This document shows positions 1-64,000 of a stretch of 64,000 bases of DNA, piece after piece. Position 1 is the first letter of the stretch. Each line of letters begins with the position of its first letter. Under the pieces are notes generated by a model. The model was not told where the DNA came from, did not search any database, and saw nothing but the letters and a program-made list of their open reading frames with translations. This stretch comes from an uncultured Alphaproteobacteria bacterium. Its GTDB lineage: Bacteria > Pseudomonadota > Alphaproteobacteria > RF32 > CAG-239. Location of the stretch: positions 356-64,355 of the forward strand of contig CALXPU010000007.1 in assembly GCA_944390455.1 (NCBI GenBank). Reading direction: 5' to 3'. A program made the translations under genes and the position numbers.

Positions 1-200
1 TCTGGGGAGAATGTGGTGGATGGAGCGCTGTTTGCTTGTTCGGCCGAGGCTGGTAATCCGAATGGATCTTGAATGTTTTCGGGTTGCTCTATAAATATTT
101 CATTTCGACCTCCGTTCGGAGTGGCGGCAGAGCCGATGACTTCAGTCGGAGAGTTCGGGACGGATGATATGATAATGGATGATATGATTAAAGCTAGCAT
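1..200 (-). CDS. hypothetical protein, 3'-truncated by window edge (N-terminus hydrophobic, signal-peptide-like: MLALIISSIIISSVP...)
   Basis: Open frame on minus strand from ATG at 200-198 running off window start. Strong SD: revcomp of 201-215 gives AGGAGAaaaacATG. Region 1-180 is GC-richer than the flanking AT-rich spacer. Not in the ORF track because no stop is present in the window. Confidence 0.45.
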   Translation of the reverse strand, partial: MLALIISSIIISSVPNSPTEVIGSAATPNGGRNEIFIEQPENIQDPFGLPASAEQANSAPSTTFSP

Positions 201-565
201 GTTTTTCTCCTGTTTTTGTGTTTCTTTTTAGATAGTTTTGATGAGGCTTTTTTAAAGGTATAAATTTTGAAAAATCTTTGAGGCGCAATTTTTGTCTAAA
301 GTGTATTTATGTGAATCTTTGCAAGGCGTTTTAAAAGATAAAAAAAGTGATTTTTTTTGATTTTTTGTGCATTTTTTTGTTGCAATTATAAAATTTATAT
401 GCTACAAAAGCAGCGCAACAAATGTTAAGGAAGTGTTAACTTTCTTGCGAATCAAATATAACCCATAATGCAGATTGGTTGTTGCGAATATCTGCAGTAA
501 TTTTTGTAAATGGCAAGTTTCCATTGTGGAAGTATTTGCCATTTAGTTATAGGAAAAGTGTTAAA

Positions 566-877
566 ATGATGGATACACAAAATATAAGAATTCGCCTCAA
601 GGCTTTTGACCATCGCTTGCTTGACTTGTCAACAAAAGAGATTGTTCATACAGCTAAAAGAACAGGGGCAAATGTTAGAGGACCTATTCCTCTTCCAACT
701 AAAATTGAGAAGTTTACGGTTAACCGTTCTCCTCACGTTGATAAAAAGTCTCGTGAACAGTTCGAAATCCGTACTCACAAAAGACTTCTTGATATTGTAG
801 ATCCTACTCCTCAAACCGTTGATGCCTTGATGAAATTAGACTTGGCTGCCGGTGTGAATGTAGAAATTAAGTTATAA
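566..877 (+). CDS. rpsJ: 30S ribosomal protein S10
   Basis: Translation [20 protein letters not shown]...VNVEIKL is canonical S10. SD aggaaaag 8 nt upstream. The track ORF at 479 is a 5' over-extension. Confidence 0.95.
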
Positions 878-935
878 TTTTAATGTTGGTTTTTGAAAGA
901 TAAAATCAACCTATTGAAAAAAGGAAAAAATAATA

Positions 936-1661
936 ATGCGTACTGGTCTAATCGCAAAAAAACTTGGAATGACTAGAATTTTTGAAGCTGACGGAACTCA
1001 TGTTCCAGTAACAGTTTTGGCTGTTGAAGGCTTGAAAGTTATCAATGTCAGAACAATTGAAAAAGACGGTTACAGTGCTGTTCAACTTGGAACAGGTGCT
1101 GTAAAGGCTAAGAATTTATCTAAGCCGTTGAAAGGATATTTCGCTAAGGCTAACGTTGAGCCTAAAAAGAAAATGGCTGAATTCAGAGTTTCTGAAGATT
1201 GCCTTTTGTCTGTTGGCGATGAATTGTCTGCAGAACATTTTGTAGCTGGACAATATGTTGATGTTTGCGCTAATTCAATCGGTAAAGGTTTTGCCGGTGT
1301 TATGAAGCGTCATAACTTTGCTGGTCTTGAAGCTACTCACGGTGTTTCTTTAACTCACCGTTCTCATGGTTCTACAGGACAAAGACAAGATCCGGGTAAG
1401 GTATTCAAAGGTAAAAAGATGGCTGGACATATGGGTGATGAACGCGTTACAGTTCAAAACCTTAAAGTTGTTGCAGTTGATGCTAACCGTGGTTTGATTA
1501 TGGTTAAAGGTGGCGTTCCTGGTGCTGAAAATGCATGGGTACGTGTTACTGATGCTCTTAAGAAAACTGCAGACGTTAAATTGCCAATGCCTGCCGGTTT
1601 GAAAAAGGTTGATGAACCTGTTGCAGTTAAAGCTGAAGAAACAGCAGCTGATAATGCATAA
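936..1661 (+). CDS. rplC: 50S ribosomal protein L3
   Basis: [16 protein letters not shown]...[16 protein letters not shown] is an L3 hallmark. Has an alpha-type C-terminal extension. SD aaaggaaaaa upstream. Confidence 0.95.
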
Positions 1662-1677
1662 AAGAGTTTAAGGAATT

Positions 1678-2304
1678 TTGAATATGAAACAGGACATCTT
1701 AAATTTAAATAATGAAAACGTTGGCAGCATTGAACTTAACGATGCTATCTTTGGTGTAGAAGTTCGCGCCGATGTTTTGCACCGCGTTGTTAATTGGCAG
1801 CTTGCTATGCGCCAATGCGGTAATCACCAGACTAAAGGCCGTTCTGACGTTGCTTTGACTCCTGCTAAACCTTTTAAACAAAAAGGTTCTGGTAATGCTC
1901 GTCAAGGTAGCCGTAAAGGAACTCAATTTAGAAAAGGTGGTATTGTATTTGGACCGGTTGTTAGAGATCATTCTCACGACTTGACCAAAAAGTTCAGAAA
2001 ATTAGGTCTGAAAACAGCTCTTTCGGCTAAAGCCAAAGAGGGTAATCTTATCATTATTGACGAAGCAAAGCTTTCAAATCCTAAAACGAAAGATTTACTC
2101 GCTAAATTGAACGCTTGCGGTTTGAATAACTGCTTGTTTATTGATGGTAAGGAAGTTGATGTTAATTTCGCATTGGCTAGCCGCAATATTGTTGGTGTAG
2201 ATGTTTTGCCGACAATTGGTGCCAATGTATACGATATTTTGAGAAAAGAGAAGTTAGTATTGACTAAAGAGGCCGTTGCTTGCTTGGAGGAAAGATTACA
2301 ATGA
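1678..2304 (+). CDS. rplD: 50S ribosomal protein L4
   Basis: L4/L1e family sequence. Operon position between rplC and rplW. Confidence 0.93.
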
Positions 2305-2618
2305 AAAAATCAAATAACACAAACAATGTAACTGCAGCTATGTATGATACATTACTTCGTCCGGTAATTACTGAGAAGTCTATGATGTCTTCCGAAAATG
2401 GCAAAGTTGTCTTCATGGTTCCTTTGTCAGCTACGAAAGAAAGCGTTAAAGCAGCTGTTGAAGCTATCTTTAATGTTAAGGTAAATAAAGTAAATACCGT
2501 TAAACAAGCTGGTAAGGTAAAACGCTTTAGAGGTTATGAGGGCGTTCGCTCTGATTATAAGAAAGCTGTTATTACGCTTGCCGAAGGTCAAAATATTGAT
2601 GTTACAGCAGGAATTTAG
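2301..2618 (+). CDS. rplW: 50S ribosomal protein L23
   Basis: MKKSNNTNN...[11 protein letters not shown]...[11 protein letters not shown] matches L23. Start ATG overlaps rplD stop (ATGA). Track ORF 2280 is an upstream over-extension. Confidence 0.92.
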
Positions 2619-2620
2619 TC

Positions 2621-3457
2621 ATGGCTTTGAAAACATATAAACCTGCCACTCCGGGTCTTCGTCAGCTGATTATTGTTGACAGAAGTGAACTGTATAAAGG
2701 TAATCCGGAAAAAAGTCTGACCGTTGGTCTGACCAAAAGCGGTGGGCGTGATAATTTCGGACACGTTACAAGTCGTAGAATCGGTGGCGGTCATAAACGC
2801 AAATATCGTGTAATCGACTTCAAACGTAATAAATTTGATTGTGAAGCAACTGTGGAGAGAATCGAATATGATCCTAACCGCACATCTTTTATCGCTTTGA
2901 TTAATTATGAAGATGGCGAAAAGGCTTATATTTTGGCTCCGCAAAGATTGAAAGCCGGCGATAAAGTTATCTCTTCTGAGAAAGCTGATATTAAGCCGGG
3001 TAATGCAATGCCGTTGAAGAGCATGCCGGTTGGTACTATTGTTCACAACGTTGAGTTGAAAGTTGGCAAAGGCGGACAATTAGTTCGTTCTGCTGGTTGT
3101 TATGCTCAAGTTGTTGGTAAAGACGCTGGTTACGCTCAATTGAAGCTCTCTTCTGGTGAGTTGAGAATCGTACGTGAAGAATGCTTGGCTACTGTTGGCG
3201 CTGTTTCTAACCCAGATAATCAAAATGTTTCTTTGGGTAAAGCAGGTCGCGCTAGATGGTTGGGCGCTCGTCCGGTTTCTCGTGGTGTTGCTATGAACCC
3301 TGTTGACCACCCACATGGCGGTGGTGAAGGTCGTACTTCTGGTGGCCGTCATCCGGTTACACCTTGGGGTAAACCAACTAAGGGTGCTAAAACTCGTTCT
3401 AACAAGAAGACAGATCGCTTTATTATGAGATCTCGTCATGAAAATAAAAAGAAATAA
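2621..3457 (+). CDS. rplB: 50S ribosomal protein L2
   Basis: [15 protein letters not shown]...GGGEGR...[24 protein letters not shown] is canonical L2. Confidence 0.96.
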
Positions 3458-3469
3458 GGAGGTAAACAA

Positions 3470-3748
3470 ATGACACGTTCCGTTTGGAAAGGACCTTTTG
3501 TAGATGGTTATCTTCTTAAAAAAGCTGATGCAGCAAGAGCATCTACTCGTAATGAAGTGATTAAAATTTGGTCTCGTCGTTCTACCATGTTGCCACAGTT
3601 TGTTGGTTTAACATTTGGTGTTCACAATGGTCATAAATTTATTCCAGTACTCGTTACTGAAGAAATGGTTGGCCATAAATTCGGTGAATTTGCTCCGACA
3701 CGTACCTTCTATGGTCACGCTGCAGATAAAAAAGTTAAGAGAGGTTAA
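3470..3748 (+). CDS. rpsS: 30S ribosomal protein S19
   Basis: [12 protein letters not shown]...[12 protein letters not shown]...[13 protein letters not shown] is S19. SD aggaggt upstream. Confidence 0.96.
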
Positions 3749-3750
3749 TT

Positions 3751-4125
3751 ATGGGAAAAACTAAAGATACAAGAAGACTTGCCGACAACCAGGCTATGGC
3801 TGTATGCAATTCTATCCGCTCAAGCTCTCGTAAATTAAACCTTGTTGCTCAGACAATCAGAGGCTTAAGCGCTGAAAAGGCTGTTGCAGAACTTAGCTTT
3901 TCTAAGAAAAGAATCGCAAAAGTTGCTTTAGAAGTATTAAAATCTGCTATTGCTAACGCTGAAAACAATCACAAGCTTAACATTGATAAACTTGTTGTTG
4001 CTGAAGCTTATACTGGTAATGGTATCGTTATGAAACGTATGCACGCACGTGGTCGTGGTAGAGGCGCTAGAGTTTTGAAGCCGTTCTCTAAATTGACTAT
4101 CGTTGTTGCAGAGCGTGGGGAGTAA
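3751..4125 (+). CDS. rplV: 50S ribosomal protein L22
   Basis: L22 family sequence with conserved RRLA/hairpin region. Operon position. Confidence 0.93.
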
Positions 4126-4130
4126 GTTAA

Positions 4131-4799
4131 ATGGGACAGAAAGTAAATCCTATCAGTCTTCGTTTAGGTGTTAACCGCACTTGGGACTCTCGTTGGTATG
4201 CTGATGAGAAGTTCGCTGATTACCTCCACGAAGATTTGAAAATTAGAAAATTTTTGAAAGAAAAGTTGGCTCAAGCTGGTATTAGTAAGGTTGTTATTGA
4301 GCGCCCAGCTAAAAAAGCTAGAGTTACTATTCATTCAGCAAGACCAGGTGTTGTAATTGGCAAGAAAGGTCAAGACATTGAGTTGTTGAGAAAAGACATT
4401 CAAAAGTTGACTGATTCTGAAGTTCAATTAAATATTCTGGAAGTCAGAAAGCCTGAACTGGATGCTCAGTTGGTTGCTGATTCTGTTGCTCAACAATTGG
4501 AAAGACGTGTTGCTTTCCGTCGTGCAATGAAGAGAGTTATGCAATCTGCTTTGCGTCTTGGTGCCGAAGGTATTAAAGTTTGCTGTTCTGGTCGTTTAGG
4601 CGGTGCAGAAATCGCAAGAACTGAATATTACCGTGAAGGCAGAGTGCCTTTGCACACTCTTCGTGCTGATATTGACTATGCTACTTCAACTGCTCACACC
4701 ACATATGGTGCTTGCGGCGTTAAGGTTTGGATTTACAAAGGTGAGATTATGACTCACGATCCAATGGCACAAGACAAGAAATTGGCTGAACAAAAGTAA
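4131..4799 (+). CDS. rpsC: 30S ribosomal protein S3
   Basis: [24 protein letters not shown]...KH domain...C-terminal domain is canonical S3. Confidence 0.96.
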
Positions 4800-4814
4800 G
4801 AATGAGGTTTTAAA

Positions 4815-5243
4815 ATGTTAAGTCCAAAACGTGTAAAGTTCCGTAAGCAACATAAAGGCCGTATTCACGGTGTTGCAAAAGGCGGTGCTGAGTTAAGTTT
4901 CGGTTCATACGGATTGAAAGCTCTTTCACCGGAGCGCGTTACCGCTCGCCAAATCGAGGCAGCTCGTCGCGCTATCACTCGTGAAATGAAGAGAGCCGGA
5001 AGACTATGGATTAGAATTTTCCCAGATGTTCCTGTGTCAGATAAACCTGCCGAGGTTCGTATGGGTAAAGGTAAAGGTGCTCCTGAATTTTGGGTAGCAA
5101 GAGTTAAACCTGGTCGCATTATGTTCGAAATCGGTGAGGTTGATGAAGAAACCGCACGCAGAGCATTTGCGTTGGGTGCAGCAAAATTGCCAGTTAAGAG
5201 CAAGTTTGTTAAACGCTTGAATTCTGATAATGGAGAAGCATAA
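4815..5243 (+). CDS. rplP: 50S ribosomal protein L16
   Basis: [16 protein letters not shown]...RMGKGKG...[15 protein letters not shown] is canonical L16. Confidence 0.96.
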
Positions 5244-5440
5244 TGGTTAAAATTAAAGATTTGAGAGCTATGAGTGATGATGAGTTGGAAAACAGACTCG
5301 TAGAATGCAAAAAAGAGCAATTAAGTTTGCGCATTCAGCAGGCTACTGGTCAGCTCCAAAAACCTTCTGATATCTCTAAAGTTCGTAAAGAAGTAGCTCA
5401 AATCAATACGCTTTTAACAGAGCGTAAGAAGAATAGTTAG
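5243..5440 (+). CDS. rpmC: 50S ribosomal protein L29
   Basis: 65 aa, [15 protein letters not shown]...[10 protein letters not shown] is L29. Start overlaps rplP stop. Confidence 0.92.
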
Positions 5441-5451
5441 GAGAAAAACAG

Positions 5452-5694
5452 ATGCCTAAAAGAATTCTTCAAGGTGTTGTTGTAAGTGCTAAACAGGATA
5501 AAACTGTCGTTGTCAGCGTTGAGCGTCAAGTTATGCATCCTGTTTACAAGAAAATCGTGAAGAAAAGTAAGAAATTTGCTGCTCACGATGAAAATAATCA
5601 GTTCAAAGAAGGGGATCAGGTTTCTATCATTGAATCTAAACCTTATTCCAAAACTAAAACTTGGACTGTGTTAACTAATAATGAAAATGCCTAA
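5452..5694 (+). CDS. rpsQ: 30S ribosomal protein S17
   Basis: [34 protein letters not shown] is S17. Confidence 0.94.
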
Positions 5695-5711
5695 TTAGGA
5701 AGGAATGAATT

Positions 5712-6080
5712 ATGATACAGATGCAAACCAACCTAGATGTTGCGGATAATTCTGGAGCACGTCAGGTGCAGTGCATTAAAGTTCTTGGTGGTTCCAAGAG
5801 AATGCATGCTTCAGTCGGTGACATTATTATCGTTTCCGTTAAAGATGCTATGCCTAAAGGGCGTGTAAAGAAAGGCGACGTTCAACGTGCAGTCATCGTT
5901 AGAACGGCTAGCGACATCAGACGTAAAGACGGTAGTGTAATCCGTTTTGATAGCAATGCAGCTGTTTTGGTTAACAAAGATGGTGAACCAATCGGTACTC
6001 GTATCTTTGGCCCGGTAACCAGAGAGTTGCGTGCGAAAAAATTTATGAAGATAATTTCTTTAGCGCCGGAGGTTTTGTAA
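5712..6080 (+). CDS. rplN: 50S ribosomal protein L14
   Basis: [17 protein letters not shown]...CIKVLGG is canonical L14. Confidence 0.96.
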
Positions 6081-6394
6081 TGAGCAAAATGAAAATCAAA
6101 AAAGGTGATAAAGTAATCGTTATCGCAGGTGATGATAAAGGTAAAACAGGTGAAGTTTTGAAAGCTATGCCGAAAGAAGGTAAAGTTGTTGTTCAAGGCG
6201 TTAACCTCGTTAAAAGACATACAAAACCAAGTCAAACAAATCCTGGCGGTATTGTTACTAAAGAAGCAGCTATTCAGGTTTCTAATGTGGCAGCATTGAC
6301 AGCTGACGGTAAACCTTCTAAAGTAGGTTATAAAGTTGTTGATGGTGTTAAAAAGCGTGTTGCTCGGAAATCCGGTGAAGTAATCGATAATTAG
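6080..6394 (+). CDS. rplX: 50S ribosomal protein L24
   Basis: [24 protein letters not shown] (KOW motif) is L24. 1-nt overlap with rplN stop. Confidence 0.94.
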
Positions 6395-6402
6395 GAGATA
6401 AT

Positions 6403-6945
6403 TTGATGACAAATTTTGAAACTTTATATAATGATGTCATTAAGAAGGCTCTTGTGGAAAAGTTCGGTTACAAGAACCCGCATGAGATTCCGAAGTTGAC
6501 TAAAATTGTTCTGAATATGGGCGTTGGTGACGCTATTACAGACAAGAAAAAGCTTAATAATGCTGTTGAGGAAATGGCTATGATTGCTGGTCAAAAACCA
6601 GTTGTAACTACAGCCAGAAAATCTATCGCTACTTTTAAATTAAGAGAAGGTATGCCGATCGGTTGTAAAGTAACATTACGTTCTGATAGAATGTATGAGT
6701 TCCTTGAACGCTTGATTAATATGGCTCTTCCGCGCATCAGAGACTTCCATGGTATTTCTGGTAAGAACTTTGATGGAAGAGGTAACTTTGCTTTTGGCAT
6801 TAAAGAGCAAATTATTTTCCCTGAAATTAACTATGAAAAAGTTGAACAGGTTAGAGGTATGGATATCGTTATCTGCACTTCTGCTAAAACTGATGAAGAA
6901 GCTAAATTCCTTCTTACATCTTTCAACTTACCATATAAGAAATAA
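6403..6945 (+). CDS. rplE: 50S ribosomal protein L5
   Basis: L5 family (…[13 protein letters not shown]…[16 protein letters not shown]). Confidence 0.95.
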
Positions 6946-6959
6946 GTGGAGATTTTACG

Positions 6960-7265
6960 ATGTCAAAAACAAGTTCAGTTTACAGAAACTTGAAAAGAGT
7001 GAAAATGGTTGCGAAATACGCAAACGTTCGCTCCAAGTTGAAGGCCATTGCCAATGACAAAAATGCTCCTGAAGAAGATAGATTTCAGGCTACTTTGAAG
7101 TTGGCTGAATTACCACGTAACTCTTCAAAGGTTAGAGTTAGAAATCGTTGCAGAATTACTGGTCGTTCTCGTAGTGTTAGCAGGAAGTTCGGTGTTAGCC
7201 GTGTTGAATTAAGACAAATGGCTAGTTTCGGTGAAATTCCTGGTTTGGTAAAATCAAGCTGGTAA
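6960..7265 (+). CDS. rpsN: 30S ribosomal protein S14
   Basis: 101 aa long-form S14 (…[43 protein letters not shown]). Confidence 0.94.
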
Positions 7266-7277
7266 GGAGATGATATT

Positions 7278-7676
7278 ATGTCTATGACTGATCCTTTGGG
7301 CGATATGCTCGCACGCATTAGAAACGCACAAAGAGCGAAGAAAAGTGATGTTGTATCACCTGCTTCTCGCTTGCGTGAAAATGTATTGGAAGTTTTGAAA
7401 AGAGAAGGATATATCGCTGGTTATGAAAAAACTAACGTTCGTCCTGGTGTTGATGAACTTCGTATTCAATTAAAGTATCATGAGGGTACAAGTGTAATTA
7501 CTGAAATTTATCGCGTTTCCACTCCGGGACGTCGTGTATATTCCAGTGTTAGAGACCTGCCTAGAGTTTATAATGGCCTCGGTATTTCTATCGTTTCTAC
7601 TCCGAAAGGTGTTATGAGCGATAACGAAGCCAGAAAAGCTAATGTTGGCGGCGAAATCTTGTGCCAAGTTTTCTAG
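7278..7676 (+). CDS. rpsH: 30S ribosomal protein S8
   Basis: [22 protein letters not shown] is canonical S8. Confidence 0.96.
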
Positions 7677-7687
7677 GGAGATAGCGG

Positions 7688-8224
7688 ATGTCAAGAGTTG
7701 GAAAATATCCTGTAATTATCCCGGAAGGTGTTAGCGCATCCATTAATGGGAATGTTGTTAACGTTAAAGGAAAATTAGGTGAATTAAGCTTTGCTTATGA
7801 TGATTCTCACGTTAATGTTGAACTCAATGAAGGCAAAATTGTTGTTACTCCGCATTCTCAAAGCCGTACGGCTAGAACTCTTTGGGGTACAACCAGAGCT
7901 CAAATTAACTCTTTGGTAAAAGGTGTAAGTGCCGGTTACAGCAAGAGCATTGAGTTGAACGGTGTGGGTTATAAGGCTCGTATGGAAGGTAAAAAATTAG
8001 TTCTTACATTGGGCTTTTCGCACGATGTTCCGTTTGAAACACCAAATGGCATTACTATTGTTTGCGAAACTCCTACAACTTTGAAAGTTAGCGGTGTTGA
8101 CAAACAGTTAGTAGGTCAGGTTGCGGCTGAAATTCGTAAATACAGAAAACCTGAACCTTATAAAGGAAAAGGTATCCGTGTTGATGGCGAATATGTACGT
8201 CGTAAAGAAGGTAAGAAGAAATAG
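7688..8224 (+). CDS. rplF: 50S ribosomal protein L6
   Basis: [28 protein letters not shown] is L6. Confidence 0.95.
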
Positions 8225-8235
8225 GATGTAAAGCA

Positions 8236-8598
8236 ATGAATACACCAAAGAAATTATATGAAAAAAGAAAAGCTCGTGTTAGAACGGCTTTGAAAGCTGC
8301 TGCGAATGGAAAGATGAGATTGTCTGTATTTCGTAGCGGAAAACATATCTATGCGCAAGTTATTGATGACGCTAAAGGTGCTACAGTTGCTTCTGCTTCT
8401 ACCTTGGATAAAGAAGTAAGAGCCAATATTACTAAATCTTCTAATATTGAAGCTGCTCAGTATGTTGGTAAAGTAGTTGCTGAACGTGCTGTTAAAAATG
8501 GCGTCAGCGAAGTTGTGTTTGATCGTGGCGGTTATGTTTACCATGGTCGCGTGAAGGCTCTGGCAGATTCTGCCCGTGAAGCCGGGTTGAAATTTTAG
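8236..8598 (+). CDS. rplR: 50S ribosomal protein L18
   Basis: …[18 protein letters not shown]…[26 protein letters not shown] is L18. Confidence 0.95.
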
Positions 8599-8607
8599 GA
8601 GGTTATC

Positions 8608-9174
8608 ATGGCACAATCTTTAGATCGTCATAATAAGGCGGATAAAAAAGAAGAATTGGTTGAGAAACTCGTTTTCGTAAACCGTGTAGCTAAAACTGTA
8701 AAAGGTGGTCGTACTATGTCTTTTGCGGCTTTGGTTGTTGTAGGTGATCAAAAAGGTCGTATCGGCTTTGGTTCCGGTAAAGCAGCTGAAGTTCCTGAAG
8801 CTATTGTTAAAGCTACTAACGAAGCTAAAAAGAACATGGTTCGCATTCCTTTGCGTGAAGGCAGAACTTTACACCACGATATTGCTGGTCGCTTTGGTGC
8901 TGGTAAGGTTGTTTTGAGAACTGCTCCTGCCGGTACTGGTGTGATTGCCGGTGGTCCTATGCGTGCTGTATTTGAAGTTTTGGGTGTACAAGACGTTGTT
9001 GCTAAATCTTTGGGTTCTAATAACCCTTACAATATGATTAAAGCAACTTTTGCTGCACTTCAATCTATCAGCAGTCCGCGTATGGTTGCTGCTAAACGTG
9101 GCAAAAAAGTTGGTGATATCGTAAGTCGCCGCGAAAATACTTCTAACGTTAAGATGGAAAAAGAGGAGGCTTAA
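8608..9174 (+). CDS. rpsE: 30S ribosomal protein S5
   Basis: …[24 protein letters not shown]…GTGVIAGG is S5. Confidence 0.96.
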
Positions 9175-9176
9175 TC

Positions 9177-9362
9177 ATGGTTGCTAAAAAGACTGTTAAA
9201 GTTACTCAAGTTAAAAGTTCCATCGGCCACGGCAAAGAGCAAATTGCTACTTTGAAAGGTTTGGGCTTAAACAAAGTTGGCAGAACTTCTGTTTTGGAAG
9301 ATACTCCAGCTGTTAGAGGTATGATTAATAAGGTAGCTCACCTCATTAAAGTTGAAGAATAA
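9177..9362 (+). CDS. rpmD: 50S ribosomal protein L30
   Basis: 61 aa, …[55 protein letters not shown] is L30. Confidence 0.93.
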
Positions 9363-9470
9363 TTGCAGTCGGGCGTTGAGCGGTTTTTACCGCTCTGCCC
9401 CAAGCTGTTGAGGTTAGCCCGTAGCAAGTGTTTTTGATTTTATTTTGAGTTTTTGTAAAAGGTGAATAAA

Positions 9471-9926
9471 ATGAAATTAAATGAATTAAGAGATAATGAA
9501 GGCGCTACTAAAAACCGTATTCGCGTTGGTCGCGGTATCGGAAGCGGTAAAGGTAAAACGGCTGGTCGTGGTCAGAAAGGTCAAAAATCTCGTTCAGGTG
9601 TTGCTGTTCACGGTTTTGAAGGTGGACAGATGCCTATCTATCGTAGATTGCCGAAACGTGGTTTCAAAAATCCGTTTGCTAAGACTTTTGCTGTTATCAA
9701 TTTGGATACAATCCAAAAAGCTATTGATGCTGGTAAATTGAATGCTGCTGAAATCAATAAAGAATCTTTGTTGGCTTCTAAGTTGGTTTCTAAAGAAATG
9801 GACGGTATTCGTTTGTTGGCTAGAGGTGCTTTGACTGCAGCTATCAACATTACTGTTGATTCAGCTTCTAAGGCAGCTGTTGAAGCTGTTGAAAAAGCTG
9901 GCGGTAAAGTTACTGTTAACGCTTAA
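9471..9926 (+). CDS. rplO: 50S ribosomal protein L15
   Basis: [38 protein letters not shown] is L15. ATG 9471 sits 5 nt after SD aaaaggtga. The track ORF begins at GTG 9462. Confidence 0.94.
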
Positions 9927-9949
9927 TTTTAGCGCATACTTTATTTAGA

Positions 9950-9982
9950 AAAAGGCAGGGTTTATTTACCTTGCCTTTTTTG
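9950..9982. terminator. rho-independent terminator closing the r-protein operon (bidirectional; also serves the convergent kinase gene)
   Basis: aaggcaggg-tttattta-ccttgcctt stem (one mismatch) followed by TTTTTT. Lies directly after the rplO stop. Confidence 0.7.
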
Positions 9983-10166
9983 TATTAAGAAAAGCTGTTT
10001 ATGCGTGATTGGGAAATGAAGATGGATAATATGTATGTTTTATTCGCTTATGAATTTCCTAAATGTTTTATAAAGATTATCTCAGGCTTCATCTATATTT
10101 AGAGAGTTTATTTTTCCGCTTATATGGCGAGGAGAAATCTCTATAGTTAAGTGAAATATCCTATAA

Positions 10167-10733
10167 TTAAATCAGAGAATACGAAAAATCATCTTGAGAA
10201 ATTAATCTCAAATCAAATTTATCTGCCAAAGGAAGAATAAATAGCTCAAACTGTTCGTATCTTATCTCCATTCTCTCTCTTGTTAAATCGGCTCCGGCTC
10301 TTGCTCTTTGAACTCTTCTTTTATATTCCGTTTCTTTATCTACTTGCATAAAAATTTTATATGCGTTTTCAAAGCTATCGATAATAAGAGCAACACCGAT
10401 ACCTTCAACAATTATTATATCTGCATTTTTAGAATGAATTGCGTTGTCTAAATATTGGTAATTATAGGCTTCGGGAAAGGTCGAAGCAATGTAAGCCGTT
10501 TTAGGTTTTCCGCTTTTGTCATTATATGTAATGAAGTTATTTTTACGATATGCTTTATCTTTCATATAATTATCAGTACTTATAATGCGGACAGTTTTGC
10601 CGGTAAGCTCTAATTTTTCTTGTAATATTTTTGCAAAGGTAGATTTTCCGGCGCCACCATTGCCGGAAATCAAAACAAACTTATATTTGCCTCTTAAAAC
10701 AGTATTACAAATGCTATCTATAGTTTTTTTCAT
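10167..10733 (-). CDS. P-loop nucleoside/nucleotide kinase-like protein (uridine kinase/PRK-like family)
   Basis: Walker A LISGNGGAGKSTFAK. 188 aa small kinase architecture (…IISTDNY…). 15 nt downstream of the MFS gene on the same strand. Confidence 0.55.
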   Translation of the reverse strand: MKKTIDSICNTVLRGKYKFVLISGNGGAGKSTFAKILQEKLELTGKTVRIISTDNYMKDKAYRKNNFITYNDKSGKPKTAYIASTFPEAYNYQYLDNAIHSKNADIIIVEGIGVALIIDSFENAYKIFMQVDKETEYKRRVQRARAGADLTRERMEIRYEQFELFILPLADKFDLRLISQDDFSYSLI

Positions 10734-10748
10734 ATCTTATCTATATTA

Positions 10749-11951
10749 CTAAAATTTGCTCCATTTATCAAAATAATGATTTAAGCGAATTCCATTAAGG
10801 CTCATTAATGCAACAAACATTGTCAAAAATAATAAGAAGTATTGCAAAATTTCAAAATTTCCATAAAGACCAAACATCAAGAGCATAGTATAACTGACAA
10901 TTCGCCCTAAGCCTAGAAATAGCTCTCTAATTACAAAATACTCATTTTTATATTCAATAACTTCCGGAAGATTAGCGACATTAAACATATTAATATCAAC
11001 AATAACACGCATAAACTGAGTAACGACAATAAAACAAAAATTATAAAAAATAAAACTAACTTTATTTGGAACAAAAATAAATATCAGTACCGAAGATATA
11101 ACCAAGACAGCAGCCAACATTAAAATCTTTACAAAATGATGATATTTACAACAACGACCAAACCAAAAATTAAGAACAATGGTAATTGCATAAAAAGCTG
11201 AACTAATCAATCCCAACTTAAAATCTGTTTTGAATAAATAAATAGTATAAAGCGTAATCAAAGTTCCTAAAGTTCCATCAATCGTCATACCTCGACAAAA
11301 CTCTATTTTATAAAGCTGTCGAACATACACAAGATTTTTAGTTTTTTGCCAAAAGGTTTTTATATCCATCGGCGGAAGTTCTTTTCGTGCAGGAGCTTTA
11401 ATTTGACTAAATAAAATAAATTCAAAAACCGATAAAAAAGCTAAAAAAGCCACAGTTTTGAAATAAGAATCAAAAGTAAGGAAAAAACCTAAAATAAGCG
11501 GAGATGCTACACGAATTATATTTTTCAGACTTTCTAAATATCCCTTGAAAGTAATCATTTTTGAAGCAGGTACATTATCTGCCACAATCAAATTAAATGG
11601 GAATGCCTTACAAGACATAATGATACCAAAAACAATACCGCAAAATGGAATATAACTGATTATATCATCTTGCAAATAAATAAAGAACATAAAGCCAATA
11701 AAGGTCGTAATAATCCCCAACTGATACATTAACAACCTATTGCCACGTTTAATCCAATTTCCGGTTAAATACGCCAAAATTGCTACAAACATATAACAAG
11801 TAAGATGATAAATACTAATATCTGTTACACTTTCTTCTGTCTTTCTGAGCAAAAAAGACACCATAAATGTACCAAGAAAGATATCATAAATCTTATTTAT
11901 GCAATTAGTAATAATGAGTAGATAGGTGTTTTTGTTTGTTTTTTCAGACAT
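10749..11951 (-). CDS. MFS-type polytopic transporter
   Basis: 400 aa, about 12 hydrophobic helices, no soluble domain. Family assignment from topology only. Confidence 0.5.
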   Translation of the reverse strand: MSEKTNKNTYLLIITNCINKIYDIFLGTFMVSFLLRKTEESVTDISIYHLTCYMFVAILAYLTGNWIKRGNRLLMYQLGIITTFIGFMFFIYLQDDIISYIPFCGIVFGIIMSCKAFPFNLIVADNVPASKMITFKGYLESLKNIIRVASPLILGFFLTFDSYFKTVAFLAFLSVFEFILFSQIKAPARKELPPMDIKTFWQKTKNLVYVRQLYKIEFCRGMTIDGTLGTLITLYTIYLFKTDFKLGLISSAFYAITIVLNFWFGRCCKYHHFVKILMLAAVLVISSVLIFIFVPNKVSFIFYNFCFIVVTQFMRVIVDINMFNVANLPEVIEYKNEYFVIRELFLGLGRIVSYTMLLMFGLYGNFEILQYFLLFLTMFVALMSLNGIRLNHYFDKWSKF

Positions 11952-12061
11952 TTATTAGTTATTCCGGTTAAGTTCTTCTTGATAGCGTCGGATAATTTTA
12001 TTCATTAGCGGTTTGCAAAAACGGCAAGAGTTCATTTTATTTTCCTGAAGTTGTTTAGTTA

Positions 12062-12089
12062 TAAACTTTATCTTAAAATATAAAGTTTA
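12062..12089. promoter_or_regulatory. perfect 10-bp inverted repeat TAAACTTTAT-N8-ATAAAGTTTA in divergent promoter region (candidate operator)
   Basis: Directly read from sequence. Located between divergent starts at 11951 (-) and 12148 (+). Confidence 0.4.
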
Positions 12090-12147
12090 ATTTTTTTATA
12101 ATATAAGTGCATGTAGAAAATTTGGTTGTAGAGGAACTGTTGCGACG

Positions 12148-12780
12148 ATGGGGATAAAAGAATTGCTCAAAAAATATAATGAACGATTTATGCAGAATAA
12201 TTCGCATGGGGACGAACTGTGTGAAGAGATTTTTGAATTTACTGATCGCTCTTCTTTATTGATTTTGTCTGCACCGCATTCTACGCGCAGTTTTGTGGCT
12301 AAAAGAGAGAAAATGGCGGATTTGTATACCGGAGCTCTTGTTCAATATCTGGGCGAAAAGCATCATGTATCAACGTTAATTCGCACAAAATATACTCCTT
12401 TTAAAGCGTTGATTTCTGATTGTGTTGTGCAAAAAAATCTCGGAGAACATTATTTTTTAGATATTCATGGATTTAATCAGGAAGTCGGTTATGATATTTG
12501 TCTTGGTACGGGAGAGTTTTCTGAAGAGGCGTATCCATATTTGCAGGGTATAGTGAATATTGCACATCAATTTGGGCTGAAAGCGGTTATTAATCATCCA
12601 AATTATATGGGAAAAATAGGGTTAACCGGAAGGTATCAAAAATTTTATAATAAGCCTAACGTGATTCAAGTGGAATTGAAGCAACATTTAAGAGATTTTT
12701 ATGGACATTTTGATGTGGTTAAAAATATTACTCTTCCTTTTTTTGAACAAATTATTCGTCAGTATCAAGCGAATGAGTAG
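12148..12780 (+). CDS. predicted metal-dependent amidohydrolase, N-formylglutamate amidohydrolase (FGase)-like
   Basis: 210 aa. Motifs LILSAPHSTR and LDIHGF resemble the FGase/HutG-like family. Weak assignment. Confidence 0.35.
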   Translation: MGIKELLKKYNERFMQNNSHGDELCEEIFEFTDRSSLLILSAPHSTRSFVAKREKMADLYTGALVQYLGEKHHVSTLIRTKYTPFKALISDCVVQKNLGEHYFLDIHGFNQEVGYDICLGTGEFSEEAYPYLQGIVNIAHQFGLKAVINHPNYMGKIGLTGRYQKFYNKPNVIQVELKQHLRDFYGHFDVVKNITLPFFEQIIRQYQANE

Positions 12781-12867
12781 TTTTGTTATTTTGTTGAGTT
12801 GCGATAAAATGATTGATAAATTTGAGAGATGATTTATATTTAAAGTGTTCAAATTTAGGAGGCATCA

Positions 12868-13338
12868 ATGTCATATGTTGAAGGTACATTATCTCAAGGG
12901 GAAGAAATTAAAGGGAAAGTTCGGCTGCACTGGATAAACTATCTGTTTACTTGGTTTTTATGTCTTCTGGCTTTTTTATTAGTTTTGCTTTGGTTGTTTG
13001 ATGCTACATGGCGCCAAAGTATAGAAGCTCAGATTTTTGTTGGTGCGGTGGTATTATGGGCTGTTTATGACTATTTACGTTTGGCTACAATTGAAATGGT
13101 GCTTACAAATAAACGTGTGATTTTTAAGAAGGGAATTATTAGTGTTAAAACACAGGAACTGAAAACTAGCAAGATTGAGTCTGTTGAAATTAAGCAATCA
13201 ATATTGGGTAGGCTCTTAGGGTATGGAATGTTGATGTTTTCTGGAACCGGAACGGCTAAAGTTCGGTTTACGGCAGTGGATAATCCATGGGAAGTTAAAA
13301 GTCAGGTAGAGACGATTATTGAAAGTTATGCTAACTAA
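12868..13338 (+). CDS. bacterial PH-domain (YdbS/YdbT-like, bPH_2) membrane protein
   Basis: Two N-terminal TM helices then TNKRVIFKKGIIS…ESVEIKQSILGRLLGYG…, typical of membrane-anchored bacterial PH domains. SD aggagg upstream. Confidence 0.5.
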   Translation: MSYVEGTLSQGEEIKGKVRLHWINYLFTWFLCLLAFLLVLLWLFDATWRQSIEAQIFVGAVVLWAVYDYLRLATIEMVLTNKRVIFKKGIISVKTQELKTSKIESVEIKQSILGRLLGYGMLMFSGTGTAKVRFTAVDNPWEVKSQVETIIESYAN

Positions 13339-13374
13339 ATTGGAACTGGTTTGATTTTTTTAATATGTGTAGGC

Positions 13375-13403
13375 TTGACTTTGCTTAAGTTTTTTGGTAT
13401 AAG
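13375..13403 (+). promoter_or_regulatory. sigma70-like promoter TTGACT-N17-TATAAG
   Basis: Seen in sequence immediately upstream of the 13410/13542 ORF. Confidence 0.45.
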
Positions 13404-13541
13404 CTGAGTATGAGCTTGGCAAACGCTCGGATTGTCCGCCAAAGGGTTCGTTGCCGTTGTTGTTTTTTACATAGATTTCTTGAGATGACTTATTCTGCTC
13501 ATCGGACAGGCAAAGTGGTAAGTTATCAGAAAGGAATTGGT

Positions 13542-14933
13542 ATGCGTAAATATCTTGAATTCTTCCGTGTGGAAGCAAAATCTTTATTAAAAAATTTCCA
13601 GAAAAATGAACAAAGTGCGGTTGCCAGATGTGCAGAAGTTTTTGGCGATAAAAAAGATTTATCGTTGATGAATATGCAACATGTGGTGGCTAAAGAATAT
13701 GGTTTTGACAATTGGAACGCTTTGAATAAAGCTGAAAATTGGCAACTTGCCGAAGTGCTGATAAAATCTAAAAATCAAACATTAGCTATGCCTCTTTATG
13801 CCGATGAAAAAAAGGGGAATGTTTATTCTCGGGCTGAACGCTATGAAGTTGGTTTGATTAAAAGCCGTGCGGGAGTGGATTTAGAAAATTTTATTCAAAC
13901 ATCACCGAATGGTTATGCGTCTCCTTTTTTGCAATTAGAAAGATTTGATTTGTCTGATTATGATTTATCAAAAATGAATCCGTTGTTTGTGTCTTTTGAT
14001 GAGTATACACGTTGGCCGGAAGATGTTGCTAAATTGCCTCAAAACTTTAATCCGCAAAAATTTATGGAGCAAAGAAAAAATCCAGGGCTTGGTATTCGTC
14101 GTTTGCATCGGCAAAATCTTGTTGGTCAGGGGCGTGCGATGGCTGTTATTGATGGTTTTCTATTGAGTGATCATTTGGAATATCATGAAAATTTGAAAGG
14201 TTATGAGAGAATTTGTTCAGATGATTTGGGACATGGTGCTAATGGTGGTGCGTTGGTGTCTGCCCTTGTGGGGAAAACTTGTGGAGTAGCCCCGTTTGCC
14301 GATGTTTATTATTTTTCGGCGCAACAGATGGAAAATAATCATCGGACGCAGCGATATTATGCGCAAGCGTTGCAGAAAATTTGTGATATTCATGAGAAAC
14401 TTCTGCAAAATGGGAAAAACGGTATTGATACGGTTTGCATTTTATGGGGAATTACAAGCCCTGTTTTTCAGCAGGATGACGGTGTATCTGAGATGAAAGA
14501 CGCTCTGGAACGAGCTCATAGCTTAAATATTTGGGTTAATAGCGGTGACTTGAAGTTTGAGGGTAAACTGTGGTCTGAAGGACGGATACATTGTACTTAT
14601 AGCGGAGATTTAGATAATCCGATGGATTATGAAGTGATGCCTAACGCTCCCAAAATTCCTTTAGAAGTTAGTGAATTTTGGAAAAACAGATTATGTTTTC
14701 CGGCTGGTGGTCGCACAGTGACGAGAAATGACAGACTAGATGCTTATGCATTTTCGGCTCCGGGGTTTTATCTCAAGCCTTATGAATGCGGATTGTTTGT
14801 ATTGGCAAGGTGTATCAAAAATGATTTGACACCTGAGGAGTTTTGGAAGTTTTCTCTTGAAACAGGAGATTATCGTGCCGGTATGGGGGTGATTGTTAAT
14901 CCGCAAAAATTGATTGATGCTTTAAGAAAATAA
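13542..14933 (+). CDS. hypothetical protein with subtilase-like Asp/His/Ser motif order (possible S8-like peptidase); alternative start 13410
   Basis: AMAVIDGF…LGHGANGGALVSAL…GITSPVF resemble the D/H/S blocks of S8 peptidases but are degenerate. ATG 13542 has an AAGGA SD, while 13410 has none. Confidence 0.4.
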   Translation: MRKYLEFFRVEAKSLLKNFQKNEQSAVARCAEVFGDKKDLSLMNMQHVVAKEYGFDNWNALNKAENWQLAEVLIKSKNQTLAMPLYADEKKGNVYSRAERYEVGLIKSRAGVDLENFIQTSPNGYASPFLQLERFDLSDYDLSKMNPLFVSFDEYTRWPEDVAKLPQNFNPQKFMEQRKNPGLGIRRLHRQNLVGQGRAMAVIDGFLLSDHLEYHENLKGYERICSDDLGHGANGGALVSALVGKTCGVAPFADVYYFSAQQMENNHRTQRYYAQALQKICDIHEKLLQNGKNGIDTVCILWGITSPVFQQDDGVSEMKDALERAHSLNIWVNSGDLKFEGKLWSEGRIHCTYSGDLDNPMDYEVMPNAPKIPLEVSEFWKNRLCFPAGGRTVTRNDRLDAYAFSAPGFYLKPYECGLFVLARCIKNDLTPEEFWKFSLETGDYRAGMGVIVNPQKLIDALRK

Positions 14934-14991
14934 TGTTATACAAGGGAGAGTGAGTGATTGCTCTCCTTTTTTATGATGTAGAGGAATTTGA

Positions 14992-15471
14992 ATGAGTAAG
15001 AATATTGATATTTTAGTAGCAAATGAAGAAGATGCAGAAGATATTGCCCGCCTTTCTTATCAAGTGGGAAAAATGCATGATGATGCGTTGCCGGATTATT
15101 TTAAACCGACACCCGAAGAAGAACATTTGCGGATTATTCAGAATATGCTGAAAGATGAAAATGCCGTTATTTTTAAAGCAGTAGAGGGTGGTAAAATTTG
15201 CGGGTTTATGTGTATGCTTATTCAAGAAAAATCACGCAATGGTTATGTACATTCCAAAGTTGCTTATATTTATAACTTTGGGGTTGATGAAGCTATGCGA
15301 AGCCGTGGAATTGGCGGAAGGATGCTACAAACAGCCGAGAGCTTTTTACAAACGAAAGGTGTTGAAGCTGTGGAGCTCAGTGTCTTTATGTTTAATCAAC
15401 GAGCTTTGACGTTTTATGAAAAAAACGGATATCGTACATTGGATGTTAATTTGCAGAAAATTTTGAAGTAA
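14992..15471 (+). CDS. GNAT family N-acetyltransferase
   Basis: 159 aa. …YIYNFGVDEAMRSRGIGGRMLQ… is acetyl-CoA binding motif A (R/Q-x-x-G-x-G/A). Confidence 0.75.
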   Translation: MSKNIDILVANEEDAEDIARLSYQVGKMHDDALPDYFKPTPEEEHLRIIQNMLKDENAVIFKAVEGGKICGFMCMLIQEKSRNGYVHSKVAYIYNFGVDEAMRSRGIGGRMLQTAESFLQTKGVEAVELSVFMFNQRALTFYEKNGYRTLDVNLQKILK

Positions 15472-15653
15472 AAATATCTATCAGCAATAAAAAAGGGGGC
15501 GAAGTATCGCACCCTTGCTTTATGCTTTTATTATAAAGAGGTAATTCTTTTTTGTCAAGTTCTTTATTTGCAGTTTTGCTGAAATAAGTTATTGATTTTA
15601 CTGTTTATTTTTATGTATTTTCAAGTTCTCATCAAATTTTGGAGGACTTTTTT

Positions 15654-17603
15654 ATGCAAGAACAGAGAGTTTTTCTTGAAAAGTATAATTTTGTAAAATT
15701 TGAATTAGAAAGAATTAAGTCTTTATGGGGATTGAAAAAGGAGCATGCAGAGCAGAAAAGTAGTTATGATATTTCAATTGGGGAAATTATTAAGGAGATT
15801 TTTTCAGAACTTAAATTGTATGCGTTTAAGCCTTGTAAAAAATTGTTATTAGCAATGGCTATATGTGGGGTGTTGAGTGGGATAACCCCTTATTTAAGAA
15901 TGCTTTATATGGGGGAACTTCCCGAACTTTTAAACGGAACAACCAAGGCTATTATTATTTTTTCTTGCTTTATGGCAATGAGTGAACTTAATGGTTATTT
16001 ATTATCAATTTTTTCTACGCGTTCCAGATTTATTCAAGATGAAATGATGGATTTATATGATAATTCTGTGCGGGCGAAAAATTATGTTGAAATTTTGCAT
16101 AAACCCAGAGCCTTATTTAATGTTAACGGTGTGGGGGGATTGCTTGCTATGGCTGAATCTATATTTAGGTATAAACGCTTTATTTTGGATAGATTGTTCA
16201 TTTCTTATAAAGAGTTTATTTCTTTAGTTGTTTGTACGGCTAGTTTGTTTGCTATTGTTCCGCAGTTGGCGTTGTTTATTTTGTTGTTGCAATTTATTTC
16301 AATGGAGTTTGCTCTTTATAATAATAAGTTTTTTAGAAGAGTTGATGAGCGGTTTCGTTTGTTTTCGGCGAAAGTTTATCGCGAAAACGGACAAATCAGC
16401 AGTCTTGCTTCATTGGTGCAAAGTGCTAATAAGGTGGAAAAAGAAAGTAAACGTGTTTATGCCAGGCTTATGCGTAGTTCCGCTAAATTGCGGTTAAAAA
16501 TCTTTAACCGTTTAATGGGGGAAGAAAGTATTCGCCTAATTTTGGATGCGCTTTTAGCTATTGCGGTTTGCTATGTGGCTATTCGGGATATTATTCAAAC
16601 CGGTGATATCGGACGATTGGCTTTAATTTCCGGTGCGGCGATGCAGATGCAAGGACGTTGGCAGAGTGTATTTCGTTTTTATTTTAATGTGGACGAGTAT
16701 AAAAATTTGGTTGCGGATACCAGAAAACGTATGCAACTTCCTAAAGTTTTAGAAAGAGTTACCGGTAATCATCATTTAAGTGTGGCGGATAATTTTATTC
16801 GCTTGGAAAATGTTAGTTTTGCGTATCCGGCTCTTAAACGTATGGAAGAAATAGGCTATCTAACGGAGATTAAATACGGTGCTACGGTTTTAGAGAATGT
16901 ATCGCTTGATATTCGTGCGGGAGGCGTTACTGTTGTGGCCGGAACTTCAGGGCAGGGTAAATCGACATTAATGAGGCTTATTCGACATGATTATGATGTG
17001 CAACAAGGTAAAGTCTTTATCGGAAGTCAGAATGTTTGTGATTTGCCAGATGAGGAAATTAACAAGCATATTGCTTTTATTGGGCAGAGTGTGCAGTTTT
17101 TTGATGCGTCTATTCGTCGTAATCTTACTTATTTGAGTGATGTAACGGATGAAAAACGTTTGCATGAGGTTTTGGATGCAGTTGGATTAACCGAAGATAT
17201 TGCTAAGTTTGAAGAGGGGCTTGACTATAAAATCGGAATTAATGGGAATAAACTTTCCGGTGGTCAACGACAGAGATTGGCTTTGGCGCGAACTTTATTA
17301 ACCAATCGTCCGATTGTGATTATGGATGAGCCAACAACCGGATTGGATCAGGTTTTGAGCTTTCAGGTGATGAAATCTCTTAAAGAATTGGCAAAGCACA
17401 AAACGGTATTGCTGGTTACACATAATCCAACTGAAATTGCTTTGGCGGATAGGGTGCTGATTATCAAAGATAAACATGTTGTTGCGGATGGGGAACCGTT
17501 GCACCTGGTGACACATTCGGAATTTTTGAAATCGGCAATGACAAAGCAAGATGTGTTGAGTAAACGAGAATTATTTATTGCGCATTGTTTGAAGGTTGCG
17601 TAA
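15654..17603 (+). CDS. ABC exporter, fused permease/ATPase, atypical (paralog of 20689..22956)
   Basis: C-terminal NBD with Walker A GTSGQGKST, signature LSGGQRQRLALAR, Walker B IVIMDEPTTGLD and H-loop VTHNP. N-terminal about 5-6 TM helices plus 70-aa soluble leader. GGAGG SD 8 nt before ATG 15654, whereas the track ORF starts at TTG 15639. Confidence 0.8.
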   Translation: MQEQRVFLEKYNFVKFELERIKSLWGLKKEHAEQKSSYDISIGEIIKEIFSELKLYAFKPCKKLLLAMAICGVLSGITPYLRMLYMGELPELLNGTTKAIIIFSCFMAMSELNGYLLSIFSTRSRFIQDEMMDLYDNSVRAKNYVEILHKPRALFNVNGVGGLLAMAESIFRYKRFILDRLFISYKEFISLVVCTASLFAIVPQLALFILLLQFISMEFALYNNKFFRRVDERFRLFSAKVYRENGQISSLASLVQSANKVEKESKRVYARLMRSSAKLRLKIFNRLMGEESIRLILDALLAIAVCYVAIRDIIQTGDIGRLALISGAAMQMQGRWQSVFRFYFNVDEYKNLVADTRKRMQLPKVLERVTGNHHLSVADNFIRLENVSFAYPALKRMEEIGYLTEIKYGATVLENVSLDIRAGGVTVVAGTSGQGKSTLMRLIRHDYDVQQGKVFIGSQNVCDLPDEEINKHIAFIGQSVQFFDASIRRNLTYLSDVTDEKRLHEVLDAVGLTEDIAKFEEGLDYKIGINGNKLSGGQRQRLALARTLLTNRPIVIMDEPTTGLDQVLSFQVMKSLKELAKHKTVLLVTHNPTEIALADRVLIIKDKHVVADGEPLHLVTHSEFLKSAMTKQDVLSKRELFIAHCLKVA

Positions 17604-17641
17604 TATTCTCTAAATTATTTTTTATTTAGAGGGGAAATGAA

Positions 17642-18325
17642 ATGTCCGGAATTGTTGAAAAAGCATTGTTATTTGCTAAAGAATGTCATGCAGGAGATAA
17701 TTCCGGACATGATTTTGAGCATATTTTGCGGGTGATGGCTAATGCCGAAAAGATTTTGATGGAAGAGCCTCTGGCCGATGCTGAAGCTGTACGTGTGGCG
17801 GTGGCTTTGCATGATGTTGATGATTACAAATTAGGTTCTGACGGTGCTCGGGCTAAAAGTTTTTTATCTGAAATCGGCGCTCAAGAAGATTTTGCTAGAA
17901 AAGTATTGGATATCGTTAGTTCTATCGGTTTTTCTAAATCGGGTAGTCATCCAAATTTTCAGATGATTGAGCAGGCGATTGTATCTGATGCGGATAAATT
18001 GGATGCGGTTGGAGCGATTGGAGTTTGTCGTACAGCTATGTATTCGGCGGCGACAAAACGTCCGCTCTTTAATGAGCAAATTTTTCCGGATGAAAATTTA
18101 ACACCAGAACAATATCAAAACAAAAATCGGGCGACAAACCACGCTATTAACCATTTTTTTGATAAATTGCTGAAACTTAAAGGTGCGATGCAGACAAAAG
18201 TCGGTAAAATGGAGGCGGAAAAACGCCATTTGTTTATGATTGCGTTTTTAAGAGAATTTTTTGATGAAGTGCGAGCTGATGAGTGGCAAGAATATTTGGA
18301 TAAATTCTTAAAACAAATTGCTTAG
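17642..18325 (+). CDS. HD-domain phosphohydrolase
   Basis: H…HD motif: FEHILRV … VALHDVDDYK … DADKLDAVG. Confidence 0.7.
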   Translation: MSGIVEKALLFAKECHAGDNSGHDFEHILRVMANAEKILMEEPLADAEAVRVAVALHDVDDYKLGSDGARAKSFLSEIGAQEDFARKVLDIVSSIGFSKSGSHPNFQMIEQAIVSDADKLDAVGAIGVCRTAMYSAATKRPLFNEQIFPDENLTPEQYQNKNRATNHAINHFFDKLLKLKGAMQTKVGKMEAEKRHLFMIAFLREFFDEVRADEWQEYLDKFLKQIA

Positions 18326-18352
18326 TTTTCTTTCTTTTTTCATGGAATAGTA

Positions 18353-18381
18353 TTGACCTTAGACAAAAAATATGGTATTAT
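18353..18381 (+). promoter_or_regulatory. sigma70-like promoter TTGACC-N17-TATTAT
   Basis: Seen in sequence about 150 nt upstream of the 18534 ORF. Confidence 0.45.
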
Positions 18382-18533
18382 CTTCTTGTTTACCGTATTA
18401 TTGTTTCTATAGATTTGAACGTTCTTTAGAGTATTTGCTTTAGGGAGTGATTTGGGTTTTGGACTTTAATTGGTGAGCCGTTAAGGGGAAAATCTTCTTA
18501 ATGTATTTTGTTTTTTTTTAAATTTTTTTAACC

Positions 18534-20144
18534 ATGAGACAAAATGTTTTTGTGCGGATTTTTGCCGCAATCATGAGAGTGTGTTTTCCGCTTATGGCGG
18601 TTAAGTACTTCACCAAGAAAACCAACAAACACGCTGAGTTGTTTTTGCCGAGCGAGGCAAAACAGCTTAAAGCAATTGAAAAGCTGGATTTAGACACCGA
18701 CCAGATACGAGCGCGTGTATGGTCTCTTCAGGTCAAAGTTGCGCGATTGCAACAGAGACACAATGACCTGATTCAGGAGATAAAGACTGAACAGGAGTTT
18801 TCCGCTCTTGTAGAGCGTGCTCATGTAGATATTGTTGCGCAAGCAATGAAGTTCTACACCCCGACACAAGAAATGGCTCTGCGTCTTCTGTCTCAATTCG
18901 GTCTGGATGCGGTTGAGCTGATTAATAAAGCTCCGGCGGCGTTTGATGGGCTTAAGGCCAGCGACATCTTGAGTGTTAAGCCAAATGAGGTTTGCGCCCC
19001 TGATAGTCCTCGTTGGGCTTTTGCAGAGGCTCTGGTCTCTAAGCGTTCGTCTTGGGCGCTTAAGTTTTTGGATGAACTTCGCAAGATGCCTCCGCAAAGA
19101 CTTGGCGAGCTGGGGAAAGCTAAATTTAACTTCTTTTTCAAATTCGCGTATGAGGCGAAGGAGAACGTGGCATTTTTGATGCCATATATGGCGGTTTTCT
19201 TCCCCGAGCTTTATGCTCAGGTGAGAGCGAATTTTTTCTTATATAAGGAATTCGCGCCATATATCACAAAAATGTTGCCTGCGAAGTTGAGATACTTGGA
19301 TAAAGGGAGATATAGTTTTCTCTCCAAGGGGTTTTCTCAGATTTCGGTGGAAGGGCAGCTTGATGAAGTCGGAGATGCCTATGCTTGGCTTAGTATTGCC
19401 TATTATAGGATGAATGAGCCGGCGGTTTATGAGCTTATCATTTCCAAGATGAGCGATATTAAGCCGATGGTGTCTGAGTCAATTTACAGTCAGCTTCTTG
19501 ATAGACTGATTGCATTGGCGAATTGTCCGGCGGATGTTTCTCGTCTGCTAAGTCTGGCTGATGACAAACGGAAGCAGGTTCTCTACCATAAAATGGTGGA
19601 GAAAAAATATGCAGTACTTTTGGCTGCTCAATATCCGTTCTCTTCATGGGAGGATAAAGAGCTAATCAAAAGTGCTTTACGTATTGTCATTACCGACAAT
19701 CATTTTCCTTTGGCAAAAATGCACGAACTTCCTGAGGATTTGCAGGAATTTGCAACTTACCAAATGGAAGTATCTGCTCAGATTGCTGCTTTAAAAAGTG
19801 ATATCTTCAAAAATGTAGGGTATCATTTGCTTCCTGAGGTAGAAATCTATCTGGTGCTGATGGATCCGCGGTACTCCTTGAAGTATCAGAAACTCTATGT
19901 TGATGAATTTAAATTGTCTGAAAAGGCATTTAATGCTTTGATACATAGAGAAACTGTTAAACTTCAAGATCAGGTGGTTTTTCCTGATGTTTTGGTTGGC
20001 AAATATGCAGCCAAATGGGGACTGACGGATGAGCAGTATCAAGCATTACTGCAGACACCGATGAAGAAATATACCCTTCAGTGGAAGGAGTATATTAAGA
20101 AACCGGAAGTTTCACATGTTTATCATAACGAAACAGAAGGGTAA
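18534..20144 (+). CDS. hypothetical alpha-helical protein (536 aa), compositionally foreign
   Basis: Long ORF with markedly higher GC and GCG/CTG-rich codon usage than neighbours. No recognisable motifs. Followed by a strong terminator. Confidence 0.55.
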   Translation: MRQNVFVRIFAAIMRVCFPLMAVKYFTKKTNKHAELFLPSEAKQLKAIEKLDLDTDQIRARVWSLQVKVARLQQRHNDLIQEIKTEQEFSALVERAHVDIVAQAMKFYTPTQEMALRLLSQFGLDAVELINKAPAAFDGLKASDILSVKPNEVCAPDSPRWAFAEALVSKRSSWALKFLDELRKMPPQRLGELGKAKFNFFFKFAYEAKENVAFLMPYMAVFFPELYAQVRANFFLYKEFAPYITKMLPAKLRYLDKGRYSFLSKGFSQISVEGQLDEVGDAYAWLSIAYYRMNEPAVYELIISKMSDIKPMVSESIYSQLLDRLIALANCPADVSRLLSLADDKRKQVLYHKMVEKKYAVLLAAQYPFSSWEDKELIKSALRIVITDNHFPLAKMHELPEDLQEFATYQMEVSAQIAALKSDIFKNVGYHLLPEVEIYLVLMDPRYSLKYQKLYVDEFKLSEKAFNALIHRETVKLQDQVVFPDVLVGKYAAKWGLTDEQYQALLQTPMKKYTLQWKEYIKKPEVSHVYHNETEG

Positions 20145-20160
20145 ACTTTAAAGAACAATT

Positions 20161-20196
20161 ATATGGGGTGACGTGAGTCATCCCATATTTTTTTGT
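20161..20196 (+). terminator. rho-independent terminator
   Basis: atatggggtgac-gtga-gtcatcccatat 12-bp stem followed by TTTTTTT. Confidence 0.75.
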
Positions 20197-20270
20197 CTTA
20201 TTATAAATTAGTTGTTGTATTTTTCTATTTTTTATATATCTTTTATTTTATATACAAATTTCTTTAGAAC

Positions 20271-20516
20271 TTGGAGCAAGCTATGCTAGATAGAGTTGAT
20301 GCTTTAGATGTAAAACAGTTTCGGGGGCGAAGCGTTTTTTATTACCAGTCTATTCGGCCGTCTATATACAAAGATAATACGTTTAAACGTGGGTATGGTA
20401 ATGATATGTGTTTTGTGGAAGAAAGAACTCAACAAAATGGATATAAAAATGCACGGGCCAGAGTTATTGATGGTGGTGTAGGACGGTTGACCGCATTGCC
20501 ACCGATTTATTGGTAA
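20271..20516 (+). CDS. small hypothetical protein (81 aa)
   Basis: ORF only. Moderate GC. No motif support. Confidence 0.25.
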   Translation: MEQAMLDRVDALDVKQFRGRSVFYYQSIRPSIYKDNTFKRGYGNDMCFVEERTQQNGYKNARARVIDGGVGRLTALPPIYW

Positions 20517-20688
20517 GGTGTTTGTTGTTGCCTTTTGATGGATGAGTATAGCTTTTTGTGACTTGCGTATTGTTGCTTTGAAATTTTTGTTTTATTGACC
20601 TTTTGAGGTCTTTTTTTGTGCTTGTTTTATGTGGTTTTTTGTGGTAAAATCTCTCTAATAGATGCCTAAATGTTAGGGAGATTTGAAA

Positions 20689-22956
20689 ATGGCTCAAGAG
20701 AAAACGAAAGAAAAAAAATCAAATAAAATTCCTAATTTTGCGGAATATGAACGTGAGCGCCTTAAAAATTTGGCAAGTGAAGCGAGGAAAGCTGCTCAAG
20801 AACTCAAATCTGCCGGACAGAAAATAGGAAAAGAAGTTTTGGATGCTCCGGAAAAAAAAGTTAAAGAGAAGGGAACACTTAAAACATCTTGGGAGGTTTT
20901 TAAGGAAGCCTGGGAAAAAACTGGTAAAGATTTTAGAAAATCAGTTGGCTATAAAATGGGAGAATCTGTTTTTCAGGGATTGTTACCATATTGTCAGAAT
21001 TTGTTATTTGGTTCACTTTCGGGGATTGTTGCCGGTACAAGCGGGGCAACAGCTAAATTCTTTGGAGCGGCAGCTCTTAATGTTGCACGACAAAGATTGG
21101 GGGATTTCTGCCGATTTAAATCTAAAATGGCAACGATTGTTTTAAATGATACGCATGCTAATGCCGCTTCTAGTTCTATCTATAAGGATATTCTTCATAA
21201 ACCGCGTCCGTATTTTAAAGATAATGCTCCAGCATCTTTGGGAGGTTTGACATCAGAGATTGTTTCGGCTAAAAATACTTTGCTAAATAAATCAGTAGAA
21301 TGTATGTCTAAAGTGATTGTATTTGGTATTAGTTCTGCTAGTTTAGTGGCTGTTGATCCGATGCTTGCTGCAGGGGTTTTGGGCGTGACTGTGGTTACGG
21401 CAGAATTTGGCGGATATATGAATAAAGTTTATCGTAAACTCAATAGTAAAATGCGTTCTTTTTCTCATAAAATCTCTAAAGAAAATAGTGATTCAATTAA
21501 AAATACACCACTTGTCCAAGATACTAATCGGGTTGAAGTGGAAACAAAGCAAATGGAAAATCGCTTAAATAAAGCTTCTAAAGTTACACAGAAGATTACA
21601 TATGCTAAGAGTAAAGCTTATCTGAAAATGAGTATGGCTATTAATATCGGTATGGAAGGATTAATTATGGCGGCAGCTTTTGCTGATGTGGTTAAAACCG
21701 GAGATATCGGCCGGTTTGCTCTGATTAGCACGGCTTCGTGGCAGATGATGAGCTCTGGGAATATGCTTTCGGAATTTTGGAATGAAATGCAGGCGGGAAC
21801 GCATAGACTTATTGATGCTTCTAAAAAATTGATTACACCAAAAGAACTTGAACGTGTTACAGGTAAAGAAAAATTAACCGAAAGGGATACTAAAATTAGT
21901 GTGCGAAAAGTTAATTTTGCATATCCGCAAATTAAAGATGTTACCGATATGAGCTTGGTTGAGGCCATGGATCGAGAAGGCGAGATTAAAAGAGGCGAAA
22001 ATGTGCTTAAAGATTTAAGTGTTGAGTTTGATAAAGGTTGTTTAACGGCTGTAGTTGGTACTTCAGGTAATGGCAAATCCACGTTGATGAGCCTTATTCG
22101 TCATGATTATGATGCTCAGTCGGGGCAAATATTTATCGGAAATAAGGAAATTCGTGAATTATCTGATGATGAACTTAATGCGCATATTGCGTTTGTGGAT
22201 CAAAATGTACACTTTTTTGATGAAAGCGTGGGGTATAATCTTAAATATTTTAAGCCTGAAGCTACAGATGAAGAACTTATGCAGGCATGCGAAAAAGCAG
22301 GATTTAATCGTGATATTCAGAAGTTTAATGATGGTCTTTCTCATAAAATCGGGCAAGATGGAGCTAAACTTTCTGGTGGACAAAGACAACGTTTGGCGCT
22401 GGCTCGTGTCTTTTTAACCGATAAACCGATAGTGATCATGGATGAACCGACAACAGGTCTTGATCCAAATCTTAGTCTTAAAATTATGAAGTCTCTTAAA
22501 GATATGGCTCAAGATAAAACGGTGATTATGGTGACACATAATCCAACTGAAGTTGCGCTTTCTGATAGAGTGGTTGTGATTGAAAAAGGTGAAATTGCTG
22601 CGGACGGAAAGCCGATGGATTTGATTAAAACCAGTGAGTTTTTGCGTAATGTCTTAACTAAAGATGATATTAAAAACAAAAATAAGCTTTATCAAACCAG
22701 TATTAATGGGGTTAATCCGATGCAGGAGGCTGCAACTGTGCTTAATGAAGAAGCTAACGGTAAAGTTTTGAGCGATATTGAAAGGGCGGAGAAAAGAAAA
22801 CTTTTGGAAGCGCATAAGAGAGCTTATGTTGGGGTTCGCAAGAAAACGCTTGAAAATCAACGTCGCAAGGAAGGCAAACCTTTACCAGAAAAGAAACAGA
22901 GACAACCTCTTAATCCGCCATCAGCTGTATTAAATCGTGGTGGGGCGGAGATTTAA
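20689..22956 (+). CDS. ABC exporter, fused permease/ATPase with long K/E-rich N- and C-terminal tails (paralog of 15654..17603)
   Basis: NBD GTSGNGKST…LSGGQRQRLALARV…IVIMDEPTTGLD…VTHNP. SD agggag 8 nt before ATG 20689. Extended -10 TGgTAAAAT at about 20643-20651. Confidence 0.8.
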   Translation: MAQEKTKEKKSNKIPNFAEYERERLKNLASEARKAAQELKSAGQKIGKEVLDAPEKKVKEKGTLKTSWEVFKEAWEKTGKDFRKSVGYKMGESVFQGLLPYCQNLLFGSLSGIVAGTSGATAKFFGAAALNVARQRLGDFCRFKSKMATIVLNDTHANAASSSIYKDILHKPRPYFKDNAPASLGGLTSEIVSAKNTLLNKSVECMSKVIVFGISSASLVAVDPMLAAGVLGVTVVTAEFGGYMNKVYRKLNSKMRSFSHKISKENSDSIKNTPLVQDTNRVEVETKQMENRLNKASKVTQKITYAKSKAYLKMSMAINIGMEGLIMAAAFADVVKTGDIGRFALISTASWQMMSSGNMLSEFWNEMQAGTHRLIDASKKLITPKELERVTGKEKLTERDTKISVRKVNFAYPQIKDVTDMSLVEAMDREGEIKRGENVLKDLSVEFDKGCLTAVVGTSGNGKSTLMSLIRHDYDAQSGQIFIGNKEIRELSDDELNAHIAFVDQNVHFFDESVGYNLKYFKPEATDEELMQACEKAGFNRDIQKFNDGLSHKIGQDGAKLSGGQRQRLALARVFLTDKPIVIMDEPTTGLDPNLSLKIMKSLKDMAQDKTVIMVTHNPTEVALSDRVVVIEKGEIAADGKPMDLIKTSEFLRNVLTKDDIKNKNKLYQTSINGVNPMQEAATVLNEEANGKVLSDIERAEKRKLLEAHKRAYVGVRKKTLENQRRKEGKPLPEKKQRQPLNPPSAVLNRGGAEI

Positions 22957-22988
22957 TAATAGCTTATACTTTAAGGTTAGGGGCTTGG

Positions 22989-24734
22989 TTATGATTGGAT
23001 AAAGCCGTCTGACTGCAAATTGAATAAATGGTAAAATTTACCGGATTTGTTTTTGAGCAATTCTTGTGGTGCTCCACTTTCTACGATTTTGCCGTGTTCC
23101 AGCACTACTATTCTATCCATGTTTCTTAAAGTTGATAAGCGGTGGGCAATCGCTATAACGGTTTTGTTTTTCATGATGTTTTGTAGAGCCTTTTGGATGG
23201 CTGTTTCTGATTCGCTATCTAAAGCGGAAGTAGCTTCATCTAAAATTAAAATCGGAGTGTCTTTTAGGATAGCTGAGGCTATGGCTATTCTTTGTCTTTC
23301 GCCGCCGGATACCTTAACTCCTCTTTCTCCGACTACGCTTTGATACCCTTTAGGCATTTTTAAGATTGTGTCGTGAATTTGAGCTAGTTTGGCTGCTTTG
23401 TAAACATCTTCATCGGAGGCTTTAGGGTTTGAAAAGCGGATGTTATTTATTATAGAACGATTGAATAAGGTCGGCTCTTGCGGGATAAGGGCTATATGAC
23501 GGTGTAGCGAACTTTGTGTTATCTTGGCAATGTTTTGCTCAGAAATCTGAATTTCTCCTCCTTTTATGTCATAGGCGCGGAGGATTAAATTGATTAGAGT
23601 TGATTTGCCTGAGCCAGATAAACCAACGATACCGACTTTTTCGTTTGCTTTTATTTCTAGATTGAAATCTTCAAATAATGGGGCTTTGTTTTCATAGGCA
23701 AAGCTCATATTTTTTATGGAAATATTGGGCTTGCTTATTTTTAGTTGCTTGGCGTTGGGGGCGTCATTGACTTCTATCGGTTTATAAATGATATTTATAG
23801 CATCTTCTAAACCGCCTAGGTTTTGTTGATAGCGTATGATAAAATCTCCTATTCTATCTATCGGAGATAAAAGTAAATGAATGTATGTCAAGGCAATCAG
23901 AACTTGGCTGATATTGAGATTTTTTGCATGCCAGAAATAAACTAAAATCAATAGAGATATGACGCGTAAGACCATCAGCGATAAGATATTAAAGCTGTTG
24001 GATATGCCTGTTTCTTGTCCTTTTTTGAGGTAACTTCGGACGACTTTTTTCAGTGTTTTGCCTAAGTAAGCCTTTTCATGCAATACAGCGCCGCAGTTTT
24101 TTACTAGGCGGGCATTGGCGATACTGTCTACGATAATTCCGGCAGCTTCCGACTCTAATTGAGCGTTTTCTCTGGAGATTGGTTTTAGGTTTTTGCAGTG
24201 GTAGTAGTTAAAGAAACTTGTTATTACGCAAAAAAAGGTAATGGATGTGGCTAAGCCTTTGTCAACGCTGAATAATATCGGTAAGGCAACTGCATAGGGG
24301 ATAATGACTGCTTCCAATACGCCTTTAAAACTCCAGCAGAGATTTATGGTTTGAAGGACAAGTTGAATAACTTTATTAGATATTTTTCCGGACATTTCTT
24401 CGGTAAAATATGAAGTGGAGTGTTTATGTGTGTACTTGAATGCGTCTTTGTAAATATTGCGTTTTAGAAAAATATCCATGCGAAATTCAAAAATGGTGCG
24501 TAGGCCGTCGCAAATATTTGAGCCAAAATGTAGGGCAGCGTATATGGCAACATAGGTTATAGAAGTGCTGGTTATAATTTGCGTTGGATTTTCAACAATG
24601 TAACCGAACAACGATGCAATGTAGTAATTGTCTAGGTAAATAAATACACGACTGAGCCCAAATAAACCAAAGGTGGCGATGGTGTACAATTTAATTCGTC
24701 TTAAGTATTTGAAAATAAATTTTATTGCGGTCAT
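22989..24734 (-). CDS. ABC transporter ATP-binding/permease protein, MsbA-like exporter (tandem paralog 1 of 3)
   Basis: 6-TM TMD plus NBD (GLSGSGKST, VSGGERQRIAIA, ILILDEATSALD, IAHRL). Confidence 0.9.
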   Translation of the reverse strand: MTAIKFIFKYLRRIKLYTIATFGLFGLSRVFIYLDNYYIASLFGYIVENPTQIITSTSITYVAIYAALHFGSNICDGLRTIFEFRMDIFLKRNIYKDAFKYTHKHSTSYFTEEMSGKISNKVIQLVLQTINLCWSFKGVLEAVIIPYAVALPILFSVDKGLATSITFFCVITSFFNYYHCKNLKPISRENAQLESEAAGIIVDSIANARLVKNCGAVLHEKAYLGKTLKKVVRSYLKKGQETGISNSFNILSLMVLRVISLLILVYFWHAKNLNISQVLIALTYIHLLLSPIDRIGDFIIRYQQNLGGLEDAINIIYKPIEVNDAPNAKQLKISKPNISIKNMSFAYENKAPLFEDFNLEIKANEKVGIVGLSGSGKSTLINLILRAYDIKGGEIQISEQNIAKITQSSLHRHIALIPQEPTLFNRSIINNIRFSNPKASDEDVYKAAKLAQIHDTILKMPKGYQSVVGERGVKVSGGERQRIAIASAILKDTPILILDEATSALDSESETAIQKALQNIMKNKTVIAIAHRLSTLRNMDRIVVLEHGKIVESGAPQELLKNKSGKFYHLFNLQSDGFIQS

Positions 24735-26488
24735 GCTTCTTCTCCATAAGAAAGATAGCCATTGTTTTGGAGCTGATAAAGTTTGTAGAATGTGCCGGAT
24801 TTGTTTTTGAGTAGTTCATCTATGGAACCTTCTTCAATTATCTTGCCATTTTCTAAGACGATTATTCTATCCATGCTTCTTAAGGTTGATAAACGGTGAG
24901 CAATGGCGATAACGGTTTTATCTTTGATGATATTTTGTAATGCCTTTTCTATCATTATTTCCGCTTCACTGTCTAAGGCCGATGTTGCTTCATCCAAAAT
25001 TAAAATCGGAGCATCTTTTAGGATAGCAGAGGCTATGGCTATTCTTTGTCTTTCGCCGCCGGATACCTTAACGCCTCTTTCTCCGACTACGCTTTGATAC
25101 CCTTTAGGCATTTTTAAAATCGTGTCGTGAATTTGAGCTAGTTTGGCTGCTTTGTAAACATCTTCATCAGATGCTTTGGGGTTTGAAAAGCGGATGTTAT
25201 TCATTATGGAGCGGTTAAATAAACTGGGTTCTTGTGGAATTAAGGCTATGTGATGGCGCAACGAACTTTGTGTCACTTCTGTAATATTTTGCTCGGAAAT
25301 CTTAATTTCTCCCCCTTTTATATCATAGGCGCGAAGAATTAAATTGATTAGAGTGGATTTGCCGGAGCCTGATAAACCAACGATACCGACTTTCTCGTTT
25401 GCTTTTATTTCTAGATTGAAATCTTCAAACAATGGGGCTTTGTTTTCATAAGCAAAGCTCATATTTTTGATAGAGATATTGGGGGTGTTTATTTTTAATT
25501 GTTTAGCGTTGGGAGCATCATTTATTTCTATCGGTTTATAGATGACATTTATAGCATCCTCCAAAGAGCCTGTGTCTTGTAAATAGCGAAGAAATGCAGC
25601 TCCTATTTGATTTATGGGGGATAATGCTAACTGAATGTAAGTTAAGGCAATCAGAACTTGGCTGATGTTGAGATTTTTTGTATGCCAGAAGTAAACTAAA
25701 ATCAGTAAAGATATGACACGCAAGACCATTAGGGATGTAGTATTGAAACTGATTGATATTCCTCTTTCGTGTCCTTGTTTTAAATGGCTTTTGATGACTT
25801 TTTTAAGAGCTTTACCTAAGTAAGCCTTTTCATGCAATATGGCACCGCAATTTTTAACTAGGCGAGCATTGGCAATGCTATCCACGATAATTCCGGTGGC
25901 TTCTGACTCTAATTTTGCATTTTCTTTGGATATCGGTTTTAGAATCTTGCTGTGCCAACAGTTGAGGAGACTTGTTATTATGCAAAAAAAGATGATGGAT
26001 GTAGCTAAACCTTTGTCAATACTAAACAATATCGGTAGGGCGACAGCATAAGGAATAATGACGATTTCAAGTATTATTTTAAAACACCCACAAAAATATA
26101 TTGAACTATCTACAAGTTGAATAATTTTATCAGATACTTTTCCGGACATTTCTTCCGTAAAATAAGAAGAGGAGTGTTTATGCGTATGTTTGAATGCATC
26201 TTTATAAATATTGCGTTTTAAGAAAATATCCATGCGAAGTTCTGTAAAGGCACGAATACTATCGATTACGTTTGAACTAAAGTGCAAGAGAGTATATATG
26301 ATAATATAGGTTAAAGAAGTGTTGGTTATTATTTGTGTCGGATTTTCGGCTATATAACCGAATAATGAGGCTATATAATAATTGTCCAGATAAATGAGAG
26401 TGCGTTCAAGGCTATATAAACCAAGTGTTGCGATGGTGTAGAGCTTGATTTGCTTAAAATATTTGAAAATAAATTTTATTGCAGTCAT
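24731..26488 (-). CDS. ABC transporter ATP-binding/permease protein, MsbA-like exporter (tandem paralog 2; mosaic)
   Basis: Same architecture. ATGA overlap with paralog 1. Middle section near-identical to paralog 1, last about 85 codons identical to paralog 3. Confidence 0.9.
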   Translation of the reverse strand: MTAIKFIFKYFKQIKLYTIATLGLYSLERTLIYLDNYYIASLFGYIAENPTQIITNTSLTYIIIYTLLHFSSNVIDSIRAFTELRMDIFLKRNIYKDAFKHTHKHSSSYFTEEMSGKVSDKIIQLVDSSIYFCGCFKIILEIVIIPYAVALPILFSIDKGLATSIIFFCIITSLLNCWHSKILKPISKENAKLESEATGIIVDSIANARLVKNCGAILHEKAYLGKALKKVIKSHLKQGHERGISISFNTTSLMVLRVISLLILVYFWHTKNLNISQVLIALTYIQLALSPINQIGAAFLRYLQDTGSLEDAINVIYKPIEINDAPNAKQLKINTPNISIKNMSFAYENKAPLFEDFNLEIKANEKVGIVGLSGSGKSTLINLILRAYDIKGGEIKISEQNITEVTQSSLRHHIALIPQEPSLFNRSIMNNIRFSNPKASDEDVYKAAKLAQIHDTILKMPKGYQSVVGERGVKVSGGERQRIAIASAILKDAPILILDEATSALDSEAEIMIEKALQNIIKDKTVIAIAHRLSTLRSMDRIIVLENGKIIEEGSIDELLKNKSGTFYKLYQLQNNGYLSYGEEA

Positions 26489-28245
26489 GCTTCTTCTCCA
26501 TAAGAAAGATAGCCATTATTTTGGAGCTGATAAAGTTTATAGAATGTACCGGATTTGTTTTTGAGTAGTTCATCAATGGGACCTTCTTCAATTATCTTGC
26601 CATTTTCTAAGACAATTATTCTATCCATGCTTCTTAATGTAGAAAGTCTATGAGCGATGGCAATCACGGTTTTATCTTTGATGATATTTTGTAATGCCTT
26701 TTCTATCATTATTTCCGCTTCACTGTCTAAGGCCGATGTTGCTTCATCCAAAATTAAAATCGGAGCATTTTGTAAAATAGCGCGGGCAATAGCAATGCGT
26801 TGTCTTTCTCCACCGGAAAGCATTGTCCCTCTTTCACCGACGACGCTATTGTATCCGTGTGGTAAATTCATAATGGTTTTATCAATTTGTGCTAATTGAG
26901 CGGCTTGGCGGATTTGCTCTTCGCTCGCTTGTGAGTTGGTTATACGCAAATTTTCCAAGATACTACGATTAAATAAGGCGGTATCTTGTGAGATAACGGC
27001 AATGTTTTTGTGGTGGGAGCGGAAAGTTAAGTCTTTGATATTTGTTTTGTTTAGCAATATTTCTCCGCTGTCTACATCATAAGCGCGAAGTAATAAGTTA
27101 ATCAAGGTGGATTTTCCTGAGCCGGAATGTCCGACTACTCCAATCTTTTCTCCGGCTTTGATATGTAGATTTAGGTTTTCAAATATCGGTTTGCCTTTGA
27201 TGTATGCAAAGTTTACGTTTTTGAATATTATTTCAGCTTTTGTTGGGCGTATGTTGATGGCGTTTTCTTTTTCTTTGATGTCAATGGGTTGGTTTAGGGT
27301 TGAGAAATTAGCACGAATTCCTCCCAGCTGATCAGATATAAATTGGCAGTAGTTGTTTATGCCCATGGTGGCTAAAACTAAGTTGACCAAGGTGGTGTAA
27401 ACGTAAAACAGATTATCCAGAGCGATATTGTCTTTTTGTGCAAAATATAAGATTAAAAAGATTCCGGAGGTTAAGAATACGGTATCTATTGCATGAAAGG
27501 TAAAACGCGAAACAATTTGATAACGTCCTTGTTCGGCTATGCGTAAAAGGGCTTGTTTTAAGCTTTTGTAAAAATAAAGTTGTTCGCTGAAAAATGATCC
27601 GCTGTATTTGACTAAATTGGCATTGGCAATGCTGTCTACTAAAATGCCTTTGGCTATGTTTTCATAATTTACACGATTTCGGCCTAAATCAAAAAAGTGA
27701 CGATTTACTTTATATACGGCGAAAAAATATGGAATGTTTATTGCAAATAATAGGGCGCTTAGTGATGGACTGAATGTTGCTATAATGGAATAAGATACGA
27801 TTAAAATTCCCATTGGACGGATGAGTAAAAAACAGGTATCCGAGAATAATTGTGTTAAACTCTGGCATAATCCTGTTAGTGCCGATGATATACGACCACT
27901 CATTTCATCATCAAAGTAACGAACGGAATGAGCATGAATTTTGGTGAAAATGTCTGTTACTAAATGACTTAAAAATGTTTGGGAAAAGGCGTCTTTTATA
28001 TATGTGGCGTAGTAGCCGTTTACGAGGGCGCGGATAAGGTAATATCCGACTAATATCAATAAAATTGTGAAACATTGATTGAGCGCTTCGGTTGAGTTTT
28101 TTATTTCAAAGCAACCAACAAGGCGGCTGATAAGCCATGTTTCTAATGGTAAAATGATGCAGGTCAAAATGAATGTAATGCAAAAAAGAATAAACAGTTT
28201 TTTACATTTTTTAAGATTTTTTAATATAAGCGTTCTAATATCCAT
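26485..28245 (-). CDS. ABC transporter ATP-binding/permease protein, MsbA-like exporter (tandem paralog 3)
   Basis: TMD plus NBD (GHSGSGKST, LSGGERQRIAIARA, ILILDEATSALD). ATGA overlap with paralog 2. Confidence 0.9.
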   Translation of the reverse strand: MDIRTLILKNLKKCKKLFILFCITFILTCIILPLETWLISRLVGCFEIKNSTEALNQCFTILLILVGYYLIRALVNGYYATYIKDAFSQTFLSHLVTDIFTKIHAHSVRYFDDEMSGRISSALTGLCQSLTQLFSDTCFLLIRPMGILIVSYSIIATFSPSLSALLFAINIPYFFAVYKVNRHFFDLGRNRVNYENIAKGILVDSIANANLVKYSGSFFSEQLYFYKSLKQALLRIAEQGRYQIVSRFTFHAIDTVFLTSGIFLILYFAQKDNIALDNLFYVYTTLVNLVLATMGINNYCQFISDQLGGIRANFSTLNQPIDIKEKENAINIRPTKAEIIFKNVNFAYIKGKPIFENLNLHIKAGEKIGVVGHSGSGKSTLINLLLRAYDVDSGEILLNKTNIKDLTFRSHHKNIAVISQDTALFNRSILENLRITNSQASEEQIRQAAQLAQIDKTIMNLPHGYNSVVGERGTMLSGGERQRIAIARAILQNAPILILDEATSALDSEAEIMIEKALQNIIKDKTVIAIAHRLSTLRSMDRIIVLENGKIIEEGPIDELLKNKSGTFYKLYQLQNNGYLSYGEEA

Positions 28246-28327
28246 AATAAATAGCCTTAAAAATTTGCGATGTGTGTATAATAGTCAAAAAAATATTTTT
28301 GTCAAGTAAAAAATTAAAAGGAGCTGT

Positions 28328-29344
28328 TTGATGAAGAAAATTGCCATTTTGGTTGTTTTAGTTTTAACGCTCGTGGGAGCTTTTTGGTTTTTAAATCGCT
28401 TGGATTATTCTAAAGTTGCGATTGTTTTACCTTCTTCCGAACGCGCCTCATCTCCTTATTACTATCAAAAAGATGGGGATTTTTTCTTGGCGGATGATTT
28501 AAAACAGGGGTTGCAGAAATTAGGGTACAAAGTTGAGTATAGGTTTCGCGAAAATTATGATGATTTAAATTTGAGTGATATCGGCAATGTGATTTATTTT
28601 AAGGGATATTATAATTTTGAGCATTTGCCGGATGCCGAAAATAAAGACGACGGGCGTAAACGTGTTCTCTATCTCTATTATGTGGAAGGTTTGCATCCTG
28701 AAATATTAAACGAAGTTGATGTGGTGGCTTGTGCTTCGCAAAAGTTTATTAAAGATATGGTTGCTCCATTAGGGGTGGCTACTGCATATATTCCGCAATT
28801 TACTAATCCGGATAGATTTAAGCCGACAGCTAAAGAAATGGATAAGGCTTATACGGTGTTGTTTGTCGGTTCTGACCATTCGGGATTTGGACGCAAAAGT
28901 GTTGATTATGCCGTTTTGGCAGATGCTAACTTGAGTGTTTTTGGCAAGTTTTGGGAAAAAAGTTTGCAACCGGATGTATTAAAAGGGAACTTTATTGAGA
29001 ATAATGACTTGTATCGTTATTATGCAAGTGCGGATATTGTTCTTAATGATCATCGGGAAGATATGAGCTATTATGGATTTATTTCTAACCGAATTTTTGA
29101 TGTGACAGCGTCTGGCGGTTTTGTGCTTACGGATTATTTACCTGAAATTGAGGCAGTTTATGGCGATAGTGTCGCAACTTATAAAGACTATTATGAATTT
29201 AAAGAAAAGTTAGAGTATTATTTGGCTCATCCAGAAGAACGCGCAGTGATGGCTCAGAAAGCTCGTGAGATTACTTTGAAGAACTTTTCTAATGTTAAAA
29301 TTGCGGAAATGTTTGACGCTCTCTTTAAAAATATAAAAAAATGA
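28328..29344 (+). CDS. glycosyltransferase, CgeB-like (DUF3880 / Glyco_trans_1_2-type) with N-terminal membrane anchor
   Basis: N-terminal TM. C-terminal …NRIFDVTASGGFVLTDY… is typical of CgeB-family GT1-like domains. Confidence 0.5.
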   Translation: MMKKIAILVVLVLTLVGAFWFLNRLDYSKVAIVLPSSERASSPYYYQKDGDFFLADDLKQGLQKLGYKVEYRFRENYDDLNLSDIGNVIYFKGYYNFEHLPDAENKDDGRKRVLYLYYVEGLHPEILNEVDVVACASQKFIKDMVAPLGVATAYIPQFTNPDRFKPTAKEMDKAYTVLFVGSDHSGFGRKSVDYAVLADANLSVFGKFWEKSLQPDVLKGNFIENNDLYRYYASADIVLNDHREDMSYYGFISNRIFDVTASGGFVLTDYLPEIEAVYGDSVATYKDYYEFKEKLEYYLAHPEERAVMAQKAREITLKNFSNVKIAEMFDALFKNIKK

Positions 29345-29381
29345 TAAAATCTTTCTCAAAGGCTTGATTTTGTAAAAACGA

Positions 29382-29410
29382 AACACTAACTAACCTATTA
29401 GTTTTAGTGT
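29382..29410. promoter_or_regulatory. inverted repeat ACACTAA-N14-TTAGTGT upstream of groES (possible heat-shock operator; not a canonical CIRCE)
   Basis: Seen in sequence 26 nt upstream of groES ATG. Confidence 0.3.
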
Positions 29411-29435
29411 AACCTATTTGATGGGAGTAATTTAA

Positions 29436-29726
29436 ATGCAAGTAAAGCCTTTACGCGAGAACGTTTTAATTAAACGCGTTGAAGAAGAAAATAAAACCGC
29501 AGGTGGTATTATCCTGCCTGATACAGCGAAAGAAAAGCCCAGCGAGGGAGTTGTTATTGCTGCCGGTGAAGGGCCGAGAACTCCTGATGGAAAAATCTTG
29601 CCGATGAGTGTTAAAGTTGGTGACCATATTTTGTTTAGCAAATGGTCCGGAACTGAAGTTAAAATTGATGGCGAGCCTCATTTGATTATCAAAGAGGGTG
29701 ATATTTTGGCTGTTGTGGAAAGATAA
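29436..29726 (+). CDS. groES: co-chaperonin GroES
   Basis: [29 protein letters not shown] is canonical GroES, 96 aa. Confidence 0.96.
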
Positions 29727-29730
29727 TTAG

Positions 29731-31392
<1,662 letters not shown>

Positions 31393-31510
31393 TCTTTTTG
31401 TTGCTTATTTGACAGCCGGATTTTTTCCGGCTGTTTTTGTTTGTATAAACTTAATTTTAATTATTGTCTGTTATCCTAGAACACAACAGGTGTTTTTTAG
31501 GATATTTGAA

Positions 31511-34500
31511 ATGGGACTACTTAAACGTATTTTTGGCGTTAATATTTTATTTTTGTTTCTTTTTTGTGCCGTTAATGAGGCTAAAGCATTGTCTTTTGCT
31601 GGTTTTGCATATCAAAATGCAAGGCAGGCAAATATTATTGCGATAAAAAATTATCTTAAAAAAGGATATAAAATAGATTCCATTTCTCCGAATGGATATA
31701 CAGCTTTGTGCTATGCTGCTGCATATAATGATTATCCGGCATATAGTCGTTTACGTAATTTAGGGGCTGATGAAAATCATGAGTGTATGCAAAAGGTTAA
31801 TCCGGCTTATGTGCAAGATTTGGCGCAAAGATATGACGCAGTGGCTTCTCATCCTAACTATGCTTCTAATTTAGCGGATTCAGATACAACTAAAAAATAT
31901 TTAATTGCAGGAACTGCTTTGGCCGGAACAGCTGCCGCGGTTGCTTTGTTGGCAGATAGTGGTAGTGGTGGTTCTTCCGGAAATACAAATCGTTGTCCTA
32001 TCGGTCAAGAATGGGATGGCGAACAATGTATTCCGATTATTTGTCCGGACGGAACTCATTTAGAGGGAAATAATTGTGTTTCATGTCCTACCGGTCAGAA
32101 ATGGGATGGTTCTAAATGTATTCCGATTATTTGTCCTGATAATACGCATTTGGTTGGGAATGATTGTGTTGCCGACGATATTAATATTGATAACGATAAT
32201 GATAAGGACGTGTATGGAATTTATTCGGAAGAAGAAGATGTATATAATTTACGTTCAGATTCTGAATATCCTGATAAAGAGGCGAATATTAATATAGATA
32301 ATAAGGGTAATGGTAACGTTTATGGTATTTATGGCTTTGGTAATATTAAGAATTCCGGTGTTACAGATGCTGAGGCTGATGGAGAAGCTAATGTTGGTGT
32401 AGGAAATATTACTATTAATAATCAAGGTACTGGTAATGTTTTTGGAATTTACTCTCATGTTGAAGATATTTCTATTTTGAAAGAAGCATATATTGCCATG
32501 GCAACAAAAGGTGGTACAGCGTATGGCAACTTGGAGATAAATAATCAAGGCGGAGGGACCGCAACCGGTGTTTATGGCGATGTGCGCGCTTATAATGCCA
32601 GAGGTAATTTTGGTGGAAAAGCATACGGAAATATTACTATTCGCAATGACGGTGATATTTATGGTTTGAGCGGATATACTAATGCGACTAATGTAATTAC
32701 ATTTAATGGTGGTGGTGAAGCTAAAGGTGTCATTAATTTATATAGCAAAGGTGATGGAGACATTTATGGAATGGCCGTTAGTCCTGATGGAATTCCAGGA
32801 GTAGGGCAGCCTGAAGGTGGAGAGGGGCAGTTAGCAAATTGGTTTGCATATAACTCAGTGGTTTACAGTGATAATAGCTATGATTGGACGGGAAAGACAT
32901 CTACATCTGCTGAGATTAATATTCATAATATAGGTGATGGTAATGTGTATGGAATGTATGGAGGACAAACTCTTCAAAATGCTATTTACCAAGGAGTTGT
33001 GGATGGAGAAGGAAATGTTCAAGGTCTTGCAGATGGCTTGATTAGCATTGTTAATCATGGGAATGGTGATGTTTATGGTATGTATACGCTTGGTGGAAAA
33101 GATGGTACTCCGTCCAATATAGGTAATGTTACTAATGATGGCGCTCATTCGGTTATTAATATTGTTAATAGCGGAGATGGGGTTTCAACAGGTTTGCGTG
33201 GTGGCCAAGGTGGTTATATTGAAAATTCAGGTGAAATTAATATTAATAATTTAGGAAACGGTACTGCTGTTGGTATTTATGGTGGGGCAAATTCAAATAT
33301 TGTTAATAGCGGAACTATTAATATTTATCGTAAAGCCTATGTAGATGATGAAATGAAGCAAACTTATACACCTGAAAGTGCAACAGGCGGTACGGCTTAT
33401 GGTATTTATGCGGAAACAGGTTCTCATGTTATTAATGCTGGAACTATTACTGTTACGGGAGCGGATAAAGGAGCCGGTATTTATTTAGAAGCAGGGGCAA
33501 CATTTGAAAATTCCGGAGATGTTAAGTTTAATGGTTCTTCAGATTCCGCTATTCAAGAAGATGGAGAAGCTATTGATATTTATGGGGATGGGACAGATAG
33601 AGCTTCTGTTGACTTGAATGATATTGGTGGAGAAATTATTTTAGGACAAGGCGGACGCTTTTTTGCGGATAGCCTAAAAGGCGATATGAGTGTTTCCGAA
33701 AAAAATGTATTAGGTGGTTTTGATAATCAATATGTCTTGACGGGAGCTTTGCAAGCGGATGATGTTGATGAGTTGAATTTAAATTCTAAATCGGCAATGT
33801 TTGAAGCTACTTCTCAGAAAAATGAAAATGGTGGATATGATGTCGTTATGACGCGTCAGAACTTTAAAGATATTATTGATGATGATAATATTTCTGGTTA
33901 TCTTGAAAATAATTATGTTGGTGAAAACGGAAGTAAGATTTTTGATAGTTTGAAAACCGCAGGCGATAAAGGTACTCTTAATCAGAAAGCGGCAAATCTT
34001 TTAGGAACGGATATGTTACCAAATTTCCGTCGTGAAGATGCTTTGCTTTATCGTAATTTGAGCCGACAATTTAATGATAATTTATTTAATCAGCCTAATC
34101 AGAATTATATTGGCGGATATAAATATGTTGATATTTCAACAGATGCTGATGGTACACTTATGGGAACCGATGGTCAGGCTCATGTTGCTTATGGCATGAT
34201 GAAAAATAAAGGCGATAACGGAGTTACCTATGGTTTAGGGGCTAGTATTGCTAAGCTTAACAGCGATTATGACAATGGTTCTAAACGTGATGCCAATATT
34301 TTTGGGGTATGGGCTCCTGTTGGATATGATTTTAAAAATGGTGCACAATGGTATTCTAAATTGTATCTAGGTTATGTTGATGGCTCTTATGATCGTATAA
34401 CAGATTTACAGAAATATTCTGCAGATATGAATGAATATCAATATGGATTGAGTAATGAAGTTCGCTATGATTTGAGTTTAGGTGGTGGTTTTACATTTAG

Positions 34501-34906
34501 TCCATTAGCTGAATTAAATTTGTTTGGCGTTTATAGCGATGGTTATGATGAGGGGAATGATGAAGGAGCAATTCATACTGATAGCCAAAATGATTTATCT
34601 TTAGAAGGTGGACTTGGCGCTTATTTGGCTAAAAAGGTTGATTTTTCTGATGATAGTCATTTGACGGTTCAAATTGGTGGTGTTTATTATGTAGAATTTC
34701 TTGATCCGGATGATGGTTTTGATGCTTCTGTATCCGCTCTTGATGGCAAATATAAATTATCACACAAGTCAGATGATGGACGTGCTGTTTTATCTGCTCG
34801 CGTAAATTATAACTATAAAGATATTACAATTTATGGAAATATTGAAAAAGAAACATCAAATGATAAAAGTTTACTTATTGATGCTGGGGTGCAATATAAA
34901 TTTTAA
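31511..34906 (+). CDS. autotransporter (type Va) adhesin-like protein with N-terminal signal peptide, ankyrin-like segment, Cys-rich tandem modules and Gly-rich beta-helix repeats
   Basis: Signal peptide MGLLKRIFGVNILFLFLFCAVNEAKA. NGYTALCYAAAYNDYPAYSRLRNLGADEN matches the ANK consensus. 2x 29-aa CP.GQ.WDG..CIPIICPD.THL.GN.CV repeats. More than 10 I.I.N.G.G.VYG(I/M)YG repeats. C-terminal beta-barrel ending ...GVQYKF (aromatic terminus). The track ORF start 31337 overlaps groEL and is an over-extension. Confidence 0.7.
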   Translation: MGLLKRIFGVNILFLFLFCAVNEAKALSFAGFAYQNARQANIIAIKNYLKKGYKIDSISPNGYTALCYAAAYNDYPAYSRLRNLGADENHECMQKVNPAYVQDLAQRYDAVASHPNYASNLADSDTTKKYLIAGTALAGTAAAVALLADSGSGGSSGNTNRCPIGQEWDGEQCIPIICPDGTHLEGNNCVSCPTGQKWDGSKCIPIICPDNTHLVGNDCVADDINIDNDNDKDVYGIYSEEEDVYNLRSDSEYPDKEANINIDNKGNGNVYGIYGFGNIKNSGVTDAEADGEANVGVGNITINNQGTGNVFGIYSHVEDISILKEAYIAMATKGGTAYGNLEINNQGGGTATGVYGDVRAYNARGNFGGKAYGNITIRNDGDIYGLSGYTNATNVITFNGGGEAKGVINLYSKGDGDIYGMAVSPDGIPGVGQPEGGEGQLANWFAYNSVVYSDNSYDWTGKTSTSAEINIHNIGDGNVYGMYGGQTLQNAIYQGVVDGEGNVQGLADGLISIVNHGNGDVYGMYTLGGKDGTPSNIGNVTNDGAHSVINIVNSGDGVSTGLRGGQGGYIENSGEININNLGNGTAVGIYGGANSNIVNSGTINIYRKAYVDDEMKQTYTPESATGGTAYGIYAETGSHVINAGTITVTGADKGAGIYLEAGATFENSGDVKFNGSSDSAIQEDGEAIDIYGDGTDRASVDLNDIGGEIILGQGGRFFADSLKGDMSVSEKNVLGGFDNQYVLTGALQADDVDELNLNSKSAMFEATSQKNENGGYDVVMTRQNFKDIIDDDNISGYLENNYVGENGSKIFDSLKTAGDKGTLNQKAANLLGTDMLPNFRREDALLYRNLSRQFNDNLFNQPNQNYIGGYKYVDISTDADGTLMGTDGQAHVAYGMMKNKGDNGVTYGLGASIAKLNSDYDNGSKRDANIFGVWAPVGYDFKNGAQWYSKLYLGYVDGSYDRITDLQKYSADMNEYQYGLSNEVRYDLSLGGGFTFSPLAELNLFGVYSDGYDEGNDEGAIHTDSQNDLSLEGGLGAYLAKKVDFSDDSHLTVQIGGVYYVEFLDPDDGFDASVSALDGKYKLSHKSDDGRAVLSARVNYNYKDITIYGNIEKETSNDKSLLIDAGVQYKF

Positions 34907-34919
34907 GTGAGAGGGAAAT

Positions 34920-35654
34920 ATGGAAAAATTTATTTTATATATTAGACAGGGAAAAGGAATTGGGGCGCTCTTTTTATTAGCAGCAGCTGTATTGATTACC
35001 ATGATGTTGGCCATTTCTCTTAGAAATTCGTATTCTGAAGCGAAACCGGAAATTATGTTGGTTGCTAATGAATTTTTGCCGTTGACGGTTAAGGATGGTC
35101 AAGTTGTGCAACCTGTTGATGCATATAAAAAAGTTGATATTGATTTAGGACAACAAGGTAAGCCTGAAGATTTGTTTTCGGTTGTTTTGGATACCAGAGC
35201 TGATGCTAAAGCTCCGGCTATGAATGAATTGGGGATTTTTATTACCAAAGATGTTGTTTATTTGTCATCTCCAAATCAAATTAAACGTATTCAATTTCAA
35301 GATGGGGAATTCACTAAAGAAAATTTTCCGGAAATAGTTGATAATGCTGTTGGTGCTGTTTCTGCTATTGTGGTTTTGGTTTTGTTAATCTTTTTCTTTA
35401 TTACATATTTAATTAAAACCGGTTTTGTTGTTTTGTTTATGTCTTTGATTTTAAGGATATTGAAAAAGAAAGAGTTAATTCGCACATCATCTTTGATGCG
35501 TTTGAGTGCCGTTACTGTTGCCGGAGTGGAGTTTTTAGTTTTTGTATTGGATTTAGTACTTGATTCTGCAACGTTAGGCATTGTGCGTTTTGGTATTGCT
35601 TTTGTTCTTGTTTTAGTTTTTGTTTTTAAATTTTTGCTAAATGAGAATAAATAA
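34920..35654 (+). CDS. hypothetical integral membrane protein
   Basis: 244 aa. TM helix near the N-terminus and a C-terminal cluster of 3-4 TM helices. 13 nt after the autotransporter stop. Confidence 0.5.
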   Translation: MEKFILYIRQGKGIGALFLLAAAVLITMMLAISLRNSYSEAKPEIMLVANEFLPLTVKDGQVVQPVDAYKKVDIDLGQQGKPEDLFSVVLDTRADAKAPAMNELGIFITKDVVYLSSPNQIKRIQFQDGEFTKENFPEIVDNAVGAVSAIVVLVLLIFFFITYLIKTGFVVLFMSLILRILKKKELIRTSSLMRLSAVTVAGVEFLVFVLDLVLDSATLGIVRFGIAFVLVLVFVFKFLLNENK

Positions 35655-35802
35655 ATTACGGATGTTATCAAAAAATCCCCTTGTTAGGGGATTTTTTGTT
35701 TGTGTGCATATGATGTGGTAAAACTATCTTTTTACTTGATTATATAGTCAGATGTAGTTTACTTTTATATCATGTTAATTGATATATAAGTTAGGAGCTC
35801 TT

Positions 35803-37320
35803 ATGTCTTTTCGTTTTTGTTGTTTGGTTTTAGGGTGTATGGTTTTAAATTTCCATGCGGCTTGGGCTACGTATACTTATAAAGAAGATGATACTCGTAT
35901 GGTTAATGGCATATTGTATGACATTAACGGTGATCCGGTGACAGGTAATTATGAGCTCTTTTATGAAAATAATATCAGAAAAAGTTTGATGCCGTATGTT
36001 GACGGAATGTTAAACGGTGTGGGCTCTGTTTATAATGAACAAGGAATAAAAGAAGCAGATATGCCGTTCATTAATGGAAAGTTAGAAGGTGTGGCACTGG
36101 TTTATTATGAAGACGGAAGCCTTAAGGAGAAAATCCCTTATAGAGGTGGTAAGATTAATGGTGTTATGAGAGCTTTCTACAAAAATGGTCAGGTTAAGGA
36201 TAGAATATCTTATGATGCAGATATTAAAAACGGAACGGCGAAATCATATTATGAAGATGGAAAATTAAAGGAACTCTATAATTATACCGATGGGCAGAAA
36301 GAAGGGGAAGCTACGGTTTATTTTTACGATGGGAGTATTGCTGAAAAACTTAACTATAGTGGAGATGCTATTGTCGGAGAGCGGACAATCTATTATAAAA
36401 GCGGACGCGTTAAATCTCGTATGAGTTATGAGTTTGGTAAAAAGAATGGCAATATGCAGAACTATTATGAAAGCGGTGGTTTAGCAGCGATTGTTCCTTA
36501 TAAGGATGATATTATTGATGGAGAAGGATCTTTTTATACTGAAGATGGTGTACTGAATTTAACGGTTAATTATAAAAATAATGTTCGCGATGGGGTGGCT
36601 CGTGCTTATTTCCCAAATGGTTCGGTTAAACTTGCAGTAGAATATCAAAATGATGTCAAAAATGGAGTTGAAACTGAATATTTTGAAGATGGTAAAGTAA
36701 AAATGGAAATGCCTTATGTTAATGGGGTTGTTAATGGTATTGGGCGTGAGTATTATGAAACTTCCGGTTTGAAAATGGAAATGACGTATGTTGATGCTGT
36801 GGCAAATGGCGTGGCAAAGTTTTATGATGAAAAAGGAAAGTTGTCTGTAGAGGCTTATTATAAAGATGGTAAGAAAGATGGTCTTCAGAAGAATTTTGAT
36901 GAAGATGGTAAGCTTGTTTCTGAAAGTAATTTTGTTAAAGATGTTTTGAATGGCGAATATAAAGAATTTTATGATTCAGGTAAGGTTAAGTCTACAGCTA
37001 ATTATACAGATGGAGTGTTGGAAGGTTTGACACTTGTTTATGATGAGGATGGAAATTTATCTTATGAAATTCCTTATGTTAAAAACAGAAAAGAAGGAAA
37101 AGTAAAACGTTATTATCCGACCGGAGAGCTTATGGGCGAAGTTTCTTATGAAAAAGGTAAGAAACATGGTATGTTGGATGCGTATAATCAAGATGGAACT
37201 TTAATGGCTAAGGTCTTGTTTAATAAAGATGAGGCTATTAAGGGGTATAGTCTTAATCATGGTAAAGATCCTGTGTTGATGTCTGAAGAAGAACTCAAAC
37301 TGATTAACGACGCGTATTAG
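35803..37320 (+). CDS. secreted MORN-variant repeat protein (YwqK-family repeats)
   Basis: Signal peptide MSFRFCCLVLGCMVLNFHAAWA, then about 17 tandem YwqK/MORN2-type repeats (…NG…YYE(D/N)GKLK…Y…GKK(N/D)G…). AGGAG SD 5 nt before ATG 35803. The track ORF starts at TTG 35779. Confidence 0.65.
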   Translation: MSFRFCCLVLGCMVLNFHAAWATYTYKEDDTRMVNGILYDINGDPVTGNYELFYENNIRKSLMPYVDGMLNGVGSVYNEQGIKEADMPFINGKLEGVALVYYEDGSLKEKIPYRGGKINGVMRAFYKNGQVKDRISYDADIKNGTAKSYYEDGKLKELYNYTDGQKEGEATVYFYDGSIAEKLNYSGDAIVGERTIYYKSGRVKSRMSYEFGKKNGNMQNYYESGGLAAIVPYKDDIIDGEGSFYTEDGVLNLTVNYKNNVRDGVARAYFPNGSVKLAVEYQNDVKNGVETEYFEDGKVKMEMPYVNGVVNGIGREYYETSGLKMEMTYVDAVANGVAKFYDEKGKLSVEAYYKDGKKDGLQKNFDEDGKLVSESNFVKDVLNGEYKEFYDSGKVKSTANYTDGVLEGLTLVYDEDGNLSYEIPYVKNRKEGKVKRYYPTGELMGEVSYEKGKKHGMLDAYNQDGTLMAKVLFNKDEAIKGYSLNHGKDPVLMSEEELKLINDAY

Positions 37321-37342
37321 TCTGTGAAAATATCTTAAAATT

Positions 37343-37410
37343 AAAGGCCTCTGTTTAGAGGTCTTTATCGTATAAAATAAACCCCGCATTTTGTGCGGGG
37401 TGTTTGTTTT
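37343..37410. terminator. pair of hairpins forming a bidirectional terminator between convergent genes
   Basis: aaaggcctct-gttt-agaggtcttt and ccccgca-ttttg-tgcgggg, each flanked by T/A runs on the respective strands. Confidence 0.65.
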
Positions 37411-37420
37411 CGGTTTTTAT

Positions 37421-38725
37421 TTAGAGCTTTCTTCCTAAACTCATGATTTCAAAACCGAGTTCTTTTGCTTTTTTGCAATCAAATGTATTGCGGTAGTCTG
37501 CAATTTGAGGTTTTGTTAATAACATTTTGATTTTCTCTAAATCCAACTCTTTGAATTCTGCCCAATCGGTCAAAACAGCAAGAGCATCTGCGCCGCCAAT
37601 GGCTTCATACGCAGAATTGCAATAAGTAATCATGTTGCCTAAAATTGCTTTTGTGTTTGGCATTGCTTGTGGATCATACAAGCGAATATTTACGTCATGC
37701 GCTAACATGATTTCAATGATTTGCAAAGCAGGAGATTCACGGCAATCGTCTGTTCCCCCTTTGAAAGCACTTCCCAAAACGGCGATCGTTGGATTTTTCT
37801 TGTCTGAAACCATATCAAGAATACGTTTTGCCATATTGATTTTGCGGCGTTCATTACTTTTAATTGTTGTTTCTATCAAAGATAAATCAACACCATTGAA
37901 TTTTCCCATATATGCCATTGCGTTTGTGTCTTTTGGGAAGCAAAAGCCACCATATCCCGGTCCTGGTACTAAGAATTTTGCACCAATACGAGAATCTAAT
38001 CCCATACCTTTAGCTACTTCATAAATATCGGCACCAGATGTCTCGCAGAAGTCAGCCATTTCGTTGATGTATTGAATTTTCATGGCTAAAAAGGCATTTG
38101 ATGCATATTTTATTGTTTCTGAAGATTGGCGGGAAACGTATAAAATTGTGCATTTATCTTTGAACGGTTCATATAAAGTGCGGATGACATCTTTGGCACG
38201 TTCAGAGTTGGCACCAACGATAATTCTGTCTGGATTGAAGAAGTCATGCACCGCGAAGCCTTCACGTAAAAATTCCGGTAAAGATATAACATCAAAATCA
38301 GCTGTAGGGTTAGTTCTGCGGATGATGTCTTCAACAGCATTACCTGTATTAACCGGTACAGTTGATTTTATGGCGATAACAGTATAACCGCTCAGATGAT
38401 GTGCTAGTTCTTCCGCGGCAGCTTTGATATATTTCATATCAGCTTCTTTGGTTATCGGGTTTGGTGGAGTACCAACGGCTAAAATAACTAAGTCTGCATT
38501 AGGAATACTGTCTGCAAATGAGGTTGAAAATGTTACTTTGCCATTTGCGGTATTTTTTTGAAATAAATCTTCTAATCCTTCTTCAAAAATGGTAACTTTG
38601 CCTGATTTGAGTTGATTAATTTTTTTCTCATCAATATCCAAGCATATCACATCATTACCAAGTTCTGCCAGCCCTACACCAGTGGGAAGTCCAACATAAC
38701 CTGTTCCGATAACCGTAATTTTCAT
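37421..38725 (-). CDS. ugd: UDP-glucose 6-dehydrogenase / nucleotide-sugar dehydrogenase
   Basis: MKITVIGTGYVGLPTGVGLAELGNDV (Rossmann). Catalytic …GFCFPKD… region. 434 aa. Confidence 0.88.
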   Translation of the reverse strand: MKITVIGTGYVGLPTGVGLAELGNDVICLDIDEKKINQLKSGKVTIFEEGLEDLFQKNTANGKVTFSTSFADSIPNADLVILAVGTPPNPITKEADMKYIKAAAEELAHHLSGYTVIAIKSTVPVNTGNAVEDIIRRTNPTADFDVISLPEFLREGFAVHDFFNPDRIIVGANSERAKDVIRTLYEPFKDKCTILYVSRQSSETIKYASNAFLAMKIQYINEMADFCETSGADIYEVAKGMGLDSRIGAKFLVPGPGYGGFCFPKDTNAMAYMGKFNGVDLSLIETTIKSNERRKINMAKRILDMVSDKKNPTIAVLGSAFKGGTDDCRESPALQIIEIMLAHDVNIRLYDPQAMPNTKAILGNMITYCNSAYEAIGGADALAVLTDWAEFKELDLEKIKMLLTKPQIADYRNTFDCKKAKELGFEIMSLGRKL

Positions 38726-38900
38726 TATAAATCTCCTAAGTTTTTGATGCGCTTATTCTAGCTTATTGTTTTGTTTTTGCAACTTTTAAAATGCTGGTGT
38801 TTATAATATATGGAAGAGAAAATACACATGTTTTTATTTGTTATTGCGATTTTTTTGATGGTTGTTAAAATGAGATATAATTTGTTGGTATAGGAGATTT

Positions 38901-39188
38901 TTGATGGGAAAATTTAGAACAATTTTGACGGCTTTGTTGTTTTTTGCGGCCTCTAATGTTTCTGCGGCAGATATTACGGCGGATAGTCTTAAATTAACAG
39001 ATGAGCAGAATAAAAAATTGATTGAATTAAAAGATAATCTTCAAGCAGAAGTTCAACCTATTTGGGAAGAAGTTGAAAGCGGACGCAATCGGATTATGGA
39101 AATTGAAAAACGCTATTTTGAGGAGTTTTGGAATATCTTAACCGATGAGCAAAAAAAGGAGTTTGCTAAGTTAAATAAGGTGGAGTGA
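38901..39188 (+). CDS. periplasmic LTXXQ-motif protein (Spy/CpxP-like)
   Basis: Signal peptide MMGKFRTILTALLFFAASNVSA. Two LTDEQ motifs (LTDEQNKKL, LTDEQKKEF). Confidence 0.55.
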   Translation: MMGKFRTILTALLFFAASNVSAADITADSLKLTDEQNKKLIELKDNLQAEVQPIWEEVESGRNRIMEIEKRYFEEFWNILTDEQKKEFAKLNKVE

Positions 39189-40108
39189 TACTCGTGTTTG
39201 ATAAAAATGTTCTGCATTTGGCGGAGGTTTTAGAAAAATGGTCGACTGAGGGGTATCCTTGTTTAGATGAAAAAGATTTTGCTGACGAAAAAGTTGAGTA
39301 TGCTCGGTTATACTTTGCGGCAAAAGAAGGGGATGAACAAGCAAAAAAAACGTTGCAGTATTTGGATTCTAAGCTATCTCTTCCTCTTCTTACGAATTTT
39401 GATGTGAAGAAACAAATGGTTTCTTTGTTGGAAACATATGGACGAGTTACTCCTCGTCAGGCGGCACTTTTTAATCAGTTGGTGCAAGAACAGAAAGTAG
39501 TGAGATATATTCCAGAGTTTTGTGATATTTCTTATTTAATGAAAGAAATTGATAACGATACGAAGCAGAAATACCAAATGAAAACAGATGAGGTATTAAA
39601 TGAGGTTCTTTCTGTTGATGTATATCCGAATAAAAAATTGGCAGAATTGTTGAAAGATAATCTGATTATTTTTTATTATACCGAACATGATAGTACTGAT
39701 GCTGCGATGGCTAGTATTTTTCAAAATGGAAAACGTAGACCAGTTATGATTCTTGATAGAGGTCTTTTGAGGGAGGATAATAAAGAACTATTGGTCGGTA
39801 TTATGTGTCATGAATTAGGACACTGGCTTGATGATAGTAGTCGGCCGGATAATTTTTACGGAGAAATACGTTTGGCAGAAGAGTGTTTTGCGGATCTTGT
39901 CGGTTTTAAAATGTGTCAAAATGCCGGATATAATCCGTTGGTACGTTTTTATAATTACCAGAAGTTTGTAAAAGAATGTGCAAAAATGTATGATGAAAAT
40001 CATCCTCTTGTGCAATTTAATAAAAAAAGAACGGCATTTTATCGGGCTTGTTTTATTGACTGTGACGAAGCGATTATGGCTAAAAAAAAGCGAGAGGGGC
40101 GTAATTAG
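39185..40108 (+). CDS. predicted zinc metallopeptidase (HEXXH zincin)
   Basis: MCHELGHWLDD contains HEXXH, with downstream Glu (EECFAD). GTG start overlaps upstream stop. Strong SD AAGGTGGAG. An alternative GTG at 39194 is possible. Confidence 0.5.
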   Translation: MILVFDKNVLHLAEVLEKWSTEGYPCLDEKDFADEKVEYARLYFAAKEGDEQAKKTLQYLDSKLSLPLLTNFDVKKQMVSLLETYGRVTPRQAALFNQLVQEQKVVRYIPEFCDISYLMKEIDNDTKQKYQMKTDEVLNEVLSVDVYPNKKLAELLKDNLIIFYYTEHDSTDAAMASIFQNGKRRPVMILDRGLLREDNKELLVGIMCHELGHWLDDSSRPDNFYGEIRLAEECFADLVGFKMCQNAGYNPLVRFYNYQKFVKECAKMYDENHPLVQFNKKRTAFYRACFIDCDEAIMAKKKREGRN

Positions 40109-40112
40109 CATA

Positions 40113-40150
40113 ATAAAAAACGCAGGTTTTTAAGCCTGCGTTCTTTTTTG
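40113..40150. terminator. bidirectional rho-independent terminator (dnaK / zincin gene)
   Basis: aaaaaacgcagg-tttttaag-cctgcgtt followed by CTTTTTT. Confidence 0.7.
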
Positions 40151-40164
40151 ATGGTTGAAGTTGA

Positions 40165-42090
40165 TTATTTAACTTCTTCAAAGTCTGCATCAACAACGTT
40201 ATCATCTTTTTTTGCTTCCGCTTCCGGTGCACCTTGTTCTGCGCCTTGGGCACCGGCAGCGCCTGCAGCAGCTCCTTGAGCTTTGTACATAGCTTCACCG
40301 AGTTTCAAAGAAGCTTGCATTAAAGCGTCGGATTTTTCTTTAATAGCTGCAACATCGTCACTTTCCATTACGCCTTTTAATGCGGTAATAGCTGTTTCAA
40401 TTGCATCTTTATCAGCAGAAGAAATCTTGTCTGAATTTTCTTTCAAGGTTTTTTCTGTGGTGTGAATTAATCCTTCAGCTTGGTTTTTAGCTTCAATCAA
40501 TTCCTTCTTCTTCTTGTCTGCTTCGGCGTTTGCTTCTGCATCTTTTACCATCTTTTCAATATCGGCATCTGATAAGCCGCCGGATGCTTGAATACGAATG
40601 GCTTGCTCTTTGTTTGTAGCTTTATCTTTTGCAGAAACGTTTACGATACCGTTTGCGTCAATATCAAATGTTACTTCAATTTGTGGCATACCACGTGGTG
40701 CAGGAGGAATGCCTACCAAATCAAATTGACCAAGCAATTTGTTGTCGGCAGCCATTTCACGTTCACCTTGGAATACACGTATTGTAACAGCTGTTTGACC
40801 ATCTTCCGCAGTTGAGAAAACTTGTGATTTACGTGTCGGAATAGTTGTGTTTCTATCAATCAAACGTGTAAATACACCACCTAAAGTTTCAATACCCAAA
40901 GACAATGGAGTTACATCCAACAACAATACGTCTTTGACATCACCCATCAAGACACCACCTTGAATTGATGCACCAACGGCAACAACTTCATCTGGGTTAA
41001 CGCCTTTGTGTGGTTCTTTACCGAAGATTTCTTTAACTTTTTCTTGTACTTTCGGCATACGGGTCATACCACCAACCAAGATTACTTCACTAATGTCTGA
41101 TGGTTTAACGCCTGCATCTGCCATAGCTTTTTTACAAGGTTCAACTGTTTTTTCAATTAAATCTTCAACGATTGATTCCAATTTAGCACGGGTTAATTTC
41201 ATATTTAAGTGCTTTGGAATTGGTGTACCGGTGCTCATATCTGCAGTGATAAACGGCAAGTTGATTTCAGTTTGAGTTGTTGAAGACAATTCAATTTTAG
41301 CTTTTTCTGCTGCTTCTTTCAAACGTTGTAAAGCTAAACGGTCTGTTTTCAAATCAATGTTATTTTCTTTTTTGAATTCATCAGCCAGGTAGTTTACCAA
41401 GCGTTGGTCAAAGTCTTCACCACCTAAGAAAGTATCACCGTTTGTAGATTTAACTTCAAATACACCATCGCCGATTTCCAAAATTGAAATATCAAATGTA
41501 CCACCACCAAGGTCGTATACAGCGATTGTACCAGAAGCCTTTTTATCCATACCATAAGCCAATGCAGCGGCAGTTGGTTCGTTGATAATACGCAATACAT
41601 CAAGTCCGGCAATCTTACCAGCGTCTTTTGTTGCTTGACGTTGTGAGTCATTAAAGTATGCCGGTACAGTGATAACAGCTTTTTCTATCTTTTCGCCAAG
41701 ATAGCTTTCTGCATATTCTTTAATCTTTTGCAAAACGATAGCAGAAATTTGTGAAGGAGCATATTTTTTGCCTTTAACTTCAACCCATGCATCGCCATTG
41801 TCGCCTTCAATAATTTTGAATGGTACGAGTTGCTTGTCTTTTGCAACTTCAGGAGAATCATAACGACGTCCGATTAAACGTTTAATTGCAAATAATGTGT
41901 TTTCCGGATTGGTTACAGCTTGACGTTTTGCCGGATAGCCAACCAAGGTTTCTGTATCTGTAAAAGCAACCATAGATGGTGTTGTTCTTGCACCTTCGGA
42001 ATTTTCCAGTACTTTCGGCTCGCCGCCTTCCATAATGGCAAAGCAGGAGTTTGTTGTACCTAAGTCAATACCTAATACTTTATTGCTCAT
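40165..42090 (-). CDS. dnaK: molecular chaperone DnaK (Hsp70)
   Basis: [10 protein letters not shown]…[13 protein letters not shown]…641 aa ending EEVK. Canonical Hsp70. Confidence 0.97.
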
Positions 42091-42135
42091 CTCTTAAATC
42101 CTTTAATTACGTTTATAAAATCTTTCTGTTACCTT

Positions 42136-42164
42136 ATATAGGGAGTGCTTTTTTGCTAAGCAAT
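42136..42164 (-). promoter_or_regulatory. putative RpoH (sigma32)-type heat-shock promoter for dnaK: aTTGCTt-N15/16-CCTATAT
   Basis: Minus-strand reading ATTGCTTagcaaaaaagcactcCCTATATaag. The -10 matches the alphaproteobacterial sigma32 consensus CYTATNT. Lies 46 nt upstream of dnaK ATG. Confidence 0.4.
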
Positions 42165-42286
42165 AGGGGAAGGCGAAAAAAATGCAAATTTTTTAAAATT
42201 TTTAAAAGACTTAGATGAAAGTTGTGGTGAGGGATGCCATGATTATGTCTGTGATACGTGGTTTGAAATATTTTTGACAAAATATA

Positions 42287-42315
42287 TTGACAAATCAGTT
42301 TTTGTTTTGTATATG
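42287..42315 (+). promoter_or_regulatory. sigma70-like promoter TTGACA-N17-TATATG upstream of flotillin gene
   Basis: Seen in sequence. Embedded in three direct copies of TGACAAAT (42273, 42287, 42322). Confidence 0.4.
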
Positions 42316-42365
42316 TTTTGCTGACAAATAAAATTATTGTTTCACTAAATTAAATTTAAATTTTT

Positions 42366-43889
42366 ATGAATGAGTTTATGACTTATTTACCGTGGATTGG
42401 CATAGCCATTGCGGTAGTGATTGTGTTGTTCATCATTAGATGGATTTTGTCTTTGAGACGAGTAGTAAAACCTTCTGAAGTTCATGTTGTAAGGCGTACG
42501 AAATCAACGGAGATCTATGGACAGCCTAATTCGGACCTTGGCAAAGATGAAACAGCGGGTAATGTTTATTACGAGATTCCAATTTGGATGCCGATTTGGG
42601 GTGTTGAAGTACAGGTTCTGCCTCTTTCAAACTTCTCAGTCAATTTGGAAGATTATGAGGCATATGACAAAGATAAATTGCCATTTGTTGTTGATGTTAC
42701 AGCCTTTTTCCGTATTGCAGATTATCGCCAAGCGGCTTCCCGTATTGAGGATAATGAAACTCTGGAAAGCCATCTGACAAGCATTGTTCAAAGTGCTGTT
42801 CGTTCCATTTTAGCAAATGACACACTGGATCAAATTATGACTCAACGTTCTATTTATGGAGAGAAATTTACCGAAGAGGTGATAGAGAATCTCAAAGAAT
42901 GGGGTATTGTTCCAGTTAAGAGTATTGAGCTCATGGATGTTCGTGACAAAGAAGGCGAAAAGGTTATATCCAATATCATGGAAAAGAAAAAATCTTGTAT
43001 TGATATGGAATCTCGCAAAGAAGTAGCCAAGAATAGACAAGAAGCCCGAGAAGCTGAAATTGCTGCTGAAAAGGCTATTGCTATTAAGGAACAGGAAAAA
43101 GCTGAAGAGGTTGGTAAGCGTACTGCTGATCAAGAAAAAGCTGTCGGTATTGCTCAGGAAAAATCTAAGCAAGAGATTGCAGAGCAAAAGAAAATTACAC
43201 AGGAAAAAGACATGGATGTTATCCAAGTTAAGACTGTGCGTCAGGCTGAGATTGATAAGCAAGAAGTTATTATCAAGGCTAATGCCGGCAAAGATAAACA
43301 ACGTATTGATGCTGAAGCAGGCGTTATTGTTGCCGGACAGCAGAAAGAAGCTCAGAAAATTGAGGCTGAAGCTAAAGTATTGGTGGCTGAACAGAACGAA
43401 AAAGCTGCAACCCATGATGCTCAGGCTGCTTATGTGAAGAAAACTAAGGAAGCTGAAGCTAATTTGGTTGCGACTAAAAAAGAAGCCGAAGGTATTGAAG
43501 CGAAGGGTGCGGCTGAAGCTACAGCTAAAGAAAAACTGGGTAATGCGGAAGTGGCTCCTCAAATTGAATTGGCTAAGGAAATCGGTAATAATGAAGGTTA
43601 TCAGAAGTATTTGATTGAAATCAGAAAAGTTGATGCTATCAAAGAAGTCGGTGTTGAACAGGCTAAGAACTTGGGTAATGCAGATATCAAGATTATTGCC
43701 AATGCCGGAGGTAATTTGAATGAAGGACTTAATTCCGTAATGGAACTCTTCTCTGCTAAAGGTGGACAGAGCTTAGGAGCTATGCTTGAAGCATTGGCAG
43801 GTTCTGAAGCGGGACAGCAGATTCTTAATAAAGTAATTAAAAAAGATGATGCTGACGTTGCAAATACAGGTAAGACTTCTAAGAAATAG
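42366..43889 (+). CDS. SPFH/band-7 flotillin-like protein (YqiK-type)
   Basis: N-terminal TM, SPFH domain (…PFVVDVTAFFRIADY…), then long E/K/A/Q-rich coiled coil. 507 aa. Confidence 0.75.
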   Translation: MNEFMTYLPWIGIAIAVVIVLFIIRWILSLRRVVKPSEVHVVRRTKSTEIYGQPNSDLGKDETAGNVYYEIPIWMPIWGVEVQVLPLSNFSVNLEDYEAYDKDKLPFVVDVTAFFRIADYRQAASRIEDNETLESHLTSIVQSAVRSILANDTLDQIMTQRSIYGEKFTEEVIENLKEWGIVPVKSIELMDVRDKEGEKVISNIMEKKKSCIDMESRKEVAKNRQEAREAEIAAEKAIAIKEQEKAEEVGKRTADQEKAVGIAQEKSKQEIAEQKKITQEKDMDVIQVKTVRQAEIDKQEVIIKANAGKDKQRIDAEAGVIVAGQQKEAQKIEAEAKVLVAEQNEKAATHDAQAAYVKKTKEAEANLVATKKEAEGIEAKGAAEATAKEKLGNAEVAPQIELAKEIGNNEGYQKYLIEIRKVDAIKEVGVEQAKNLGNADIKIIANAGGNLNEGLNSVMELFSAKGGQSLGAMLEALAGSEAGQQILNKVIKKDDADVANTGKTSKK

Positions 43890-43974
43890 GAGTTACGTCT
43901 AAACTAAAGGAAAGGAGCGATTTTATCGCTCCTTTTTTGTTTTGATTTTGTATGGATTTTTCCCATCTATATGG

Positions 43975-45009
43975 TTAAATTGTCGGGTTGCCTTGGTTAT
44001 CAAAGTAACTCATTAAGCCTTTGCGACATAGTTCTTTATATATCGGGCGAGCTAGTTTTAATTCTTCAATTACAGTTTTCGGTTCACAATTCGGACTGAT
44101 ATCTGCAATCTTGATTTTTCCGTTTTTTATTGTTTTGATAACCGCACTTGGGAGTTGTGATTTACCAATACATGAAGATAAATAAACATAGCATGCATCA
44201 TTGTCTTCAAGATATTTTATTGCCAATTTACGAGCATATAAATTTAAGGTTAAATCTGCCTTACTTGGATCTTTCGTCCACGGAGAACCGCCACCGATGG
44301 GGCAGGCTGTGGAGTAGAAATCGCAAGCTAATTTTCTGCCGGTAATGCCACAATCAGCAATAGATGAATGACACTTATAGCACCCTGTGCCGTTGATGAT
44401 TAAATTTTGTGGTTTTTGTTCTAATACATTTATGATAAATGTACTCAAATCCTCAGGCTCAAGCATTGGAATAGCGGCAATGGCTGTTATAATTTTGCCT
44501 TGTTCATTTAGGGTTATCTGGGTTTTTATATCTAAGCCTAGATTTTCAGAAGTTTGAGCTTTTTCATAAAGGGCATGATTTAGTTTTTGGGCCAGATAAA
44601 GTTCTTGATTGATTAATCCTTGGCTCTTTTCTGCATAGCCCACAAATACGCCTTGATCTCCCCAACCGTTTGCGTCAATGCCTTGACCTATTTCTTCTGA
44701 TTGAGCACTGATGAGGTTGGTTACTTTTATCTGATTGATGTCAATAGCGTTTGTTTGCCAAATTTGGCTGTATTCTTCATCATAGCCGATTTCACGCAGA
44801 GCCTGTTTGGCTATATCGGTTAAATTTCCGATTTTAACTTTACCGCTTACTTCTCCGCCGAAGATGATGTTGTTATTCTTGACCATTACTTCTACGGCGT
44901 AACGTACTTTTTTATCTTGTTTTAGACATTCGTCCAGAAGGTAGCTTGAAAGAAAATCGGCAATTTTATCCGGGTGTCCTAGGGACACATATTCCGCAGT
45001 TCTGTTCAT
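43975..45009 (-). CDS. metK: S-adenosylmethionine synthetase, short divergent form
   Basis: GHPDKIADFLS…GWGDQGVFVGYA…DCGITGRK…GGGSPWTKDPSKAD align with the MetK motifs GHPDKI / GAGDQG / DCGLTGRK / GGGAFSGKDPSKVD. 344 aa (shorter than typical). Confidence 0.75.
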   Translation of the reverse strand: MNRTAEYVSLGHPDKIADFLSSYLLDECLKQDKKVRYAVEVMVKNNNIIFGGEVSGKVKIGNLTDIAKQALREIGYDEEYSQIWQTNAIDINQIKVTNLISAQSEEIGQGIDANGWGDQGVFVGYAEKSQGLINQELYLAQKLNHALYEKAQTSENLGLDIKTQITLNEQGKIITAIAAIPMLEPEDLSTFIINVLEQKPQNLIINGTGCYKCHSSIADCGITGRKLACDFYSTACPIGGGSPWTKDPSKADLTLNLYARKLAIKYLEDNDACYVYLSSCIGKSQLPSAVIKTIKNGKIKIADISPNCEPKTVIEELKLARPIYKELCRKGLMSYFDNQGNPTI

Positions 45010-45107
45010 TTTAGTTCTCCTTGTTTAGTCCTATCAGGTGTCGGACAAGTTAGGTTAAATCCACACAAAGTGATATATCAAATATCACTTTCAGCGTGAT
45101 TAAAAAC

Positions 45108-45833
45108 CTATTGCGGATGTTTGTCAAGCGCTTTGCGGGTAAAAGTTTCTTTTTCTTCTTCCGGTACGACAATACCACAGGATACGACATATTTTAAAGC
45201 GTCTTCTACGCTCATCTTTAGTTTTATGACATCTTCTGCCGGTACGATAATTAAAAAGCCAGAAGTTGGGTTTGGTGTTGTGGGAACAAAGATGCTTAAC
45301 ATTTTTTTGTTGTGTAATTTATGTGCCAATTCTCCGGTGGTGTCTCCGGCGAGGAAGCCGATTATCCAGATGCCTTTGCGAGGATATTCCAACAATACGG
45401 CTTCTTTGAAAGATTTTGATTTTTGGGAGAAAATGGTTTCAAAGAGTTGTTTTAATAGTGAGTAAATGCTTGAAATTAAAGGCATCTTTGAAACAATGTA
45501 ATCACCTAAGCGTACGAAGAATCCGCCAATAAACCCAGTGGTAAACATGCCGATTACTATTAAAACGGCAATTAAAATGATTACGCCAACTCCAGGGATA
45601 TATGGAATTAATTCGTGGGCTACAACTTGGGGCGGAATTAATGCGCGTGTCCATTTATCCATCCAAATGAATAATTCGTATGCCATGTAAAAAGTGATAG
45701 TTACAGGGGCGGTTACTAAAATACCCGTGAATAGATAGGTTTTTAGTTTGGATATTACATATCCAAAAAAGCTTGGCTTATTTTGTTTTTGTTCAATGGT
45801 TTTACGCAGTTTTTTGATTTGAGATTTTTTCAT
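45108..45833 (-). CDS. DUF502-family membrane protein
   Basis: Two TM regions plus …FVPTTPNPTSGFLIIVP…, characteristic of DUF502. Confidence 0.6.
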   Translation of the reverse strand: MKKSQIKKLRKTIEQKQNKPSFFGYVISKLKTYLFTGILVTAPVTITFYMAYELFIWMDKWTRALIPPQVVAHELIPYIPGVGVIILIAVLIVIGMFTTGFIGGFFVRLGDYIVSKMPLISSIYSLLKQLFETIFSQKSKSFKEAVLLEYPRKGIWIIGFLAGDTTGELAHKLHNKKMLSIFVPTTPNPTSGFLIIVPAEDVIKLKMSVEDALKYVVSCGIVVPEEEKETFTRKALDKHPQ

Positions 45834-47599
45834 CTTGCCCTCTTAATGTCGGTAATCATAAATTGCAACGTGGTGCGATTGTTCCAATGGTTAAAGCGTA
45901 AGTTGCCGACAACATCATAACAATCGTGATGCTTGCTTAAAATTTCTTTGCCCATTTCTGTATCGGCAATCTTAAAAGCAATGGCGGTTAAACGTTCTTT
46001 GGTTAAAGTGCTCAGCTCGCATTTGATATGTCCGCTTCCAATGATGTATGGTTTTTCAAAATATACATTGCGGATGAGGATTAAGGGTTCTGGATTGCCG
46101 GTGCCGAACGGTTTTAGTTTCTCTAATTCTTCACATAGATTATTGTTCGCTGCGGTTAAACTTAGACTTAAATCTATGTTTAAGATAGGATGCGGTTTTG
46201 TGTTGTTCAAAACTTTGGCTATATATTCTCCGGCGAATTGCTCAAATTGAGGAATTTGCTCTTCTGTTAAAGAGAAACCAGCGGCCATGGTGTGTCCTCC
46301 ACCTTTGGTAATAACGCCTTTTTCTTTGGCGGCGATGATTAATGCTCCTAAATCAATGCCAGGAATCGAGCGCGCTGAGCCTTTGACTTCATCTTCTTCA
46401 ATGCTCATCACAAAAGCCGGTAAATTGTAACGCTCCTTTAATTTTCCGGCGACAATACCAATCACGCCTTGATGCCACCCTCTGTTATAGACAAAAGCCA
46501 TAGGCCAGCTTTGAGGAGTGCCTTCTAATATCTCAATGGATTGTTCTAATACGAAACATTCTATATCTTTGCGCTCTTGGTTGAATGTATTGAGTTCTTC
46601 CGCTAGTTTTTGCGCTTCCAAAGGATTGGTAGAGCAGAGAAGTCTGCTGCCGACACTGGCTTTGCCGACACGGCCTCCAGCGTTTATTCTCGGACCGAGC
46701 ACAAAGCCTAAATGATAAGCATCAGGTTTTTCATTTATACCGGATAAATCGGATAAAGTTTTTAGTCCTAAATTTTGGCGGTTGGACATTATTTTTAAGC
46801 CTTGCGTTACATACGCACGGTTTATTCCCAATAAAGTTACAACATCGCAAACAGTGCCCAAAGCAACTAAATCCAACCATTGCATTAAATTAGGTTCAGG
46901 ATGTTCGGCGGTGTAAAAGTTTTTTTCTCTTAGTAGGCGATTGACGGCGACAATGGTCATAAATACCACGCCTACGGCTGCCATATAGCCAAGATCAGGG
47001 TGTTCGTCGCTTTGGTCTAGTCGTTTAGGGTTAACGACAGCATATACTTTAGGTAGTTTTGTTTCAGCTTCATGGTGGTCAAGGACAATAATTTCAAATT
47101 TTTCGGCACCTCTTTCTAATACATCAAAGGCGGTGGTTCCGCAATCTACGGTAATGACTAAGTCTGCTCCAAAATCTGAAAATTCTTGAAAGGCCAAATC
47201 ACTTGGTCCGTATCCTTCTTCACGCTCAGGAATATGGACGGCTGTTTCTACATTATTATAAGTTAAAAATAGTCTTAAAACAGAAGTAGATGTAGCACCG
47301 TCAACGTCATAATCGCCGATAATGCCGATTTTTTGATGTTTCATGATGGCATCGGCAATACGGCTTGCCGCTTTGTCCATGTCTTTTAAAACGCTGGGGT
47401 TAGGCATGGATGTGGAAAGTTTCGGATTTAGAAAATACGGAGCAGAGGTTGTGTTAATTCCTCGTAACAGCAAGAGTTTACTTAGATTTGGAGATAAACC
47501 TAATTGGCGGCACATTCGTTCGGTTTCACGTTCGTCTGTGTCGGCTATGTTCCAAATGTTGCCTCCTAATGAGAGTTCTTGATTTTCTGCTTCAATCAT
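45830..47599 (-). CDS. recJ: single-stranded-DNA-specific exonuclease RecJ
   Basis: DHH motifs IIGDYDVDGATS, VITVDCG, IVLDHHEAE, then DHHA1 region. 589 aa. Confidence 0.9.
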   Translation of the reverse strand: MIEAENQELSLGGNIWNIADTDERETERMCRQLGLSPNLSKLLLLRGINTTSAPYFLNPKLSTSMPNPSVLKDMDKAASRIADAIMKHQKIGIIGDYDVDGATSTSVLRLFLTYNNVETAVHIPEREEGYGPSDLAFQEFSDFGADLVITVDCGTTAFDVLERGAEKFEIIVLDHHEAETKLPKVYAVVNPKRLDQSDEHPDLGYMAAVGVVFMTIVAVNRLLREKNFYTAEHPEPNLMQWLDLVALGTVCDVVTLLGINRAYVTQGLKIMSNRQNLGLKTLSDLSGINEKPDAYHLGFVLGPRINAGGRVGKASVGSRLLCSTNPLEAQKLAEELNTFNQERKDIECFVLEQSIEILEGTPQSWPMAFVYNRGWHQGVIGIVAGKLKERYNLPAFVMSIEEDEVKGSARSIPGIDLGALIIAAKEKGVITKGGGHTMAAGFSLTEEQIPQFEQFAGEYIAKVLNNTKPHPILNIDLSLSLTAANNNLCEELEKLKPFGTGNPEPLILIRNVYFEKPYIIGSGHIKCELSTLTKERLTAIAFKIADTEMGKEILSKHHDCYDVVGNLRFNHWNNRTTLQFMITDIKRAR

Positions 47600-47679
47600 T
47601 TTCTATCCCTTATTGGTCGGATTTTATGCGAGCTTCTTCTGATTGACAATAAAATTCTTTACCGTGAGGATAATTTTAT

Positions 47680-49296
47680 TTATTCAAAAAATAGCGGTGT
47701 TGATTTTTTTGTTTGTTCGTTTATCCAATTTTGACCACGAATTTTACCATCGTAGCTGAGTGTTAGAATAATTAACTCCGGTGATATATAAATGCTGTTT
47801 GGTGATGGCCATGGTTGAGCTTGTTTGTTGAGATATTGGATAAGAGTTGGCGTGATGGCGATTTGTTTTTCATCAATATAACTCCAATAAACGTCAAAAT
47901 CGGCTGAAACAAATTCTTTCAGATAGTAAAATTGATATGCTTTTGAGGGTAGGTGCCACGGAACATAAGGAGCAGTTAAGGTGTATCCGTCTTTTTTGCT
48001 TAAGTTGGTGTGGTGGTAAAAACGGCTACGGAAATCAGATATTCCACTTTGTACAAACGTATATTTTTCATTTGGGTTGAAATGCGGTTTTTGTTCTAGT
48101 TGTTTTATAATTCTTTCGCTTAAGCGCATTTCTGATTGGTATCCCAGTTGCCAAACTTTGGCGGCAAAGGCTTGTGTGTTAATATTATTGAGGATTAAGA
48201 AAAATCCTGCAAGATAACATAGGTTGCGCATGAAGTTGTTGGGAATAGAACAAAGGATGCTTATAGAAAAAATGTAGATATACATTAAACCGAAAAATTC
48301 AATGCGCGGTTCATACAAAACATGAGCTGTGTTTGGTGTTAAAAACACGGTTAATAAGCTAGAGAAAAGAAGTCCAAGAATGCAGAAAATAAATACGCAT
48401 ATGCTAGATAGTTTTTTGGGAAGATTGTGCCAGAGGGCGATTATGCTTAATAAAAATAAGCATAATCCACAGTATTTATAAAACTTTTCTATAAAACTGG
48501 TTGTAATGAAAAATTGTTGAACCATTGCTTGTAAACAAAAAGCAATTTTGGCGGGAATTTGGGTAATGTCTAATTCTGCCGTATTATATGTAGCGTATTG
48601 AAGATGGTAATGTTTTAGAAGTTGCTGAATAATGATGAATAAAATTCCGCTTAATGCTACGGCGCATATATGCGTGGTATATTTGCGCAAAATACTGGTA
48701 ACTGTTAATTTTTTTAAACATAAGTCTTTAAGGATTAAGCTAAATAAGAGCAAACCGATGAGGTTAACAACCGGAGGATAGCCTCCTAGTGATAGTGTGA
48801 ATAGTATAATGGCGCTTATAAAGCGGATGATATGCTTTTTTTCTAATAAGTAGTATGCATATATAACAGTGCAACTCCAAGATAAGCAACTTAAGGTTAT
48901 AAATGCAAAATATAACCAAGATAAAGTATATGGGGCGGTGGTGGTTAAGGCGCCGATGAGTAAGTATAATTTGGTTTTAGGTGGAATGTTCCATAATTTG
49001 AGGAGCAAAATTGTTCCGATACAAAAAAAGGCTAATGCAGTTAAAAGAGTAAGAACAGGAAGAATTTGTCCGCCGAAAAGTACATTTTGCAGGATAAATT
49101 GTGAGAAACGTCCTTCAAATAGACCGCTTTTGAGAGGGGTGCCTGTTTTTATCCATTCCCAATCGTGATTTCCCCACATAAAGTTAAACAGAAATGGCAG
49201 ATAGGCTATGAGGCTGATTAAATAGAGTTTTAATGCGCTATTTAGGTAAAATGATGTTTCTGTTTTTGCGGTTGATGTGGGGGAAGTGTTTGCCAT
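47680..49296 (-). CDS. polytopic membrane protein, putative GT-C glycosyltransferase (GtrC-like), paralog C
   Basis: About 11 TM. N-terminal FNFMWGNHDWEWIK…SGLFEGRFSQF. C-terminal periplasmic domain with QPWPSPNSIYI. Paralogous to 50331..51890 and 51892..53520. Adjacent to a GtrB-like GT2. Confidence 0.5.
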   Translation of the reverse strand: MANTSPTSTAKTETSFYLNSALKLYLISLIAYLPFLFNFMWGNHDWEWIKTGTPLKSGLFEGRFSQFILQNVLFGGQILPVLTLLTALAFFCIGTILLLKLWNIPPKTKLYLLIGALTTTAPYTLSWLYFAFITLSCLSWSCTVIYAYYLLEKKHIIRFISAIILFTLSLGGYPPVVNLIGLLLFSLILKDLCLKKLTVTSILRKYTTHICAVALSGILFIIIQQLLKHYHLQYATYNTAELDITQIPAKIAFCLQAMVQQFFITTSFIEKFYKYCGLCLFLLSIIALWHNLPKKLSSICVFIFCILGLLFSSLLTVFLTPNTAHVLYEPRIEFFGLMYIYIFSISILCSIPNNFMRNLCYLAGFFLILNNINTQAFAAKVWQLGYQSEMRLSERIIKQLEQKPHFNPNEKYTFVQSGISDFRSRFYHHTNLSKKDGYTLTAPYVPWHLPSKAYQFYYLKEFVSADFDVYWSYIDEKQIAITPTLIQYLNKQAQPWPSPNSIYISPELIILTLSYDGKIRGQNWINEQTKKSTPLFFE

Positions 49297-49298
49297 TT

Positions 49299-50252
49299 TT
49301 AATCCAATTTTTTATCTATGATATAGGTTGGACGATTTTTGACTTCAACGAAGATGCTGGCGATGTATTCGCCGATTATTCCCATGAATAAGATGGTAAT
49401 ACCGCTGAAAAAGGTGATGGTAGACATGAGTGATGCCCAGCCGACAATGGTGGATCCAGTGCAATATCCATAGACGGTCCATATCATCAAGAGGAAACTT
49501 AAGGCGGATATAAGCATGCCGCAAAGTGTGATTAAATGAAGCGGCATGGCTGAAAAACTAGATATTCCTTTTAAGGCAAATAAAATCATTTTTCTTAAAG
49601 GATATTTAGTTTGTCCGGCTTCTCTTTTTTGGCGTTCATAGTATACACAGTCGGATTTGAAACCAACTAACGGAACAATGGCGCGTAAAAAGAGATTTTT
49701 TTCTTTGAATTCTGACATCGCTTCTACGGCACGGCGACTTAATAAACGAAAGTCGGCATGGTTGGCGACCAATTCTACTCCAAGTAATTTCATTAGTTTA
49801 TAAAATAAAATGGCTGAGCTACGTTTAAAAACACTATCTGTATCTCGTTTGTTTCTGACACCATATACAATGTCACATCCATTTTGATATTTTTTTATCA
49901 TGGGTTTGATGGCATTAATATCATCTTGCAGGTCGGCATCTATGGTTATGTATATTTCGGCATCTGTATTGTATAATCCGGCAAGTAAAGCTTCTTGATG
50001 GCCAAAGTTGCGTGATAAACAAATCCCTTTGATATAAGATGATTTTTTGTGGGCTTTTTCAATTAGTTGCCAGGTGCTGTCTTTTGATCCGTCATTTACG
50101 AAAACAATTTGACTGTCTTTGGTGATTAATTCATCTTTTTGTAAATCTTCATATAATTTTGATAGCCTTTTTATACTTTGCGGAAGAACTTCTTCTTCAT
50201 TATAGCAGGGTATTATTAAGGCAAGTTTTGCGGCTTTTTTCATAGGTGTCAC
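49299..50252 (-). CDS. GT2 polyprenyl-phosphate glycosyltransferase (GtrB/ArnC-like)
   Basis: IIPCYNEEEVL…FVNDGSKDST…DADLQDD, with two C-terminal TM helices. 317 aa. Confidence 0.85.
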   Translation of the reverse strand: MTPMKKAAKLALIIPCYNEEEVLPQSIKRLSKLYEDLQKDELITKDSQIVFVNDGSKDSTWQLIEKAHKKSSYIKGICLSRNFGHQEALLAGLYNTDAEIYITIDADLQDDINAIKPMIKKYQNGCDIVYGVRNKRDTDSVFKRSSAILFYKLMKLLGVELVANHADFRLLSRRAVEAMSEFKEKNLFLRAIVPLVGFKSDCVYYERQKREAGQTKYPLRKMILFALKGISSFSAMPLHLITLCGMLISALSFLLMIWTVYGYCTGSTIVGWASLMSTITFFSGITILFMGIIGEYIASIFVEVKNRPTYIIDKKLD

Positions 50253-50330
50253 CCATTAATTTTGTTATAACAATTTAGCTCTTTTGTAGCACAAAACCGT
50301 AAGTTTTTTATTAACAATCTGATTTATTAT

Positions 50331-51890
50331 TTAAGGGCGAAGTGTGCGTAAAATGTTTTTGAAGTCATCTAATCCTATTTGATTATAGACGATGATGATA
50401 ATGTCTTGGTTAACATATACCGAGTTAGGGTGTGGCCATGGTTGGGCTTTATGCATAAAGAAATCATAAACTTCCGGCGTAATGTCTTCGGGGAGCAAGG
50501 GTAATTTATGGTCAATGTAGGTTGTGAGGGTATAAAATTCTAATAAATTGCTGCCTTGCCACATAGCTAAATATGGAATAGTTAAGAGAAAAACATCGTT
50601 AAACTCAAAAGAACCATTGTAGTAGTTGGGGCGTAAAGAGATGTCTCCTACTTGGTAAAAGCGATATTGATGATTTGCATCAAATTGAGGATGATTTTCT
50701 ATTCTTTCAACGACGTTATCTAAAATTTGAAATTCGGCGTCATGTCCCTGTTTCCAAATTTTTAGTGCTTGATAGTCGTTTAAAATATTTAAGCATAGCA
50801 GAAATGCGATAATTATTACTCCGAAACTTTGGTAGATTTTTGGGGTGAGTGTTAATAAAATTCCTGCCACCAAAGCATATAAAAATCCAAAGCCGTAAAA
50901 GTCTATGCGAGATACATATTCAGTGTGCGGTACAACGAGAAAAGTTGTTAATGCGGTTGCCCAAATTGTTCCTATCCAAAAACATAAGATTAGAATTTTT
51001 TTTGTGGCTTTTGATGGGATAAACAGTGTGCCGATAATGGCTATAAACGACATAATCGCTAAACAAAGTTTATATCCAATTTCCATAAAAGGTACAGTGA
51101 TGAAAAATTGTTTAAAAGAAATGCTTATGGTTTGTATAAATTTGTGAGGAAGGTTGTTTAGGCTTTCTGTTTCCAGATTATAGACGTTGTTTGGATTGAG
51201 GATGAAAAGGCTGATTTTGAATAAAATGGCAGCGATTATTATGTTTAAAATCGTAAATTTGTGGATGTGAAATAGTTGCTTTAAGCTTTTTTGTTCAAAA
51301 ACATAGCAGATGATGATTTTTCCACCTAAACATACGAAAAACATGTTGATTATCGGTGGATAGCCCCCTAATGTTAGGTAAAAACAAAGGATGGCTAAGC
51401 AACATAAGCCGAGTTTGTGATGACTGGCATTGATGCGTTCTGATATAAATAATCCCAAAGCGGCCAGTAATGTCCAGAGTAAGCAGCTGATGGTAATAAA
51501 AGTGAAATACATCCAAGATAAAGTATAAGGTTGGGTGGCGACAAAAGATATAAACAAAACGTATCCGATTAGAGATTTTTTTATGTTCCAATATTTGGCC
51601 AGAATCCATAATCCTATGGTTAGAAATGCGAATCCGAGCAGATTGTTTAATATGGGGAGAATCTGACCGGAAGTTAAAAGACGATAGGGGATAAATTGTG
51701 TAAATCTGCCTTCAAAAAGTCCAGATGATAAGAGTAATTCTTCTTTGATGAATTTTACATCATGATTGCCCCACATGAAATTTAAGGTGTGGTATAAAAA
51801 AGCGAAATTGATGATGCCAAAACTAATTAGCCAAGCTTTTAGGTCGGTTTTATCGGGGAGAAGATTTAGCTTTTTTAGAAATTCTTTCAT
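50331..51890 (-). CDS. polytopic membrane protein, putative GT-C glycosyltransferase (GtrC-like), paralog B
   Basis: LNFMWGNHDVKFIK…SGLFEGRFTQF N-terminal block. C-terminal AQPWPHPNSVYV. 519 aa. Confidence 0.5.
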   Translation of the reverse strand: MKEFLKKLNLLPDKTDLKAWLISFGIINFAFLYHTLNFMWGNHDVKFIKEELLLSSGLFEGRFTQFIPYRLLTSGQILPILNNLLGFAFLTIGLWILAKYWNIKKSLIGYVLFISFVATQPYTLSWMYFTFITISCLLWTLLAALGLFISERINASHHKLGLCCLAILCFYLTLGGYPPIINMFFVCLGGKIIICYVFEQKSLKQLFHIHKFTILNIIIAAILFKISLFILNPNNVYNLETESLNNLPHKFIQTISISFKQFFITVPFMEIGYKLCLAIMSFIAIIGTLFIPSKATKKILILCFWIGTIWATALTTFLVVPHTEYVSRIDFYGFGFLYALVAGILLTLTPKIYQSFGVIIIAFLLCLNILNDYQALKIWKQGHDAEFQILDNVVERIENHPQFDANHQYRFYQVGDISLRPNYYNGSFEFNDVFLLTIPYLAMWQGSNLLEFYTLTTYIDHKLPLLPEDITPEVYDFFMHKAQPWPHPNSVYVNQDIIIIVYNQIGLDDFKNILRTLRP

Positions 51891-51891
51891 G

Positions 51892-53520
51892 TTATCTCCG
51901 TAGTTGTGGGCTTAGATGAAGTAGTTTAAATTGATTGCGTAAAAGTTCTTTTCCTTCCGGCGTTAAGGCGATGATGGCGTATTTGTCATCAACATATACT
52001 GAATAGGGATGAGGCCATGGTGTCATTTGAGTTGATAAAAATGTTATCATCTCAGGGGTAATCTCTTCCGGTTTTATGGATGTGCCTTCTTGTACAAAGT
52101 TTTGCGGTGCGTAGAAATTGTAATATTCAAAAGCAATCCAATGTCTGGAATAAGGGGTGTTTAGCGTGTAGTATCCGTATTTTTCATTGGGCTTTTTTTG
52201 ATAATATTGGGGGCGAAGCGGAATTTCTCCTGCTTGAATAATCGTGTATAAATTATTGGTTAGATACTGTGGGTGGTTTTCTAGTCTGTTTATGATGCGT
52301 TCCAATAATTTATTTTCAGCATTAAAACCAAGTAAGTGAATTTTGCTGAAATTTAGGTTGGTGTTTATATTGGTCAGTAAAAGGAAAACGGCGCAAATAA
52401 AACTTATATTTTTTAGTATTTGCTTTTTCTGCTCTTGTATGAAATATAGGCAAAATAAAATTAAGATTGGATAGCTATAAAAGTCGGTGCGCACCATTGA
52501 TGTTGAGGGATCAAGTTTGGCAAAAGCGTTGTCTGTGTTATTTGATATTAGCCATGCGGAAAATTTTAAACTAATAAGCAAGCCTAAAATTAATATCAAA
52601 ATGAGCAAGATGTCGCCCATGTTTTTGCGGGTTTTGAATGTTTGAGTAAAGACACTAATAAGAAAAATTATGAAAATTATTGAGAGTACCTCTTTTAAAG
52701 AGATACTTAAAAAAGGTTGTGTTTCTGTAAATCCTATAATACCGGCTTGGATGATGGTTGGTAATTTTTGTATTAATTCAATAGGAGAGGCAGCCTGACT
52801 ATTATACATATTCATCATAAGATGATTTTGTTGTAAGTAGTCAAAAGTTATTTTTAGTAATCCAAGCGCTAAGATGAGATTTATTGCATGGGCTAGAATA
52901 TGTTTACTCAACTGGGTGTAACTTAATTGTTTGACTATTCTGAGTTGGATTAGGCGACAGCAAACCGCGGTTACGTACATGTTAATACAACCAGGATATC
53001 CTCCAAGAGCAATATATAATAAGGCAAATCCGCATATTTCCCACGGAATAAAGCTTTTTTCGGTGGCTTTTTGGGTGGCAATTAATGATAGTGTGATGAT
53101 GAATGTCCAAGATAGCAAGCTTAAGGTTATGAAATGAAAATAGAGGATTTCTATGATATAGGGCAAGCTTGCTGCAGCGCTGGTGTACAATACAGTTGAA
53201 AGTTTTGTGGGCTGAAATTTGAAATAATATTTGCCTAAGCAATACAAAGATAGGCTATAAAAAAAGAAGCCGATGATGATATTTAATATGGGGAGAATTT
53301 TTCCCATTAATAAAAGTTTTAAGAGCAAATATTGCGAAAAACGTCCTTCTATTAATCCAGATGTTAGATGATTGTCTTGAATGAGGGGGAGCCAATCGTG
53401 ATTGCCCCATATAAAATTGAAAAGTAGAGGAGAAAAACTTATGCATAGGATGATTAAAGGAACTATCCAAAGATAGTTACCTGTTTTTATTTTGTTTATG
53501 TCTTGTTTTAGTTCAAGCAT
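51892..53520 (-). CDS. polytopic membrane protein, putative GT-C glycosyltransferase (GtrC-like), paralog A
   Basis: FNFIWGNHDWLPLIQ…SGLIEGRFSQY N-terminal block. C-terminal MTPWPHPYSVYV. 542 aa. 1-nt gap to paralog B. Confidence 0.5.
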   Translation of the reverse strand: MLELKQDINKIKTGNYLWIVPLIILCISFSPLLFNFIWGNHDWLPLIQDNHLTSGLIEGRFSQYLLLKLLLMGKILPILNIIIGFFFYSLSLYCLGKYYFKFQPTKLSTVLYTSAAASLPYIIEILYFHFITLSLLSWTFIITLSLIATQKATEKSFIPWEICGFALLYIALGGYPGCINMYVTAVCCRLIQLRIVKQLSYTQLSKHILAHAINLILALGLLKITFDYLQQNHLMMNMYNSQAASPIELIQKLPTIIQAGIIGFTETQPFLSISLKEVLSIIFIIFLISVFTQTFKTRKNMGDILLILILILGLLISLKFSAWLISNNTDNAFAKLDPSTSMVRTDFYSYPILILFCLYFIQEQKKQILKNISFICAVFLLLTNINTNLNFSKIHLLGFNAENKLLERIINRLENHPQYLTNNLYTIIQAGEIPLRPQYYQKKPNEKYGYYTLNTPYSRHWIAFEYYNFYAPQNFVQEGTSIKPEEITPEMITFLSTQMTPWPHPYSVYVDDKYAIIALTPEGKELLRNQFKLLHLSPQLRR

Positions 53521-53549
53521 CGGTTATCTACGCATTTGTGGTTTCGTTG

Positions 53550-53578
53550 TTGACAGCTTAATCTCCAAATGTATAATT
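53550..53578 (+). promoter_or_regulatory. consensus sigma70 promoter TTGACA-N17-TATAAT
   Basis: Perfect -35 and -10 hexamers with 17-nt spacer. 25 nt upstream of the 53604 ORF. Confidence 0.55.
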
Positions 53579-53603
53579 TATAGTAAATTTTGAAAGGCTT
53601 TTT

Positions 53604-54017
53604 ATGCGGTATATTTTAGGATTTTTTTTGTTGTTTTATTCGGTTTCGGCATGGGCGCAGACTTTGCAAATAGCCGATAAAGCGCAGTTTGAAGTTGAAG
53701 TGGCTAAAACTCCCGAGCAGTTACAAAGAGGCTTGATGTTTGTTAAAAAACTACCGGAGAATCGAGGAATGTTGTTTGATTTGAGGGCTTATCCTAAAGC
53801 TAGTATGTGGATGAAAAACACGTATGTTCCTTTGGATATGTTGTTTGTTGATTGCAATTTTAATGTTGTTGATATTTATCCTAATGCCAAGCCTCAATCA
53901 TTAGATAAAATTTCTTCTGCTAAGGATTTTTGTTATGTGGTGGAAATTTTAGGGGGAAGTGCTCAGAAATATAACTTTTTGGTGGGCGATAAGCTTTTTC
54001 TTAATCCTTCTATGTAA
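53604..54017 (+). CDS. DUF192 (COG1430) family secreted protein
   Basis: Signal peptide. …LQRGLMFVKKLPENRGMLF…MWMKNTYVPLDMLFVD… matches the DUF192 consensus. Confidence 0.65.
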   Translation: MRYILGFFLLFYSVSAWAQTLQIADKAQFEVEVAKTPEQLQRGLMFVKKLPENRGMLFDLRAYPKASMWMKNTYVPLDMLFVDCNFNVVDIYPNAKPQSLDKISSAKDFCYVVEILGGSAQKYNFLVGDKLFLNPSM

Positions 54018-54074
54018 TTGAAAAAATCTCCTTCTTGCTTATATGTATGGTGTTGTTATTTGAAGGAGAATAAT

Positions 54075-54479
54075 ATGAAAAAAATTTTATTTATCTTGGC
54101 TATGGCTATTTCTTTGTCTGGTAATGCTTATGCAAAACATGATTGCGATTGCGAAAAATATTGCTCAAAAATGGAACATAAAATGATGAAGAAACAAGGT
54201 GGGTTTATTGATACGTCCATGAAACCTATGAGCGTAGCTGAAGTACAAAAACTTCCAGATGATGCTTATGTTACATTGTCTGGTTACATTACAAAACGGT
54301 TGAGTGATGATAAATATAATTTTTCGGATGGAACAAACAATCTTATCGTGAAAATTGATGATAAAGTATGGATGGGGCAGACTGTTACCCCAAAAGATAA
54401 AATCTTAATTACAGGTAAAGTGGATAAAGAATTTACTCATCTTAAACTTGATGTTAAATCTTTGCAGCTGGATAATTAA
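54075..54479 (+). CDS. YgiW/YdeI (BOF) family periplasmic OB-fold protein
   Basis: Signal peptide MKKILFILAMAISLSGNAYA. …YVTLSGYITKRLSDDKYNFSDGTNNLIVKIDDKVWMG… is a BOF pattern. AAGGAG SD before ATG 54075. The track ORF start 54018 is an over-extension. Confidence 0.65.
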   Translation: MKKILFILAMAISLSGNAYAKHDCDCEKYCSKMEHKMMKKQGGFIDTSMKPMSVAEVQKLPDDAYVTLSGYITKRLSDDKYNFSDGTNNLIVKIDDKVWMGQTVTPKDKILITGKVDKEFTHLKLDVKSLQLDN

Positions 54480-54498
54480 TTTTCTTTATAGCATAAAA

Positions 54499-54530
54499 AA
54501 GGGCATATTTCAAATATGTCCTTCTTTTGT
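54499..54530. terminator. bidirectional rho-independent terminator
   Basis: aagggcatattt-ca-aatatgtcctt (one mismatch) followed by CTTTTGT. Lies between convergent BOF gene and infA. Confidence 0.55.
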
Positions 54531-54554
54531 GCATGAATAGATTAATGGTTTTGT

Positions 54555-54776
54555 TTAATCTTTATGGCGGAATGTAATACGCCCTTTAGTTAAATCGTAA
54601 GGCGTCATTTCAATATCAACTTTATCGCCTACCATTACGCGAATGCGAAATTTACGCATCTTGCCTGCAGTGTGCGCTAAAATTTCAACGCCGTTTTCCA
54701 ATCTTACTCTAAACATGGCATTGGGAAGCTTTTCAATAACGTCTCCCGTGAATTCTAGCAGTTCTTCTTTACTCAT
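54555..54776 (-). CDS. infA: translation initiation factor IF-1
   Basis: [72 protein letters not shown] is canonical IF-1. Confidence 0.95.
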
Positions 54777-54824
54777 TTTATGTCCTTATCAATTCTTTTT
54801 TTCTGCTATATATACTGTATTATC

Positions 54825-56462
54825 TTATTTTACAAGTATTTTTTGCGTTTTGTGTCTTGGGATTGTAATTTCGAAGCATGTTCCCACATTTTCTTGGCTG
54901 GATACGCTTATTTGGGCGTTTAGTTTTACAACTAAATCTTTTACAATGGCTAAGCCTAAGCCTGTACCGCGTTTTTCATCAGAAGTTGATGCTGAAAAGA
55001 ACGGTTCAAAGATGTGCTTTATGGCTGATTTTGGTATGCCGCAGCCGCTATCTTTGACGCTTATGATAATATTTTCTTTGTTGGTGTTGGTTTTTATTTC
55101 TAAAGTTCCTCCGTTGGGCATGGCGTGTATGGCGTTTTGCACCAAATTTAAAATTATCATTTTAAAGTCTGTTTCGTTGCCGTAAATTTTTTCTTTAGTG
55201 TTTGAGAAATTTTTAGTTAAAACAATACCTTTGCTTTTAATTTCATAATCTAATAATGAAAGTGTATCGCTAATTTCTGAGGCAATGTTGAAGGTTGTAT
55301 TAACCTGTTCGGTGTTTCTGGAAATTTTTAGTAAACGTTCGGGAACTTTTATGCAATCTTTTATTTGTCCTGATATCATTTCTAGATATTGCTTTTCCTC
55401 GGAGTTTGTGGTGTTGGTATAGTATTTTTGTAGTATGCCATCCAGTATTATATTTATGGCTCCCAGATTGTTTTTCATTTCATGGGCTAAAGATGTGGCT
55501 AAGAAACCTAATGATGATATTTTTTGTTGATGTGAATAGTTTACGTTATCGCTTAAGTCACGGATTGATTCCACAATACCATATTGTCCGTTCAAATGTA
55601 TCCGCGCGGAGTTTATGGATAATGGGCGATTGTTTATGCTATGTATGATTTTTAGGCTGTTTTTGTTTTTTTCTTTTAATTCTTTCAGAGGGCAAATATA
55701 TTGAGATGAACTGCATGGGCACTGTCCTTCTTTTGAATATGCGCCATAACATTTGTCTGAGGGATATAAGCATTGTTTCTTTATATATTCCGCGTAAGCT
55801 TTGTTGTAGAGGATGATGTTGTAATTTTCATCAATAACACGAATAGCATCAGGTAAAGTGTCTATCAGGCTTTGCAGAAATACTTCTTTTTCTTTAATCT
55901 CATTAATGTTATTTTCAATGTTGTTTAACATGAAATTGATGGTTTGCATTAAGGTATTAAATTCATCGGTAAAATGCCCTTTATTGATTTTTAGGCGTTT
56001 GTTAAAATTACCATTCGCAACGTCAATAGATAGCTCTGTTAATTTATCAACCGGTGTTATAACCCAACGTTTTAGTAAAAACCATAAAATGATTAATGAT
56101 AGCAACGTTAAAAAGGCGCTTACACCTAGTATGCGTAGACTTTCTTGGATGGTGGCATAGCTTTCGTCATAGTTTTGGGTGAGTTCTTCGTTTAATCTTT
56201 TTTCGCGATTTAATTCTTCTCTTTTTTGGGAAAGGCTACCGTCTGTTACGGTTTGTGATTGTAGTTTTTCAAGCTTTTGGCGTAGCGATATGTTCTCGTT
56301 TAACAACTCAATAACATATTGGTTTCTAGTGATTAAATTGCTTTGCTCATTGCGGATTTTTTTACCGATGGCATTATCAAAAAAGATAATAAACAAAAAG
56401 GCACCTAGTCCTAAAAAGGCTAAGATGGTTAAAAGTATTTTTTTGCTTAAGCTGAAAAACAT
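54825..56462 (-). CDS. sensor histidine kinase (TM-HAMP-Cys-rich sensor-HisKA-HATPase)
   Basis: H-box LAHEMKNNLGAI. N-box LVQNAIHAM. G-boxes VKDSGCGI / GTGLGLAIV. HAMP-like segment. Cys cluster C-x7-C-x10-C-x-C-x6-C. Confidence 0.85.
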   Translation of the reverse strand: MFFSLSKKILLTILAFLGLGAFLFIIFFDNAIGKKIRNEQSNLITRNQYVIELLNENISLRQKLEKLQSQTVTDGSLSQKREELNREKRLNEELTQNYDESYATIQESLRILGVSAFLTLLSLIILWFLLKRWVITPVDKLTELSIDVANGNFNKRLKINKGHFTDEFNTLMQTINFMLNNIENNINEIKEKEVFLQSLIDTLPDAIRVIDENYNIILYNKAYAEYIKKQCLYPSDKCYGAYSKEGQCPCSSSQYICPLKELKEKNKNSLKIIHSINNRPLSINSARIHLNGQYGIVESIRDLSDNVNYSHQQKISSLGFLATSLAHEMKNNLGAINIILDGILQKYYTNTTNSEEKQYLEMISGQIKDCIKVPERLLKISRNTEQVNTTFNIASEISDTLSLLDYEIKSKGIVLTKNFSNTKEKIYGNETDFKMIILNLVQNAIHAMPNGGTLEIKTNTNKENIIISVKDSGCGIPKSAIKHIFEPFFSASTSDEKRGTGLGLAIVKDLVVKLNAQISVSSQENVGTCFEITIPRHKTQKILVK

Positions 56463-56469
56463 TATAAAA

Positions 56470-57171
56470 TTATTCCTGCTGTGTAAATTCTGACAAAGTG
56501 TTGGCTTGCAGATATGGATTAAATTCTTTTTCTTCTTTAAGGGTACTTGGCGCGAGTAGTCCTTGTTCTCGGCTGAGCATCTTCTTTATGTAGGTTTGAG
56601 CTTGAGGCATAGCGAGTAAATTTCGCGTTAGGCAAGCTCTGGTGTATTCATGTCCGGGGAAAATTTCTGTATTATCAGGAAGTGCTTTTATTTTTTGCAA
56701 GCTGTTGAACATTTGTTCGGCACTTCCTTCAAATAAACCGCCGACACATAAATTAAACAGAACATCTCCGGTAAATAATTTTTGTTCGTTAGGTAAATGA
56801 TACAAAATGTGTCCTAAAGTGTGTCCGGGGGCTTCTATTATTTGTATTTGGGTATTTTGAATATTTAATATATCGCCTTCTTGAACTGATATGGTTGCAC
56901 CTGGGATTTTGTTGAATTCTTTTTGAGAGGCAATAATTTCACAGTTGTATTTTTCTTTTAGAGCCAAATTGCCCTCCACGTGGTCAAAGTGGTGGTGAGT
57001 GGTTAGTATATGCGTTGGGTGGAGTTGTCTTTTTTCTAATTCACGCAGGATTGGATTGGCTTCTGCGGCATCTATAATAATTGTTTGCGAGTTTTGTTTG
57101 TCGGCAATTAGATAGGCGTAGTTCGTCATGTTTTTTTCATTACATAGAATCGGTATTATTTCTGTTGTCAT
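56470..57171 (-). CDS. gloB: hydroxyacylglutathione hydrolase (glyoxalase II), metallo-beta-lactamase fold
   Basis: THHHFDHVEGN plus downstream His/Asp ligands. 233 aa. Confidence 0.8.
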   Translation of the reverse strand: MTTEIIPILCNEKNMTNYAYLIADKQNSQTIIIDAAEANPILRELEKRQLHPTHILTTHHHFDHVEGNLALKEKYNCEIIASQKEFNKIPGATISVQEGDILNIQNTQIQIIEAPGHTLGHILYHLPNEQKLFTGDVLFNLCVGGLFEGSAEQMFNSLQKIKALPDNTEIFPGHEYTRACLTRNLLAMPQAQTYIKKMLSREQGLLAPSTLKEEKEFNPYLQANTLSEFTQQE

Positions 57172-58073
57172 TGTTTTAATCCTCTTTTTAAATGCCCAAG
57201 ATCAACTGCCAGTAAATCATAGTATGCCGTTGTATAATCTAGTATTCCGGCAAAATTAGGTAAGTTAGATGATTGTGAAAGAGCGTATGCGATACTTTCT
57301 CCGATAATTACGCCATGACGATCCGCGTAGCCTTCTCGCGCCATCCATATATGGCTGTAATTGATGTTTGAATTAAATGTTAAGGCGAAGCTACGCATAC
57401 ATTCTAAAAGGCTATCAAATATTTTGAATCTATAACCGTCATCTTTATTTTCAAGAGGTTCTAATCCTTCTGTTGTAAACCAAACTTTTTCTTTATATAA
57501 AGAGTTGGCTTCTTTGGCAACACGGGAAAAGCCCCAGTTACTTTCCATTGCGGCGGCAGCGATTAAAATAGACGGAGGAACATTATCAATACGTATTTTT
57601 AGGTTATGAATTTGAGATTCAATTCGGTTGGTTCCTTTTAGTCTGGTAAAATAATCATATTTAGTGGCGAGTTTTTCTAGTTTTTCTATTTCTTCAGGCG
57701 ATAAATTTTTGTTTTGTTTGTAATGGCGTTCTAATCTCAATAACGTGTTACGCTCGTTTGTAATTTCTTCGTTTACTTTTAACGTGAGCGGAGCAAGCAT
57801 ACGAATAAATAATTCATTCCGATATTTTTGTGATTTGATATCTTGATAATCAATTGGGAGTGTTTTTATGAAAATGGCAGGATATTCGTCATTATCTAAG
57901 GCGCGGGCTCGTTGATACTTATTTTTTTTATAGAGAGCTTCTAATTCGGAAACAGTGGCATTTTCCACGTATAATGTGCCACCAAAATCTTGAACTTTCA
58001 TTTGCGCATAGCTGTTGGTTATGTGGCAGCAGAATAAGACAATAATTAGAAAAATGCTGTTTCTTAGGTTCAT
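57168..58073 (-). CDS. glucosaminidase-domain protein (Bax/FlgJ-type peptidoglycan hydrolase)
   Basis: Signal peptide. …LIAAAAMESNWGFSR… matches the glucosaminidase (PF01832) core. Confidence 0.65.
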   Translation of the reverse strand: MNLRNSIFLIIVLFCCHITNSYAQMKVQDFGGTLYVENATVSELEALYKKNKYQRARALDNDEYPAIFIKTLPIDYQDIKSQKYRNELFIRMLAPLTLKVNEEITNERNTLLRLERHYKQNKNLSPEEIEKLEKLATKYDYFTRLKGTNRIESQIHNLKIRIDNVPPSILIAAAAMESNWGFSRVAKEANSLYKEKVWFTTEGLEPLENKDDGYRFKIFDSLLECMRSFALTFNSNINYSHIWMAREGYADRHGVIIGESIAYALSQSSNLPNFAGILDYTTAYYDLLAVDLGHLKRGLKQ

Positions 58074-58591
58074 TGTAAGACAACCTCTCTTACTTCTGGT
58101 AAATAGTAAATAAGATTTTTTTCAACTCGTTCTTTTAATGTTTTTTGAGCATATGGGCAACCTTGGCACTTTCCTAAAAAGTGTACGATGGCAGTACCGT
58201 TGTTGTAAGATACTAATTCAATATCTCCTCCATCTCTTTGCAAAAAAGGAGCAACAATGATTTTTAGTATTAATTTTATTTGGGCTGCAGTATGTTCCTG
58301 AGATGGCATAGAGATTTTTGGGGCATCAAAATCGTATTCGGAGATTTCGGCCATGGTTAGCGCTTCTATATCTTCTAAATGAGCAGTGTCGGTGCTTTGT
58401 AAATAGATGAAGTTTTCGGTTAAAAGAAGGCTTTCAACTTCTCCGCAACTTAAAATGTTATCAAGTAAATCTATATGCTGGGTTAATGGAGCGTGTTCTT
58501 TGTTGTAGTAAATTACTCCGCTTATTGGGAAACGCTTGGGGAAAAATAAGGTTGTTTCAAGTGAGCTTAATCTTTTTTGTTCTATTATCAT
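58070..58591 (-). CDS. Nfu/NifU-like Fe-S cluster assembly protein
   Basis: C-terminal GGDIELVSYNNGTAIVHFLGKCQGCPYAQKTLKERVE carries the NifU C-terminal CxxC motif. Confidence 0.7.
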   Translation of the reverse strand: MIIEQKRLSSLETTLFFPKRFPISGVIYYNKEHAPLTQHIDLLDNILSCGEVESLLLTENFIYLQSTDTAHLEDIEALTMAEISEYDFDAPKISMPSQEHTAAQIKLILKIIVAPFLQRDGGDIELVSYNNGTAIVHFLGKCQGCPYAQKTLKERVEKNLIYYLPEVREVVLQ

Positions 58592-58593
58592 GA

Positions 58594-59661
58594 TTATTTC
58601 CGTGCATAGTCTTCTATGTTATTATGAATTGTTTTTAGATAGTTTTGAGCTCGGGCTAAATAATATCCCAGATAAAGCAAGTGGTTTGCTTCATAGGTGT
58701 CTTGCGGAGAGGCATTTTTTATGGATATAGGATTTAGTTTTGAAGCTGTTTCTAAGAAACTTAATGCCGCAGTCAGGTTTTCATATTGATTGGTTTCTAC
58801 GATAATATCTTGATAGTCTTTCGCTATACCTTGTAGTATGTAGTGAATTGTGTAGATATATCCTTCAGTTTGATAAAAAACATTATCGGCCTTAAAATCC
58901 AATAGTTCAGAATTGTGTTCCAAAGCGTGTTGGTTTAGGATATTTAATTGGCGTTCAATGAGATTTTCTAAACCAGTCATTATGTATAAAAGTTCGTGGC
59001 TTCCTGTTGCTTTGTTATTGTTTTCAGAGGAGGCAAAATCTGTTAGTTTAGCTATGGCTTTGCGATATTGTTTGGCAGAACCGGGGGCTAATTTGTCATC
59101 CGCAGTTTGGGAAAATAGCCAAATGTTAGCTGGGTAATCCAGCAGTTCTCCGGCTTCTTTTAAATTATCATCGGTATGATAGCTGGATAAACGCTTAATC
59201 AGATATTTGGCACTATCTTTGGCGCCAATTTGGAAGTTGGGAAGGTTATCTAGTACAGCGGCTGGGAAAATTATAGGAAGAGCCGGTGTCCACGGAGTAT
59301 CGTCGATTTGTGATTTTAATACATGGCTGAGAGCTTCGGTTGTATGACGCGGAGATTTTTGGCTCACATTTATGGGGACGTCTAATCTGTTATTTATGTT
59401 TGAGCTTATTGTAGCACCCAGACCATAGTAAATTATCAGAAATCCTAAGATACCAGTGGTAAATAAACGCCATCTTTCACTAAATATCGCAAGATAATTT
59501 AAAATGCTGTTTTTATGACGGCGTTTGTTTTTTTCTTGAGGATTTTTAGATTTTGCGCGGATGGCGATAATGGAGTTTTTTACGTACACATATAGGTATA
59601 CACCTTTGCCAATCAATCGTTTTATTTGTATTTTTAATTTGGTCAAAAGCGTTCCTATCAT
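58594..59661 (-). CDS. hypothetical N-terminally membrane-anchored protein (possibly DUF2333-type)
   Basis: 355 aa. Basic N-terminus, one TM helix, then soluble domain. Family guess is weak. Confidence 0.35.
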   Translation of the reverse strand: MIGTLLTKLKIQIKRLIGKGVYLYVYVKNSIIAIRAKSKNPQEKNKRRHKNSILNYLAIFSERWRLFTTGILGFLIIYYGLGATISSNINNRLDVPINVSQKSPRHTTEALSHVLKSQIDDTPWTPALPIIFPAAVLDNLPNFQIGAKDSAKYLIKRLSSYHTDDNLKEAGELLDYPANIWLFSQTADDKLAPGSAKQYRKAIAKLTDFASSENNNKATGSHELLYIMTGLENLIERQLNILNQHALEHNSELLDFKADNVFYQTEGYIYTIHYILQGIAKDYQDIIVETNQYENLTAALSFLETASKLNPISIKNASPQDTYEANHLLYLGYYLARAQNYLKTIHNNIEDYARK

Positions 59662-61229
59662 GCTTTTTTTCTCCTTAAAATCAGATTTTGGATAATTGCA
59701 CTAATATCCAAGATGCCTCTTATTTTAGCGCCTGCTAAAAAAGTTGCAAGTCCTATTATGCCAATAATTCCCAGTTTCAGCATTAATAACCAGATATTGT
59801 GTTCCGGATAAATGGTGTTTAATAGGTATTGAGTTGCATAAACAAATATCCCCATTATAGTTGTGCAGAGGACAATATCCCATATTTTTTTCTTGAGTTC
59901 TGCAGAGAAAGACCAGAAGCCTCTTTTTTTCAAACCATGGATGTATTGGAATAAAGATACAAAAGCAGCTGCGGAGGTGGCGGTTGCGATACCAATGTGA
60001 CCAAAAGGTTTCATTAGCGCTAAATTCAGAACAAGATTTGTGATGAATACTACGGCACTGTATTTAACGGGAGTTATGGTATCACCTCTGGCGAAAAAGT
60101 TTGGCATTAAGGCTTTGACCATTACATAACATGGTAATCCTACAGCATATGCTTTTAGAGCTAATGCTGTTTTATATGTGTCTGATGCGGTAAAACGTCC
60201 ATGTTCAAATAATAATTCTATTATCGAATCGGCAAGACAAACGAATAATACGGCAGCAGGTAAAGACATCAGTAATCCGTAAATAATGGCTTTGTCTTGA
60301 ACGTTGGAAGCCTCGTTGGTTTCGCCAGCTTTTAGTTTTTTAGAAAGCAGGGGTAATAATGCAACGCTTATGGCGGCTCCGATAACGCCTAATGGCAATT
60401 GTTGTACACGATTAGCATAATATAGCCATGATACTGCTCCTCCTGATACCAAAGAGACGAGAATCGTGTCGACAACCATATTGATTTGGTATATTCCCGC
60501 ACCAACAATACCAGGGGCGATACGCTTGAAAAGAGTACGAATTTCGCTGTCTTTTAATAGAGTGATGATGTGTAAATCAGGTTTTATTTTGATGCTGTCT
60601 TTATTTAGGAAGTATTTGAGCCAGATGACTTCTATCATGCCGGTGATGGTGATGCTCCAAGCCATTCCGTAAACAGGCATATCTAAGAAGGCGATGGATG
60701 CAAGTCCGGCGATAATCATTCCGACGTTTAAAATTATCGGAGCTGCGGCAGGTGCAGCAAAGCGATCAAACGAATTTAAAATTCCGGCTTGGAAGGAAAC
60801 AATGGAAATAAACAATAAAAATGGAAAGGTGATGCGACATAAGTCTATGGTTAAAGCGACTTTTTCTGGATTTTCCATAAAACCAGGGGCGAGAATCTTG
60901 ACAACCCAAGGCATGCACAACTCAAAAATGATTGTGAATAGGATTAAGAAAAACGTTAGTAAAGAAATGGCTTTGGCAGCAAATTCTACAGATTTGTCTC
61001 GGCCGGATGCGACCAGTTTTGAAGAAAATAATGGAACAAACGCTGATGTAAATGCTCCTTCAGCAAAAAGACTCCTAAATAAATTCGGTAATTTGAACGC
61101 GACTAAAAATGCGTCGGAAACCATGCCTGCACCCAGAAAACTTGCGATGACCATGTCTCGCAGAAAGCCGGTTAAGCGGCTGACCATTGTGAATCCACTG
61201 AAGGTTGCTATTGATTTGATAAATGACAT
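59658..61229 (-). CDS. murJ: lipid II flippase MurJ (MviN)
   Basis: MSFIKSIATFSGFTMVSRLTGFLRDMVIASFLGAGMVSDAFLVAFKLPNLFRSLFAEGAFTSAFVP is a canonical MurJ N-terminus. 14 TM. Confidence 0.9.
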   Translation of the reverse strand: MSFIKSIATFSGFTMVSRLTGFLRDMVIASFLGAGMVSDAFLVAFKLPNLFRSLFAEGAFTSAFVPLFSSKLVASGRDKSVEFAAKAISLLTFFLILFTIIFELCMPWVVKILAPGFMENPEKVALTIDLCRITFPFLLFISIVSFQAGILNSFDRFAAPAAAPIILNVGMIIAGLASIAFLDMPVYGMAWSITITGMIEVIWLKYFLNKDSIKIKPDLHIITLLKDSEIRTLFKRIAPGIVGAGIYQINMVVDTILVSLVSGGAVSWLYYANRVQQLPLGVIGAAISVALLPLLSKKLKAGETNEASNVQDKAIIYGLLMSLPAAVLFVCLADSIIELLFEHGRFTASDTYKTALALKAYAVGLPCYVMVKALMPNFFARGDTITPVKYSAVVFITNLVLNLALMKPFGHIGIATATSAAAFVSLFQYIHGLKKRGFWSFSAELKKKIWDIVLCTTIMGIFVYATQYLLNTIYPEHNIWLLMLKLGIIGIIGLATFLAGAKIRGILDISAIIQNLILRRKKA

Positions 61230-61405
61230 TTGTTGTAGTTCCTGTTAAAAAAGTTTTATTTCTTAAGGAGAGTTTAACTTTAAATCTGTTAATAAAGGGC
61301 AAATAAAAGTTATGTAATCAAGTGATTTTTTTTCTTGAAGATGTAAAAGATAGTCTTGTTTTTAGTAAAAACAGGTGCTTATCTGGGTGATAATGGAGTT
61401 GAAAA

Positions 61406-62380
61406 ATGAATAAGGTTCTTGCCAAAACTGTTGAAAAACCCGATATCTCAATTATTGTTTCTGTTTATAATGAAGAAGATAGTTTGGATATTTTCTTTGA
61501 GGCTATTCGGCAAGTTATGGAAAAAAAGGCGGATTGTCGTTATGAAATAGTTTGTGTTGATGATGGTTCAACTGACGGAACTTTTCAATTGCTCCAAAAA
61601 TATGCTCAAGATGATTTTAGAATCAAAGTTTTGAAATTCTCACGTAATTTTGGTAAAGAATATGGGCTTATGGCAGGGCTTAAATATTGTTCCGGTCGGG
61701 CCGCTATTCCGATAGATGTTGATTTGCAGGATCCACCTGAGCTCATTCTTCAGTTTATTGAAAAATGGGAAGAAGGTTATGATATGGTTTATGGAATCCG
61801 TAACGATCGTGCCAGTGATACTTGGCTTAAGCGATGGACGGCGAAACTCTTTTATAAAACATATAATTTGATGACACGTTCGCCTATTCCTTATAATGCC
61901 GGAGATTATCGTCTGATTGATCGTAAAATTATTGATACTATTTTAGAACTTCCAGAACGTAATATTTTTATGAAAGGTATTTTTGGGTGGACCGGATTTA
62001 AATCTTGCGGAATTAAATATATTCGCCAAAAAAGGGCTGCCGGTGTTAGCAAATGGAATTATTGGAAGTTATGGAATTTTGCTCTTGATGGTATTACCGC
62101 TTCAACAACGTTACCTTTGCGTATTTGGACTTATTTGGGCTCAATGCTTTCATTCTTGGGGTTGTTGTATGCCTTGTATATTATCATTCGAACAATTATG
62201 TATGGCGCTGATGTTCCAGGGTATGCCTCTCTGTTAGTTTTTATTTTGTTAGTGGGCGGGGTGCAGATGATTATTTTAGGTATTCTTGGGGAGTATATCG
62301 GTAGAATTTTCATCGAAGTTAAACATCGGCCGCTTTATATTGTGGAGAAAAAGGTAAATTTTGGTAATGACAAAGAGTAA
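61406..62380 (+). CDS. GT2 polyprenyl-phosphate glycosyltransferase (GtrB/ArnC-like), second copy
   Basis: ISIIVSVYNEEDSL…VCVDDGSTDGT…DVDLQDPPE, with two C-terminal TM helices. Confidence 0.85.
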   Translation: MNKVLAKTVEKPDISIIVSVYNEEDSLDIFFEAIRQVMEKKADCRYEIVCVDDGSTDGTFQLLQKYAQDDFRIKVLKFSRNFGKEYGLMAGLKYCSGRAAIPIDVDLQDPPELILQFIEKWEEGYDMVYGIRNDRASDTWLKRWTAKLFYKTYNLMTRSPIPYNAGDYRLIDRKIIDTILELPERNIFMKGIFGWTGFKSCGIKYIRQKRAAGVSKWNYWKLWNFALDGITASTTLPLRIWTYLGSMLSFLGLLYALYIIIRTIMYGADVPGYASLLVFILLVGGVQMIILGILGEYIGRIFIEVKHRPLYIVEKKVNFGNDKE

Positions 62381-63629
62381 ATTTGCTTCTTATTTTTCAC
62401 GTAAAATGTTAATAACCATCGCCTTTGGTTTATCTAGTGGTTTGCCTTTGGCTTTGGTGTTTGGGACGCTTTCTCTTTGGTTTAAAGACTATCATATTGC
62501 GTATCGTACGATTGGGGCTTTTTCTTTATTAAGGTTACCGTATTCATTTAAATGGTTATGGGCGCCGGTGGTTGAAACTATTAAAATTCCATTCCTTTCT
62601 CGTTTGGGGAAACGCAGAAGTTGGGCTATTTTTTCACAGCTAGGTCTGTTTTTATCTATTTTATGGTTGTCTTGTCTTTCTCCGGATAATTGTATTTTGT
62701 GGATGGCTGTGGCGGCTTTTTGCGTCAGTTTGTTTTCAGCAACACAAGATATTGTTTTGGATGCGTTCCGTGTTGAATTGTTTCAGCATAATCAAGAAAA
62801 AGAAATTGATGGTGCAACAATGTATGTTTTGGGGTATCGAATCGGTAACGTAATTTCCGGAGCCGGTGCTATTGGTTTGGCTGCGATTTTAACTTGGAAT
62901 GAAGTCTATCTTATTAATGCTTTGATTTTGCTTATAGGTATGGGGGCTGTGTTATTGTCACGAGAACCCAAAGCGGAAGTGGCAGAAGTCAAACAAGAGA
63001 AAAATGTTCTTAAATATGCGGTAATAGAGCCGTTTCGTTTGTTTATGGAAAGGCAGTATTGGTTGGCTGCATTGATTGTGGTGTTTTGTTATCGTTTAAG
63101 TGATGCGTATTTTGCTCCGATGGCTTATCCTTTTTATGATGATTTGGGGTTTACGAAAACAGAAATTGCCTATATTTCTAAATTGTATGGTATGGGGGCA
63201 ACGATTATAGGTGGCTTGTTAGGTGGTTACTTTTTAACGAAAGTTGGGCTGTTGAAAGGTTTACTGATTTTTGCCTTTGTGCAAGGAGTGACGACGGCTC
63301 TTTATATTCCTCTTTATTATCTTGGGCATAATGTGTGGTTTTTGATGTTTACGATTTCTTTGGAAAATCTTTCTTCCGGTATGGCAACAACCGCAATTAT
63401 CGCGTTTATGTCTGTCTTGTGTCATAAAGGTCATACGGCAACACAATATGCTTTGTTATCATCACTTCCAGGGTTCGCTCGGGATATTTTTGCTTCAACG
63501 TCCGGGTGGGTTTTGGATCAGACATCTTGGCCGGAATTTTTTATGATTAGTGCGCTTTTGACACTTCCTGGAGCCGTATTTTGTTGCTTTTTATATAAGA
63601 AAAAGCCTGCATATTTAATTGATGCTTGA
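62361..63629 (+). CDS. ampG: AmpG family muropeptide MFS permease
   Basis: …SGLPLALVFGTLSLWFKD… and overall 12-TM MFS layout match AmpG. Overlaps the upstream GT2 by 20 nt (the true start may be 62367). Confidence 0.7.
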   Translation: MVMTKSKFASYFSRKMLITIAFGLSSGLPLALVFGTLSLWFKDYHIAYRTIGAFSLLRLPYSFKWLWAPVVETIKIPFLSRLGKRRSWAIFSQLGLFLSILWLSCLSPDNCILWMAVAAFCVSLFSATQDIVLDAFRVELFQHNQEKEIDGATMYVLGYRIGNVISGAGAIGLAAILTWNEVYLINALILLIGMGAVLLSREPKAEVAEVKQEKNVLKYAVIEPFRLFMERQYWLAALIVVFCYRLSDAYFAPMAYPFYDDLGFTKTEIAYISKLYGMGATIIGGLLGGYFLTKVGLLKGLLIFAFVQGVTTALYIPLYYLGHNVWFLMFTISLENLSSGMATTAIIAFMSVLCHKGHTATQYALLSSLPGFARDIFASTSGWVLDQTSWPEFFMISALLTLPGAVFCCFLYKKKPAYLIDA

Positions 63630-63687
63630 GTTTTTATAGAAAGTAGTGTACTATAACTTCAGTTTTTTTGATTGAGGATGAAACTTC

Positions 63688-64000
63688 ATGGAGCATTCTG
63701 ACGATATAGATACAACGGATTTTGGCGGTGCTCGTCCAGGAAGCGTGGCTAATCTTTCTGATGATGATGTCGTTGTTAAGGAAGAAACAGCAAATGTTTC
63801 CGATACGGTAAATGTTGCTCCAAATGTTGAATTTCAACCTGTTGTTTCTGAGGCTAAGGAAAAGCCCGTTTCTCCCCGTATGGAAAAGTTGCGCGCGTAT
63901 TATGCTCAATTAGGGCAAGTGCGTGAAATGATGGAGCAAGAGTTGGAGGCAACTCTTTCCGGTCATGTGGTAGAGGGTGAAGTTGAGGCAAAACTTTATG
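63688..64000 (+). CDS. hypothetical acidic protein, 3'-truncated by window edge
   Basis: ATG 63688 preceded by GAGGA SD. Open to the end of the window. Asp/Glu-rich N-terminus. No stop, so absent from the ORF track. Confidence 0.4.
   Translation, partial: MEHSDDIDTTDFGGARPGSVANLSDDDVVVKEETANVSDTVNVAPNVEFQPVVSEAKEKPVSPRMEKLRAYYAQLGQVREMMEQELEATLSGHVVEGEVEAKLY

Follow-up and report, generated by a model that had tools for sequence, protein, structure and literature searches.

Autotransporter passengers are usually Cys-poor beta-helices. The described systems closest to the locus studied here are the type Va autotransporters of the AIDA-I/BigA-like kind, which combine PF03797 with PF25783 (BigA_beta) and PF27417 (BigA_3rd), along with Neisseria NalP, whose barrel belongs with that of BigA to one barrel group (PMC3419190), and H. 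pylori VacA, an autotransporter toxin in which an N-terminal uncharged segment of 32 residues with GXXXG motifs is needed for channel formation (PMC4926140). In this study, we analysed a window of 64,000 nucleotides (64 kb) from an uncultured alphaproteobacterium and found that the product of the gene at 31511..34906 is a type Va autotransporter, the classical monomeric kind (this gene and all features given below lie on the plus strand). It shares with the AIDA-I/BigA-like proteins a Sec signal peptide, a Cys-free and Gly-rich predicted beta-solenoid, a BigA-type beta-sandwich junction, a helix predicted to lie in the barrel pore, and a barrel of 12 strands with Phe as its last residue. In contrast to those proteins, an ankyrin domain, a hydrophobic segment (H2) and a tandem array of disulfide hairpins are added here. 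Thus, the autotransporter itself is ordinary, whereas its N-terminal package of a two-repeat ankyrin domain, H2 and four disulfide hairpins is unusual and strongly conserved. None of these three elements was found in the text of the 2012 autotransporter census (PMC3419190), which makes no mention of ankyrin, or in the papers searched, and our literature search found no paper on an ankyrin passenger; the original prediction that ankyrin plus disulfide modules are an uncommon combination is therefore plausible.

The ORF of 1131 aa lies directly downstream of groEL, as had been proposed, and begins at ATG 31511 with an AGGA 10 nt 5' of it. GTG or ATG codons further upstream (31337; gene call P0001 with 1184 aa) were rejected as starts because ORFs that begin there overlap the groEL stop and an intrinsic-terminator-like hairpin at 31411..31435 (10-bp stem with 6 GC pairs, then a T run). 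Since, in addition, the homologues begin with MGLLKRIF or MELLKRIF, ATG 31511 is the preferred start. The hairpin would mark the upstream limit of the autotransporter transcription unit. Neither a second autotransporter or cassette protein (see below) nor any tRNA or Rfam match was found in the 64-kb window.

The C-terminal part of the protein, aa 866-1131 plus the stop codon (34106..34906), is a 12-strand autotransporter beta-barrel that ends in YKF; F or L is the last residue in most of the 75 homologues. PF03797 matched aa 872-1111 with E=4e-20 (73 bits against a cut-off of 26 bits), and AlphaFold2 (AF2) placed 12 strands over aa 866-1130 in a full-length model with a pLDDT of 84. The top PDB matches of the barrel in Foldseek were AaaA (3e-13), EstA, EspP, NalP (1uyn, TMt 0.80, the closest fold by TM-score), Hbp, BrkA, and AIDA-I. 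Profile search and structure prediction thus both recover the translocator barrel ending in F that the original prediction had put forward. An NCBIfam search gave no match. The barrel is strongly constrained, with a dN/dS of 0.05-0.07 and 2.3 variable sites per 100 aa among nine close alleles, all at least 90% identical, for which variable sites were counted in this way throughout.

Two junction domains precede the barrel. The first is a BigA-type beta-sandwich at aa 699-784 (33605..33862), matched by PF25783 BigA_beta over aa 724-783 (E=3.8e-7) and modelled with strands over aa 699-782. The loop and beta-sandwich region (aa 673-784) has 17 variable sites per 100 aa among the close alleles. 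The second is a helical junction at aa 785-865 (33863..34105), highly conserved in the family consensus, for which AF2 gave helices at aa 792-803, 808-815, 820-831 and 837-860. The last of these, a long helix (34019-34090) directly before the first barrel strand, is predicted to occupy the barrel pore.

Upstream of the junction, aa 222-672 (32174..33526) form a Gly/Asn-rich repeat region without Cys. The strict motif [ILV]x[ILVF]x[N..]xGxGx[VI][YF]G[IM] occurs seven times in aa 221-700, where 0.012 occurrences are expected from 2000 shuffles, and the looser core xYG[IM]Y occurs nine times against 0.37 expected; by eye, about 12 repeats can be counted over aa 234-690 (nt ~32210-33580). The Gly-rich repeat array recognized earlier is thus real. 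Given the irregular spacing of the repeats (108-324 nt) and their low nucleotide identity (60-76%), they are best regarded as coils of a beta-helix rather than as a tandem DNA array. AF2 modelled about 40 short strands in this region, mostly with pLDDT above 90, and it is on this model that the predicted beta-solenoid stalk rests; a full-length profile searched against the PDB matched ANK proteins only, with no passenger relative among solved structures.

At the other end of the protein, aa 1-26 (31511..31588) have the n-, h- and c-regions of a Sec-type signal peptide, in agreement with the original prediction. By inspection, K5 and R6 lie in the n-region, IFGVNILFLFLFCAV forms the h-region, and the c-region reads NEAKA and then L, with AKA at -3..-1 of a predicted cleavage between MGLLKRIFGVNILFLFLFCAVNEAKA and LS. 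The signal peptide is conserved across 67 aligned homologues and has no variable site among the close alleles. A motif of the extended signal peptide region (ESPR), which would precede the signal peptide, was not found: aa 1-30 gave no Pfam match at E<=1, and the n-region is short and ordinary.

The signal peptide is followed by an ankyrin-repeat domain at aa 27-112 (31589..31846), made of two helix-turn-helix repeats (helices 29-38/42-50 and 65-71/75-83) and capping helices. The protein alone matched Ank_2 at E=0.0074 with 17.3 bits, below the 27.3-bit cut-off, so its ANK membership rests on the family profile. When a profile from 39 family members was compared with the PDB, only ANK proteins appeared among the top 60 matches (4rlv, 4.9e-44; 1n0r, 4.4e-13), and Pfam detected Ank_2 in 37 of these 39 members (best 1.8e-5) and Ank_4 in 32 (best 3.8e-7). 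The ANK-like segment originally quoted, which is found at aa 62-89, was therefore correctly assigned at the family level. The AF2 model of the domain has a pLDDT of 95.1 and a pTM of 0.85, and its best 50 Foldseek matches in the PDB were all ANK proteins or DARPins (probability 0.99-1.00), headed by AnkB (9iq8). Bacterial AnkB and ABAYE2397 (PDB 5d66) gave the best superpositions (TMq 0.62 and 0.55, respectively), and both were also matched in sequence by the family profile. Unlike in bacterial ankyrin-repeat proteins, there are only about two repeats here, and they are fused to an autotransporter. The canonical ANK repeat has 33 residues and the signature G-x-TPLH...GA-x-x-N; in the present family an invariant Cys stands in place of the His of TPLH (TALC), and 25 residues on there is another Cys that is likewise invariant. 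A disulfide between these residues, C67 and C92, probably locks the domain. With a dN/dS of 0.03-0.09 and 4.7 variable sites per 100 aa among the close alleles, the domain varies little.

H2 (aa 130-148, YLIAGTALAGTAAAVALLA; 31898..31954), an Ala/Gly-rich hydrophobic segment that the original prediction did not mention, lies after the ankyrin domain and ahead of the Cys hairpins. Almost all of the 75 homologues have this second hydrophobic peak, and so do distant paralogue families. H2 is uncharged (34% Ala and 19% Gly) and conserved, with no variable site among the close alleles, and H2 plus the following linker has a dN/dS of 0.04-0.20. AF2 assigned H2 a pLDDT of 25-32 and predicted no helix. 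When nine H2 segments were compared with Pfam at E<=10, no family gave a credible match, glycine-zipper families included. The possibility that H2 is a stop-transfer transmembrane helix was rejected, because the barrel would be left in the cytoplasm and because the summed hydrophobicity is marginal (+0.97 kcal/mol in this protein; the relatives have a median of +2.0). The linker itself, at aa 149-161 (DSGSGGSSGNTNR; 31955..31993), is Gly/Ser-rich and flexible as judged from alignments and an AF2 pLDDT below 50, and in many relatives poly-Gly or poly-Asp occupies its position.

In NalP a lipobox is followed by poly-Gly, and the order of a hydrophobic segment and a Gly-rich linker ahead of the passenger is thus common to NalP and the present protein. 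H2 might then be the relic of a lipoprotein-type signal peptide, now hardly more than a linker in function, left behind when a NalP/BigA-like ancestor gained a signal peptide and an ANK module at its N-terminus. H2 and the linker do resemble an h-region, a lipobox with Gly for Cys, and poly-Gly (e.g. ...GVALAAG-GGGGGGSS), and the BigA-type junction domains, the NalP-like barrel fold and the common barrel group of BigA and NalP would be in keeping with such an ancestry. A relic, however, would be expected to decay, yet hydrophobicity is kept in ~97 sequences, while the lipobox Cys is kept in none (0/97 relatives with [LVI][ASTVI][GAS]C at or near H2), and both the invariance of H2 among close alleles and the low dN/dS speak against decay; we therefore regard this origin as very improbable. 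The protein also differs from lipoprotein autotransporters such as NalP and SphB1 in that H2 is internal, ~100 aa past a separate signal peptide, and from NalP in that its passenger is not a subtilisin-like protease.

VacA offers a different comparison. It too is an autotransporter; its passenger is beta-helical, the fold predicted here, and close to the N-terminus of that passenger lies a hydrophobic, uncharged stretch rich in Gly and Ala (PMC4926140). By analogy with channel formation by VacA, an exported H2 could insert into a host or competitor membrane after targeting by the ankyrin domain, and its uncharged, conserved, Ala- and Gly-rich composition and the flexible linkers on both sides would suit such a role. 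Against this, inspection of H2 revealed no regular tandem GXXXG pattern, the segment follows a folded domain instead of forming a free N-terminus, and no helix was predicted for it; homology to VacA was not detected in Pfam or PDB searches. A membrane-active passenger of the VacA style thus seems highly doubtful.

Downstream of the linker, two tandem 30-aa Cys modules occupy 31994..32173 (aa 162-191 at 31994-32083 and aa 192-221 at 32084-32173). TRF reported 2.0 copies of a 90-nt period with 78% matches at 31994-32170, and the modules share 22/30 aa (73%) and 69/90 nt (77%). The tandem repeats proposed originally are real, but their description as near-identical 29-aa (87-bp) modules with three Cys was wrong, as each has 30 aa and four Cys. 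Each module consists of two C-x10-C half-units, giving a total of four C-P-x-G-x4-G-x2-C units with 8 Cys, and AF2 modelled the region as four beta-hairpins (pLDDT 63-86). EGF-like and Sushi/CCP domains are likewise short modules, rich in disulfides and built as beta-hairpins, with the pattern C-x2-G-x2-L-x-G...C...G-x-W...C; in one homologue, an array of 10 units weakly matched Sushi (1vvc, E=2e-4), and one distant relative matches EGF_Teneurin/EGF_2. In the present protein, Pfam found no EGF or Sushi match, and DUF5874 scored 17.8 bits, below its 27.1-bit cut-off. The unit here has 2 Cys in 14-16 aa, whereas EGF has 6 Cys in ~40 aa and Sushi has 4 Cys and a Trp in ~60 aa. All ten Cys of the mature protein fall within aa 1-220, and the whole of aa 222-1131 is free of Cys. 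The Cys pairs within the hairpin units are spaced by 11 residues, which is reported to be the commonest spacing of natural passenger Cys pairs (PMC9769942); this spacing and the placement of the Cys would be compatible with type V export.

As a whole, the protein is most likely an adhesin-type surface autotransporter, made by an uncultured alphaproteobacterium of the gut or rumen, and we have moderate confidence in the complete route as follows. The cleavable signal peptide would lead to Sec translocation, and the barrel, with helix 837-860 in its pore, would enter the outer membrane, as predicted structure and homology suggest. The Cys-free region would then be exported to form a stalk, the predicted beta-solenoid, upon the beta-sandwich and the helical junction. 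The N-terminus would become the distal end, carrying the four disulfide hairpins, the Gly/Ser linker, H2, and an ankyrin tip with its probable disulfide. ANK repeats are typical protein-binding modules, and the tip may be a conserved protein-binding element, while the stalk and the Cys hairpins, from sequence comparison, would be the antigenically variable, recombining parts. Surface exposure of the ankyrin domain would follow from this topology. Export of a folded, disulfide-bonded ankyrin domain by the type V pathway may be difficult, and a distal ankyrin domain with five potential disulfides tests the accepted limits of type V export. H2 is not accounted for by the adhesin-tip model.

Besides more than 75 full-length homologues, of which the few named ones are annotated as 'autotransporter domain-containing protein', we found that a cassette of signal peptide, ankyrin domain, H2 and Gly-rich linker also stands at the N-terminus of distantly related autotransporters whose passengers differ. 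The original prediction had missed this wider superfamily. The distant cassette families (P0076-P0103) comprise proteins of 1000-2000 aa with passengers that are 26-33% identical or of another type; PF03797 was present in 5 of the 7 proteins checked, and C67, G85 and C92 are invariant across the families. A word-index search starting from the cassette alignment recovered only fragments, 16 in all, that were short, truncated or frameshifted, presumably because low-complexity words dominated. An exhaustive HMMER search that used the cassette profile was overwhelmed by multi-repeat ankyrin proteins (149,225 matches) and was uninformative on the distribution of the cassette.

Retention of the cassette across divergent autotransporters suggests that these proteins, from a poorly known group of host-associated Alphaproteobacteria, have a ligand or a biogenesis step in common, and its association with differing passengers fits both a role in biogenesis or anchoring and a binding tip common to them. 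The cassette might thus be a lineage-specific secretion or biogenesis leader of large autotransporters, ESPR-like in function, that acts in the periplasm or at the membrane (tethering, anti-misfolding or docking) and not as a binding tip. Its presence ahead of such dissimilar passengers, the barrels of the distant proteins, the three invariant residues, and the lack of variable sites in the signal peptide and H2 all agree with a leader, as does the top fold match to AnkB, which we take to be periplasmic. We know of no precedent for a folded domain as a type V leader, however, and of no cleavage site by which the cassette would be removed; ANK repeats typically bind proteins, and a shared distal binding tip would explain the same conservation. 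We therefore consider a leader unlikely and prefer the adhesin tip. More broadly, we put forward only tentatively that the cassette is a previously undescribed N-terminal module that defines an autotransporter superfamily of uncultured gut/rumen Alphaproteobacteria and has a specific mechanistic role, be it biogenesis/anchoring or a host-targeting, membrane-engaging tip, rather than being an incidental fusion.

Along the gene, dN/dS is below 1 everywhere and positive selection was not seen. Judged by sequence comparison, the ankyrin domain, H2 and the barrel are under strong purifying selection, and the tip is conserved whereas the stalk and the Cys hairpins are variable. The middle of the predicted beta-helix is the most diverged part (65-68% identity, dN/dS ~0.2), the beta-helix region has 9.5 variable sites per 100 aa among the close alleles, and the Cys region is the most variable among these alleles (21.7 per 100 aa). 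Four gametes were present in 140 of 300 informative site pairs, indicating that the alleles are mosaic. The copy-number variation originally suggested was seen across homologues, in which the number of Cys units ranges from 1 to 16 and strain L005, with a 99.6% identical GroEL, has a 241-aa beta-helix indel at aa 549/550 flanked by homologous coils, but not among the nine close alleles. Such a mosaic, length-variable surface antigen beside the highly conserved groESL makes a convenient strain marker for metagenomes.

A DUF1189 membrane-protein gene (34920..35654; PF06691, E=4.6e-10) begins 14 nt past the autotransporter stop. The gap contains no terminator, the next terminator-like hairpin being at 35669-35698, and the two genes probably form one transcription unit. 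The DUF1189 gene was not found beside L003 and L006-L009, and its synteny is kept in L001, L002, L004 and L005. Its identity is 96% in L005, 62-64% in L001 and L002, where the housekeeping neighbours are 97-100% identical, and 42% in L004; except in L005, it has thus diverged faster than its housekeeping neighbours.

The autotransporter gene lies exactly where it was originally predicted, at 31511-34906 on the plus strand; it encodes 1131 aa, the last of which are YKF. In a mechanical ORF list it begins further upstream, at a GTG (31337), and an ATG near this GTG is used by a public gene call, P0001 (1184 aa). The extension (31337-31510) crosses the groEL 3' end and a terminator hairpin (31411-31435). 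Because the homologues begin with MGLLKRIF or MELLKRIF, we place the start at 31511, and the upstream start of P0001 is probably a start-codon mis-annotation. The Pfam matches were PF03797, the autotransporter beta-domain (aa 872-1111, E=4e-20), and PF25783, a BigA beta-sandwich (aa 724-783, E=3.8e-7). The full-length AlphaFold2 model, based on an alignment of 67 sequences, was confident (pLDDT 84, pTM 0.69) and consists of helices (aa 29-112), a disordered stretch (aa 114-160), four beta-hairpins (aa 166-221), about 40 short strands (aa 224-672), a beta-sandwich (aa 699-782), a helical junction (aa 785-860), and a 12-strand barrel (aa 866-1130). The junction is BigA-like, since precomputed annotations of homologues include PF27417 (BigA_3rd). 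The original prediction depended on a beta-barrel translocator, which is present according to PF03797, the AlphaFold2 barrel, and Foldseek, where solved autotransporter barrels were the top PDB matches (AaaA at 3e-13, EstA, EspP, NalP with a TMt of 0.80, Hbp, BrkA, and AIDA-I). By every testable criterion the protein is a type Va autotransporter, except for its passenger fold, which is predicted by AlphaFold2 only. Classification as an ESPR protein was rejected.

The ankyrin (ANK)-like nature proposed for the N-terminus was settled by family-level evidence. The query sequence alone fell below the Pfam threshold (Ank_2, E=0.0074), whereas a profile of 39 N-terminal domains retrieved only ankyrin-repeat proteins from the PDB, for example 4rlv (4.9e-44) and the four-repeat design 1n0r (4.4e-13), and the family members themselves matched Ank_2 (37/39) and Ank_4 (32/39). 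The domain was modelled as two helix pairs plus capping helices (pLDDT 95), and its best 50 fold matches were all ANK proteins, the first being bacterial AnkB (9iq8). An invariant Cys (C67, in TALC) replaces the histidine of the canonical TPLH, and C92 is a second invariant Cys; a putative locking disulfide between them is a reasonable inference. No account of a passenger with an ankyrin domain turned up in the literature searches: ankyrin is never mentioned in the 2012 autotransporter census (PMC3419190), and the only matches were Rickettsiales papers, which treat Ank effectors as proteins distinct from autotransporters. 'Autotransporter domain-containing protein' is the name given in public databases to the few homologues that have one.

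The original prediction described two near-identical 29-aa modules with three Cys each. These modules are real, but their size, Cys count, and near-identity were wrong: the units (aa 162-191 and 192-221) have 30 aa and four Cys each, and share 22 of 30 residues and 69 of 90 nt. TRF reported 2.0 copies with a period of 90 nt and 78% matches at 31994-32170. Each unit is composed of two C-P-x-G-x4-G-x2-C half-units, and the number of units varies between 1 and 16 among homologues and is constant among nine close alleles (at least 90% identity). All ten mature Cys fall within the first 220 residues, the remainder being devoid of Cys, and each of the four hairpin Cys pairs is spaced 11 residues, reportedly the commonest spacing for Cys pairs of natural passengers (PMC9769942). 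This placement and spacing are in line with type V export, which tolerates short loops. Assignment of the units to EGF or Sushi domains was rejected. The 10-unit array of one homologue, P0010 (aa ~160-320), gave a weak match (E=2e-4) to a Sushi/CCP domain, that of vaccinia complement control protein (1vvc), through the common pattern C..G..L.G...C...G.W....C, a resemblance likely due to convergence. The Gly-rich repeat array was borne out by a shuffled-sequence control, with seven matches to the strict motif against 0.012 expected and nine to a looser core against 0.37 expected. Spacing between the copies is irregular and their DNA identity is only 60-76%; they are structural coils rather than a slippage-prone tandem array.

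Missing from the predicted architecture was a conserved hydrophobic segment, H2 (aa 130-148, YLIAGTALAGTAAAVALLA), which is uncharged and Ala/Gly-rich and separates the ANK domain from the Cys hairpins; a Gly/Ser linker comes after it. Virtually every one of the 75 closer homologues shows a second hydrophobic peak. The complete cassette of signal peptide, ANK domain, H2, and Gly-rich linker is also found at the N-terminus of distant relatives (1000-2000 aa) with passengers only 26-33% identical or with EGF-like or Hyphal_reg_CWP-like regions, and five of the seven distant proteins tested carry a C-terminal PF03797. That this cassette acts as a biogenesis or anchoring leader seems unlikely to us. 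H2 matched no Pfam family and was left disordered by AlphaFold2. H2 could be a VacA-like membrane-inserting element (PMC4926140), a reading that we regard as improbable; by homology, the autotransporter is not VacA-like. Descent of H2 from a NalP-like lipoprotein signal is similarly doubtful, no lipobox Cys being found at H2 in 97 sequences; a lipoprotein autotransporter was rejected for lack of a lipobox Cys in these sequences. A stop-transfer helix was also rejected, as the hydrophobicity is too marginal, in keeping with the requirement that all downstream sequence be exported. Several short 'proteins' related to the distant relative P0103 (P0122, P0123, P0126, and P0131) correspond to the cassette at the N-terminus of a relative of 1955 aa, with the frame lost at or near a poly-Gly tract after the hydrophobic segment. 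The tract may be phase-variable, or the loss may be an assembly or frameshift error in G-rich sequence; no poly-Gly tract is present in the gene of the window.

Related MAGs that carry the label uncultured Alphaproteobacteria, obtained from metagenomes of gut, rumen, and other sources, share the gene order GT-groES-groEL-autotransporter-DUF1189-MORN-ugd. The autotransporter diverges far faster than its neighbours: identity to the window is 98% for GroEL and 81% for the autotransporter in loci L001 and L002, and 94% and 49% in L003 and L004. In L005 (GroEL 99.6%), the N- and C-terminal parts are ~95% and the middle ~70% identical (by eye); an exact indel of 241 aa inside the beta-helix has homologous coils on both sides. 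Pairwise dN/dS against L001, L002, and L005 was 0.03-0.09 for ANK, 0.04-0.20 for H2 plus linker, 0.05-0.07 for the barrel, and about 0.2 for the mid beta-helix. The dS of the autotransporter (0.26-1.5 by region, mostly >0.6) was generally above that of adjacent groEL (0.26-0.49), which suggests either that the alleles are imported or ancient, or that codon usage in groEL is strongly constrained. Among the nine close alleles, variable sites per 100 aa numbered 0 in the signal peptide and in H2 plus linker, 2.3 in the barrel, 4.7 in ANK, 9.5 in the beta-helix, 17 in the loop and beta-sandwich (aa 673-784), and 21.7 in the Cys modules. All four gametes occurred at 140 of 300 informative site pairs; therefore, the alleles are recombinant mosaics. 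The best-supported reading is that the autotransporter is probably a surface-displayed, adhesin-type protein, in which a variable stalk would carry the conserved ANK domain at its distal tip.

The autotransporter stop is followed after 14 nt by a DUF1189 membrane-protein gene (34920-35698, hairpin included), and the two genes look like one unit because the next terminator-like hairpin comes only after DUF1189, at 35669-35698. DUF1189 is 62-64% identical in L001 and L002, compared with 97-100% for housekeeping neighbours, and 96% identical in L005; it is absent beside L003 and beside distant paralogues. The gene at 35779-37320 encodes a protein of 513 aa that has a hydrophobic N-terminus and consists of little other than MORN_2 repeats (PF07661, E=4e-64); its synteny with the autotransporter holds in four related MAGs. 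No tRNA genes, and no Rfam families at the gathering threshold, were found in the 64-kb window. ABC exporter genes are unusually dense at 15639-28245, with three tandem ABC_membrane+ABC_tran genes on the minus strand (22989-28245) and two larger ABC proteins (15639-17603 and 20683-22956). GC skew is strongly positive over nearly the whole window (cumulative 6.06), and the interval 10001-12000, which is low in GC (29.6%) and negative in skew, contains genes for an MFS transporter and for an AAA/Zeta-toxin-like kinase on the minus strand.

Follow-up and report, generated by a model that had tools for sequence, protein, structure and literature searches.

A conserved operon of uncultured gut and rumen Alphaproteobacteria encodes three putative GtrII-like GT-C glycosyltransferases and a GtrB-like synthase

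Introduction

In the gtrABC systems of Shigella and Salmonella phages, which glucosylate the O-antigen, GtrA is the flippase, GtrB is the Und-P-Glc synthase, and a serotype-specific Gtr(type) protein is the GT-C enzyme. In eukaryotes, GtrB has its counterpart in ALG5, and the eukaryotic ALG6, ALG8 and ALG10 with ALG5, as well as mycobacterial EmbA, EmbB and EmbC, serve as models for sequential or complexed assembly. In S. mutans, side-chain glucosylation of the SCC relies on SccN and SccP, which make Glc-P-Und, together with the GT-Cs SccM and SccQ, so that several GT-Cs act at different positions of one polymer (PMC11754754). The three-component systems that modify Gram-negative O-antigens with pentofuranose or with Gal/Glc combine a synthase that makes the polyprenyl-phosphate sugar with a flippase and a GT-C (Kelly et al. 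2024, PMC11127046). Elaborate versions with multiple GT-Cs exist and have been noted in Xanthomonas and Bacillus, and the flippase family varies, being either SMR-like GtrA or MATE (PMC11127046).

Here we describe a new example of this well-known kind of system, an operon found in a 64,000-nucleotide stretch of DNA from an uncultured alphaproteobacterium (hereafter, the window). It encodes three paralogous polytopic proteins (C1, C2 and C3) and a GT2 protein (GT2a); a second GT2 gene (GT2b) is found elsewhere in the window. The operon resembles gtrABC in several respects: C1-C3 belong to GtrII's Pfam family (PF14264) and align with GtrII over nearly its full length, including the C-terminal W-P-x-P-x-S, and identity to SfII GtrB is 39% for GT2a and 51% for GT2b. 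The chemistry, in which a lipid-linked monosaccharide donor is used in the periplasm, is presumably shared. In contrast to gtrABC, no GtrA was found in the window, the operon holds three GT-C genes rather than one (with many relatives adding a fourth elsewhere), and the gene order is C-C-B-C (C1-C2-GT2-C3) instead of A-B-C. Furthermore, the similarity of C1-C3 to GtrII is seen by profiles only, not by BLAST, and the locus belongs to a core genome and is fixed across its clade rather than being phage-borne, mobile or strain-variable.

The best functional analogy is the S. mutans SCC system, which also has two GtrB-type synthases and several GT-Cs. There, each GT-C modifies a different position of one polysaccharide, as C1-C3 may do, and the system is chromosomal and constitutive, as the one in the window probably is; no flippase is assigned to either. 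It differs in its Gram-positive host and in that its genes lie within a polysaccharide biosynthesis locus, whereas the operon described here stands apart from glycan-synthesis genes and encodes three paralogous GT-Cs of a single family. The systems of Kelly et al., which share the logic proposed here, are encoded within O-antigen loci and rely on GT136 GT-Cs and a synthase of the phosphoribosyl type, as opposed to the PF14264-type GT-Cs and GtrB-type GT2 of this operon. Tandem or multiple paralogous GT-Cs that share one polyprenyl-phosphate sugar donor, as is proposed for C1-C3, are found in mycobacterial embCAB and in eukaryotic ALG5 with ALG6/8/10. However, these belong to other GT-C families, use other donors (decaprenyl-P-arabinose and Dol-P-Glc), are either much larger (the Emb proteins) or lack the C-terminal domain, and have no detectable sequence relationship with C1-C3.

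Results

The operon occupies positions 47680-53520 of the window, on the minus strand, in the order C1-C2-GT2a-C3 (Table 1). A preliminary description of this DNA had reported four co-directional, tightly packed genes, and the open reading frames bear this out: C2 follows C1 after 1 nt, GT2a follows C2 after 78 nt, and C3 follows GT2a after 2 nt. In the relatives L001 and L003, the C1 and C2 gene calls overlap by 1 nt. The metagenome gene call gives GT2a 314 aa, as opposed to 317 aa for the open reading frame; this fits an ATG at 50243, which is likely the true start. We presume that the operon promoter lies in the 83-bp intergenic region upstream of C1, where the single strong sigma-70-like match (12/12) points to the DUF192 gene (plus strand) and not to the operon. 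The G+C content of the locus (~0.35-0.36) is inside the window's range, and no tRNA, integrase or phage genes were found at the locus. No polysaccharide-synthesis genes adjoin the operon within the window. The window also codes for an autotransporter and further surface proteins.

Table 1. Positions of the operon genes and associated features in the window
Feature	Coordinates	Strand	Description and basis
C1	51892..53520	-	542 aa, putative GtrII-like GT-C membrane glycosyltransferase; first gene of the operon; ORF and PF14264
C2	50331..51890	-	519 aa, putative GtrII-like GT-C membrane glycosyltransferase; PF14264, AlphaFold2 model, hhalign
GT2a	49299..50252	-	317 aa ORF, putative GtrB-like polyprenyl-phosphate glycosyltransferase; GT-A domain and 2 C-terminal TM helices
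C3	47680..49296	-	538 aa, putative GtrII-like GT-C membrane glycosyltransferase; PF14264
C1/DUF192 intergenic region	53521..53603	.	83 bp, divergent; presumed operon promoter region
GT2b	61406..62380	+	putative second GtrB-like synthase; PF00535, SfII GtrB identity

The three polytopic proteins have the lengths and the shared motifs that were first reported for them, namely an N-terminal block, N-F-[MI]-W-G-N-H-D ... S-G-L-[FI]-E-G-R-F-[ST]-Q, and a C-terminal P-W-P-[HS]-P-x-S-[IV]-Y. A three-way alignment gave pairwise identities of 30-34%, within the range of about 30-40% claimed at the outset. At the DNA level, the conserved blocks appear as in-register direct repeats in three copies (D1-D4).

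The initial reading of these proteins as GtrC-like, for which profile searches with PF14264 and PF00535 had been suggested, is supported. The sole Pfam family reported for C1-C3 at E values up to 1 was PF14264 (Glucos_trans_II), with no unrelated transporter family among the matches. All three scores exceed the Pfam gathering score of 30 (C1, 31.4 bits; C2, 48.2 bits; C3, 42.7 bits), by a margin that is small and is smallest for C1; a fourth orthogroup found in relatives (C4) scored 56.6 bits. When the profile of the C2 family was compared with SfII GtrII using hhalign, the alignment had a probability of 74% (E 2.9e-5) and spanned 424 columns, which take in residues 27-477 of the 486 in GtrII. 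This alignment is weak but collinear, and it places the GtrII sequence 'SWPNPDSI' opposite 'PWPHPNSVY' of the C2 profile, which corresponds to the C-terminal W-P-x-P-x-S motif. Phage Gtr relatives of C1-C3 were found neither by BLAST nor in the phage collections searched.

An AlphaFold2 model of C2 (pLDDT 93.9, pTM 0.92) is consistent with the GT-C architecture, in which TM1 comes after a cytoplasmic N-terminus. It contains TM1 (residues 14-30), short helices in the first periplasmic loop (32-73), a polytopic core of ~11-12 more helices, and a C-terminal soluble alpha/beta domain (400-519). The best PDB matches found by Foldseek were the GT-C enzymes AglB, EmbA, STT3, PglB, DPY19 and ArnT; every match with a probability of at least 0.9 was a GT-C enzyme, with weak scores (E ~0.01-0.08, TM at most 0.41). 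Thirty-three residues are conserved across all four orthogroups, and 10 of these fall in the 44-residue first periplasmic loop (G41, H43, D44, G57, E60, G61, R62, F63, Q65 and G75). Conservation of both D44 and E60 is 90% or higher within each orthogroup, and D44 is invariant in the C2 set. In SfII GtrII, the acidic residue Glu40 of the first periplasmic loop is critical (PMC8509367); it aligns two residues off E60 in the weak hhalign alignment, which does not fix exact residue equivalence. Altogether, the profile matches and the predicted structure support the assignment of C1, C2 and C3 as GtrII-like GT-C glycosyltransferases.

Two other GT-C families were considered and rejected. Membership of the ArnT/Rgt family (GT83) was set aside as there was no ArnT/PMT_2-type profile match in Pfam at E values up to 1 and ArnT itself was matched with a probability of only 0.41-0.47 (TM ~0.23-0.26). 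Membership of the YfhO/Pgf GT-Cs, which glycosylate proteins or teichoic acids, was likewise set aside, with no YfhO match to C1-C3 in Pfam at the same E values.

GT2a matched PF00535 with 98.2 bits, aligned end to end with the structure of Synechocystis GtrB (5EKP; E 2e-57, residues 8-313), and also matched the structure of ArnC (E 2e-38). Its 'IDADLQD' aligns with 'IDVDLQD' of SfII GtrB (the D-x-D motif), and TM segments are predicted at residues 230-248 and 275-293. These matches support GT2a being a full-length homologue of GtrB, in line with the preliminary description. The second GtrB-like gene that had been noted beside ampG is also real: GT2b matched PF00535 with 120 bits, is transcribed divergently from murJ, and overlaps by 20 nt at its 3' end with a gene that belongs to the AmpG family (434 bits for TIGR00901, whose cutoff is 350), in an arrangement whose synteny is conserved. 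GT2b is 38% identical to GT2a and 60% identical to the GT2 coupled with GT-C relatives from outside the clade. Judged by sequence, the closer GtrB orthologue is GT2b, not GT2a, which is more divergent. For both proteins, the top NCBIfam match was PgfS, far under its cutoff. No GtrA-like flippase had been seen previously, and we found no credible small ORF with at least three predicted TM segments in the window; tblastn with SfII GtrA likewise gave no match, both for the window and for the related loci L001-L055.

Over 30 species-level MAGs, from uncultured Alphaproteobacteria of the gut and rumen, share the order C1-C2-GT2-C3 and also the housekeeping flanks, with DUF192/BOF on one side and recJ/DUF502/metK on the other. 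A comparison of copy number had been suggested; across these >30 species, the copy number, order and flanks of C1-C3 are invariant. C1, C2 and C3 each have their own orthologue set, with identities of 45-60% within an orthogroup versus 25-32% between paralogues. Orthologue identities in related loci range from 40-88% for C1, 54-93% for C2 and 45-91% for C3; C2 is the most conserved paralogue and C1 the fastest-evolving. Overall dN/dS is ~0.09-0.16 (C1, 0.09-0.16; C3, 0.11-0.13), and the dN values of C1 and C3 are two to four times that of recJ. In a neighbor-joining tree, C1, C3 and C4 form clades and C2 is non-monophyletic. We attribute the latter to a single protein, from locus L052, which was included as a C2 on the basis of an identity cut-off, yet has C4-type neighbours. 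Because the gene order is conserved, the orthologue sets are separate, and dN/dS is ~0.1-0.15, we conclude that the triplication is ancient, fixed, vertically inherited and part of the core genome, and that it is older than the radiation of the gut and rumen alphaproteobacterial clade. The same conserved order, flanks, orthologue identities and dN/dS values speak against the earlier suggestion that the tripling of a serotype-specific component served to diversify glycan decoration. The proposed likeness to a gtrABC-type system survives as homology to GtrII and GtrB, but not as a mobile or strain-variable cassette, given the fixed position and housekeeping flanks.

Beyond these loci, two of the three distant relatives examined sit among polysaccharide glycosyltransferases (RgpF, a GT2, and a GT2+GT8 giant), and in both of these the GT-C gene is coupled directly with one for GtrB. 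The synthase coupled to the out-clade GT-C relatives is of the GT2b type rather than the GT2a type. C4, which was not found in this window, is encoded at a separate locus in many relatives, where it adjoins phage-like head and tail genes.

Discussion

We propose, with a probability of roughly 55%, that the operon encodes a periplasmic glycosylation system of the GtrB/GtrC ("three-component") type that is constitutive and chromosomally fixed, and in which three GT-Cs use one lipid-linked donor at three acceptor sites or in three steps. By homology, GT2a would move a sugar from a nucleotide sugar onto undecaprenyl phosphate at the inner membrane, on its cytoplasmic side, and the lipid-linked sugar would then be flipped by a flippase encoded outside of the locus. 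C1, C2 and C3 would act as GT-C enzymes whose first periplasmic loop, nearly identical in all three (W-G-N-H-D ... S-G-L-F-E-G-R-F), presumably binds the donor and forms the catalytic site; elsewhere they have diverged. On an envelope glycan, which would most likely be LPS or a polysaccharide, each would add the same sugar at its own position or to its own acceptor; a polysaccharide acceptor is favoured by analogy with the distant relatives inside polysaccharide glycosyltransferase clusters. Because the triplication predates the clade and all copies are under purifying selection, we further propose that the three activities are non-redundant parts of normal envelope biogenesis, as opposed to a serotype switch. 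The pairing of synthase and GT-Cs is less secure: since out-clade GT-Cs are coupled to a GT2b-type synthase, the role of GT2a as the feeder of C1-C3 is uncertain, and GT2b is possibly a second donor synthase.

Alternatively, C1-C3 could act successively or as a hetero-oligomer, along the lines of the ALG and Emb proteins, and so assemble a polymer or a short oligosaccharide rather than modify three independent sites. The three genes are always kept together in the same order, the 1-nt gap or overlap between C1 and C2 suggests coupled expression, the common loop fits a single donor, and the best structural matches include EmbA. Against this, the close analogues that have been characterised, Gtr(type) and SccM/SccQ, attach sugars singly as side chains (PMC3259042, PMC11754754), and we consider successive or complexed action a possible but clearly less probable reading. 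It overlaps heavily with the favoured one, acceptor logic being the only difference, and "successive steps" would fit the same observations as "different positions". A more elaborate picture would be a two-donor, four-transferase envelope network. Here GT2a, as a divergent synthase dedicated to them, would feed C1-C3, which would form an obligate ordered pathway or hetero-complex that builds a lineage-defining glycan essential in the gut, and GT2b, as the canonical GtrB orthologue, would feed the phage-adjacent fourth paralogue, a lysogenic-conversion or receptor-masking enzyme that would parasitise the host lipid-sugar pool without a GtrA or GtrB of its own, with a non-GtrA flippase serving the network. 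We regard this as speculative and, taken as a whole, unlikely.

It is quite unlikely that the acceptors are proteins. Streptococcal protein O-glycosylation is fed by GtrB-type synthases (PMC12041528), PgfS is the best, if far sub-threshold, NCBIfam match of both GT2s, and the operon has surface proteins including an autotransporter in its window but no polysaccharide genes at its side. However, the streptococcal protein-glycosylating GT-Cs are of the YfhO family (PMC12041528), whereas C1-C3 match PF14264 only, and distant members of their subfamily are located in polysaccharide glycosyltransferase clusters. The notion of a gtrABC-like serotype-conversion module, with its specificity component multiplied for decoration that varies between strains, draws on the homology to GtrII and GtrB, the elevated dN of C1 and C3 relative to recJ, and the phage-like genes beside C4 in many relatives. 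It is largely refuted by the conserved synteny, and we hold it improbable: copy number, order and flanks do not vary in >30 species, dN/dS is far under 1, the locus carries no integrase, phage gene, tRNA or GtrA and has a G+C content inside the window's range, and the phage collections searched held no relatives. Finally, the modest Pfam scores and the presence of MFS transporters among the weak Foldseek matches might suggest that C1-C3 are transporters or other polytopic proteins with a spurious family match. We find this barely credible. The MFS matches have probabilities of at most 0.2 (TM ~0.1) compared with 0.9-1.0 for GT-C enzymes, all three paralogues and the fourth orthogroup pass the PF14264 threshold, a GtrB-type gene is invariably linked, both here and in distant relatives, and the first periplasmic loop carries invariant acidic and basic residues.

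An operon of three GtrII-like proteins and a GtrB-like glycosyltransferase

ORF calling recovered four co-directional genes on the minus strand, exactly as in the preliminary description: three encode the paralogous polytopic proteins C1, C2 and C3, and one, located between C2 and C3, encodes a GtrB-like GT2, denoted GT2a. The intergenic gaps C1/C2, C2/GT2a and GT2a/C3 are 1, 78 and 2 nt. A DUF192 gene is divergent from the operon, 83 nt upstream of it, and recJ lies 80 nt past its last gene. The mechanical call starts GT2a at a GTG (50252, minus). Three codons downstream is an ATG (50243), which is probably the true start; it gives a product of 314 aa, matching the metagenome gene call, and GT2a orthologues are mostly 313-317 aa long. 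The G+C content of the locus is inside the window's range. ORF and tRNA scans found no tRNA, integrase or phage gene at the locus, and promoter/terminator, Rfam and tRNA scans gave nothing informative for it.

Features of the window and of related loci (identities are those of orthologues to the window protein)
Feature	Position	Strand	Description	Identity
C1	51892-53520	minus	542-aa ORF	40-88%
C2	50331-51890	minus	519-aa ORF	54-93%
GT2a	49299-50252	minus	317-aa ORF (mechanical call)	71-97%
C3	47680-49296	minus	538-aa ORF	45-91%
GT2b	61406-62380	plus	second GT2; AmpG-family gene adjoins
GT2b and ampG	61406-63629	plus	20-nt overlap
ABC half-transporters	22989-28245	minus	581, 585 and 586 aa
ABC exporter	20683-22956	plus
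ABC exporter	15639-17603	plus
ugd	37421-38725	minus	UDP-glucose 6-dehydrogenase
Surface-protein genes	31337-37320	plus	1189- and 513-aa products, with a 244-aa ORF between them
Low-G+C stretch	10001-12000	minus (genes)	400- and 188-aa products
L061	1-2049		GT2b/ampG/murJ arrangement
L060	5928-13152		polysaccharide cluster with GT2b-type GtrB
L063	1583-10031		polysaccharide cluster with GT2b-type GtrB
L035	7854-9440		example of C4

In a three-way alignment, C1, C2 and C3 are 30-34% identical to each other and share the two motifs first quoted for them, an N-terminal block, NF[MI]WGNHD...SGL[FI]EGRF[ST]Q, and a C-terminal block, PWP[HS]PxS[IV]Y. These blocks are also visible in the DNA as three-copy in-register repeats. 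All three proteins pass the gathering score of PF14264, a family founded on GtrII of Shigella phage SfII, and match no other Pfam family. When a 50-sequence profile was compared with SfII GtrII (from KC736978), residues 27-477 of 486 were aligned (probability 74%, E 2.9e-5), with the GtrII C-terminal SWPNPDSI falling onto PWPHPNSVY. The kinship to GtrII is remote: neither tblastn of C2 against 50,697 phage records nor a comparison of its sequence with PDB chains found a match.

The AlphaFold2 model of C2 (pLDDT 93.9, pTM 0.92) has the layout of a GT-C enzyme, in which TM1 leads into a first periplasmic loop that contains short helices, followed by a polytopic core and, at the C-terminus, an alpha/beta domain. 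All of its high-probability Foldseek matches in the PDB are GT-C enzymes (AglB, EmbA, STT3, PglB and DPY19). These matches are weak (E about 0.01-0.08, TM <=0.41), so no solved structure comes close to C2's family. Among viral predicted structures, Foldseek matched only uncharacterised membrane proteins of phages, and those weakly.

The three-fold paralogy is ancient and fixed

The window corresponds to a 66-kb metagenome scaffold in ENA, and the genomes nearest to it are MAGs of uncultured Alphaproteobacteria from the guts of humans, mice and ruminants. When one genome per GTDB species was scanned for the family's motif, 52 loci came up, and with the exception of one 1.4-kb contig binned elsewhere they are all from uncultured gut/rumen Alphaproteobacteria MAGs; a second word-indexed search with a profile found no homologues beyond the same clade. 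Every locus long enough to show it, representing more than 30 species, has the same gene order: DUF192 (divergent), C1, C2, GT2a, C3, recJ and DUF502. Mean identity is 45-60% within orthogroups versus 25-32% between paralogues, and against the nearest species C1-C3 have dN/dS values of 0.09-0.16, compared with about 0.05 for GT2a and 0.03-0.06 for recJ. From the conserved order, the orthogroup identities and the dN/dS values, we conclude that the triplication is old, has become fixed among housekeeping neighbors and is kept by purifying selection. A serotype-converting gtr cassette would not be expected to look like this.

In a neighbor-joining tree, C1, C3 and the fourth paralogue C4 (see below) each form a clade, while C2 is not monophyletic. 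We attribute this to a single protein from locus L052, which was assigned to C2 by an identity cut-off, and was kept there for the tree, yet has the neighbors of C4.

A conserved first periplasmic loop

Across the four orthogroups, C1-C4, 33 positions are conserved. Ten of these lie within the 44-residue first periplasmic loop (G41, H43, D44, G57, E60, G61, R62, F63, Q65 and G75 in C2 numbering), and few are found in the TM core or the C-terminal domain. The first periplasmic loop carries the catalytic acid of GT-C enzymes. SfII GtrII has a critical residue, Glu40, in the equivalent loop (PMC8509367), and its C-terminal tail lies in the periplasm (PMC3259042). Judged by this conservation, all C1-C4 copies look catalytically competent, and the pattern fits enzymes that share a donor site but have diverged in their acceptor sites. 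Candidate catalytic residues for this GT-C family, which is without any solved structure, are offered by the invariant W-G-N-H-D / E-G-R-F loop.

Two GtrB paralogues and no GtrA

Over its whole length GT2a matches 5EKP, the structure of Synechocystis GtrB (E 2e-57), with ArnC next best, and it has two predicted C-terminal TM helices. It shares 39% identity with SfII GtrB, and the DxD blocks of the two align. The second GtrB-like GT2, GT2b, and its AmpG-family neighbor are both real. GT2b is 51% identical to SfII GtrB and 38% identical to GT2a, and so by sequence GT2b, not GT2a, is the closer GtrB orthologue. The GtrB gene found beside two distant GT-C relatives is 60% identical to GT2b and only 39% to GT2a, which suggests that GT2b was the ancestral GT-C partner and GT2a is a divergent in-operon paralogue. 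The donor made by GT2a may differ from that of GT2b. The 3' end of GT2b overlaps the start of the AmpG-family MFS gene, GT2b is divergent from murJ, and this arrangement is kept in relatives.

The preliminary description reported no GtrA-like flippase, and our scans agree: no credible small multi-TM ORF was present anywhere in the window, and tblastn with SfII GtrA found no match in the window or in related loci L001-L055. To cast AmpG or MurJ as the missing flippase is pure speculation; both are bona fide members of their families by NCBIfam. The window also encodes a second triplicated membrane-protein set, three paralogous ABC half-transporters whose tandem genes overlap. Their best NCBIfam matches, all below cutoff, are a ChvA/NdvA-like glucan exporter model and MsbA, and PglK is also among their matches; two further ABC exporter genes lie nearby. 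Exporters of this class can flip lipid-linked glycans, but a tie between these transporters and the GT-C operon is hypothetical.

Relatives hint at the acceptor, and ugd at a possible donor precursor

An exhaustive profile search collected 825 clusters (50% identity) at E <=1e-3, 245 of them at E <=1e-30. Many members of this wider family are about 740 aa long and retain a WGNH[DE]W motif, but are extended at the N-terminus by an extracytoplasmic segment; in the relatives at L060 and L063 this extension measures about 200 aa and matches no Pfam family. We examined the gene context of three distant relatives. In two, the GT-C is inside a run of polysaccharide glycosyltransferases (GT2-RgpF-GT2, or a GT2 with a 1355-aa GT2+GT8 protein), and a GtrB-type gene comes directly after it; the third GT-C stands alone. 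This context favors a polysaccharide as the subfamily's acceptor. One of these loci, L063, also has a phage-type integrase gene, which is reached about 430 bp downstream of the GtrB gene.

About 9 kb from the operon is ugd, whose product matches a nucleotide-sugar dehydrogenase model with 440 bits (cutoff 190). The organism therefore makes UDP-glucuronate, from which a lipid-linked donor carrying a uronic acid or an Ara4N-type sugar might be derived. This gene had prompted the idea of an ArnT/Rgt-like lipid A or core modification, which was set aside because GT83 has no profile support.

A proposed pathway and its alternatives

The operon is a known type of system, a new instance in an uncultured lineage. 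By homology, GT2a would act in the cytoplasm, loading a sugar onto undecaprenyl phosphate; a putative flippase, a gap in our proposal, would expose the product in the periplasm; and C1, C2 and C3 would each attach the sugar at a different acceptor position of an envelope glycan. Among working systems, S. mutans SccN/SccP with SccM/SccQ offers the nearest analogy (PMC11754754). The general three-component framework has been described, and it covers systems that have several GT-Cs or a flippase other than GtrA (PMC11127046). The operon conforms to this paradigm and does not challenge it. What sets it apart is that its three-fold GT-C paralogy is fixed, that it has a divergent GtrB paralogue of its own and that GtrA is absent.

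The gtr reading originally put forward stands as to the families, GtrII by PF14264 and GtrB by 5EKP, and it is very unlikely that the family match is spurious. The variable, serotype-type character attached to that reading is wrong. Triplication for strain-variable diversification of glycan decoration is largely refuted by an order and flanks fixed in more than 30 species and by the dN/dS of C1-C3. Alternatively, C1-C3 could act in an ordered or complexed pathway resembling ALG6/8/10 or Emb, which we consider unlikely. We give still poorer odds to protein O-glycosylation as in streptococci, where the enzymes belong to the YfhO family (PMC12041528). Under such a scheme, glycosylation targets could include the surface proteins encoded in the window, a 1189-aa autotransporter with a BigA-like beta-sandwich and, after a 244-aa ORF, a 513-aa MORN-repeat protein.

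For a widespread, uncultured group of gut/rumen Alphaproteobacteria, the operon opens surface glycan chemistry to concrete tests. GtrII-type enzymes, usually seen as phage-borne serotype converters, can also be fixed multi-copy housekeeping genes.

A fourth paralogue beside phage-like genes

A further PF14264 protein of about 530 aa (56.6 bits), C4, is absent from this window and is encoded in 17 loci (L026, L028-L030, L034-L036, L038, L039, L041, L045 and L049-L054) of the same MAGs as the operon. It is 28-35% identical to C1-C3, nearest to C2, and lies at a separate locus, usually divergent from phage-like terminase (small and large), portal/adaptor, major head and tail genes, with lolA on its other side. 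A motif and tblastn scan with the C4 alignment found no relatives in IMG/VR. As a check on whether C4 co-diverges with the host genes, pairwise identities were correlated; the rank correlations were weak for all genes and did not discriminate. C4 may be cargo of a prophage or may occupy an integration hot spot.

Elsewhere in the window, just after a run of ribosomal-protein-sized genes, is the stretch of lowest G+C (0.296), where the GC skew is reversed. It encodes an MFS transporter and a small P-loop kinase-like protein and may be a small insertion.
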